DNA of 56,050 nucleotides, filler included, from Basidiobolus ranarum (lineage: Eukaryota), in NCBI GenBank assembly GCA_040143965.1. It is 3 parts of 3 records of this genome, joined end to end, with 100 filler letters (N's around TTAATTAATTAA, not from the genome) between each part and the next. Parts side by side here need not be neighbours in the genome. Positions count along the whole stretch, not along the records: positions 37,516 to 56,050 come from JASJQH010007149.1; 2 more parts are not named here. One strand, given 5' to 3'. Below are positions 1-56,050 of the stretch, in pieces. The position numbers and the translations under genes are program-made. The notes under the pieces were generated by a model that worked only from the letters and a program-made list of their open reading frames with translations, made no database searches and was not told where the DNA came from. Within the stretch, counting starts at the first letter, position 1. Each line of letters starts with the position of its first letter.

Positions 1-334
1 GGAGCCTGTTGGAAGTGGTTTGGAGAATTAGAGGAATTGGTGGTTTTCACTTATTGATTTATTGAGTAGAAAGTTGACATTTATATTTTTGTCAAGATGT
101 AAACAAACTAATCTATTGAATATGTTAAGGAAGATCCCAGGAACATGTGTGCAAAGTTTGGGGCTTCTAGCACAAGTTTGAAAAATCTATATATCTGAGA
201 ACTTCTGAGTTGGTAAAAATATTCCAAGTAAATTCCAATTGAGAATAGTTGATAATATCTTAGTGTATTATAAGATAACTAAGTACTAAGCTATATGTGA
301 CTATATAGGTGCTTAGGCAATGCTAATTTCAACA
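1..334 (-). mobile_element. Ty1/copia-type LTR copy, truncated by the window start
   Basis: Closely matches the reverse complement of 1266-1613; terminus ...GCTAATTTCAACA at 334 (TGTTGAAA on minus). Confidence 0.85.
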
Positions 335-470
335 CATTCTACATGTTAGTTTGCTTACATCTTGAAAAAACTATAAATTTCAACTTTCCACCCAATACAT
401 GAACAAGTGAACACTACAAATATCTCTACTTCTGTAAATCACTTCCAACAGGCTCCCAAATACTTTTATA
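335..470 (+). mobile_element. 3' part of an older LTR in the opposite orientation, interrupted by the 1-334 copy
   Basis: CATTCTACATGTTAGTTTGCTTACATCTTG...CACTTCCAACAGGCTCCCAAATACTTT matches 1479-1609. Confidence 0.8.
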
Positions 471-586
471 GCAGCAGCATTAGGATTATAATTTAATAAA
501 TGTATTAATTCGTTCTATCCAATGTTTCCAAAGAGGGTAAAGTTCCAGAAAGTAGGGAAGTAGATATTACAGGCAGTGTAAGCTTG

Positions 587-598
587 GGGCCCATAACC
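587..598 (-). promoter_or_regulatory. Retrotransposon primer-binding site GGTTATGGGCCC (copia/Ty5 type, internal initiator tRNA-Met)
   Basis: Minus-strand GGTTATGGGCCC lies directly 3' of the 599-944 LTR end and matches the known Drosophila copia PBS and near-identical yeast Ty5 PBS. Confidence 0.8.
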
Positions 599-944
599 CA
601 TCAATATATTTTGGGAGCCTGTTAGAAGTGGTTTGGACAAATAGAGAAATTAGTAGTTTTTGACTTACTGATTTATGAATCAGAAGGTTGACATTTATAG
701 TTTTGTCTAAATATAAACAAACAAACATGTAGAATGTGTTAAGGAAGGTCCTAGGAACATGTGTGCAATGGTTGGGGCTTCTAGCACAAGTTTGAAAGTT
801 ATATATATGAGAAATTCTAAGTTATAAAGTATTTCAAGTACATTCTGTTTGAAAATATTGGGTGATATCTTAGTAGAATATAGGATAACTAAAACCTAAG
901 CTATACATGACTATATAGGTTTTTAGGCAATGCTGAATTCAACA
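599..944 (-). mobile_element. Ty1/copia 5' LTR (followed by PBS)
   Basis: Full-length diverged copy of the repeat; starts TGTTGAA at 944 on minus; PBS adjacent. Confidence 0.85.
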
Positions 945-1251
945 GTTTCATGAGGATTTCCTATGCATTTCTGGCATGGTCAGCATATCTGACTAGCATA
1001 AGTTGCTATGATCCCAGTCTTACATAACTCTGTATTTTTCTTTAAATGTTACCCAGACTTCTTTGTTTCAGTTTCAAAATCTGTAATTTCTTTTTCAGAG
1101 GTTTCTTCTTCTTTATCTGGTTGAACTACTTCCAAGACATGTTTCCCTTCAAGTACAAGTTGCATCTTGAACTTGCATTCATGTAAACCTTCCCATTGAA
1201 TGTTGAAATATTAGTAATCTCCATTTGGGCAGAAGACTCTAACTCACTCAT
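945..1251 (-). pseudogene. Degenerate copia gag N-terminus (DUF4219/UBN2-like)
   Basis: Minus strand reads ISTFNGK/..HECKFKMQLVLEGKHVLEVV and QLMLVRYADHARNA*EIL, typical copia gag motifs with a frameshift and a TGG>TAG stop. Confidence 0.7.
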
Positions 1252-1265
1252 TGCTACCATGTTGG

Positions 1266-1613
1266 TGTTGAAATTAGCATTGCCTAAACACCTATATAGT
1301 CACATATAGCTTAGTACTTAGCTATCTTATAGTCCACTAAGATATTATCCATTATTCTCAGTTGGAATTTACTTGGAATATTTTTAACAACTTAGAAGTT
1401 CTCAAATATATAGATTTTTCAAACTTGTGCTAGAGGCCCCAACCTGTGCACACATGTTCCTGGGATCTTTGTTAACACATTCTACATGTTAGTTTGCTTA
1501 CATCTTGACTAAACTATAAATGTCAACTTTCTACTCAATAAATCAATAAGTGAAAACCACCAATTTCTCTAATTCTCCAAACCACTTCCAACAGGCTCCC
1601 AAATACTTTAACA
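1266..1613 (+). mobile_element. Complete Ty1/copia LTR (348 bp)
   Basis: TGTTGAAA...CTTTAACA termini (TG..CA, short inverted repeat), internal AATAAA near 1537; no matching TSD (GTTGG vs GGATC). Confidence 0.85.
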
Positions 1614-3057
1614 GGATCTTCACTTAATAGGGATCTGTATATTAGAAGCAACTTTTGACAATGTTTTAGTTGTTTTGCTCTTAAGAGAATATGGTGATTA
1701 TATAGCAGAGAAGTAAACCAATTGTTTGAGATATTATACAGGAATTTGTGTAATAAGATATAATAGATAAGTGAGGGTAATAAGACATACTGGTTACATG
1801 AATGAATATAGATATATTCCTAATTAGAATATAGGGGCCATAGGTACATTGCTATCTTTTTCAGATATTTGTATCATAACTAAAGTTAACTAAGATGTTG
1901 AATAGAGATTAATTATCCAACAAAAACAAGCCAGGCAATCCATTCAAGAGCTCTGGTTGATCAAATCTACAAAGAAGCAAAATATATATGAGCTAATATG
2001 AGCTCATCAGCAGTCAATGACAAGACTAGATTATATTGGTATTGAATGATTAAAAGTAACTTTCTCAGAAATGTTTACGAGCTTTAGAAGTATACTCATA
2101 TATAATATCTGAAATATGGCAAAATAGATTTTAATATGGAGGGCTCCACTTGAAATCAGGGAGAATGACGATGATAAAGTAAGTTAAGTGATCTATAAAA
2201 AAAATGCCATTACGCGAATATAAATGAAATATTGTTGGATTTATAAACATGATGCGAGGTCACGAAAGCACTTTAAAAATAGTGGAGATAATGGAACGAC
2301 CAAGTGCTAAGAGTCCGACTCAGAAGTAAACCCAAGGTTCTTAAAGTCGTCTTTGGTCATCAGATCCCTGTAACAAGAAGGGTTAGCTGGGTGGAGAATA
2401 AAGTAAGTGTCGAATATTGGATAAACCTTTCCATGCGACACTTCAAGTATGCTTTGGATAGATCTCGACAAGCTCCATTGACAGCTTTATTTTGCTTTAG
2501 ACATTCCATATATTCCATCATGGCTTCCTTACATTCTCCTGGTAAATGCTCGTGTTAACTATAGTGAATGTGGACAAGGTTAAGTGGATCACCGTACCTT
2601 CATGATCCAGTGGGAAACTGCCACGATCTGGTGGGCTAGCGTTGAAGCTGAAGGTGTTGGGTGGACCACCGAAAGACATTTAGGAAGAGGAGAGTAGCGA
2701 CGATAGAGAAAATATGTCAACTAAGATGGTAGTACCAAGTACACTACAAGTAAAAGGGAAAATCGAAGGCCGAGAACTAGCGTAGAAATCAACTTTTGAC
2801 AATTGGGTAATTGCGGGCAATTTTGTGGCACAAATCGTGATTCAAATGGGGTCAGGGTCTTCTAGAAGAGAGCTTTGATTTGCAATAGGTTAATCATACT
2901 AAACCATCGGTAACCAAAGCTCCATGATTAAGCATGGATTTTAGCGCAATAAAGTGCTTTAACAATTTCTTATTTAGTGCAATTCATGAGATTTGTGTAA
3001 TTCATCTCTTCTCTCACCATTAGGATTGCGATACTTTCCTTACCCAACCTTAGAAGT

Positions 3058-6000
3058 ATGTCACTTTCCAAAAGGCAAGAGGAAAGACACCTCAGGTATT
3101 TTGACTTGTTGATTCCAGTATTTTTTGGCCTAAACCGTAGTGTTCCATACATCGACTGAATCCTTTACCTTTTAAACTATTCAGAGTGATTAGAGAGCTT
3201 TTAAAGCTTCCTGAAAATAAAAAATGTTTCGATTGTCCCGCCAAGGTTTTTTCTCTTTGTTCACTTCTTTCGTGGATAGAAAATAACTTTTATTCCGGAA
3301 AAATCAAAACTATAGTCTCCTGTTTACGTAAATCTGATGAATAACTCATTTATCTGCGCACAATGTTCTGGATTACAGTAAGAAGAAACCATTCTTCTAC
3401 AAGACCTCCTTTGTTATCTTGCTAAAAGACATTATTTAGTCGTGAGCTAAGTCATCGAGTAAAATCTTTGTCTGCTTCCACCTTCACTACCAGTGAAGTA
3501 ACCGCCCTTAAAGAGGGAGGAAATTTGGTAACTATTTGTATGTTTCCCCTCGCTTGCATATAGCTTCTCATCAAAGTTCTACAGAAAGCCGGCAAGATTT
3601 GGTTGGCAAAACTGACACCACAGGATGTGATTCCTGATCTGACTAAAGCCGAGGGAGTCAGAAAGTTTATGCGTCAAAAATACGTCGAGAAGCGCTACTT
3701 GGATAAAGAGGCTTTCTCTGTATTAAAGAAGAATCAGAGCCTTGAAAGCCTTACGGTATATATTCAGCAAAATCTATTTATTAAGCTAGGATTGTTAGAG
3801 TAATATATGATATTTCGTTAAATGTAGGGATCCGATGGGAAATCTTCATATAGCTCACCTTCTACCAGTGCCATTTCACTTGGACAACTTGGAAGTATCT
3901 CGTCTCCTCCAACGACTTTGCGTGGAAGACGAGGCTCCATTAAAATTGATTATCCTGCCTTTGCAGTATCAGCCGGTTCGGATACTGCTGCATATTCCCC
4001 CAAATTGGACAGTCAAGTCCCAGTTTCTCATAACATTGATTCAGTTATTATGGATTCGACACAAGATGATTTTACCCGGGCTTTTGGTAATTTGAGTGTA
4101 ATACCCGAAGGATTGAAGAGTAATGCAGGACAGGTGCAGTAGAATTCAGCAAAAGACATTCTATCAAGTTTATTGACATTCAACTCTTTTTATAGACGAG
4201 CCAACCTAACAACCAACCTAATCACCAACCTAATCACCAACCCAACAACCAACCTAAAGCCACTTTCAATGACATTTTCTCCGATTCGTTGTATGGACCT
4301 ACTTCAAACCCTCCTCCTCCTCTTCCTCCAGCTCAAGGCATCTCGACTAGCTCGATGTTTGATCAGACATTCCTATTGGGTGAACAAGGGAGAACCAACA
4401 GTCTGCCAATTGCTGCATCTTCTGCTGGGATAAGCTCCTTTGATGATATATTTCAAGGATATGCCTCACCACAGCCTGAACAGCATTCTCAACAAAATCT
4501 TTACGCGCTGAAACGCTCCGAAACCGCGCCCGCTCAAAGTAAGTTTAATATGATAATTACGATATTTACATCTGTGTCTGTGCCCGTGTCCCTAACTTTT
4601 CATCATAGCTGGTTCCTACTTGCCGTATGGCTCAAACGACTTGTTGCACAACCTTGCTCCAGCTAAACCACAAAATGAATTCATCACGAACTTCAATCCT
4701 CAAACTATTGGTAAGCGACAGGGCTTCTGAGAAAATGAATCCCATCCAGTGCTAACATCTATTTCCAGCAAAAGAGCAGCATCCTGCTACTCAAAATCCC
4801 AACCCTAGTGACCCCTTCGATGGCTTTTTCGATCATCGACCAAGCCCTCAACCACACACCCAGCCATCCACTACTGATAGCTTTGATATTCTATTCGGAC
4901 TTACAAGCAGCGCTCCCCATGCACCAACTACTGTGATTGATTATCCACCCTCAAATGGCCACACTTCTATGGCTATGGTTGAAAACAAGAGAAACAGGAA
5001 CTCTCTCACTCAATTCCTACATCGCTCACCTCCAACATCAAGCAATCAAGCTATGGATGATTTTCTTTCTGAATTCTCTAGTGGGCCAACCGAACAGCCA
5101 TACAATAATTCGACATCAACTAACCTTTTTTCTGAATCGGTCGCTAATCCCTCAAAATCCCAGCCATTCGATGATTTCTCATTTGCATTGGACAAAGGAT
5201 TTAGCACTACTACAAGTCAACAATCAAGCTACAACCCACTAGCATCACTTGCTTTCCCTCCAAGCTCATTATCGGGTAATTCTCTTGGACAACCCATGCT
5301 AAAGAGTAATGAGAATTTGGGACAAACCATCTACGGTTCGAATACTAATTACCGTCAACAAAGCCCGTCATATTTACCCACCACCACACCCAACATTAAT
5401 TCCAATTCAATCGAGCCATTCCCAAGTAACTCGGCAAAGCCTAATCCATTTAGCTCTCCTCTTTCACAGTCGATGAATGCTTTTGGAAGAAGTTCGACAC
5501 TTCCAACTACCTCTGAAACTAGTCAATCCCCTTTCATGAGACCTAATAATTCTAATTTAACCAACACTTCCCCACACTCCTTTCAAAGTAGCCCGCCTTC
5601 TTTGACCTCTCCACCTTTAAGAAAGGAATCCCCATTCATGCAACCCTTTGCTTCCAAATCTTATTCACCTTCAACCTCGAGTCCTTTGTCACCAAACTCA
5701 GTAGGCACAAATCCATTCGCCTCTAATAGCGAGGCTCCCGTCAATACTCCACCGAATCGTTCCCCAAATGGGATTAACCCTTTTGGTCTTCAAGGAAGAA
5801 ACACGAATGAAAAGAATCTCGTATCTTCAAGTAAGAAGTTTATAAAGATGGAAACCAAAGAAGATTCAACTAACTTTACCCCCCCCTTCTTTGTAGGCTC
5901 TGTATTTGGCAACCGAACAAATAATACTTTTGGTACCTCTTCTGGTTCGGCTTCTCCTTCCTCAAACCAACAACCCTCCAATAGCTTTCTGGATGAGCTA

Positions 6001-6069
6001 AACCCATTAAAGAAGAATTCTAATTTTGGTGGGGCTTCTTTCAATAATGAAAATAAGTGGTATCATTGA
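3058..6069 (+). CDS. ArfGAP-domain protein with NPF motifs (AGFG1/HRB-like), multi-exon
   Basis: Spliced exons read MSLSKRQEERHLR/VIRELLKLPENKKCFDCPAK/SPVYVNLMNNSFICAQCSGLH/RELSHRVKSLSASTFT..GGN: the CxxC-x16-CxxC-x4-R ArfGAP zinc finger. S/P/N-rich tail with three NPF motifs; GT-AG introns. Confidence 0.9.
4201..4258 (+). repeat. 12-bp coding tandem repeat (QPNN/QPNH x4-5)
   Basis: CCAACCTAACAA/CCAACCTAATCA units inside an ArfGAP exon. Confidence 0.85.
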
Positions 6070-7175
6070 GGGAACTGGGAATTGTGGAACATTTGTTTGC
6101 TTGGCTTTGTTGTATCCCATAAACACATCAACACTTGACGTTCTTTTCTTTCTAATTCAGTTCTTACCAAATATAATAAAACCTATTATAACGTAATAAA
6201 AGGGATTTCTATCCATTCTAACTATATATATATAGGAGTCATATTGGTCATGAGATAGGGAGAAAGAAGTACAGTTTCATCATTTCTATGGATAGTAATG
6301 TACCGTTTCGTAATCTATTTATCGGAATCTAAATCCAGTTTCATCATCTCTATTCATCGGAATGAGGGAAAATTCCGATACTTTTCGTCATTATGGTAAT
6401 AGTGATGCATATTTATGATGGTGATTTGATCATATAGGGATTAAATTGTTCCATAATATATATAGATTACTGATCTGGATCTGTCACAAGAACAATGGTC
6501 ACGGAAGTATAATAACTGACCCATCACGTGAGGCCACCCTTGGGTGAAACATTAGGAAACTCTTTATGGGCTAGGACCACGATCATGGCTACGGCTACGA
6601 GTTTCGCCACCGCCGTCCAGAACGGAAATAGGAGGAAAGTGAAGCAAACAGGGACACGCACTTGGAAACGCACTGAAAGGTGGGCTTTACAATGCACGGG
6701 GTAAAAGGAGATAGCTAGCGTGAGAAGAGTGCTTCTCAGAAGTCCATCTACATAGCCTTGCTTTTCATGCCAAGGGAAATTCCCGTTTTAAGAGTGGACC
6801 AAATGGGGGGGGGCAATAAAAAAAGAAATAGGTCGATTTACGCCTCTACATTTCAAAACTCTACCAACTGTGTCACTGAAGGCTGAATTTGGGAAAATCG
6901 TCTCACTGATCATTAATCCATATTTTTCACTCCGATTTCCCTTCTCTTTCCTGACTATTTGTGAGAGGAAATTTTGAACCTACCTTTATATTTTACTCTC
7001 TTCTCCTTTGGTTAGCACACTGCCCCCTCTTTATTGTATACACTCGCGCTTCATTTACTTGGCTAGCCTTTACTTTACTTTACTTTCTCAACTTAACCTA
7101 GCTTGGAGAGTGAATAGATTGTACACTTTCTTACCTTTTTGTATACTAGAGAAGTTTTTTTATTTTCGTTCACAT

Positions 7176-8614
7176 ATGAGTGTCAATAAGTATGGTTCCA
7201 GTGGTACTTTTAACCCAAGTACTACTTTACCTTGGTCATACTTCACACTTTCACTTTCACTGTTACTCTGTTTACCCAGTGTTGAAGCTCATGACCCCAC
7301 TACTACTGCGTGGGTTATTTCATTATCGGTGGTTGGAGCACTCTTATTGCTGATAATTTTATTTATCACAATTCGTAGTAAACTATTATCGTTTAGTGCA
7401 TACAGAGCTATTCAATTGAATAACGAAGAGACAGATGTCCTTCCTGACATTGATTACGATCTGGTAAATAGAAGGTCTAGCTCCTGGACGGAAGAAGAAC
7501 GTCAGTCTTTCGAATTATCCCGTGCGTTTGAAGAAGCTAACCCACCTGGTAGTCTATCCTATGAACTCACCACGGAACAAGGTGCCCTTATCAGAGAAAA
7601 GGGAGTGGCGGCTTGGGAGTTTGAAAGCAACTCTGAAGTGAATGTTATCGTTCAAGATAAAACTGAAGTGGCCTTCTATGGTGGTGAATATTGTGTTCAA
7701 ACGAATTTACCCTTACCTAGACGTGAAGCAGTTTATTATTTTGAAGTGAAAATGTTTGAAAAACCTGAAGATACTTCAGTTGGAATTGGTATTGCTACTA
7801 AACCATTCCCATCTTGGCGTTTTCCAGGTAAAATAATGATTTATTGAGGATTAAATGGACTTCTTGCATCTTATTAATAAGTTATTTGATTCTTGGTTTA
7901 GGACGTAATAGACATTCCGTTGGTTATCACTCAAATGGAAGGAAATACTGTAATGATCCATTGAAAGGAAAAGCTTATGGTATTCCTTTCCATGAAGGAG
8001 ATGTGATCGGATGTGGTTATCGCCCTCAATCGGGTACCATTTTCTTCACACGTAATGGGGTTAGACTAGGGAATGCTGCGGCAGGGGTTCATCTAAATAT
8101 TTTCCCAACCATTGCCGCCAATGGACCATGTAACCTTCAAGTTAACTTTGGACAACTTGGGTTCGTATTTATTGAAGCTAACGTAAAGAAATGGGGACTT
8201 GCACCTACCATAGGAAATCTTTCACCACCACCAGCATATGGTATAGAACGGGATTCTGTATTATTACAATCTGGAAGTAACCTCACTGAAGAACAACTCA
8301 TCTCTTTTCGGCTGTCACTATCTAACCCAGAGATTCGAAAAACTCACTATCAACATACTGGAAATGAAGTGTTCATAGGTCAGGGAAGTTCTTTGGGCTC
8401 TCAGAGAGATCTCTTGTCTTTGATCACTTATGATTCGGACTCGGAGGATGGTCATACTTCAGACTCTACTCAAGTGACGATTGATATTCCTGCTGAACAT
8501 ACTCTTTCTACTGGATTATCCCAACCTCCAGCTTATACGGAAATGGAGCATTATATGATGAACTCTGAGCAGCTTATAGATATCACCATACCAAGTGAAA
8601 GTAATACCGAATAA
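7176..8614 (+). CDS. Membrane SPRY-domain Rsp5 adaptor (Ssh4/Ear1-like), intron ~7828-7900
   Basis: Signal and TM segments; SPRY motifs (CVQTNLPLP, YYFEVKM, GDVIGCGYRP, FFTRNG); two PPAY motifs. Confidence 0.88.
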
Positions 8615-9054
8615 TGGTGATTTATTGACTATGACTATCACATATCCCCCCTCTCCTTTAACTACACTATTTCCTTCATCATCTGTACGAAAATTGACTC
8701 GAATGTATATGTTACCTTCGTCAAACACTCCTTCCATGTAATCTATAGTTTTTACATATCTTTTCTTTCTTTCCCTTCTGCTCCCCTCCCCTTCCCATCC
8801 CTCTCATCTCCTTTCCCTCAACATTGATTTGTCCATGAACTAGTCAATTTGTTGACTGTATATTTGGAATTAAATGAAAAGTCCTATTTGTTCAATTACA
8901 TATCCATCCCTTTCCCTTTTTTTCATTGGTACAAGTACAATTAGGAAAACCATTTACTTACTAATAATATATTGAATATTTTAAATAGGATTTGAAATCA
9001 TTGTAGCTTATTCAAGACTTTATTTTGGTATATAACTTGGATTCATTCTAATCT

Positions 9055-10599
9055 TTATTCCTGATTCTTTTCTTCCCTAGGCTTGGCACTACCGAAGGGG
9101 CTAGGTCTATTAGTGGGTCGACTGGTTCTCCAGTTATCAGCATTATCACTGAATGAAGGAGCGGGTGCTTCTCTTCTACGAGGAGCAGAGTTCCACTTGC
9201 CACCTTCTTCCTCACCTTCACGGCGACGATTCTCAAAGTTGCTCTTGAAGGTACCGTTAGAACCCCAGCTGGTGTCTCCACGTCTTTCGAAGCTACGTTC
9301 AGGTCTCTCAGTTCTTTCGGTTCTATCTTGGAAAGCTCCACGAGATCCCCAGCTAGTATCTCCACGTCTTTCAAATCCACCACGTTCTTCTCTTTCAGGT
9401 CTATCACGACCGAATCCACCACGGGATGATCCGAAGGTTGAACGAGGTTCAGCGGGGCCTTCACGTCTCCAGTTACGTTCTTCAGGACGGTCACGGGCTG
9501 TAAGAGGAAATAGACACGTAAGTTCTAAATCGAATCAACCATTCCTTACTATCATTATTTCAAATAACTTACGAGGATCAGCAACGTTAACACGAACAGC
9601 ACGGTTATTGAGGCTAGATCCATTCTTCTCGAGTGCCTTAACTAATGATTCACGATCGTCGAATTCAACATAACCGAAACCCTTGGGCTTATCATCCATT
9701 TTGTCACGAACCAATCTAACACTAGCGACCTATGAATACGTATCATACGTGGTTAATAAGATCTCTCATACAACAATATAATCTTCGACTTTGTCATACC
9801 TTGGAACCAGCAAAGAAATCTTCAATGTCAGCATCAATCAAGTCAAAAGGCAAATTGCCAATATAAGCAGTGAATGGAGCAACATCGGGGATCTCTTGTG
9901 GACCACGCTGAGGTCTTTCAGGTCTGTCCATACCAGAGCGTTCTGTGTAAAATATAGATTATCAGATGGATTCCCCTCAATGATGAAATCAACCACCTAC
10001 CACCAAATCCTCCACGACTGCCAAAGGCACCGCCCTCTCTTCTACTATCACTGAAACCACCACGAGGTCTGTCACCTTTGAAAGTGAAGGAAACAAGAAT
10101 TTAAGATACATGTTGCCAAATTTTGTTCAAAGGAATTATATTTGTAATACCATCGGCAGCGGAAGCGGAAGCAGCTATATTAATAAAAAAATGCTGATTA
10201 GTTTTACTATTTCGAGGTGAAAGCATTCCAATAAGAAAAATATGATTTCTTATTAATAAAGTGAAATAAATACGTACGAGCAGATGGGAGTTCAGCCATC
10301 TCATCAGCCCAAGAACCGGTATCTAAGCGAAGTAGATAATTTTGTAAATACGTGCTCGCTTGATTATTTCTAGTAAAAAGTAAAAAAATATACTTTGATC
10401 GTTCAAGAAATCGGCGAGGGAAACCTTTTGTCCCTTATTCTTCTTTTTTCCTTGTGCTTCTCCTACATACATGAAAAACAAGGCATCAGCACAAAATGTC
10501 AGGCAAGGGTGATGTGATATAGGCAGGACTGAGGTCTAGGAAGAAGATCCAACTAAAAGTATTGTCTGTTTAACGGAGGAAAGATAAATACATACCCAT
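9055..10599 (-). CDS. Translation initiation factor eIF4B (Tif3-like), multi-exon
   Basis: KKKNKGQKVSLADFL, GSWADEM, RRM (FTAYIGNLPFD; KPKGFGYVEF), R/G/D/E-rich repeats, C-terminal PFGSAKPRE; ATG-G first coding exon and a 24-nt microexon (~10151-10174). Confidence 0.88.
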
Positions 10600-11429
10600 G
10601 TTTATAAAGAAAGTTGTATGCACTGAGTTGCAAGAGAGGTTTAAACTACGAAATTGTCTTTCTTATGTTGCTAGTTGAGGGCGGGAGGAAAAAAAACGAT
10701 ATTGGTGATAATAATACCTTTTCGATATTCGATTTCGAACCCTTTTTTTTAGATTTCAAATTCAATCTATATTATTCTCTCATTGTTAGAACCAAAAATT
10801 CTCTGAATCGATTTCCTCCAATTAAAATGAACCCTTGCTACTGGATCTCTAGTTAGTCTTCATTGGTCTATTGAAGTATTTGCAAAATATCTCGCTTGGC
10901 CGATGAATCCAACATAAGATTATCAAGTAACAGAAAATCTCACAACCATGATTTAGTGAATAAATGCGAGTAATTGCGAATAAATGCTTGCTAAATTCAT
11001 CTATGTATATTGAGGCATGTTGGACTATTCGCTGTCAGTAAGGGCTGTCAGTAAGCGTGCTGTCTGGAACTATCGTCATAGATGATCCTCCACAGCTATA
11101 TCGAAATTGTTACCAGGTGCGCTATGGACTATGTTGTTGATTTTGACACTCATTGCATCAATTGGACTATTGAACATGATACAAATGCACAGTAAGGTGC
11201 TGGCCTAAAAGATCATCAATTCTGCTTCTCTTACACCTGATCTCTTCACAATATCTACACATACCGCATTTTGAGTTCTCGTCTTAGCTGTAAGTATGTG
11301 TTACTTATTTTCTCGCGAGAAAATTATACTTCGCATAGCTAAAAATGTATAGCTTAGCTCGCCTTACTTTTTGCCCGACCCCCTAACCTCACCCTTTTAA
11401 AAATAGCTATATGGTATCTTTTTAATACC

Positions 11430-11705
11430 CACTTCTGGACTAGAGGGTCTAAAGTGCATTCGAACGCGTAAAAGCAGTCATGCCAGATCCAAAAGTCCGA
11501 AATATTGCTTCACGTTCCATATACCTGATGACTAATTTTTTAGGTTGCTCCTCCAAATTGAAGAAGCCGTCACTGGTAATACCATATTTAGTGGCAGGGA
11601 TCAATGGTTCTCTGGTAGTAATTTCATCAGAATTGGGCTATTTCCTTCAACATGCTACTCGAACCCTCGGTACACCTCCAATTTTTCCTTTTCAAGACCG
11701 TCACT
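11430..11705 (-). pseudogene. Glutathione reductase remnant
   Basis: Minus strand gives GLEKEKLEVYRGF* and ITTREPLIPATKYGITSDGFFNLEEQPKKLVI-RYMEREAIFRTL, collinear with GR motifs; GxGxxG deleted; stops and frameshifts present. Confidence 0.72.
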
Positions 11706-12879
11706 ATTTAACTGTCAGTTATATATATGCTATGTTTATCAGTCAAAACCACCCAAGGAAATATGGGCTTATCGAGGGTTACAATCTCTCGTTTCTTAAG
11801 AAGAAACTGTAAAAAGGTAAATAGTATTAACTTTTTGCTCTAAATGAAGGTTGTGAAGTAACTTCAGTAGCACTCAAGTACAGTTCTTTTGGATGCATAA
11901 TGGAGTTGCGTTCTAAAAGAGAATTTCCAATCAAGTTCACTTTAGTACTATACTTGTGGACAATAAACAAACCTTGACTCTATTTATAGTGTCTTGAGAA
12001 AGAAACGGTTCGACTACGATAAGAACCTGCAGGTGTTGAACTGGTAACATAGTATCGCAATAAGCACCAGATAAAAGATAATTGCGAATGGTTCGCTTTC
12101 AATGCAGCATTGTGGTTACTGATGGTTGAATCGTGATTTAATCCAGATTACTATTGAGTGTTTACTGATTACCGTGATAAAACGGAATTCATACCCAAAT
12201 ACCCATAATAAAGCGGGATCGAAATGGTGTGATAATACATAGTTAGATTAGTGGTCACAGCAGAATAACACCAAAAATGATGCCATAATTGCTTTAAATT
12301 TCGACTGGTTCCCCCACACTGATTCTTCCTGATCTTTACATCTCCACACATCTTACCCTTGATCGGAGTTTTGTTGACGCGAGCTTGTGCATCCCGTCGT
12401 CATAAGTCAGTGGTGGGATTGGAGAGCACGAGAGCGTGAGGTACAATCTTACCAAAACTCCCATAAGTTTCTTTCAGTTTAAATGCATTCATTTGAATAG
12501 ATATTAATGTATTTTGTAAACTACTTTAAACCTAACTCAAGGTCGATGATTGGATCTGAATGGCGCAATATTCTCTTTCAATTAACCATTGCTTCTCAAG
12601 CTATTACAAAAAAACTAATAATAACGAGAAGGGAGACTGGGGGAATGAAAGGGATTCTCTGAGTAAGAACTCGTCATCTCCTGGGTATGCCTCATCGACT
12701 CGGAGATTACTAATGGCTCAAGATCATTAAGCATCAACTCTCATCACACAATCGTTATCTCTGAATCACGCCATTCTTCGTCGTGTTTTGCTAATGGCTA
12801 ACTTGAATAATCTTATAAAAGCTTTTCGATGGACCCCGATATTTTCATAGTTTAACTTTGCATTGCATTCTATATCACA

Positions 12880-13775
12880 ATGGGTTCTTCCGTCTTGCAA
12901 TCCCTGTTCACTCCCTCCCATCTCAAGCACATCAACCAACAGCTTGCCAAGCTTTCCCCTCAACAAATATTAGAATGGGCAATCCTTACTCTTCCTAACC
13001 TTTATCAAACCACTGCTTTCGGCCCATCTGGTAAGTTTATGAACCATAGACTAGTCACACAAAATATAATTACTTACCCTTAATCTTTATAGGTCTCGTT
13101 GCTTTGGATATGATCTCTAAGATAGGCAAGGAGCATCCGGAATGGAATCCCAATCCCCAACAACCCAGTCATCTTGTTCCCTTGATATTCCTTGATACTC
13201 TGTACCATTTCTCAGAGACCCTAGAGCTATCACAGAAGTGTGAAAGCCACTACCAAGTGCCGCTCTATGTATTCAAGCCAGAAGGTAGTAACACTAGCGA
13301 AGAATTTGAGCAACTTTATGGAGAGAAATTGTGGGAAAAGGATGAAGATAGTTATGACTACTTGGTCAAAGTAGAACCAGCTCGTCGTGCCTATAAGCAG
13401 TTGAATGTCACTGCTGTTATCACCGGTAGACGCAAGAGTCAGAAAGGTGCCCGTTCTAGCATCGATGTCCTTGAACTTGAGGCTGGAACCGGATTATTAA
13501 AGCTAAATCCTCTAGCCAACTGGAGTTTTGATCAAGTATGGACATACATCAGAAACAATGACGTTCCTTACAATGCCCTTCTTGACAATGGATATAGATC
13601 TGTTGGGGACTGGCATAGCACTAAACCAACTTCAGACATCTCGGATGAACGTAGTGGTCGATGGGCAGGCTCTGGTAAAACTGAATGTGGTCTTCATAAG
13701 GATTACTTCTCCATGCGTTCCGCTTTCCTCCGAAAACAGAAGGAAGCCCAACAAGCACAGCTCAGTGCCCATTAG
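12880..13775 (+). CDS. MET16: Phosphoadenosine phosphosulfate (PAPS) reductase, intron 13031-13092
   Basis: LYQTTAFG, IFLDTLYHF, KVEPARRA, TGRRKSQ, GYRSVGD, ERSGRW, KTECGLH motifs. Confidence 0.96.
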
Positions 13776-14019
13776 ATATTGCGAGTGCATCACATCGTTT
13801 TTGTCATCGGTTTGTTACGCTAGTAGCCATAATTAATTGCCCTGTAATATTTCACCATCACATTTATCAGACTGTTTATTCAATACGGTCACATGTAAAT
13901 CCATCACCTCATTAAAAATGAAATGAATTTTTTATCATTATATATGGCAATTCGAATTATGTAATATGGTTTATTCTAGTTATAAGTGACCTTAAATTCA
14001 CTAAGATAGGATATCCTTA

Positions 14020-14642
14020 ATGTTGTTCCTAACTAAAATGTTCAAGACGGTCAGACCCGTCTCCACTCGTTTCCTTGGTAGAGTATTACCACCAGTTAAC
14101 TCACATTTAGTTCGGTTTCCCAACGCTCTTAGAGTCCAAACTTTCACCACTTCTAATGGATTCCATCAAAAGAAAACCGAGGAAGAGTGGCGGGTAATAT
14201 TAAATCCAGAGCAGTTCCACGTACTTCGTGAAAAAGGAACAGAAGCACCCTACAGCGGTGAATATGACCAAAAGTTCGATCAAGGAGTTTACCATTGTAC
14301 CGGTTGTGATGCTCCTTTATATACTTCCGACACTAAGTTTGGTTCTAACTGTGGTTGGCCTGCGTTTTTTCAAGGGATTCCAGGTAAATTGAGTTACTTT
14401 ACGGTTATCGTTTGTCTTCCTAATGGACTTACTTGCGATTGCTTCGTATCTATGTTGAATATTAAGGTGCCATTGAGCGTCACCAGGATGAAACTTACGG
14501 TATGAAAAGAACTGAAATCACTTGTAGTGCATGTGGCGGTCATTTGGGACATGTTTTCAAAGGAGAGGGTTATGATACCCCTACAGACGAGCGTCACTGT
14601 GTTAATAGTATTAGTCTTCGATTCACCCCCAAAAGTCAATAG
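14020..14642 (+). CDS. MXR2: Methionine-R-sulfoxide reductase B (Cys form, Zn-binding, probable mitochondrial presequence), intron ~14384-14466
   Basis: [42 protein letters not shown]. Confidence 0.94.
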
Positions 14643-14899
14643 TGAATGAACTGGAGTGAGAAATTTCCATTGTTTATTGAGGGAGAGAGAGTGAGGCGTC
14701 TTTAAAACGTTCAATTGAAATGTTAACATATTAATGAAGGCTACATTGATATCAGTTATTCTATAAAGTATAGTGATTCGAATGTAAACTCTCTACATCC
14801 TTAATAGCAATAAATTCCAAAGCACCTTCAAGTGAGCAATTATAGGTAGTTACCAATATGCATCTAAAGATACACTGACTAAATCTCTAGACATATTAG

Positions 14900-14955
14900 T
14901 TGCGTAATGACGTCGAGTGATGTGCATCATTTCGACTTCATATGATTTGACGTCA
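14900..14955. promoter_or_regulatory. bZIP (CRE/ATF-type) sites upstream of the NmrA-like gene
   Basis: TTGCGTAA-TGACGTC at 14900-14914 and a perfect TGACGTCA at 14948-14955, 160-220 bp before the ATG. Confidence 0.45.
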
Positions 14956-15117
14956 TCCATTTCTAACTACCAACGTACCAGCATCAATGATAAAACCAGG
15001 ATTCTTGACCATCAACACATCCACACATCCACACATCATTCACCAGCCTTCAGTTTACTCTTTGGGTTGAAAGTTATACATCTATATATTAACAGTTGAT
15101 AAATCTCACCATCCAAT

Positions 15118-16002
15118 ATGACTCTTGCAGTGCTTGTCGTTGGAGCCACCGGAGCTCTAGGACAGAATATAGTAAAGGCTTTACTTCAAAAAGAAGGGCT
15201 AGTAAAAGTCTCGGTCTTGATACGTGACGCAAATAAGGTTCCAAAGCAGTGGGAAAATAAGGTGCAAGTATTTATAGGAGACTTGACTCAACCAAGTTCA
15301 CTGACTCAAGCTTGCCAGAACCAAGAAGTGGTCGTTTCTGCGGTGCAAGGTGGAAGAGATATAATTATCGATGGGCAAAAGAATTTACTGGATGCGATCA
15401 AGCTCAGTGGCAGTGTTAAACACTTCTTTCCCTCTACTTTCGCCCTCGACCTCTTCCAGTTGAATGACGAACTAGCTCCTCTGGGACTTACCCTTCGACG
15501 TGAATTCGCAGACTACCTGGCGGCAGATAAATCAAACTTGAAAGTGACACACGTATTAAACGGGTGCTTTGTTGAAACACTGTTCAATCCTAAAGTCTGG
15601 GATGCAAAATCTAGCACACTTTATATCTGGGGGGATGGTGATACTAGGTTTGATATTATTAACATGGAGGATACAGGGAAGTTCGTTGCTGAAGCCATAC
15701 TAGATCCTAGCGTTGACTCCCGTTTCGAATGTAACGGTGAAGATATCTCCTTTAACGAAATAGCTGAACGCTTAGAGATGGTGTTTGGAGTTACAGTCAA
15801 GCGGGAATCATTAGGTACCGTTGAAGAGTTGAGAAGCTTTGTCAAATCACAGCAGGAGCAAAATCCAGGTGTCCCCATTCCCGAACAGTATCTTCTTCCA
15901 ATCGTCTCTGGAGTTGGAAAATTGGAGCATCTCCAAAACTTAAATTACCCCGACTTCAAGCCCAAATCCCTGGAACAATACATCGCACTTGGTCGTATCT
16001 AA
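15118..16002 (+). CDS. NmrA/isoflavone-reductase-like NAD(P)-binding protein, intronless
   Basis: N-terminal VLVVGATGALG Rossmann motif, FFPSTF, LNGCF, EDTGKFVAEA; 294 aa. Confidence 0.88.
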   Translation: MTLAVLVVGATGALGQNIVKALLQKEGLVKVSVLIRDANKVPKQWENKVQVFIGDLTQPSSLTQACQNQEVVVSAVQGGRDIIIDGQKNLLDAIKLSGSVKHFFPSTFALDLFQLNDELAPLGLTLRREFADYLAADKSNLKVTHVLNGCFVETLFNPKVWDAKSSTLYIWGDGDTRFDIINMEDTGKFVAEAILDPSVDSRFECNGEDISFNEIAERLEMVFGVTVKRESLGTVEELRSFVKSQQEQNPGVPIPEQYLLPIVSGVGKLEHLQNLNYPDFKPKSLEQYIALGRI

Positions 16003-16153
16003 TGAATCTAATTTTCTCAATCTTCCTAATTCTCTTAAATAAATATCTAATCTAGTGAAAAAATCCACTCTATTTGGGTTAATTTAGGAAGAATATTAAA
16101 TAAGATAAAACTCTTTCTTCAACTACTTTGCTGAGAGCGAACAAACTTGATAA

Positions 16154-17640
16154 ATGCCTAACCCGAGAGTATTCTTTGATGTCGATATCGACGGAAAGAA
16201 GATCGGTAGAGTGATCATGGAGTTATTCGCGGACGAGGTACCACGTACCGCCGAAAACTTCCGTGCCCTTTGTACTGGTGAAGCTGGTCTTGGAAAAACC
16301 AGTAACATGCCTTTACACTTTAGAGGTTCCATATTTCACCGAGTTATAAAAGGATTCATGATCCAAGGAGGAGATTTCACTCGACGTAACGGTACCGGTG
16401 GTGAAAGCATCTACGGAGGAACTTTTGCTGACGAGAGCTTCAGAAGAAAACATGACACTCACGGATTACTTTCCATGGCCAATCGTGGCCCCAACACTAA
16501 TAGTTCTCAATTTTTCATTACCGTGAGACCTACTCCACATCTTGATGGAAAACACGTTGTCTTTGGTAGAGTTGTGAGTGGTTTTGAGCAGGTAATAGAA
16601 GTGATTGAAAATACCCCTGTGGATGGAAACGATAAACCTGTTGGTATTATTATGATCTCAAACTGCGGTGAATTGGAGTTACGACTTCCTCCTAATGTTA
16701 AAGGTATTTGCTGATAAAAATGTACTTTTTTTTCCTCGAGTATAGTTTAATGCTTTTGTTTATTTTAATTCGTAGTCAAAACAAGAAATGGTTTCCCAAT
16801 CGTCACTAAAACTTCTGAAGAAGAAGATTCGGAAAATTCCACTAATCACAAGAAAATAGAGAAGAAATCACATCGCCATACCTCAGAGTCTGGCTCCTCT
16901 TCAAGCTCAGAGGAGTCTGCCAAGGAAGAGCGTAGACGACATAAGAAGAGAAAGAGCAAGAAGAAGCACCACAAGAAAAAGTCCAGACAGGAGGACAGCG
17001 AGGATTCCGTCTCAGAGAATGAAGATGAGCCCCGTGGCCGTAAGAAGACTCGGTCTGACAAACGTTCAGTGACTCCTTCTCAGTCACGTTCAAGATCTCC
17101 AAAACACTCGCGAGCACGTTCTAGTTCTAGAAATGCTTCTCACTCACGATCAAATTCTCCCACAAGAAGAAGATCCCAAAGCCCGAAGAGATCCCAACCA
17201 GAAAGCGACAGTGAACGCAAGAAAAGCAAATCTCGTAGTAGAAGTGAACGTCATGAATCCCGTGAGCGCACCAAGAGCTCTCGCAGTTCCGAGAAAAGGA
17301 GATCACATCGCTCCCGTTCTCGATCACACTCACACTCACGTAAGCGCTCATCCAGCCCGAGAAAGGCATCTCGTTCTAGGTCACGTTCCGCTAGCCCTAA
17401 TAGAGAAGATACTGGTCGTAGAAATTATGGTAACAGGCGCCAATATGAAAGGAATCGGTATGATCACTATGAACCAAATGACAAGCAGAGAAAATATGGC
17501 TACGTGGATCGAGATTCTGAAGACACATCCTCCGAAGTCAAATACAAAGGCCGAGGCAGAATGGTAAGTACTACAGGTATTGAATGGTAACGAATCGAAC
17601 TAACAGTAATTTATCGTAGAAATACCGCTCCGGCTGGTGA
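16154..17640 (+). CDS. Cyclophilin-type PPIase with C-terminal RS domain (PPIG/CYP63-like); introns ~16704-16775 and 17564-17619
   Basis: [45 protein letters not shown]-rich tail ending [14 protein letters not shown]. Confidence 0.93.
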
Positions 17641-17814
17641 TGGTTAGCATCCGTAATGGTTAGATCTCTTTATTGGAAATGCAATAAAATGCAATCAAAT
17701 GCAAAATGCGACAAAATAAGATAAAAATATGTTTACAAACAATAAATGGGGTTTCTTATTTATTATGAATGATGTTTATAAATGCAATTGTACAATAGGG
17801 CAAGCAATGAACCA

Positions 17815-18411
17815 TCAGTCAGATGAAGTTCTGATCTTGCGTGGTTTAGCAAGGTCTTGTAGTGTACCTATTAACAAGCCAATCACTGCACCAAAACCAA
17901 CCGCTTTCTTGGCAGATTGTCTGGAAAGACGGGCTAAATAAAAGAAAAGATTCCTTGAGAATATGCTTGGTTGTTGAAGAGATTTCAAGAAAAACTAACC
18001 GATAAGAGAAAACACGGAACCAGTAGTGATACCAGCTATTGTAGGATTAATGATATCTCGACGGCCTCGTTGCTGATCGAGTATTGCTTCAATTCCTGTG
18101 AAGGCACCACACATGACTGCCGTTCTCCAACTATAACTCAGGCCCTTTTGGATGCCAGCAAGCATGACTTTGTAGTTCTTTGTTTTGTGATAGAAATACC
18201 AACTGTTCATATCCTTGGGCATTCTGTGGGCATTTTCAGCCAGGTATTGCAAGGAAGATTGACGTCCACCCAGGTAACTGCCAGCGAAGAAACCCCAAAA
18301 GAGCCCCACGCCAACAACAATGGGTAGTCTATCTTTAGCTGAGCGGATGCCCTCATAGGTCTTGACCTCTTGAGGTATGGTGTGAGCTTCGTCGGAGGTA
18401 CCAGCTTCCAT
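17815..18411 (-). CDS. Conserved fungal Tim17-like membrane protein of unknown function, one intron (~17936-17999)
   Basis: Gly-rich TM helices and the motif QYLAENAHRMP..WYFYHKTKNY; spliced last exon is open to TGA. Confidence 0.7.
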
Positions 18412-18675
18412 GATATGTATGCGTATCCTTCCTCGGAGTGGGTATTATCAAGTTGCAATGACAAAGAGAAGAGTCAATTGGGAATCTACAAAGGTCAAAA
18501 AATTTCGAGTTTGATCAAGTTTCATTTAATCTGATGCATATACAATAATGGCAGCAATAGTAATCTTTTACCACAGTTGATTGGCAACTGTTGCTTGCCA
18601 CAAACCTGGTACAAGTGGAAAACACTTGTCAATCATATGACTTATAATCCTTCAGTAATTAAACTGCCTTCATGT

Positions 18676-18775
18676 NNNNNNNNNNNNNNNNNNNNNNNNN
18701 NNNNNNNNNNNNNNNNNNNTTAATTAATTAANNNNNNNNNNNNNNNNNNNNNNNNNNNNNNNNNNNNNNNNNNNN
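18676..18775. other. Assembly gap with artificial TTAATTAATTAA filler
   Basis: N44-TTAATTAATTAA-N44; identical to the second gap. Confidence 0.97.
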
Positions 18776-19082
18776 GATAACTAAGTACTAAGCTATATAT
18801 GACTATATAGGTGTTTAGGCAATGCTAATTTCAACATTGTCAAGATAGAAGCAAAATTACATTTAGAATGTGTTGCAAAAGGTCCCAGGAGCATGTGTGC
18901 AAAGTTTGGGGCTTCTAGCACATGTCTGAAAAATTTATATATCTGCAAGCTTCCAAGTTAGTAAAAGTATTTTAAGTAGGCTCCAATTGGAAATAATGGA
19001 TGATATCTTGGTTCAATATGGAATAACCAAATACTAAGCTATATATGACTATATAGATGTTTAGGTTATGCATATATTCACA
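18776..19082 (-). mobile_element. Two nested LTR fragments of the same copia family
   Basis: One LTR end at 18836 (GCTAATTTCAACA) abuts the interior of a more diverged copy, 18837-19082. Confidence 0.82.
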
Positions 19083-20129
19083 ATCCCTTCATACAATTGT
19101 TATGTATTTATGATATTTATTAGTTGACACATATTGCTCGTCATCACTCATCTTATAAGTCACAAACACATATTTCTCTAGCACAATCATAACTATCACC
19201 TATAGATTGAAAAACTGGTTTACTTGGCACTCGTTTGCTTTTGGTTGAGTGATATTCACAACGCTCTAATCTGTCCTGAATGTTCCTGTGACATTTGGTT
19301 TAATTTAGCTATTGTGAGTAAGTACTATAAAGTAGTTTTCTTTCCTCCAAAGCCAAAGGTATAGTATACTACACCCTTGGAAATTCAATAATTTGAAGAG
19401 CTCTCCATTTAATTGCCCCAAACTTTGGATATTGCTTGAATCATAAAATAAGTCTCTAAATATGTAGACTTGTTCTGGTGAATCAAATTCAACCAAGTTT
19501 TTGTCCAAATTCACATGTATCAATCACTGCCCAATTGAAATCCATAACATTGATGCAATAGTTTGACTAGATCCTCTCCTTTCTGATTAAAAGTATTCTA
19601 GATCAAGTTTAGCCCCACATCCTTCTCTGGTTCTAGGAGACATTTTTTTGTTTAAAATAATTATTATATCCTGTCCAACAATACAACCCAAGGCTTATGT
19701 AATTAAAGTTGAAAACTAATGTTGAAGGTCTTCGTCAAGCTCTTTTTTGCTATCTTCAAAGGCCCTACTATTTGTTGTGTCCGTATGGGTTGGTAAATAT
19801 TTCCTGGTCAGAGTTAGAATCGCACATACATATTGTTAACGGGGATAATCCCATGGTAGGGAAAAGTCTATAAAACTCAGCACCATACAAATATATATAT
19901 ATATGAATATTTAAGCACGGAACTCTGGTACTTTACCAACAATAAGTAAATGCCACACATCTTCAACAAAATTGCAACGTGACTTGTACTTTTAGATAAA
20001 TATTCTTGTTATGAAGAACACTGCGGTGATTGAATAAAAATTACTACAGAGCATGTTCACCTGTGTAGATTTGATAAGGTTGAATCAATTAGAAATATTA
20101 AATGGTATAATATACATCCTACTGTATTG

Positions 20130-20201
20130 GGCTCAATGGTCTAGTCGTATGATTCCTCGTTCGGGTCGTGGAGGTCCCGGGTTCAATTCCCGGTTGAGCC
20201 C
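20130..20201 (+). tRNA. tRNA-Pro(CGG)
   Basis: 72 nt: acceptor GGCTCAA/TTGAGCC, anticodon loop TT-CGG-GT, T arm CCGGG-TTCAATT-CCCGG, downstream TTTT. Confidence 0.9.
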
Positions 20202-20527
20202 CATTTTACCAAATGTTTTGAATCAACTACGAGTATTTTGAACCCACAGATGGAGAGATGTTTTGGGATAACCATGATTTGATCCCACTTAATCACCACT
20301 CACTTATACAATAGAGAGAAGAAAAAAAAGTCCAAGATTTCTCGATTTTTTTCAGGTACTTCGGGATTTACATATATTAATGTAAAAATAAACAGACTTT
20401 GAATATTAAAAAAAAAAATTAAATTGTAATTTTTGGATGGCCTTTTTTTTTACATGTGGGTTTTTTTCTGTTGAGTTCATTTTAACGTTTCTTGATGCAA
20501 CTTGGCACCTCTCATAACACATCCAAT

Positions 20528-21581
20528 ATGTCCACTGAAGATATTGTCAAGCAAACCGAAGTCTCTGGCTTTCAAGATTCTGACGAGGATGAAGTCATCC
20601 TTAACCCAGAGAATCTTCCTGAGTTGAATGCAACCGAGGAGAAAATGGATACAGACGAAACTGATAAGCCTTCCTTCAGACCTTTGACTGTTAAGGAAAT
20701 GAGTGTTAGTAATTTATACTTGTGAAGAAATTGAGAGCCTTCTCTCTTTAGAGGTCGGTACTAACTAAAGTTTCTGGTTATATATAGTCGGGTAAATCTC
20801 AAATGAGAAAGGTCCCTATTCCCCCTCATAGAATGGCACCACTCAAATCCAGTTGGATCAAATTATACACTCCATTAGTTGAGCACTTGAAACTTCAAGT
20901 TCGTATGAATGTCAAGTCGAAATCTGTAGAGCTTAAGGTCAGTTTGTGAGTTCGCTTATCCCTTTTGGAATTATCCTTTTAACGTATTTATTTTTGAAAC
21001 CTGCAGACTTCCACTCATACAACTGACACTGGTGCCTTACAAAAGGGTACTGATTTTGTGCGTGCATTCGCCTTAGGTTTTGAAATCGACGTAAGTGTGG
21101 ACATATGTATAGCTTTTGAGACAGTACGGTTGCTCATATTTTTGTTAAGGATTCCTTGGCTTTGCTCAGATTGGATGAACTTTACATTGACTCCTTTGAG
21201 ATCAAAGATGGTAAGTGTTTTTAGACTGTTTCCACTTCAGACCGAAGCTAACCTTTACTTATAGTGAAAACTCTCCATGGCGATCATCTCTCCCGTGCCA
21301 TTGGTCGTATTGCCGGAAAGGATGGCAAGACCAAGTTCACCATTGAAAATGCTACCAAGACTCGTATTGTTTTAGCTGACACGTAAGTTTTATTGACAGA
21401 ATTGTCCCCAGACCTTATGGCTGACCCACTTCAATATAATAGTCGTATTCATATCTTGGGCTCATTCCAAAACATCAAAATCGCCAGAGATGCCGTTGTT
21501 AGCTTAATTCTTGGATCACCTCCTGGCAAGGTCTACTCTACTCTTCGTACCATTTCGGCCAGATTGAAGGAGAGATTCTAA
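20528..21581 (+). CDS. PNO1: Pre-rRNA processing KH-domain protein PNO1/Dim2, multi-exon
   Basis: [71 protein letters not shown]. Confidence 0.95.
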
Positions 21582-22238
21582 CTTATATTTCTACAATCCT
21601 AATAACTTGTTCGAGGAGATCCACATTTATTCATTTTTGAACAACCATCAATTCGTCAACTAGAAAAGCATGGATTCAAGAACACCGTTGTTTGACCACT
21701 GTTTTATTGATTCCTTAAGCATCCTGTGGCCGTTTTTAGCGCTTTTTTACACGACTTTCTATTATTTATGTAATATTTGTTCCATCCTAGACACGTAATA
21801 AAGTATCTAAAAAATATATGGCCCACTTAGCCTGATTACCTTACAGCATATGACCCTCTTAACTTGATTACATTTGGTAAAGAGTGAATTGTTCAATAGG
21901 GTATAGGGTAGAGGCTATAGGACAGGGTTTAGGATATGATTGCTCGGCTTGTCTTTCTATGAGTTTCGCAATCACATGCAACTGATTGGGTTTGCGCTTG
22001 ATTCTGAACCATTTCTGATCCAGCTACATAGACATTCAACCCGTACAATGTAGATGATTGGATTATCTACTCAGTAGGTCAATATTATGTCGTTTTAGTG
22101 CTAATGAACACGTTGCTATTAACTAGAGCTTTATGCTTGTGACTTGTCTCTCCGATTTTCTATACTATCTTCATAAAATTCTTTCAACAAAACCAGTCAC
22201 TCTCTTCCTCTTTTCAAAGCTGAATTTCTTTTGAATCT

Positions 22239-23423
22239 ATGTCGTCTGAGGGAGCTGACAATCCTGTGATACGTTACTCGACGGGCTTAAATAGAATTAC
22301 TCACAGTTCTAACACAGAAGTAGATGACTCTTCACTTGTTAGTATGTAGACCTTTGTCTTGTTGTAACTTTTGCCCTCGTTGAGGCTAGCTTGTAGTTTT
22401 TTTTAACTGTATAGAAATACTCACATGTATGTTGTCTTCTTTTCAATTGGATTAGTAGCCACTTCCAGCTCCAGCACGTCTTCAAACTACCCAAATGGAG
22501 ACGCACATTTTCTCGTCGAGGCACTGCTAGACACTCGGAATGACCAACCACAGTGTATATTCTTATCGAGTTTTAGCGAAACCTCCCCTGGAATGGAAGT
22601 TTTACGCTCCAGTGAACTCATTAAAGGCTGGGCACAGATATCAGTAAATATTCCTGAGCCCAATAGTGTTCCTTTTCTACGAAAGGAGAGTATATTTGAG
22701 GAAGATAACGACATATCAATACTTTTACAACAACCTGGTATTGAACCCAACGACAGGGGTAAAGTTGAAATATTCCCAAGTTCCAGCTACATACCACAGG
22801 CACTTCAATTATCAAGTAATATGAGACTAGATCTTCCGGATGAACTTATGTTAAATATCTTCCAATATATTTCATTTTACCAAACGGTTTTGTTAACCTG
22901 TGCGGAAGTATCGCGTCAGTGGAATCGATGTGTTACCCCATTTCTATATCATTTCCCTAGATTTGAGAGTACATTTCATTGGGCCATGTTTCTACAAACA
23001 TTACTACGACCTACCAGACTTCATACTCATGGGACCTTTGTTCGTAATATCGACCTTTCACCCGGTGCGACACTTGGTGGTAACATATGTGTTTCCGCCT
23101 CATCTATTGTTCAATTATGTGAGCAATGTCCCAGGTTGCAGTACCTGAATCTTTCTGGTTGCTCCATTATTCCCGACATATTTTATCCCGAGATCAATGA
23201 GTACCAATCCACGTTACAACATGTACCTCATTCGGGGTTAATTTGCAAGACGATATCTACCTCGGAGGTGATCCAAGCCATAGGAGAAAGATGTACACAA
23301 ATTGAGTATATGAATTTATCAGGATGTGAATGGATGTGCATCGATAACCTATTATTATTAGCCAAGTATTGTAAGAAGTTAAAATTATTGGATTTAAGAA
23401 AATGTGAGAAAATTTATGGGTGA
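22239..23423 (+). CDS. F-box/leucine-rich-repeat protein (both ends approximate)
   Basis: F-box LDLPDELMLNIFQYI..CAEVSRQWN followed by cysteine-containing LRRs (CPRLQYLNLSGC, CKKLKLLDLRKC). Confidence 0.82.
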
Positions 23424-24639
23424 TGGAATTTCATTCATTTCTTTCTTTATCAAATATTTCTTCATAATCATTTTATATTGATTGAAATTGTTAAAGTATT
23501 TCTTCATTGGCATATCATTATTAATTAAATATGTACATTTTAATATCGATTTCTTTTGCAGAGTAAGAGTTATCGTTCGATTCTTTAGATGACTGATGGA
23601 GGTTAAGAAACTTGAATTTCTTTTCATGTCTACCATATGTGGATTCACATATCCATAATAAATAACGTATGTTGTAAAGACGGTCGAACTGGTGGCTACT
23701 TTAGAAGTATCTTGACTTAAACGAGTACTCCGAATCGCTCTTTCATGACCCAAAAACGTCTCTATCCAATCTCCAGTTTTCTCGTCACGAAGGAGTTTCC
23801 GTCCATATATCAGGAGTTTAGAACTTGAGGATAATATAAACGAACACTTACAGAAAAAGGTAGCGTTCTGTACCTTTACATACTGAAATCAGGGAGCAAC
23901 TTTTATGGTTAAGAATAGAATACTATAAACTACTACAGGCCTGGTAGGACCAGAGCGCGTAAGTGATATTTTTTGAGTGACATTTAAGGTAAAGTCTGTG
24001 TCATGTCCATGTTAGTTAAAATAACGAGCGAGAAATGAACACCGAACACCTGTCAACATTGGACATAATGTAGAAATATACTTCTTGGTGCCTCAAGTCG
24101 ATATCCATCCATAAACCATTCAATATATTATCGAATTAAAGTATATATATGATCGATATCACATGTGATACGAAAGAGGGTGCACGGACAACACAGACAA
24201 CCTATGGAAATCATTCTATGTACAAAGAGGCTTTGGCGATTATCTGTGTGACATTGCCGATTGTATATCCGTAGTAAGCATTGTAAAAGTATAAAAAGAA
24301 TACCCGAGAGTTTAGACATCACCCACATACTCTTTTACCACCTTACCACAGCAAAAAGAAGAAAATGAATCATCGATTCCATAAAATACATTCTAATCAA
24401 GGCGTTAATAAGGAATATAAAAACTGAATAGACTAAGTGATCTTTATGATAAATATAAAGAAGAAAATAAAGGACATGACCGAAAAGCGAAAAGCGAATG
24501 ATCAAGTCAAAGGAAGTTGGGATAACCAGAGAGAATTGGATTCAGAAGAGTAGTGTCTTGGCGAAGTTGTTATATATGCACAATCACAAAAATTGGGCTT
24601 TCTTTATAATAATAAATGTTGTTATGAAAGATTTACATT

Positions 24640-25591
24640 TTAAGAAACATCCATATCTCCACCATTCAAACGCTTCTGTTGTTCTTCTCTAATGCAATCT
24701 TGGAACCTATGCTGCTTACTGATCTCATGGACCTTAAACCCAAAGATACGAGGTACATAGCGCTCGGTAGTTTTCGGAGGGACCAGGTGTGCATATACTT
24801 GGAAGAGCATGTGTGGGAAAGAAGAGCCGAAATAAGCACCGTCAATACGTACTATCAAAAACCACCAAAGGAAAAGAAAGTTAAGGACAATCATTGGAAG
24901 AGATTTAAGATTCGGGCCACTCTAACAAAGGATGAAATAAAAGGATATTTGCATGTCTAGAAGACTTGGGATTGTAGATGTCCTCGCATCGACAGCAGTA
25001 AAGTTTCACTGATCTAGTAAAAGGAACATCGGAGAGACCGACTGGAAGTAATGGATGGTTGTAACAGAGAACCCGTGGGCATCTACCAAACTCGGCTTTC
25101 TTGTACTTCTCTACCTAGAAATTGAAATCTCTTGGTCAGTTCCATTTTGAAAAGTGGTTGAGTTATGAATCCACTTTCTTAGTGTTGATAAAATCTTCTT
25201 AACCGACCATTTTAGCAAGACCGCGATTGGTGAGAACGTATCTAGCGTGTATAAGACCATATAGGTGACGGGCAGATTTCTCAACTGTCTGTCTTAACTC
25301 GTCTTCCAGTTCTTCATCTACAATCAGGTGGTTCGTTAGATTGTTAATTCAGTTTAAACGAATATAGATTGAAGAAATTTCCAATATATTTCGTTCTATA
25401 ATACCTAAAGAGTCGGTGATAAGATCGAGGGCTTGGACATAATGTTGAACTTCAGTATTTAACCCGGTCAAGTTAAATCTATCCAAAATATATTCCTCAT
25501 CCACTTCACAAAAGTATTCGTTTCCTTTTGTACTCAAGAACCAGTCAATCCAGTATTTCATGTAGTCACTATCCGAGTTACTGCTGCTCAT
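24640..25591 (-). CDS. CKB1: Casein kinase II regulatory subunit beta, multi-exon
   Basis: [72 protein letters not shown]. Confidence 0.93.
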
Positions 25592-26536
25592 ATCATCCAC
25601 TATCAAGAGCAAAATATTTTAAAACGGTGACAAAGGAAGGTAACGATTGGTAAGGTAAGCAAGGAGATGAGGTGGTTGCAATAGTCTAATCTAGTATCGG
25701 GTCCAAGGAAAATAATCCTCCAAGAAAAGGTAACCAACAGAGGAGAAAGGTTATTGCACAAGTTGGACTACTTACTGTTACTTGACTTGTTATGACTGGA
25801 CCGAGGCGATATTGAGTATGAAAGTGGTTAGGTTAGTATCAAAGGTTGATGAAGCTAAATTTGGCCCAACGACAATATTCTCTCTGTTTTCTCCTGGGTA
25901 AAGAAATCACTCGGATGACTAAAATCGATAGAAAATTTAGCATTTCACAATTGTAAACAAAATATCTGAAAGAAATCTAACCAATCTAGATAATTTATTT
26001 AGGTAATTTCTTTTTTTTTGTCATCTTTTTGAAAAGGTTTTCCATCATTTTTCCTACCAAGTCCAAGAGCACGTTGCTAATCAACTACAATGCTTGGATA
26101 TGCATTGTTCTATCTTAGTTATATGTTTAGATGAAATAAGATCTCTTTTCAACTCTTTATTCTAATGAGCGTGGCTTAGACAGTGGATGTGAATGGGGGT
26201 GGATGTGGGTGTGGGTGTGGGGATGAATGCCATACACTTTTACTGCCAATTGAAGTGAAGGTTTAACGAAAACATTAGGTACATCAAAGTATCGAATCTT
26301 ATGGAAGGCAGTTTACAAAAAGAGATGGAAGCATCAGAAAACATATATAAGAAATTCGTGGTTGCTGAGAAGGGACGGGGGTGTCGATGTATACATTCCT
26401 CCAAGGTTCGCCAAGGGTGAGGTAAGGATGGAAAAAGAAGAGTTAGAATGTCGATGCCAAATAGCATGATTTCTAATATTTAGATGTGGTAAATGTTGAG
26501 GTTATCGTGGGACGCTCTTGGTTTCTATGCCGCTTG

Positions 26537-29500
26537 TCACGCGTTGTCATCAGTTAAGACAACATGTGTATTCTCGGTTCCCTTTTCTTCATTAGTCTCG
26601 ACTTTTTCGACGCCAGTGGAGGGATTGGTTTTCGTCTCATTACTAGACTTTTTGTGGGTTTTTTGGCTTGGTAATTTTAGTTTATCGAGAGTTTCTTGCG
26701 AGGATTTCTTGTTCACTCCTGATTTACGGAGGGGAATAAGAGATTCGCGTATTCCGTTCGGTGACTCCTTTCCTTTGTTCAAGGTAGAGAACACTTTGCT
26801 TAATGACCCAGTGGGGGAAGCGTTGGAGTCTTGGCTCTTCCATTTTCTCCAGCCTTCGAAATCAATCAGCGCTTGCATACAACCCCACTCCATAATTTTC
26901 TTCTCCAACCATACAAGCGATACAGGCTTTGTCAAGAAATCATTACAACCAGCAGCTAAGGCGGCATGTCGATCAGACTGCAAAGAGGAGGCAGTGAGAG
27001 CCAGAATAATCACTGGTGAGCAGAATGGTGATGAAGGCGATGTAGGATTAGGGTCACCATTCGAGTCAAATGAAGATGCACCCAGAACTCCAATCTTCTG
27101 CATCTTCTCGATACTTCGAATTTTCTTTGTCGCTTCGATACCATCCATAACTGGCAGCTGGATATCCATCTACGAATAGAATCCACGGTCAGGATTAAGC
27201 TAATGAAAAATGAAAGCATAAAGAACCTACCAAAACCAGATGGAATCCACCCTCTTTCCACTTTTCGACCGCTTCGAGACCATTGTTAGCTACTGAATAC
27301 TTAATTTTCCGTTTTCTCATAAATGTCGATAGAATGGTTTGATTGATAGGGTTATCTATGATGGGATTTTAGCGGGAATTGAATAAAATAAATATCCTCA
27401 TTTTCTTGGAATGCTTACCTTCTACAATCAATACGTTAATGGGTGGACTAACTACGCTAGACAATGCTGAGGTTGATTTGGAAGTGGCGCTTGACGGTCT
27501 GATCGCCTTTTTCTTTTGACTGGCTTTGGATTTGCCCTTGGTTATGGTAGATGTTGGTATGGGAAGGGTTTCCGGAAGCGGAGCGGAGAGTGGAGTGGGA
27601 AGAGGGGCAATCCGTAGAATTGGCGAAGATATGACTGGGACCATACCTGGAGAGGCCTTTGACCGAGAGACTGCAATGGGAGGAAGAGCTATTGGTTTTC
27701 CATTAATCATTGGAGAGACCAATGCAGGTCGACTACTGGCTCCTGGGGTAGAGGCTGAGGGATTGGTGGGAGTATTCTGATCCGATGTTTTACGATTCAG
27801 ATAAGGTGTGACGCGCGAAAGAGCCGAGACAACTGGCTGCTGCCCATTGGAGGCGAATTGTTTAGGATCAAAAACAATGGTTCCGGCTATGGGTGTAGCA
27901 GTACCATTACTAGGCGTGGGTACTGCTATAGAGTCCATAGATGAGTCGGTGGGTGGTCGATAAGTGTCAAAGTTGATCATATCCATCGGATTCTTCTCTT
28001 CCTCTTTAGATTGGTGGTATCGAAGGCCGGGGCTCATGGGGGAGGTAGCAATGGGGACATAAGAGGGATCAACCTTGGGCTTCATAACTGCAGTGTAAAG
28101 TGCGGTCAACAGCCTCTTGGGTCCGACTGGCTTTGGTATCACCAACACTTGTGGGGGAAGAAGGTGGTGTGGCATCATTAGAAGAGAATAAACCTCGTCT
28201 TTGATTTGTTGATAGTTGGAGAGTGATGTGAAATGAATGATCGAAGTGATCATGTGATTACTCAAGAACTCCATACGTTTGTGTCTACGATGTTGATGAT
28301 TCGAAAAGTTGAATGCAGGATTATTACGAAGAGAAATAAACTGATCTCGTAATGTTTTGACATCATCGTCAATGATGATAAAAGAGGGCGGAACATCGAA
28401 CTTTGGTGCATCTTCAGCCCCGCCATTGTTATTTGCATTACCCGCATCTACTAGCTTGCCGTTGACAAACTTGGCACCGCCATTAGGTACATGTAGACTC
28501 TTGTTGGCGGAGGTGCTTTGTGGTGGTGCTTCAGAGGGCATGTCAATTGAAATATGGGTGATATCGGTACCCCAAATCGTAAGACATGAGGTTAAATGCT
28601 TGGCAAAGGTTGAGTGATTTTTAGCATGGAGTGCGACCCTTAGTCCACGAAGTGTATTTGAGAATGATGTTAATTCTTTTATACCGGGTTCATCCGAGAT
28701 CTTTAATCGGCGCTTAGAGTCAGACTTACGTCTAGCTTTCTTCTGGCTCTCTAGAGCTGAGTGCGCCATAGGTAGTTTGAAGAGAAGTTTAATGGCCTGA
28801 CACTTTTCTCTGTTCTCATTTTGCACTTCACCACCCAATTCTTCGATCAGTTTCTTGGTATAGAGATCATCCAAACATATCTCGGCGTTGGACGCAACTG
28901 CTGATTGACTTGGTGTATATAATACTTCGATAGTGCACTGATACGTAGATTTTTTGTTAGAATCGACGGTCGAGATCTGGCTCTCTTCCGAATCTGATAC
29001 CAAATGAAGTCCCAGTTCGATAGCAGTGTGAGTTTTCGTCGAAGCGATCACACTCTTGACTGACTATGACCATTAAGCAACATATTAGTAAATGAACATC
29101 AACTCAAACTAGTTCAAATAAACTCACGTTGATAAGCGCATGTCGAAATGCCTCTTCATTCTCAAGTACATTCATATGATGAAGACCACAATCTCCATGA
29201 CATAATACCAGCTCGACCTTAGCCTCAGCAGCAGTTCCGGCGAGTATATCACCAATACTTTGCATTAGATCACCAATCTCAAACTCAGTTTTCACTGAGA
29301 GAAGTGAATGAAACTTCTCATTCGTCTGTCCTTCATTGAGTAACAATTGATTGATCAAATCCAAGTGAGATGATATACTGATGATATGTCGAAGAGAGGA
29401 GTGTATTGCTGTGACCGAAGCGGTTGGAATGGGAATTGAACAAGCGGATACATGTTCCTGCGGTTTAATCAAGAGTTCTTGGGGCGAAAGTTGCTTTACA

Positions 29501-30270
29501 GTTTGAACCGCCATAGAAGTTGCTTGCTCAAACTCAGTAGTCAGTGTTTTTATAAGTTCACTGTTATGAATAGTATTTTCAGTTATCACTTTGGAAACTT
29601 TATCAGTAAGTTTCTTTAGCTCACTGGTAACAACAGTGGAAAGAGCTTCCTGGTTTCTATCAAGAGCGGTGAGAAGGCAAAGTAATAAAAGGAAAAAAGG
29701 TGAAGATAAAAGAAGAATACTATCGAATAGTGAAGTTTCCGCGCTAAAGTAATTCCTCGGTACTCGTAAAGAAGTAAGATACCCTACTGAGGTAACAAAC
29801 GTTGCTAATAAAGTGGTTAAAAAAGTTACGAGGTATATCGAAAAAAGGAAAAGGGAGAAAATAAGAGAAAGTGATAAACTTTTGTATAAAATAGAATGGC
29901 TATGCGTTAGAGTAATAAAGGAATAGCTCCAGAAACAAAGTTGAGCTACATATAAAAAGTAAAAAGGGGAAAAGAACAAAGAGATCAGAGTAACATTGGG
30001 CTCAGTGAAAAATCTGACCGACAGACTTCCTAGGGAACACAACATGCAAATCAAATATGCAAGAGTGGTTGATTTACAGAGTAAAGTAAAGATGTTGGAC
30101 GAGTTGTTCAATAGTCTTTCTCTGGTTTCATCGGTCGAGAATACTTGCTTGTGAAGTTTCGGAAGTGTATCATTTTCGGTAAAAGCGGTGTTTGTACAGG
30201 GTAAGCTAACACGTTTAACAGAATTCGTATTTTCGCGACTCTGAGAGAGTTCCAAGCGCTCGTTTCCCAT
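26537..30270 (-). CDS. SSK1: SSK1-type response regulator with N-terminal TM helices and a degenerate histidine-kinase region
   Basis: Receiver PPINVLIVE/DNPINQTIL..LMDIQLPVMDGIEATKKIR..ALTASSLQSDRHAALAAGCNDFLTKPVS..EWGCMQALIDF is the SSK1 signature; introns ~27170-27229, 27356-27418, 29065-29127. Confidence 0.85.
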
Positions 30271-31167
30271 TTTAAAAAATATTCTGAGACGAGGAAATGA
30301 CCACGACTCGCTGGAACAATTACAAAGCGGATTTAAAAAGGAAGGTTTGTGTGGATAAAACTGCAACTATCCTATATACCAACTAGTCGAAGCTAAGATA
30401 TTATACAAATAATAAAAGTGTACAATCAATGGAGGGAGGGTTCAGAAGTTAGGAGAATACAATCTGGACTGAAAGAAGATAGAGGCCGGCAAAGGCTAAA
30501 AAGAGCCCAGATACTCCTGAGAATAGGATAGTAAAAAGAGAATTCCGGTCAATTCCGTCGGAAAATAGGATGTTTAAAATTTGATGTTTTGACCTAAATC
30601 TAATTGGATCAATCTCGTTTTGGTCACATTTGACAATCTTGATTTATAAATTAATATCTGAGATTCAGTATTCACTCACAGCACCAATGCCAATGCTGTT
30701 GACAAAAATCAACCATCAAGTCTAACGTGGTACACTCTGGCGATCGTTACACGTCTTATGTAATCACCCTCTCCTAGAACTTTGGCGAAGACGCCATTGG
30801 TTTCCTGTGTGGTATCAAACATTTAGTTCTCAATATCAGGATTCGGGGTGGGGATATTTGGCAGTGAAAGATGACGGCATTGCTGCACAATTCAGATATC
30901 AGAAGATCAGGTTTTAGGTTATGGCACAGGTGTGTGGGACCTAGCACAGCTACCAGAATAATTGCCAAAAAAGATGATATAACGATGCCTTTAATCGGTA
31001 ATTTAACATGACGAAGATGAAATAAATGAATTTCGAATGGGAATCATCTCCAATCTGACGCTTTCAAAATGAAATCTCGAAAACTCTGTTATCTTTTGAA
31101 AGGATGTATGAGAGCGCGGGTCGAGTCGAGCCGAACCATAAACTAATCTATATAATGAATGAAGCAT

Positions 31168-34100
31168 TCATTGAAGTGCAAAAGCGAGTCGTTTCATTGT
31201 AGCGAAGCCTTGAGCGGTAAATCCAAGTCCGATTTTCACAAACCCAAGAATCAGATCAGCTTCGTCCTTGGATAGTCTGTCGTAAGTAGCTTTGTCCAAC
31301 TTCCACAACACACAGTCAATCTCTGCGACCAAAGTATCATGGCGTAATTGATCGGTAAACATGCTCATTTCTCCGATCATCACCCCCGGAATAACAGTCT
31401 CTATGACTTTACTGTGCTGATTCATTTCTACTGAGAAGTGTAAGAGTCCTTGTTCGACTATATACAAGGCATCGGGTTCATCGTCTTGATCCCAAATGAT
31501 AGTATCGGCAGGCACCTCGATCCTCTGGAAGTGCACACTAATCCGGCGAAGAATATCCTCATAGTTTTCAAAGGAGGTCTCCTCGAAAATTTGTAATAGA
31601 AGGGCTAATGGTTGATCTATTTGATATAAAGACTTGCGTAGATTAGGCTCTTCGTTAAGTGCTGTACGGGCTGCATTCTTCAACAGGCGCTGGCGTGGTG
31701 ATGCTGGTGCGAAAGAAATCTCAGAGCGAGTATCGTGTTTAAAATCAGGAATATCTATGTTGTTTGGAGCAGCAAGAAGTGCAGCTCTAATGAGATAATC
31801 CGCTTGAAGTAATACATTTTCACACCATTCTAATCCTGCATTCAAATCTTGGAAATTTTGTACATGAGGGTCATCAAAGCCACCCCATATATGGAAAGCA
31901 CGAAGTGCTACACCCATGTCAGAGTCCGCGCTGACTCCGGATATCACCATATAGACATCATGGCTCTTCAACAAACGTTTGACGCGCACAAAGGCCTCAG
32001 CAGCGCTAAAGTCAAGTCCTTGAACTAATTGGAAGTCCAACACCAAGAAACGAATTGGATTCATTGCCCATTGTCTTGCGTCAAGCACTTCTCGGATGCT
32101 ATTTTCAACACCATTAATCGACCCGAAGAACATGAATCCCTGTAGACGCAATACTTGAATCATTGAGCCGACTTCATTCAAGAATCGTTGTTGCAAACGT
32201 GGTCTACGCACAGTACTCTTAGCGGTGAGACCAGTCAATGAGGCCCGAATGGCTCTACGAGTACTACACAGGTAGACGAAGAAGATGCATGCCAATACAA
32301 CTCCAATAAACATTCCCTCAATAAATCCAAAGATAGCCATGGAAATGACGATGGTCAAGATTGTTGTGTATTCCAAAGTATCTACTTGTCCTATAGGATC
32401 CCATATTCCTTCTTTCATTAATTCCATACCAATGTGGAAGATGAGTCCCCCGACTACCATCGTTGGAATATACCCGACCATAGTAGGCCCTAGCAAAAAG
32501 ATAATTGTTGTGCCCAAAGCTAACATCATACCAGCCACTCTAGAGTCTCCTCCGCATTTGATGAATAGGGTGCTTGTGGAGTACATTAAATAATCTATAA
32601 GAGTTCGATTATTTAGTACTTTGACATGGAAATGACACAATAATAAAGTAATCAGTACTTTGGAAGGAGCCGAGGAAACCAGATCCAAGATTGGAATATC
32701 CATGGGCTACCAGTTCTTTGTTGACATCGACGCTGTCTTGGTTGTTTGTTACGGCCAAGGCAGGAACGTTAATAGGCACGTGCAAGATTCCTGAAGAAAT
32801 TAATGTGAATTTTAGAAATTAAACACTTTCGTTGTTGATAATCCATCAAATTAGATCTTACCGAAGAAGGTTAATGCAGAGATAACAGGTATGAGTGAAG
32901 GTAGGGTTTTCCAACTGGTTTGAGAGAAATCTACATGCATTAGGTAAAGTTAATAATGATTACTTGAATTTTAGTTGATCAGGAAATCTACCATAGTGAG
33001 TCCAATAATCGTAGAAAGGTTTGGATTCAGGTAACGGAAAGACCCAGCCGGTAGTACGTAATTCCTCTAGACTCCAGCCTCCCAAGTATGTAACAGAATA
33101 AAAGACGATAGGAATAGAAAGGAAAAAGCAGGGAACAAACATCGGAGATTGAATCTTCCTCTGCAAGATTCTCATTAATAAAGCTGCACCAAGACTACTG
33201 GCCCATAATGCCAAAATGGAAGGTTCGAAGTAATTTTTGAGAATATCTGGCGCAAGCGAGAAATTTGGGATCCTTGAGGATACCTCAATAGCAGTTTGGA
33301 ATAAAAACCAACCGACTCCACCTTGTGAATGGAAAAGGATTAGTACCAGCGCGAAGAATATTTAATAGCTCGCGAATACTAACCAATACATCCGACTAGA
33401 ATATGGCGAGGGAAGAATCCAACCAGTGAGCCAAGTTTAAACACTCCCAAAAACATAAAAGTCAACCCGGTAAAGATCGTGGCGATTGCATAACCAACCA
33501 TAACCGTAGCAATTACCGCTTTAGGATTCTCTTCTCCTACATCCCGAATGACAATATCGCAACTGAATAGATTATTAGTAGAGATCAACAGAAGCTGTAA
33601 TATTAATATACTTACATTGTATACAGGAAAGGAATCACTACATTTTGGAATCGAGGATTAGATATAATGTCTCGTCAATTAGATAAACCAATATACTTTA
33701 CCTTCCAACATCATGCCTGCATTGGCGCCTTTGAAAGCACTTCCACCAGCTGAGAACACGATTTGGCCTACTATACAACTTACTAGGTACATGGAAATAC
33801 CATCGGGACCAAAGCTTGCGAATATCGGATGTGCAGTAGGGAAACAAATGAACCCATAAGATACGGCATTCAGCAGATTTAGAATAACTCCCAATGCCAC
33901 AGCTGGTAAAAACTGAATAGAATACTTTAAAAATTCGATGGGGTTTTTTGGTATTACTTCTTTAACGGTGTCAACAGGTGTTTCCCTTGTATAGTGGGCA
34001 GAGTAGATGGATCTAGCAATACTTTTTCGTCGAGACCACCTGCTTGAGGCTACATCATCTTCTGGATCCTCCTCAACTGGGACACTTGAATTTGGATGAG

Positions 34101-34775
34101 TATTGTACCCTTTAATGAGTAGAGATAATCTTTCAGCATCCATGTTTGGGGTACGTGAGTATGGTTCATCCAAGTCGTCATCGGCTCTATCGTCGCCATG
34201 ATCATCCTCGATCATACCAACTGTCGCTCTAACAACAGCGTCCATTAAACTCATATGTCTATCTGGTCGAGGAACCGTAGAATAAGAGGAAGCCACGTCA
34301 ATATTGTCAAAGTCATTTGGAGGTCCATATAATGAACCATAATTTATTCCGCTTGAACGGTAACTACCAATCTCCGTAGAAGCAGTATGGCGTAGTGGGG
34401 GGCCGTGGGCAGAAAGTTGGGAATAACTTTGAACGGTAGCATAATTATTGAGGCTTTGATTAGGTATCGAAGCGCCTAGCAAACCGGGATTAGCGTTACT
34501 AGATTCATTCAAAACCCAGTTGCTAAGCGCAAGGGTTTGTGAGCGAAGAGTTTCCGGGGAAACTGAATAATCCTGGGCTAAAAGAAAGGTGTCAGTAATG
34601 TACGAAGTAAACCATTTTGAAATAAGATTATTGCAGTCTGATTGTTTTGATAGAATAAAACATAATAGTTACCCGCATCAATTTCGCTTTGAGGACGGCC
34701 AAAGAATGACTTCACACTTTTGCGTTTTCTGAGGCTGTGTGCTGAGTTATCGATAGGAATGTTTATACTATCCAT
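31168..34775 (-). CDS. SulP/SLC26-STAS-cNMP-binding transporter (Vsb1/YGR125W-like), multi-exon
   Basis: [51 protein letters not shown] and a C-terminal cNMP domain (GEMSMF). Confidence 0.9.
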
Positions 34776-35570
34776 ATTCAATAAATAATAAAGAGTCTAT
34801 AATATATACCAAGTTAAGAATATGGCTAAAGTAAGACAATGTTGAAGAGGCTTTGATAGAAATTAGCCTTCAATTAAAAAAGCATTTATCTACAGGTAAG
34901 AGATTATTGCTTTTAACAGTACGAAGACGTGAAATGACAAGAGATAAACATATGAATTATATATATGTTACTAGGATGTTACTAGGCAAGTCCCTCACAA
35001 AAAGGTTTTGATTGGTTTGATTAACCGAAATTCTCCACAAAAGTTTGCTACATACTAACCGAGAAATCGGTATCACCATCATCGAATACGACAATGATGC
35101 ACAAAATGTATGAAATCAGAATTAAGTTAAAATATGAAAGTACATGTCGTAATTATACAGCAGCAAAGAAGGTGTTACATGCGGAGATAGCGTTTTGGCA
35201 ATGTCGGCCGATGTCAAGTCTATTGCCCAGGCTCGTTCAGGAAAAGTGGGTGTGTAAGGAAGCAGAAAATGATCTCAGTATCTAATCGTGCATCAGGGTG
35301 ATGGGGTTGGGATACCGTGAAAAGCATATGTGTATATATAGTATATAATAGTATAATATTATTATTATTAGGCAATGCGATAGGGATATGGTGGAGAATG
35401 GCCACAACATTTATTCATTTATTGCGCTTTTCACGGTTGCTTGCGCTTTTAATGGTCATCATTTGGCCATATTCTTAATCAGCCTTGAATGCACGTGGTC
35501 TATATTCGATTATCCACGTGATCTATCTAGACCTTCATGTTAAGGTGCTATTTCTTGAATTAATGATGCT

Positions 35571-35642
35571 TATTCCAGAGCATTTCAATTCAATACCCAT
35601 CTGATAAGTTCCTATTCCAGAGCATTTCAAATAAATACTCAT
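35571..35642 (+). repeat. Short direct duplication, 42-bp period
   Basis: TATTCCAGAGCATTTCAA at 35571 and 35613. Confidence 0.75.
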
Positions 35643-35693
35643 TTAATACATAGTGGACTTCTGTCATTATCTGGTATATTGAGGTGTTAGTGA

Positions 35694-35980
35694 TGTTGAA
35701 ATTAACATAGCCTAAGCATCTATATAGTCATATATAGCTTAGTATTTAGTTATTCCATGTCACTCAGATATCACCTACTAGTCGAAATCGGAATTTACTT
35801 GGAAGATTTTGAGAACTTGTCCTAGAGGCCCCAAACTTTCCTGGGACCTTCCTTACCACATTCTACACGTTGGTTTTTTACTCAACTATAAATGTCAACT
35901 CAATAAATCGATAAGTGAAAACCATCAATTCTTTCTAGTTCTCTAAACCACTTCCAATAAACTCTCAAAATACCTCAACA
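35694..35980 (+). mobile_element. Solo copia LTR with internal deletions and a 5-bp TSD
   Basis: TGTTGAAA...CTCAACA; flanks AGTGA / GGTGA. Confidence 0.85.
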
Positions 35981-36849
35981 GGTGAAGGCTATATCAGGAG
36001 TTTTTAAAGTGTTTAAACTAGGCAAACTTTCCATAAGGTTATGAAGAAACATTCCCCAACTCAATCAGGAATCTCCATGAATGTTCTCATGGTGGATTCC
36101 AACGTTGATGTCATGAAAAGCTACTTACATCAAATGAGATATGTTCAGCTTAAAATATACTAGTAACTAAATGGCTAAATCCACCTCAAGTAACATTGGA
36201 CGAGTTGAAATAGTAGCAAGCAAGCACCAACAAGTATATCCAGTTGTTACTGACCGTAAACACACACCAGCATCGAACAAGCTACATGTGAAATCAGAGG
36301 TTAAAAATTCGAGGATTATTCATAGTCAATCTCGTAGATTAATTGATAAACTCCAAGAAAGTGTGCGTACAAGTATTAGCAATTCGATGGATATAACCAG
36401 GTTTATCATAGAGCTAGGTTCAAGTGGAAGTATAACTAGTTCAGTGAGAATCTTGAGAGCACAGAGCATGGTACAATTGGTCAATTGTTTATCATGACCA
36501 AGAGATCCACGAACTCTATGTAACACTGAATCCAGTTATTGATACTTGACGGGTTACTTTTGAGATAGGACGGCCATGGTAGGTGAGAGTGTTACATCTT
36601 GTGCCGTTTCAATAATAAATATATCTAAAACATTCCCAATCACCATGGTAGTATTACTGACAAGTACTCTGTTCAACACGGTATATGAACATTGAAAATA
36701 CCAAAAGATCCTCAATAAAGTGGTTCTCTTCCATTCTTATTAAGACACAGATATGCAGTTTGGTTATTTTCCAAGTGACCATATGGTAGCGTTTAACTCA
36801 ATTGTCTTTGTATGATTTTTTCTTACTAATGGTTTCGATTACGTTTAGC

Positions 36850-37415
36850 TTAATACAAAAGCAGAGCGTCGTAGGGTACCACACCACAAGCTAGACAGAT
36901 ATGAGCAAAAGATAATCTTGCAGAAGACTCGTGCTGAAAAGCATTTCGGACAAACTCGAACTTCTGGAGCCAATTTGTACGGCAGTGGTGATACTGCAAT
37001 GGATAACTTTGCTTTGAAACTTTTGCGGAGCAAAGGAAAGAAAGAGCGAAGAGAGTCGAGCCCAGTATCCAACTTTCAGGATATTCTCAACCACAAAAGT
37101 GAATATCTTTTCTCAATGGCTAACAACGGCCAACATGTTCGTCGGAGAGTTGCATCTGATGCAGGAACACCAATCCCCAACTCTCCACCTCCGCGCAAAG
37201 AATCTATTACTAGTTACTCTGTTCCAATACCAGGGTCTTCTTTAGAAGTACCTGCTATAGGTGATAGCTCAGGGAATCAACATACACCTACGAGCTCTAC
37301 CCAAGCAAGTATCCATTCTCAAATCCAGGCTAACTCTAACTGTACGTTTGTCAAGTTCGGTGAGATGCTATACAGTATACCAGAATACACAGATATTTCA
37401 AAAACATATTCCGAA
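36850..37415 (+). CDS. Probable exon of an unidentified gene, truncated by the gap
   Basis: About 565-nt open frame preceded by CTAAT..TTTAG branch/acceptor; S/P-rich; no recognisable domain. Confidence 0.45.
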
Positions 37416-37515
37416 NNNNNNNNNNNNNNNNNNNNNNNNNNNNNNNNNNNNNNNNNNNNTTAATTAATTAANNNNNNNNNNNNNNNNNNNNNNNNNNNNN
37501 NNNNNNNNNNNNNNN
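37416..37515. other. Assembly gap with TTAATTAATTAA filler
   Basis: N-run containing the artificial linker. Confidence 0.97.
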
Positions 37516-37959
37516 ACGCAATTGAACCAGATGGGTCAAAAGCACCACGATATATTTAGTAATGGAGTTTTATGAACCATTTTAAAATTGACACGACAAA
37601 ATTCGTTGAAAAACCTAAACACGTCCAGAAAGCAGGAGTGCTAAAGTTAGTCCAAACCCCCAACCAAGATTTACGCTCAAGAAAGTCCCAGTAGTGCCTT
37701 TGTTTAATGTTACCTGGTGTATAACAGATAGCCCAAGACTAACCAACAACAAGGTACCAAAAACCTCGGCCAAATATTCACGATATTGAAGACGGAGCCT
37801 AGAAAGCCAAGGAGTACTTTCTCCTGTCACTAGCCGCTTAAGTAAAGGCGACTCGTTTAAGAAACATTTAATGCTTTCATCATTCGTCTCGAAAGTGATT
37901 ATTGTATCACTTGTCTTCCACTTCTCGCCTTGAATTTCCGTTGGATGAATTGTTGTCAT
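37516..37959 (-). pseudogene. Aquaglyceroporin (MIP/GlpF type) 5' part, apparently disrupted; runs into the gap
   Basis: REYLAEVFGTLLLVSLG..SVNLGWGFG then in-frame TAG; the expected GGHLNPAVS appears as GAFDPSGSIA with no AG acceptor. Confidence 0.65.
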
Positions 37960-40281
37960 ATCGTAGAGTTGATAAAAGAGTTGATAATGAATTTCTAGTT
38001 CGGTGTCATAGTCTTTTTATACAGTATTTCTACAGTTAACTGCTGCAACAACATTAAAAATATTTCGACGCATATGTTGAGCTTTGCGAAGATTCTCATA
38101 TCTTATCAGAAATCCAGCCAGATTCACACTATATACTTGAAAATATTCAGCTTTGAGCCTCCCTAGGGAGTGCATCAACAATGATTACTATGTTAGTTGT
38201 CACGTCTTGCAGGAAAATCAATATTAGTGTGAATTTTAGTGCCACATCGTTACAAGCATAAGGCCGAATTATTATACCAATACTCTGCCTAACTACTTCA
38301 TCGGAGATCATCTTTGTTTTGACGCATTGATGTGTGAAAATTAGGATGCTGCTATGCTTAATACTGTGCATCTCAGCCTGGAATTAGGTGTATCATTTAC
38401 TTAGGGCTAACTGTTGCAGTCCAGTACAGGTTTTAGCTGAGCCAAAGAGGATTGTGACCATTCAAGCCATGATATACCAGGCTAGGTCATCTACTTCTTA
38501 ATCTTTATGAATATGTCAATTGAATTCACTTTCTTGTGGATCGGCCTTAAATTAAACTCTTAACTCACTCCTTTCAGAGCGGCATTTGCGAATCTGAAAG
38601 ACAGGAAAGTAATGTATATCCTAGTTAGTGCCTGTTTGAAAGCTCTTGCTAGTAGCTTTTCTCCGTGTGGAGGTATTCTTTGATTGTTGTCATCAGTGCA
38701 TAAGGGGTTCATTAATTAGTGTCGAATATAGAAAGTCTTTGGTAATACGTAAATCACTTCTTTATTTGTACAGATATGATGTTTGCTATCCTTATCCCAA
38801 GGGGGTAGTGCTAGGGAAATGGTCATGACCTGTTGCGTGGGTACATGGGACTTAGATGTTGATACTATCACGCATCAGATAACTCCATGGGAATACCTTG
38901 CCAAGAATGAACACTGGCTATGTTTGTATACAAAAAATCCGGGATATCCATTGTCAAACTTGGTTTCTTATCCTAGGGAAAAAATCTGGAGCTAAAGGAT
39001 GTTGATCATTATTTACTTAACGACGAGAAATGAACCAAGTGGTTTTTGACTGAATGCCAGGATCTAGATGTGACATCAATAGTGAGTGCGATAATGTTCC
39101 CAAAGTTTATATGCGCAGTGATAATGACTACCTATATGATGGCAAGTACAATCCAAGTCGCAACCATAGCATAGAGCTTCCCATTAGTTACATAGGAGCC
39201 CTCTCAGAGGAGGTTGTAGATATATTGAGCAGATTTGATTCCAAGAAAGTAGTCAATTCCCAAAACAATTAGATAAGCTTGAAAGGATGATCCTTTCGTC
39301 AGTGTATTCTGTTCAACAGACCTGATTAGAGTCATACGAACAGAAGCACACAAAATGACCAAAACCATAAAACTAATGCCTCCAGAAATCAATAGGCCAA
39401 GTGACAGAATGAATACTGCAAAAGTGAATCTATCCAGCACGCCGCATGCCACAACATCCAATCTCCAGAGTAACGAGACATATACCTCTCAATGGGGTCA
39501 CCAACGTAGTCAAGAGTTGCTTTGAACCTGTTGGCAGGTGGAGGAATCTCAACACAGATCACATACAGAATAAAGCCTAAAATTCACAAGGATCTAGGAA
39601 TCATCTCTTCATGGTAATTGGTTATTTAAACTGATTCATATACATTGATCGACTATCAAACCATCAACCCAGCTTAATGAAAACAATCACTGATCTCCAG
39701 AGTACAAACCTATGCTCATGAGAACGACAGCGATACTTGTTTGGACTTGAATTGGGTAGCTAGCGTCATCTTGCGCGAGAATAAATCGAAAGTAAGGCAC
39801 AGAGGGGAGAGGATGGTTATAATCAGACAATTAGAGCGTGGATGTAGAGACCATTTTTACACCAAAGTCAAGCAGTGAGGATCAATACTGGTAAGGAGTA
39901 TCAGTTCGAGATCTACTGATTTGTCACATTTAAACGAGGCTCAACTCTATTTCGAGATTATGGATGCCAACACTATATGCGAAAAACAAGGCCAGCATGA
40001 AGTAATGATCACTGTCCAGGAAGTGTAATGATGGGTCCACTGGCGCCATTCGCGAGTTCCCTTCAGTTCGGGTTCTAGGGCAGCGCTGTTTTGGTGACAA
40101 TTCTCGGCTCACGAGATGGATTGTGAAGTGTGATTTGTGCTAAAGCGAAGTATTTATTGCCCAGTATGATTCAAATACATACCATAAGAAATGAATTATG
40201 GAGTAGGATCTATATCCTCATAGATATATATGTATGTACAGAACAACGAAGAGATAATGAAGATACGCGTACATATGCGTT

Positions 40282-42031
40282 TTAATCATCTTCCAAATCA
40301 ATCTTCAGCATTTTCCTAGCAAAATCCACATGCTTGACCGTCCCAACCTCAAGTATGACCGAAGTTATCTTATCATGCTCCAATAAGAACTGCACTGCGA
40401 ATTCCTCAAAGTTCCCCTCTCCTTCACCCACTTCAATTCCGCGTGCGTCCAGGTACTTTTTCAGGCAAACTGAGCCAATGTGGTGGACCTCCCTTTCGTA
40501 TTCATTGAAGAATTTCTGCAAATGCTCTAACCACTCGCGAGGTATTTCGTCGAATTTTTGATGAATCAAGGAATATACTCTTTGCTTGATCTCCTCATAT
40601 CGGAATACGGAGTCGATATTCTGGATTTCTGAATTTAATCTATTGATGGTCTCTACTAAGAAATGGGGACTATTGTCAATAGGAGTAGTGTTCTTCTGAA
40701 TCAGTTCTAGCGTTTCTGCAAGCACTTCTTGATATGATGTTCGAGGTGTACTGACTAGCTTCCATGTTCCAGCCTGATCGAAGGAACTTAATGGTCGGCT
40801 AGTCATTACCTGAAATTATTGATTCAGTAATATTTCTAGTGAGGCGCTCGAAAAGCCGCTAGCAAGAAAACTTACCTGTAGATTTTGTTTGCCTGCCCAT
40901 CGCAGCATGGATTTCAATCCCTCTGTTTCCAGTACATTGGCCGGAAACTGAACCGTGGAGAAGCCATGGTTTTGAGTTCCTCGGATGCTTTGTGCGGCCT
41001 TCTCGGCTAGCTTGGTTAGGTCTTTGTATGGCAAGAAGTGAGGATGCTCGGGTGGCAACGCAAAGCTATTGCTAGAAATACCATACTTGAGTTGGCAGTT
41101 AGCAACTTTACTTGGACCAAAAACAAGACTCAATTCCATGTCTGAATTACCGATTTGATTCTCCCGTTTTTAATTTCGGTCTCCAATGCCTCAAAAGTTT
41201 CTGCGATCCTTGAGACTAAATTCTTTTGTAATTCTAGGGAATTTACACGGGCGATCAGATAAAAATTCATTTCCGTAGGCAAAACTATCGCTTTACCACA
41301 CCTTGAACATTCGCGTCGGGAGACTGGATATGATGCATCAAATAATATTCGGGATTATAGATGAGATAGGAGTCAACATAGTCAGTTCGTAACCGAGTCA
41401 AACTACGAGAGAGCTGATCTCTATTCTTTCCACAATGTATATGTGCACTTTAGTAACTACCCACGTGTTTGTAGAGAATCATTCTACTACGCATTCACTA
41501 AGTTGGAGTAGACATAAAGGAAATAGAAAACTTACCTCATAAAGTCTGGGTGAATGCAGTGGTAAATATTTTGGAAAGGCTTGATTATACTGGCTTCATC
41601 TAACTTTAACCACATAAAATAATTAACTTACGGTTTCTCCTACTCAATACTATAACACTTCAACTTACTTGTAGCTTTCCCTCTTGAAATAAACGCATAT
41701 TTTCACCCTGTAAGTAACCAAACTTAGAAGTCAAGTAGACCTCCTCTCTTCTCAATATCTCTGGGTTTTCTTGATGAAGTATCTAGAAGTAAGCAACATG
41801 TCATTAGCTGTTGCATCAAATAAGTGTACTTACCAATAAACAAAATACCTTTCCAAGTAATCTTTCGCTTAGACCGTTTCCATAACTAGAGGAAGTATCG
41901 ATCAAGCTTAAATTTAGACGCTCATCGGATTGTCTTTTCAATGCAGAGAGTAATGCCCTTTCATGTTCAGGCATGCCTAGGAATAGGCGATAAGTTCCTA
42001 TGGCAATTCTAGGTAATCGTTTTAAACTCAT
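40282..42031 (-). CDS. Aldo/keto reductase-fold protein, about 7 exons
   Basis: [84 protein letters not shown]. Confidence 0.82.
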
Positions 42032-42671
42032 TTGAGCTCTTCAAGAAAACTGGTCGGAAAACTAAAGTTTGAAATTTCTCCAGATATAATTAGTGATGGA
42101 GTAAAATTTAGGTTTGAAGTTCAAAATGTGGCTTTGGGTCCAGGCTTCAAATTGAATATATGAACTTACGTGATTTTAATAAATCAATGGACTTTTCTGG
42201 GACCGTTCATTTGTGACCAGGATATTCATCTAGTATTAGGTCAAATCAAAAGCAAACTCCCTATTATTTGCCAATCTCAGAATCGATTTTCCGACTTATG
42301 GTGAGTCACTCTTAAGTTCCAACACAAAGGGGTCATTGGTATGCATCTGAATATGATGTGACAGGCAATATCTGGCACTCTTGTACAAAAAGTGGGATGC
42401 AGTGATATACACTCATATGTGTGTCTATTCGCACTGACACCCTTCAGGGTCGATGTAATGAATCCCAGAAGTGCTATAAACCTCCACTAAGCTGTAAGAA
42501 AGAAAGTCTGGTGGAGATGTTCTACTGCAACCAAAAGTAATATCACTTGATGAATCTTGCGGGAATGACATTAGAAACTCATTAGATAAGACAAACTTTT
42601 TTGAGATTTCTAGCATATACACTAGCACTCATAACTGATTCACTTTTTTGCATGCAGTTTTAAAATGACAA

Positions 42672-43214
42672 TGTTTAAGTATTTGGGAGCCTGTTGGAAG
42701 TGGTTTGGAGAACTAGAGAAATTGGTGGTTTTCACTTATTGATTTATCGAGTAGAAAGTTGACATCTATACTTTTGTCAAGATGTAAACAAAGTGACATG
42801 GAAAATGTGTTAAGGAAAGTCTCAGGAACATGTGTTCAAAGTCTGGGGCTTCTAGCACAGGTTTGAAAAAATCTATATATCTGAGAACTTCTAAGTAAAT
42901 TCCTCATGAGAATAATGGGTAATATCTTAGTGAAATATAAGATAACTAAATACTAAGCTATATATGACTATGTAGATATTTAGGCTATACTTTTTTCAAC
43001 ATATATAGATATTTAGGCTATGCTAATTTCAACATAGAGTACAAAGTTTGAGGTCTCTTGGACAAGGTTGAGATAATTATATAATCTTCAAATTTCCAAG
43101 TTGGTCTCAATATGGAGCGTGAATTCCTCATGAGGGTATCTCATAATAACATAGTGAAATTTAGGTAGCTAACTACATGACTATATAGATGCTTGAGCTA
43201 TGTCGTTTTCAACA
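42672..43214 (-). mobile_element. LTR cluster: near-full copy 42672-43001, 33-bp LTR end 43002-43034, older diverged fragment 43035-43214
   Basis: Three successive ...TTCAACA termini; homologous to 1266-1613. Confidence 0.85.
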
Positions 43215-44267
43215 TAAACCAGTAACCCCAGATTTTAGCACTTTGAAGTGGACTTGTCCATGTTTGAACATGATATAATACTACCTATAACCATAGAGAG
43301 CTAAAAAATAGTTATTGGCAAAATATAATTTAAAAAATGTGAGCTCAACATTGTTCTACCAATAGCACGGAATACAAATGTATACAGCATCGTAGAGTGG
43401 TGGAATCACTTTCACCAATGTCAGAGACAATTATTTAGGTTCTGATTAAGCCGTATGTTAAATGTGAAGTTGGATCATTCAGTGAATGCAGATATTGACA
43501 TTTCAAAGATGAATGCAAAAGAAGTGAATCAGTTCGGGGTTTTCAGTATCATCAGGCCACCAAAGGAAATCTGCATATAGTAGAATGGTGACAACTCATA
43601 TCCCAATGATACATATGAGCATGCTGAATACAGTTATAGAAAAACACTGGATATTACAGGTATAGCATCCATTGTGTACCAAATTTCAAAGATTATCTAT
43701 TGTAATCTGATCGATTGCCACTATTTATCACTGAAGTGACACTCTAGGATGCATAATATTTTTAGAAACGTTCCTGCGCTCCCCTGTAGAAATCCTAACC
43801 CCAGCCAATAGAACTCATGATGGCATAAAGTTGGATACAATAAAGTTATGATTTACACATGTATTAATCTCACTCTTGATTAGTGATTCTATTCAATAGG
43901 TGTTTTTCAGGATCTCCTGTGATAGAATCTAAAGCAAACAACCTTCATCTTAAACATGTTGCTCACTAATCAAATGCTAGATCCGTGGAGAAAGTAGAAT
44001 AATCTATACTACAAAGATATTCTCTTTGCTACTTCTCTACATGAGATGAAATGACTCTTCACTTCCACACTGAGCCCTTAGGTTTTAAACAAGCCTGTTT
44101 AAAAGTTTTATTGTTATTGGCTACTAGTAATATACCTCCACTATAAGAATAATAACTCCACTATGAATTTATCACGTTCAAGAATATGTCCTGAATGGAA
44201 TGATTAGCAACGCTCTATACAATGAATACATTATCTCCTTATTTACAAAATTGGATCGAGCCAATAT

Positions 44268-44993
44268 TCATAATCGCACTACACTGGGTTTGAAAGCTCC
44301 AATTGGAATTGCAGACTCTATACCATTACTTCTCGGTGCGGCAAAGAGTGCTCGATCTGCTGCGATGATGCTCATCAGCTCTGAGAAGCTAGGCAATTGG
44401 ATTTTACTCTTGGTCTCAATATTGAGGTTAGGGCTCACTGGAAGAGAATCCGTTACTGAAACACATTCAGCTTTGATTTTAGGGGTGACAATATACTCTT
44501 CATCACTCTCTGAAGTCCCTGAAGAAAGTGGTGAAGATGGTGGTGACCAACACTTCTCCTTCTTGGTTTTAACTCCCTTTGAAGGCAAGGACCTTTTAAT
44601 ACCATTACTGGTAGTATTTCTATGCTGTATTTCTTCAGCTTTACGTTGAGCAGCCAGCTCAGCTTCCAATGCAAGCTGTTTCTTACTTTTCCTACCTCTT
44701 TTCTTGGGATTGATATGAGTCTTGTGATGCCTAGCGAGTTCGTCAGACCTTGAAAAAGTTTTGAGACAACCATCAAATTGGCATCGGTAAGGCTTCTCTC
44801 CGGTATGAATACGGATATGTCTTGTTCTATGTTCAATCCTGTAAAACTCTTTATTGCAAAGTGGACATCTATGAAGGCGTAGACCCTGTGATTTTTCCAA
44901 TCCAGCAAGTAGCTGCTTCATTGCGTTATCTTGGTACCTGGACAAGTTGGTAGACACTTTATTAGAAGAAGAATTATTAACCTTATTGTTCAT
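44268..44993 (-). CDS. CreA/Mig1-like two-finger C2H2 transcription factor, paralogue 1 (intronless)
   Basis: [51 protein letters not shown]. Confidence 0.9.
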
Positions 44994-45090
44994 TTCTGAA
45001 GCAGTGGTTAAAGTGAATAGAATTTTGAAATGGCGGTGTATTACCTCGCGCAATATGAACTAAGCGTTTAAATAGCAGTTTTCATGAATT

Positions 45091-45839
45091 TTATCAGATT
45101 TTCATCTTGAGTCATCCAATGATTGCTTTGAGCAAATTGGTCAACTTGGATTTACTGGGCATTGCATCTTGTATCTTACTAAACATTTTTTTAAGAGTTT
45201 TGGGAGGAACCAACAATGCGAAAAATTATCTGATGCATTCAAGTTTTTACTATAAAAGTTGAATCCGGAATATTTCGAATAAAAGGATGTTGTTGTTTTC
45301 TTTTGAGAGCTCATTTGGTTCTTTTTTAGTTGTCAAGATGATGAAACCCTGAATCCAATATAAATCTCTACAGATTTCCTCCGCATTTACTTGTTTGAAG
45401 TCGATACTACCGCTCTTTTGGTACTATGGCTGGTAGCATTACCAATTGTACCGAAAATCATACTGTTGTCAAGCATACCGATTGAAGCACCGATTGGTAA
45501 CAAGTTTAGATGGTCAATGAATTACAATATGTCGGATAACCACTTCTAGTCTATAATCAGCGATGGTATTCCGATGCATTTGCAGGATTTATGCGAGCAT
45601 CTGATAAAAAACCCTTGATACAATACTAAGCTACTTTAAAGCCAACTCATTTATATTAATCAGATAAAGATCATGTATAATATAACCAATACTACATGAA
45701 TATATTGGCTACACATTAATAATCAGAATCAGATAAGTCAATACATGCCCCCAACATTCACTATTGAATGCAAAATCTCCTTAAACATTCCAATTAAATC
45801 TAGGTAAATAGTAACTCCATCTAGACTCTGATCAGATAA
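45091..45839. promoter_or_regulatory. Six ATCWGATAA GATA sites in the divergent promoter of paralogues 1 and 2
   Basis: Exact matches (either strand) at 45091, 45226, 45599, 45659, 45728, 45831. Confidence 0.8.
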
Positions 45840-46420
45840 TTAAATTGTTGAGAATATACCTGAAGCACGTTACCTCCCCATTAGTACAACGAGAGAGCGT
45901 AGCATTTCTCCATTAAGCATTCCACTTTGCATCCAATGATAATCCAGAATATCTATTATTTGATTTGGGTATCAGATCCATGGAATATTCATTTTGTGTG
46001 AGAGATATCAACTAGATCACAAATGGGGAAATCCGTATTTTCCCCGCGCATTTTCAGATAAAACTACTTTTCATTGGAATATTAGTTCCATCCCTAATCG
46101 TATGAGAATTCCAATTTGCATCCATGTATGTTCTCCAACAAATAGGGGTGGAATTGTAATGCCCTTCGTTATGGACATATTTGGGAATCCCGGCACTTCT
46201 CTATCGAAATTGGACGAATTTCCCCTTTTGGGAGCAATTGGTCGAATACATGGAAGTAATTTCCAAGAAAAAAAACCCTCTGCAGTTCAAGGATTGTAAG
46301 ATGAATCCAGGTTGTGGGCAGGAAATTACATATAAATCCACACAAATCCACGCTAGGCTTAACCTCACACTTGCATTTATCAACCCTACAAACAATTAGT
46401 CCACAGCAACACCTTATAAG

Positions 46421-47086
46421 ATGTCTTGTCAGATTCAAACGACAGAAAATGTGTTACAGTGCGAAGAATCCAGTATCAAAGATATACTGGCCAATTTAGA
46501 CAGTACTGAGATCCCACGCCCATACGAGTGTCCATTATGCAAGAAGGCCTTCTACCGTATTGAGCACCGAGCTAGACATATTCGAATTCACACTGGGGAA
46601 AAGCCATTCAAATGCGATTTCGCCAACTGTACCAAGTCTTTCTCCAGGTCTGACGAATTAATTAGACATCAAAAAACACACGCCAATCCTAAGAAGAGAG
46701 GCAGGAAGAGTAAGAAGCAACTTGCCTTGGAAGCAGAGATGAGCAAACATACTGAAAGCACCGATATTCACAACCAATGTGAAGTTAAAGACGAGGGTAG
46801 CAGTCCTATGAAGAAACCTCGTGTTTGTGAAGATTTGAAAAGCTCTACTCCTTCATCTGTATCTTCTTGTACCTCAGAGAGTGAAGATGAGCCAATCTCC
46901 ACACCTATACTAAAATGCCAAAATTTGAACAGTGTCCCGGAATTTACTTTGAGTGAACGAAAACCCGACGTGCAGCTCCCAAGCTTCTACGAGCTGATGA
47001 AGATAATATCCGCTGAAAGAGTGCTACCATTTCCAATCAGAGACCATATGTTTGCATCCACCAACAACCCAAGTTTTGATCGTTAA
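46421..47086 (+). CDS. CreA/Mig1-like C2H2 transcription factor, paralogue 2 (intronless)
   Basis: [50 protein letters not shown] ~90 bp upstream. Confidence 0.92.
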
Positions 47087-47401
47087 CACTGGGTTTTATT
47101 ATGTATATAGACATTGTATATTATTTAGCTGTGGACAAGCGGGTTATGTTCACAGATTAATGTTTGGAATAAATCAATCAACTTCATATCAAATCAGTTT
47201 GTTAGGACTAGCCCGTTATCATTTCAACGTATGTTATGACTTATTGTAGCTAAATATGGATTGTAGATAGGAGAACGTATTTCGGCTAACTTTGGAAGCG
47301 GATGACCGCAGTATTGGTATATTTAGATGATCACATAATCTGGACACTATTTGAAGTGATTGACGAATTCTAGACAAATGTAGTGTTGGTTGGTGAGCAA
47401 C

Positions 47402-47847
47402 ATCAGATAAATATTTCATCTATAGTTGTAGACTTGATTGCTGGGGATCCACCCCACCTAATTATTGAATTGAATGGGGCAACTTGGGAATGAGATAGGA
47501 CTAATCTATTAGCAATAATCCGAACAGATGGCTAAATGGGGTATTAGTGTCTGGATGAAACGAGTTCCAATCAGATAAATTCAATTTGATGAGAAGAGAG
47601 AATCTGATAAGTATTGTTAGGAATGCAAAACACCACACAAATCACATCATTTATTGAGTTACATGCACCTTGTACCACTCAGTCATATCAGATGTAGTTT
47701 CCAATAATGTCCTTACGTGCTCCTAGACCTGACCCCAAATGTTTCATGTCACCAAGTAAGGAATCAGTTTTGTGAGTATATTGTGGGTGTTTATCAGATC
47801 TTCTTAACTGATGCATGAGCGAGACACTTGGGTTGTATTTATCAGAT
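47402..47847. promoter_or_regulatory. Five ATCWGATAA sites between the convergent 3' ends of paralogues 2 and 3
   Basis: Exact matches at 47402, 47570, 47602, 47791, 47839. Confidence 0.7.
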
Positions 47848-48372
47848 TTTAGTATGTAGTGACTGCTTTTGTGATTCCATCTCCTTTCGAATGAGAATAC
47901 GCCAGTCTGGGTAACACATTTATCTTGGCAGTTGCCGAAAAGTCATAACCAAATCTTTCAAATATTTGGGGAATTTGTCACTGCTAACCGAGCACTAGTT
48001 AAGTGTTTAAGGTGCTATCATTTCTGCTTCGAGTTTAGCTTGATATCTATCAATTTAGTAATAGAAATCGATTGAGCATGTTTTCATATCTAATTTGATG
48101 GTGCACATTATCAATCAACTAGTAAAGTTCTCAACATTATTCTAAAAATATCCAACCAAGGATGAATTTATTAGCAGTGCGATGGATTCAATTTCACATC
48201 TGTAACAAATATTGATGAATTGGTTCCTGGACAAAATACTGGAACGGAAATTTGATGCGAGGAGAGTCAACGATGACAGTCTGTACAAGTGAGCACAAAA
48301 AATGGAAGTCATATATACAACAACAAAACTACATTATTTTCAAAGGAATATACTAATCAAGTCAACTTTGGT

Positions 48373-49155
48373 TTAGAATAGACCAGGGAAAATAGAGTAG
48401 CTAGCAGTAATTGACTGTGATCGTGCCCATTGCGAATTCGTCATTACCGGTGGAGGCAAAATACGATCATTGGAAATCTTCGTTAAAAGTTGTGAGAAGC
48501 TAGGAAGCTGTGTAGTTTCGGAGTCCTCCTTGCATGCCGGTTGCTTCGAAGATAGTTCATTTTCAGAGGCCAAACTTGCAGAGATTTCGCAAAGAAGCTC
48601 TAAAGAAAGACCGTGTTCTGGCTTTAGTTCGGGAGAAGCTATCGCTTCATCTTCACTTTCTGAAGTGGAGGAAGAAGATGAGAATGCAGGAGAATTGGGA
48701 ACTTCTTCGTTCTCAGAGATACAGCATCTCTTGTTGGGTAACTCTTGAGAAGTCTCTGAATGTTCCTGAGATTCCTCAATACACTCGGCCTTGCGTTTCT
48801 CATCCACTTTTTTGGCAGCTATTTCTGCTTCTAAGGCAAGCTGCTTCTTGCTTTTACGTCCTCTTTTCTTAGGGTTCACATGAGTTTTCTGGTGTCGTAC
48901 CAGTTCGTCAGATCTAGAAAACGATTTTTTACAATCAGGGCTTTCACATTTATAAGGTTTTTCCCCAGTGTGAATACGGATGTGTCTGGTTCTATGCTCG
49001 ATTCTATAGAATGCTTTTTCACACAAAGGGCATTTATAAGGGCGTGGAATCGTTGCTTGGTCTAGAACTGCTAAAAGTTCATCCATATCGGTGTCTTTCA
49101 CTGTAGGGAGAGCACAAGAATTTTGGGAAGAATTAACTTCTACGGTTGAAGCCAT
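48373..49155 (-). CDS. CreA/Mig1-like C2H2 transcription factor, paralogue 3 (intronless)
   Basis: [53 protein letters not shown] ~70 bp upstream. Confidence 0.92.
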
Positions 49156-49260
49156 GGTGTATATAATATTTGTAATAATCAAGCGATGTTTGATGATAGA
49201 AATCAGATATCTCTGAGCATTATATATACCATCATGAATCAAATCCTCATCCCTTCAAAG

Positions 49261-50100
49261 ATCTGATAAACAACCCCTGTCAAAGAAACTCATGAATAAG
49301 CGTTAACAGTTCATCATGCTCCACATTAATTATAAAGAAACTCATTCCATTCAGTTCCCTTCCATCTGATAATGTACTGATATCCAGCCTAAATGAGTCA
49401 TTTGAAACACATCAATTCATGTACTTGTGAAGCAGGATGTATGCTTTCACTGGATGTTCTAAGCGCCGGGTTTCCAAATGGAGTATCCAGCTGTTCTTTT
49501 ATCTCCATTTGGGTGTCTGATTCCCATCTGATAAATTGTTCGCATAAAATCCAAGACTGAGAATGACCTGGAGTCCATCAGATATTTCGTTCTGCAAATA
49601 ATGTCTAGTAATACGTAACTGATTCCACACAAATCCATTAGCGTAACATTAATAAATTAGTTTGGAAAAGATCAGATAAAGCCTCCATCTCTTGCCCAAT
49701 AATGATCTACCGGAGTTTGTTACCATCAATAGAACTATGTTTTTGGGTTGCCGAAAATTGGAATGGGGCAAGCGATATATATATATGTGGTAAGCGTTTC
49801 TATAACCCAACAGGGTATGCATATCCTCTGGCGATCAATGTAGAATTGGTAAAGTAAAAAACCCATCTATATATGAGCTAAAAGGACTGAGTTACTACGT
49901 ACTACAGAGCTGCTTGTCAATCTGATAATTTCATAATTGTTGAGGGATGAAAAGTTATCAGATTAAAAATATTAGTTGCTTGGTAACGATTATTTTCAAT
50001 TGTATTACATTCAATCGTTCTCTCAAACCGGAGGTCATAATAGGATTTCACATTCTCCATTAGGTATACTCACTACCTCATAGTATTTAGGATCAGATAA
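49261..50100. promoter_or_regulatory. Seven ATCWGATAA sites upstream of paralogue 3
   Basis: Exact matches at 49261, 49364, 49526, 49671, 49920, 49955, 50092. Confidence 0.8.
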
Positions 50101-50535
50101 CTTTACAAAGTCCTCCATTACAATGGTATATTGATCGATTAATGATTGATACCCCGACTACCCTACCATTTTCGGTCATTAGTGATTCTGTAATATGATA
50201 TATTCTGGAACAGAAATAATGTAAATATCATGTACCTTGCACCCAAGTTCCAAACTAACTTGGCACTTTAAGCTGCGAGTTTGATTTCTATTAAAATGCC
50301 ACCTAACATATACCTCTATTGAGTGGCATAGAGATTTAATGTTGATCATTCTACAGTGTCGGAATATACAGGTAGATTCTAAGGATGTTTGATGAACTTG
50401 GTGCATTTAAGTTACATCTTAAGGTATGTTAACACAAGAATAACTAGCCCAAAAGTCTCTCAATTAAGGACTACCCTTTAGAAGTAAATGTATCAGTAGT
50501 CATAATTGATCACACAATGTAACTAAGTATATTTT

Positions 50536-50856
50536 TGTTGAAATAAGCATAGCCTAAACACCTATATAGTCATATATAGCTTAGTATCTAGTTATTCCAT
50601 ATTGAACTAAGATATCACCTCAAGAGGATTTACTTGGAATTTCTCAGATATATAGATTTTTCAAACTTGTGCTAGAAGACCCAAACTTTGCGCACATGTT
50701 CCTGGGACCTTCCCTAACACATTCTACATATTAGTTTGTTTATATCTTGACAAAACTATAAATGTCAACTGAATACTCAAAAAATCAAAAAGTGAAAACC
50801 ACCAATTTCTCTAGTTCTCCAAACCACTTCCAACAGGCTCCCAAAATACTTTGACA
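50536..50856 (+). mobile_element. Solo copia LTR with a perfect 5-bp TSD
   Basis: TGTTGAAA...TTTGACA flanked by ATTTT on both sides. Confidence 0.88.
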
Positions 50857-51004
50857 ATTTTTATATTTTCTTTACTAAAGCAATAGTACTATATATACAA
50901 ATAGATAGTCACTACAACATTCAAATCGTTGTTATAACACTAGATGAAATATGCAAGACCGGAATGCGTATTCGTTTAAAAAATTAAAGACAACTCAAAA
51001 AAAT

Positions 51005-53598
51005 TTACATGTAACTCACATAATCTGATCCAAGGCTTTTTCGTACTTCAATAATGCACGTCAATTCCTTCATGGATTCGCTTAAGATAATGATATTATC
51101 CACCAGTGAGTTGATGTTGTTGACTTGGATTGGCGGTATTTCTTTGCTTTGTGTGCTACTTGTAGTTGAGTTATAAGTATCGACATGCCGAAGGAATGCT
51201 CCTGTTATCGGCACAGCATCTGCACTGGTGGGTGAGAGCAGGTCAGACTCGTAGAATTCATCGTCATACTCAAGAGGCTTGTTAAGTTGATTAATGGCTA
51301 GTTGAATTGATTGCTCTGTACTAGATTGGTTAAGGAAATAATCTCTACGATCATTAAGCATTTGGTCCAAGTTAGGAACTTTTGATTGATAGTAGGAGAC
51401 ATGTTCGGTTAGCACACGGAATACAGATAATACATCGGGATCTTTTGAAAGTTTTGTTTCCAGATTTTCGACCAGGCCCATATCTGAGCATAACATGGCC
51501 TGGATGGAACTGGCTGGTGTGTTTCTAGTTTCTATAACACAGTTGGTATGCTCCTCAAGTGACAGCCACCCACTTATGCAACGGTATGGACAAGTTGCAA
51601 GCGTGGATAAGACTCTCGTTAAAGCTAAGTTGAATTCACAAGAATGTGCGAAAAACTGTGATAATAACGATAGTAAAATACTCAAAATAGGATCGGAGCT
51701 ATTTAAACGATGTCTTGGGAAGTACAAGCTTGGTTGTTTCTCCGAAATAAGAATTGACCTACTTTGCCCCTCAGTCACTTCTCTTCTTTTTTTGCTTGAA
51801 GCTCTATGCAACGCACACTCCTGATGGTATTCCTGATGTTCTTCAATCTGATGTTGAATATCGAACAAATAATCCTCATAAGCTTGAACAAATTCTTCTT
51901 TATCATGTGTAGAATCTATTCTCGAGATTTGCGCAAAATAAAGATCCATAACCCGTAAGTGTTCTATGGCCTTAAGTCCTTGTGCTGGGTTTTTTAATTT
52001 TCCCAATTCTTCTAAATTGGTTGCTTCGATAGCTCCATCATAAGCTTCGAAGTCTGGGACTAATTCGATTTCAAACAAGTCAAAAGAATGATGACAATGA
52101 CATACTAGCATCGAATGCAGCAGGTTTAGTGTTGTAATAATGATATGTGGCGAGCTAGACCTCAGATTACAGATAATCACTTCCTTGATGTTGTAAGGAG
52201 AAATAAATTTGTGTTCTATCGATGTCAGCAAACCTGTCCCGGAGTCGATACTCATGACATCCGCCCTCTCCGCAACATTTGACGTTTCTGATTTTGGTGA
52301 AATTCGAAACAATTCTCGGGATTTTTCGATTGGGCCTGGCTTCATATTCATCAAATATTGTATAAACATGGAGTTTAACTCCTTTTGCTTTATAGTTTGA
52401 ACCAATACATTAACGTAAGTAATTACTGCAACTGCTGAGCCGTCCAGTTCTGAGCATTCCAACAACGAAGGGTATAGAATATTTTCCAAGAAAGTCCTTC
52501 TTATATTTTCCAATAGAGAGCTGCGTACTCTTACGCTTGGGCATCGGTCAAGTAACTCCTGTGTGAACTCCAGGTATTTTGTGAAAGAACAAAGGTGTTC
52601 TTGGAATTCCAGCGATATCGAGCTTTCCACGCCAGCGTTCTCCTCGATCTCCAGTAGTCCCGTGTTGTGAGATACTACTTTTTCATCTTCGTTGATCTGT
52701 AGTTTGATAACTAATTTGCGTGGTAATAAAGAATAGAATGCTCCTACACCAGCCGCGACTACCGCGCACAAGTCACTCTCCACATGAATATAATCCCGCA
52801 ACTCTCCGGATGTGATTTCGACCAGAAAAAGCATAGCAGTTCTCGCGATATCTCCGGTCTTTCCATCTTTGTGAACGAACTTGAGTAAATAACCAAATAC
52901 TGGAAAGTTATACCTAGATTTTCCTACGCGAGTCACGCCCTCTACCATATTTTCTGTTACTATAGGAGCCTCCAAATCCCAGACACTTTGATAAAAAAAG
53001 ATATTCAAGAGCTCAGGACATCGTCGAATCTTGGAACAAACACTAAACATTAAATCCACCATATCTTCGTGATATAGATCTAATTGGTTTTGGTTCCCCA
53101 TACAATGATCCAGTAACTTAATAGTCGACCCATGCACTTTGTTGTGGATAAGGAAACGCTCATCTAGTGTGCTGATCATACTCGAGATAGTCCGAATAAC
53201 TTCTCCACGAAGCCCAAATGGTGAATCGAGCTCTGATAAGTTCACCAGCCACTCCAGAATATCATTGCGCAAAAGATACTCCATACAATCTCCAGTAGTC
53301 CCATCTTCTTGCCGTATTTTCTCTTGAACAAGTAAATTGGTGAGCAGCTTCAAAGAGTCTGCTAGTTTACTATCCAATATCTGGTTCTCACCTGGAATCG
53401 CCTCTTCTAGCAACCTCTCCTAACAAATTGAAGTTTCAGCTTACTTATTCACAATTAAATATGGTTCTGCCATTCTAAAGTTAGATACCCACATACCCGA
53501 CAAAAATTCCAGTTTCTCTCGAAGTGGACCAACCTCTCATATCTATCAGGCTGTTTTAAGGGCAAAATCCGATTCTTCAACTTTGTGAAGTAGCCCAT
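51005..53598 (-). CDS. FHIP/FAM160/RAI16-family protein (FTS-Hook-interacting), intron ~53420-53496
   Basis: TGDCMEYLLRNDILEWL, CSKIRRCPELLNIFF, FPVFGYLLKFVHKDGKTGDIARTAMLF, FNLALTRVLSTLA, NIIILSESMKEL. Confidence 0.85.
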
Positions 53599-55571
53599 CA
53601 CTTACGGCAGCTGGTGACTACTCGCCTGCACAGTTTTTATACCGCTAATAGAGATGGCTTTATGGGTCGTTCAAGAATAAACAGACTAAAATCACTACTT
53701 TAATGGCAGAAACTTCAGTAGAAGCAAACAAGATTGGAGTCAAGGTCAGAAAAGTTGGCAATCCTACTCAATATAAAGAACACAACTCTGAAGTTTAAGC
53801 TCAATCGAAAATTTCTGAAACCTGATGTATTAAGGGGAAACTATACATACTGAGCAGTATATATATATTCAACCCCTTGCTAATTTACGGAATTCCGGCA
53901 AGTACCATTAAAGTGATATGTGCATAAATATACTACTCTCGTTTTTGGATTAATGCCACCTAAATAAATTTCTCCAACATTTAATAGTCGTCAAAACGTA
54001 CCAGTAACCAGAATATACAACCTCGACAATCAACCGCTACTGACAATTACTCTAAATATATTGCGCAACTGGAGACTTTATTGAGTCCATAAACATTACT
54101 CAGATATGCCAACACTGGTAACGAGAGAACTAAACAGAGTCTTCAATAGTTGTACATACTGCTGATAAAAGTATTATAATAGCTGTCGCGATAATAGATA
54201 CAAAACGAAAGCAAGAAATTAATGTCTAATACTTTAAGACAGTCACATCATGGGCTGAATTTCAACAAGAAGTCACATTCACGATTTTTGCGGTGATGGA
54301 AACAAAAATCATTAGTTCCAGTTTTCAGCACGTGGTATCCACGCAATGTTAGATAATGCTAGATTAAGCCCTTGCCATTGTGAGGAGTAAACGGGCCAGA
54401 AGCTGGAGAGGAGAAACGAACCAGCTACTTTTATATACACCATACGCCAATCCAAATAAATCCGAACAAATTATGGCCATCTCATCAGCACATATAGACA
54501 AGTCAATTACAAGCGAATCAAGCTCGGAGATAATAGCGTGAATCATGTTTGAGAAACTTCCCCATAGAAAAATACTGATCTGGTATTATTGGTCAACACG
54601 GCTTACCAAATTAGTGTTGGTATTATATTTATAGTTCAATTTCGCCAGCGTTATGGATAAATGTTTCATGAAATCCATTTCTAAAATCAGACTTCTGAAA
54701 CAATCCTATTCCGATTTGGAGGTTCCAACTAATGCTTAAATATGCAAAATCACTCGAAGCATGGCTCTATAGTTGATATGCAAACGGTGATGAAAGCATT
54801 CCTGGAATATTCGACTTCACGAATAAGATCGTGACGCAGCGGAAGATATGTCCCCAGCAAATAATGGATGTTATCCGCTGTACTGGCCTATCGATGATTC
54901 CAATGTTAGCCTCATAAAGCGATGCACTTCAACCATTCACCATCATAAGACTACGACCAGAAAATGAGATTCAATTTGATGAAAGAATCTTGATAATTGC
55001 TCCATTACAGCTCTGAATGCATGTCAGTCAATGGAGTTTTATGGGATACAATCTATCATTATGCACATTTGCGCTGCTATACGTCTCATTAGACTCGTTC
55101 TGTATAAAGCATACCCAAGTGCTTGTTGTGCTTGCAAGCCATATTTTCTACTTCTATATTTGAGTGAGCTCTCCGTAGAGTAACTTCTTTTCTCTTCCAG
55201 ATCTTTGGTGACTTGATTTCTATCGCCAGGTTTATTCGCAGTTGCTTAAATTTCCCCAGTTTGTTTGCAGTTTTCTTGGTGATTGTTCATCCCTTGTTCC
55301 ATGATACAAACTTAATCAACCATCTCCATTGCTAAAATTTTAATCCTCTTTTGGCAAATTGCATATTGGATCGTTACTAAATTGATTTTGCTATTTAATC
55401 CAATTTAGACTATATATATATACAAGATCTGTATATAGTATTACTACTCAGTCAAGGACGTTTCATCTTCTTTTCTGCACCAATATAATCAAATATCTTG
55501 TTACATTTATTGAAACTCTAGCGCGAGCAAGCTTTCCTGACACACTGTTACCTCATAAAGGAGTACCTTTT

Positions 55572-56050
55572 ATGATCTCACCTCATTCTTCTCAGCCACA
55601 AATGCACCCCTTCTATACAGCACCTCCGTTCCCTGTTGATGAATCGGAAATTAATAACCCAGGCAATCCACAAAACCTTGGAGATAACCAGCAGCACATG
55701 CAGAGACAAGTTCAACCACAAAATCAACCCTCTGATTATTATTTCCCTAATACTGGCCCTGGAAACTACGAAGTTCAACCGTCCGGTCCTGTTGGAGCAA
55801 TACCAATGGTGCCTTACAATGCCTATGCGTCACTCTTGAATAAAGCCTCGCTCAATTTGACCGGTAACATAGATGATATCATGATAAATTGGTATGTCTA
55901 AAAATTTATTCCAAACCCTTTATTGTGCTAACTTCATACCAATACAGGAGTGAAGAGGAAACAGAAACAAAACGAAGACTGGTCCAGTTTTGGCGTCAGC
56001 ATGAAAATAATGTTATTCACTGTGGTTTCCAGCCAGTAGCGCCAGCTGAG
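55572..56050 (+). CDS. MedA/Medusa-like developmental regulator, partial (runs off the window), intron ~55892-55948
   Basis: Q/P-rich N-terminus, then NKASLNLTGNIDDIMINW/SEEETETKRRLVQFWRQHENNVIHCGFQPV, resembling the start of the MedA conserved domain. Confidence 0.7.

Follow-up and report, generated by a model that had tools for sequence, protein, structure and literature searches.

An unusually dense homotypic cluster of GATA-type sites, far beyond chance, runs through all the non-coding DNA of a locus of Basidiobolus ranarum that holds three genes for small CreA/Mig1-type zinc-finger proteins. The sites are exact copies of ATCWGATAA, the extended site of the SreA/Fep1 class of iron-responsive GATA repressors, and their arrangement suggests that iron supply may switch the gene trio on and off. 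Control of the array, and with it the trio, by an SreA-type factor is our best guess, at a probability of roughly 0.45; it would make this a candidate iron circuit.

The window analyzed is the whole stretch of 56,050 nt, filler included, from assembly GCA_040143965.1, in which three parts are joined end to end; positions 37,516-56,050 are from JASJQH010007149.1.

Distribution of ATCWGATAA

Exact copies of ATCWGATAA were counted on both strands. The window contains 22, against 2.46 expected from 100 dinucleotide-preserving shuffles (sd 1.55, maximum 8; none of the 100 reached 22). Eighteen of these are in the three intergenic regions of the locus, designated IG1 (44994-46420), IG2 (47087-48372), and IG3 (49156-51004), which together amount to 4,562 bp; none is in the three ORFs. 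In 2000 dinucleotide shuffles of the same 4,562 bp, the mean was 0.29 and the maximum 3. The remaining four copies are at 9959, 35599, 38874, and 41254.

IG1 separates the divergently transcribed genes 1 and 2 and is the promoter region for both. Its six sites, at 45091(-), 45226(-), 45599(+), 45659(+), 45728(+), and 45831(+), lie at distances of 98-838 bp from the ATG of gene 1 and 582-1322 bp from that of gene 2. IG2 is 3' of both of the convergent genes 2 and 3, with five sites, at 47402(+), 47570(+), 47602(+), 47791(-), and 47839(-). The seven sites of IG3 are in its site-bearing part (49156-50100), upstream of gene 3: 49261(+), 49364(+), 49526(+), 49671(+), 49920(+), 49955(-), and 50092(+), or 106-937 bp from the gene 3 ATG. 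Orientation relative to the genes varies: sites run along the gene for genes 1 and 2, and six of the seven gene 3 sites are opposed to it. Near-matches are found at 45969(-) and 46053(+) in IG1, 47685(-) in IG2, and 49202(+) and 49577(+) in IG3. One-mismatch sites number 15 within 44268-51004, three of which are by their coordinates the reverse reading of exact sites, and 45 outside it.

A preliminary description of this DNA had reported 18 exact sites at 45091-50100, none of them in the three ORFs, and a chance expectation well under 1; the exact search returns the same 18 coordinates, and the other two statements are borne out by the counts above. It had put about three sites elsewhere in the window, missing the one at 38874. 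All five of its near-matches are real, although two had been placed 2 bases off (45971 for 45969(-), and 47687 for 47685(-)). The array had also been described as lying around the gene triplet. It does occupy all three intergenic regions, but one third of it, the five sites of IG2, is 3' of convergent genes and is non-promoter.

Specificity for the extended site

The enrichment is for the extended form, beyond generic HGATAR or GATAA. The ATCW prefix is present on 18 of the 26 GATAA sequences in the three regions versus 4 of 162 outside them, with HGATAR at 7.0 per kb versus 4.0 per kb. There are no occurrences of ATCSGATAA, ATCGATAA, or ATCNNGATAA in the three regions, and ATCSGATAA is absent from the entire window. 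When 6- to 8-mers were surveyed for enrichment without bias, the top words were fragments of ATCWGATAA only. The base preceding ATC is A in eight sites, C in five, G in five, and T in none (V-ATCWGATAA), so that the site keeps a single complete GATA together with a partial GAT; the next base after the site is often A.

ATCWGATAA had been named from the outset as the extended SreA-class site, and the same word is indeed given in PMC2610380. That paper finds the motif over-represented in the SreA regulon of A. fumigatus and notes that the sites used in vivo by the orthologues, in both U. maydis and S. pombe, fit it; citing Trainor (1996), it describes a full GATA with a partial GAT as the form for two-finger factors.

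Repeats and other sequence features

The flanks of the 18 sites are unrelated and cannot be aligned, so the array is not a repeat family. Searches by blastn and a repeat finder yielded few shared blocks among the three intergenic regions, of only 14-40 nt, and ATCWGATAA is absent from the one true repeat of the locus (50530-50855). The proposal that this is motif selection, with no tandem repeat, is upheld by all three observations. IG1 and IG3 are linked by three short collinear blocks (45599/49261, 45683/49616, and 45906/50053). With the motif masked, shared 10-mers are in modest excess, at 9 vs. 2.1 for IG1-IG3 and 8 vs. 1.7 for IG2-IG3; in global alignments of the motif-masked regions, the scoring scheme yields only trivial, uninformative scores.

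A second element, CCACACAAATC, has three exact and two one-mismatch copies in the window, against 1.01 expected with up to one mismatch. The exact copies are distributed one to each intergenic region, all on the + strand: at 46338-46348(+) in IG1, directly after TATAAA and 85-90 bp before the gene 2 ATG; at 47633-47643(+) in IG2; and at 49625-49635(+) in IG3. Another candidate motif, ACATTAW, was set aside as unconvincing, with a modest k-mer excess and scattered positions.

Stop-to-stop reading frames in IG2 and IG3 are all short, revealing no hidden gene, and no known RNA feature was found in either (one chance-level Rfam match, E = 0.75). The sole tRNA of the window is far from both. A tblastn search of IG2 and IG3 with the three proteins gave no sign of a fourth paralogue or of a pseudogene, and IG2 has no zinc-finger remnant. 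A weak tblastn match to the three proteins at 45517-45585 is not significant (E = 2.6-8.9).

The three CreA/Mig1-type genes

Gene 1 (44268-44993, - strand) was identified from its ORF, Pfam zf-C2H2 matches, and paralogue alignment as encoding a mini CreA/Mig1-type protein of 241 aa, with two C2H2 fingers, a basic block, an acidic SESDEE stretch, and a C-terminal QLPSFSELM...R.L motif. Gene 2 (46421-47086, + strand, 221 aa) and gene 3 (48373-49155, - strand, 260 aa) encode proteins of the same type and architecture. Pfam zf-C2H2 is found twice in each of the three, and the ORFs are paralogues: the alignment gives 45-46% identity to gene 1, and pairwise tblastn 45-50%. The nearest relatives of genes 1 and 2 are B. 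ranarum K7432_011835 (71%) and K7432_011834 (79%); gene 3 has 64% (BLASTP) to 68% identity to B. ranarum K7432_006927.

The fingers of gene 3 are 69% identical to those of Trichoderma CreA over 67 aa, and helix positions -1, 2, 3, and 6 are the same as in that protein: R/E/H/R and R/D/E/R. Among the best 120 matches, many of those beyond Basidiobolus and the Mucorales carry the name CreA/MIG or carbon catabolite repressor, with animal poly-zinc-finger proteins also scoring, by repetition. Relatives in Basidiobolus and the Mucorales are 180-260 aa long; a search for longer CreA forms was dominated by the animal poly-zinc-finger proteins. As a putative effector (repression) motif, every Basidiobolus copy has a conserved C-terminal block, (Q)LPSFxELM...R.LP, for which the Mucorales have PSLxDLL, and the Ser/Pro-acidic stretch followed by LPS(F/L)xxL aligns weakly (E = 0.002) to the CreA region beside ELPSLRNLS. 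The paralogue alignment has no cysteine-rich motif common to the three proteins outside the fingers.

Judged by sequence comparison, the genes belong to a small-CreA subfamily common to Basidiobolus and the Mucorales, and the trio, a conserved cluster in Basidiobolus, was already in place before the sampled species of the genus diverged. The term CreA/Mig1 triplet in the preliminary description is accordingly accurate for the fingers and their contact residues, but what is encoded is a small subfamily of 221-260 aa and not the canonical CreA of ~400 aa. Autoregulation via CreA-type boxes was also considered: the 8 copies of SYGGRG in the three regions correspond to 1.75 per kb, compared with 2.05 per kb (101 copies) elsewhere in the window, so SYGGRG is not enriched.

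As a family-wide negative control, 80 metagenome CreA/Mig1-like loci (395,622 bp), none from a close Basidiobolus relative, were searched for the same site. They contain seven ATCWGATAA, with no more than two per locus and no such array; the four with full-length matches of the small type have none. The link between array and genes is thus not a family-wide trait.

A candidate iron circuit

If the array is bound by an SreA-type factor, the 18 sites would be high-affinity sites for a two-finger GATA protein of the SreA/Fep1/Urbs1 class, with one finger reading GATAA and the other the inverted GAT. When iron is sufficient, the factor would occupy the whole ~6-kb cluster and the three genes would be off; when iron is scarce it would leave the DNA, and the three repressors would be made. 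These could then bind CreA/Mig1-type GC boxes, as predicted from their finger residues, and shut down a target set. What the sequence itself shows is the array, its specificity, the gene family, and how old the cluster is; in this scheme we infer the identity of the bound factor, the regulatory sign, the iron signal, and the targets.

To our knowledge, fungal iron regulation is understood almost only in the Dikarya, which combine a GATA repressor with HapX, Php4, or Aft. An iron GATA repressor acting on a repressor gene has precedent in the repression of php4 by Fep1 (PMC4373815), and a feedback loop links SreA with HapX (PMC4232046). Mucor genomes, according to the available text of PMC7011435, have SreA homologues and lack HapX and Aft; a different second-tier regulator is therefore conceivable in early-diverging fungi. 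In C. neoformans, a connection between Mig1 and iron-dependent gene control has been reported (PMC4863601).

The array flanks C2H2 regulator genes, not iron-uptake or siderophore genes, and no iron-uptake or siderophore family was found among 15 other large ORFs of the window. No GATA-finger gene was found within the window or the 80 metagenome loci, and in the literature searched for Basidiobolus together with SreA or GATA, the genus was mentioned only in taxon lists. Also against the iron reading are the placement of 5 of the 18 sites in the 3' spacer between convergent genes, an unexpected position for a promoter element, the inconsistent orientation of the sites relative to the genes, the absence of such an array from the 80 metagenome loci, and the lack in the three proteins of a shared cysteine-rich motif outside the fingers that could sense iron.

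A stronger version of the iron reading may be put forward for Basidiobolus and perhaps other early-diverging fungi with SreA and without HapX or Aft: the mini CreA/Mig1 trio could be the iron-sparing arm itself, directly de-repressed as an SreA-type factor leaves the 18-site array. This would connect iron starvation directly to the carbon-catabolite-repression machinery, respiration and iron-rich pathways would be shut down via GC-box sites, and the trio would be a non-homologous replacement for HapX/Php4. We think this unlikely as a whole.

Should the array prove an SreA target, three concrete candidate second-tier regulators would be named, and iron would be tied to carbon-catabolite-type repression. 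Whether or not iron is involved, such a concentration of exact sites, 18 in 4.6 kb, is an unusually clean natural homotypic cluster, usable for studying both the reading of ATCWGATAA by two-finger GATA factors and the co-regulation of a whole paralogue cluster, 3' spacer included. One member of Basidiobolus causes disease in humans and animals, where iron acquisition is relevant, although the present findings have no direct bearing on virulence.

Other possible readers and origins of the array

The array may instead be bound by some other member of the GATA family, such as an AreA/AreB-type nitrogen regulator, a white-collar-type light or clock factor, or a lineage-specific protein, in which case the trio would act as second-tier repressors in nitrogen, light, or developmental control. 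We regard this as a possible but doubtful reading. The GATAA core is present in 18 of 18 sites and the flanked genes are non-iron genes, but a single-finger reader of HGATAR leaves the ATCW prefix (18/26 vs. 4/162) unexplained, and GATCGA, the Neurospora white-collar consensus, is not enriched, with one copy in the three regions (0.22 per kb) vs. 10 outside (0.20 per kb). A circuit from the white collar complex to a metabolic repressor has been published (PMC4381671), wc-1 homologues are described in entomophthoralean fungi (bioRxiv 10.1101/2023.09.13.557621), and Pomraning et al. (PMC5311114) report that their fungal sample, to which B. meristosporus belongs, contains further lineage-specific GATA groups yet to be characterised; ATCWGATAA, however, is specifically an SreA-class site in the literature available to us (PMC2610380).

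That the GATA match is coincidental, and the sites serve a non-GATA reader or a chromatin role (as boundary or silencer of the cluster, or as promoter of unannotated non-coding transcripts), seems still less probable. The even spread of sites over the three regions, with the 3'/3' IG2 included, their inconsistent orientation relative to the genes, and the occurrence of CCACACAAATC once per region and always on the + strand would all suit such a role. Against this, the 9-mer fits a GATA-factor site at every position, with W and never S at its center, IG2 has no RNA family or ORF, and no non-GATA reader of ATCWGATAA was met in the searched literature, where matches to the literal word were mostly primers and unrelated. 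The sites could also conceivably be neutral leftovers of a duplicated promoter or a short dispersed repeat, with no present function: the three genes arose by duplication, and the collinear IG1-IG3 blocks and the modest 10-mer excess after masking also speak for this. But with paralogues only about 45-50% identical, a triplication that predates the sampled Basidiobolus split, and flanks that no longer align, exact 9-mers have been kept amid decayed surroundings; 18 of them, with no S-center variants, could not survive such decay, and the sole true repeat holds no site. We consider neutral origin highly improbable.

Comparison with known systems

The sites of SreA, Fep1, Urbs1, and SRE share with the array the same 9-bp word, a full GATA with an inverted partial GAT. 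The A. fumigatus SreA regulon is also like it in that the over-representation concerns the extended form and does not extend to plain HGATAR (PMC2610380). The known targets of this class, in the sources at hand, are mainly iron-uptake and siderophore genes, whereas here transcription factor genes are flanked; and where published regulon promoters are, in the same sources, 5.4-fold enriched, the present locus has its 18 exact sites with a 3'/3' region among them.

The proposed circuit most resembles Fep1-php4 in S. pombe and SreA-HapX in Aspergillus, in which an iron GATA repressor holds a second repressor off in iron sufficiency, and the second repressor spares iron in starvation (PMC4373815, PMC4232046). 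In those systems a subunit of the CCAAT complex (Php4 or HapX) acts as the second tier; the corresponding candidates here are three Mig1/CreA-type C2H2 proteins without a conserved Cys-rich iron-sensing motif, in a circuit that is proposed from the sites only.

CSP1 belongs to the C2H2 proteins and is a relative of Nrg1/Mig. Its circuit in Neurospora differs from that suggested here in its signal, which is light or the clock, in that the factor is an activator, and in its type of site (GATCGA). The likeness is in the layout: a GATA-family activator, the white collar complex, controls the gene of a glucose-dependent global repressor as a second tier (PMC4381671).

With CreA and Mig1 themselves, the three proteins share two C2H2 fingers with matching contact residues and an adjacent basic region. 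They differ in length (221-260 aa, vs. about 370-450 aa for named CreA matches), in being encoded by three clustered copies, and in belonging to the small-protein subfamily found also in the Mucorales; a role in carbon repression is putative. Control of a second repressor gene by an iron GATA repressor is thus a known arrangement, and what the sequence of this locus suggests as new is a mini CreA/Mig1 trio as candidate second tier.

Distribution of the extended GATA site

The extended GATA site ATCWGATAA, known from SreA/Fep1-type iron-sensing repressors, has 22 exact matches on the two strands of the 56,050-base window; 100 dinucleotide-preserving shuffles gave a mean of 2.46 and a maximum of 8. 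Eighteen of the matches fall within 45091–50100, in the three intergenic regions around a trio of small CreA/Mig1-type C2H2 paralogues (genes 1, 2, and 3): six in IG1 (44994–46420; strands − − + + + +), five in IG2 (47087–48372; + + + − −), and seven in IG3 (49156–51004; + + + + + − +). The three ORFs contain none by exact two-strand search. For the intergenic regions alone (4,562 bp), the mean in 2000 shuffles was 0.29 and the maximum 3, and the 18-site array of the preliminary description, with no sites in the ORFs, is confirmed. About three sites had been claimed elsewhere in the window; those at 9959, 35599, and 41254 are correct, but there are four in all, 38874 having been overlooked. 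The sites at 35599, 38874, and 41254 are all on the + strand and at most 10 kb upstream of the locus; the ORFs near them have no Pfam match, and their number is within chance at whole-window scale.

The enrichment is of the extended site, not of GATA motifs generally. Within the three regions, 18 of the 26 GATAA have the ATCW prefix, vs. 4 of 162 outside; HGATAR density is 7.0 per kb vs. 4.0 per kb. Versions with a C/G center or altered spacing (ATCSGATAA, ATCGATAA, ATCNNGATAA) do not occur in the three regions, and an unbiased 6–8-mer comparison with the remaining window returned only ATCWGATAA fragments in the top ranks. The base before ATC is A in eight sites, C in five, G in five, and T in none, and the base after GATAA is A in ten, T in four, and G and C in two each; the site can therefore be written V-ATCWGATAA-(A), and a full inverted GATA is avoided.

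Genes 1 and 2 are divergent and share IG1 as their promoter; its sites are 98–838 bp from the ATG of gene 1 and 582–1322 bp from that of gene 2. IG3 is upstream of gene 3, with sites 106–937 bp from its ATG. IG2 is 3′ of both genes 2 and 3, with its five sites 316–753 bp beyond the gene 2 stop; no sizeable ORF, zinc-finger remnant (tblastn), or Rfam family was found there. Strands are mixed in all three regions, so that orientation to the genes is inconstant. A simple promoter model accounts neither for this nor for the five 3′/3′ sites.

Repeats and shared blocks

As proposed in the preliminary description, motif selection rather than repetition is indicated: the sequence around the 18 sites is dissimilar from site to site, and when the three regions were searched against the window by blastn, they matched one another over just 18–25 nt. 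A repeat finder detected a few short blocks in common. A repeat family as the source of the array is ruled out by the dissimilar flanks and by the true dispersed repeat of the locus, ~330 bp at 50530–50855, which by blastn has no ATCWGATAA inside. Further copies of this repeat, which may be a small non-autonomous element, are at 1–334, 331–466, 601–944, 1266–1613, 18777–19080, 35694–35973, and 42677–43218 (at least seven copies, 75–85% identity). The filler at 18676–18775 and 37416–37515 appears as four 44-base N runs, in two pairs 12 bases apart, one of which adjoins a repeat copy.

IG1 and IG3 have three collinear blocks (45599/49261, 45683/49616, and 45906/50053). With the motif masked, there is a modest excess of common 10-mers (9 vs. 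2.1 for IG1–IG3, 8 vs. 1.7 for IG2–IG3), consistent with a very ancient shared origin of the promoters. Each intergenic region also has one exact copy of CCACACAAATC, always on the + strand (46338–46348, 47633–47643, and 49625–49635), and the window contains no others; the sequence may be a further regulatory element common to the three regions, or a remnant of the shared descent of their promoters. The IG1 copy is immediately 3′ of TATAAA, ahead of gene 2.

The C2H2 trio and its relatives

Genes 1 (44268–44993, − strand, 241 aa), 2 (46421–47086, +, 221 aa), and 3 (48373–49155, −, 260 aa) are intact ORFs and paralogues, with identities to gene 1 of 45–46% by alignment and 45–50% by pairwise tblastn. 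Each protein combines two C2H2 fingers with an invariant basic block, an acidic serine stretch, and the motif QLPSFxELM...R.L at the C terminus. Over 67 residues, the gene 3 fingers share 69% identity with those of a Trichoderma CreA, with the same DNA-contact residues in both recognition helices of the alignment. SYGGRG-type GC boxes are the binding sites of Mig1/CreA proteins and, because the contact residues match, the trio proteins should by prediction bind them as well. The three regions show no enrichment of CreA-type boxes and thus no sign of autoregulation by the trio.

The top database relatives all come from Basidiobolus: K7432_006927 of B. ranarum (64% identical), with its neighbors 006928 and 006929 on the same 16.9-kb contig; the B. 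ranarum pair 011834 and 011835, together on another contig; and two B. meristosporus proteins, K493DRAFT_310550 and K493DRAFT_295948, on one contig. In a maximum-likelihood tree of 20 proteins, each trio gene groups with its own Basidiobolus orthologues, and the sister to all Basidiobolus copies is a clade of 180–250-aa Mucorales proteins of the same architecture. On the evidence of these groupings, the window derives from a Basidiobolus-like fungus, and the trio predates the split of the sampled Basidiobolus species. The CreA/Mig1 finger type claimed for the trio stands, but its proteins belong to a small-CreA subfamily and are not canonical CreA of ~400 aa. The Mucorales small CreA-like proteins (P0027, P0028, P0041, P0043, P0067, P0071, P0091, P0101, and P0107; 180–250 aa) and the trio have in common the finger, TP..SP, PSLxDLL...RVLPP, and LPSIHS motifs. 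The source annotation of one of these Mucorales proteins, “Vacuolar import and degradation protein 27,” looks mistaken.

The array is not general to the CreA/Mig1-like family, since 80 metagenome loci of this type (395,622 bp) contain only seven ATCWGATAA, at most two per locus; the four with full-length small-type matches (L001, L002, L004, and L007) have none.

Possible readers of the array

ATCWGATAA was found de novo in a study of A. fumigatus SreA, as an extended, partly palindromic HGATAR; it is reported there as over-represented in SreA-regulated promoters, where HGATAR is not, as agreeing with the sites that the U. maydis and S. pombe orthologues use in vivo, and as related to palindromic vertebrate GATA-1 sites (PMC2610380). 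It is also reported, in silico, from a Mucor rhizoferrin synthetase promoter (PMC9226013). Most likely, the array is occupied in an iron-dependent manner by a two-finger repressor of the SreA/Fep1 class, in which Fep1 is described as having a Cys-rich region flanked by two zinc fingers (PMC4373815). When iron is sufficient, this repressor would cover the whole cluster; when iron is short it would leave, and the three small (“mini-CreA”) repressors would be made and act on GC-box targets. We infer this circuit as a whole: factor, iron signal, and targets. No iron genes were found among the 15 other large ORFs of the window (Pfam). Pfam identifies sulfur/redox neighbors at 13110–16002 and 31168–32703, namely PAPS reductase, a protein with a SelR/MsrB domain, an NmrA-like protein, and an exon of a sulfate permease carrying STAS and cyclic-nucleotide-binding domains.

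The main alternative is that a different GATA factor reads the array, for which there is a published analogue in the Neurospora white collar complex, a GATA-family factor described as driving the glucose-dependent repressor CSP1 (PMC4381671). A single-finger reader would, however, leave the ATCW prefix unexplained. GATCGA, the white-collar word, is also unenriched in the three regions. The word may instead have a non-GATA reader or a role in chromatin. That the sites are neutral leftovers of duplication is very unlikely, since the 9-mers are exact although the surrounding DNA is unalignable and the paralogues are just ~45–50% identical.

Comparison with known systems

If a SreA/Fep1-class repressor does control the trio, there may be a place for such a second tier: a comparative study of Mucor genomes reports SreA homologues, with HapX and Aft not found (PMC7011435), which leaves room for some other second-tier regulator in early-diverging fungi. 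The boldest version, in which the mini-CreA repressors are a non-homologous replacement of HapX/Php4, is improbable. In C. neoformans, Mig1 and HapX are reported to regulate one another and iron-dependent genes (PMC4863601). In the literature searched, no description was found of a Mig1/CreA-type trio as a target of such sites, or of an array of this density spread across a whole paralogue cluster. Taken singly, site type, gene family, and two-tier logic are already known, the last from the repression of S. pombe php4 by Fep1 (PMC4373815) and from the SreA–HapX feedback loop (PMC4232046), as these sources describe them.
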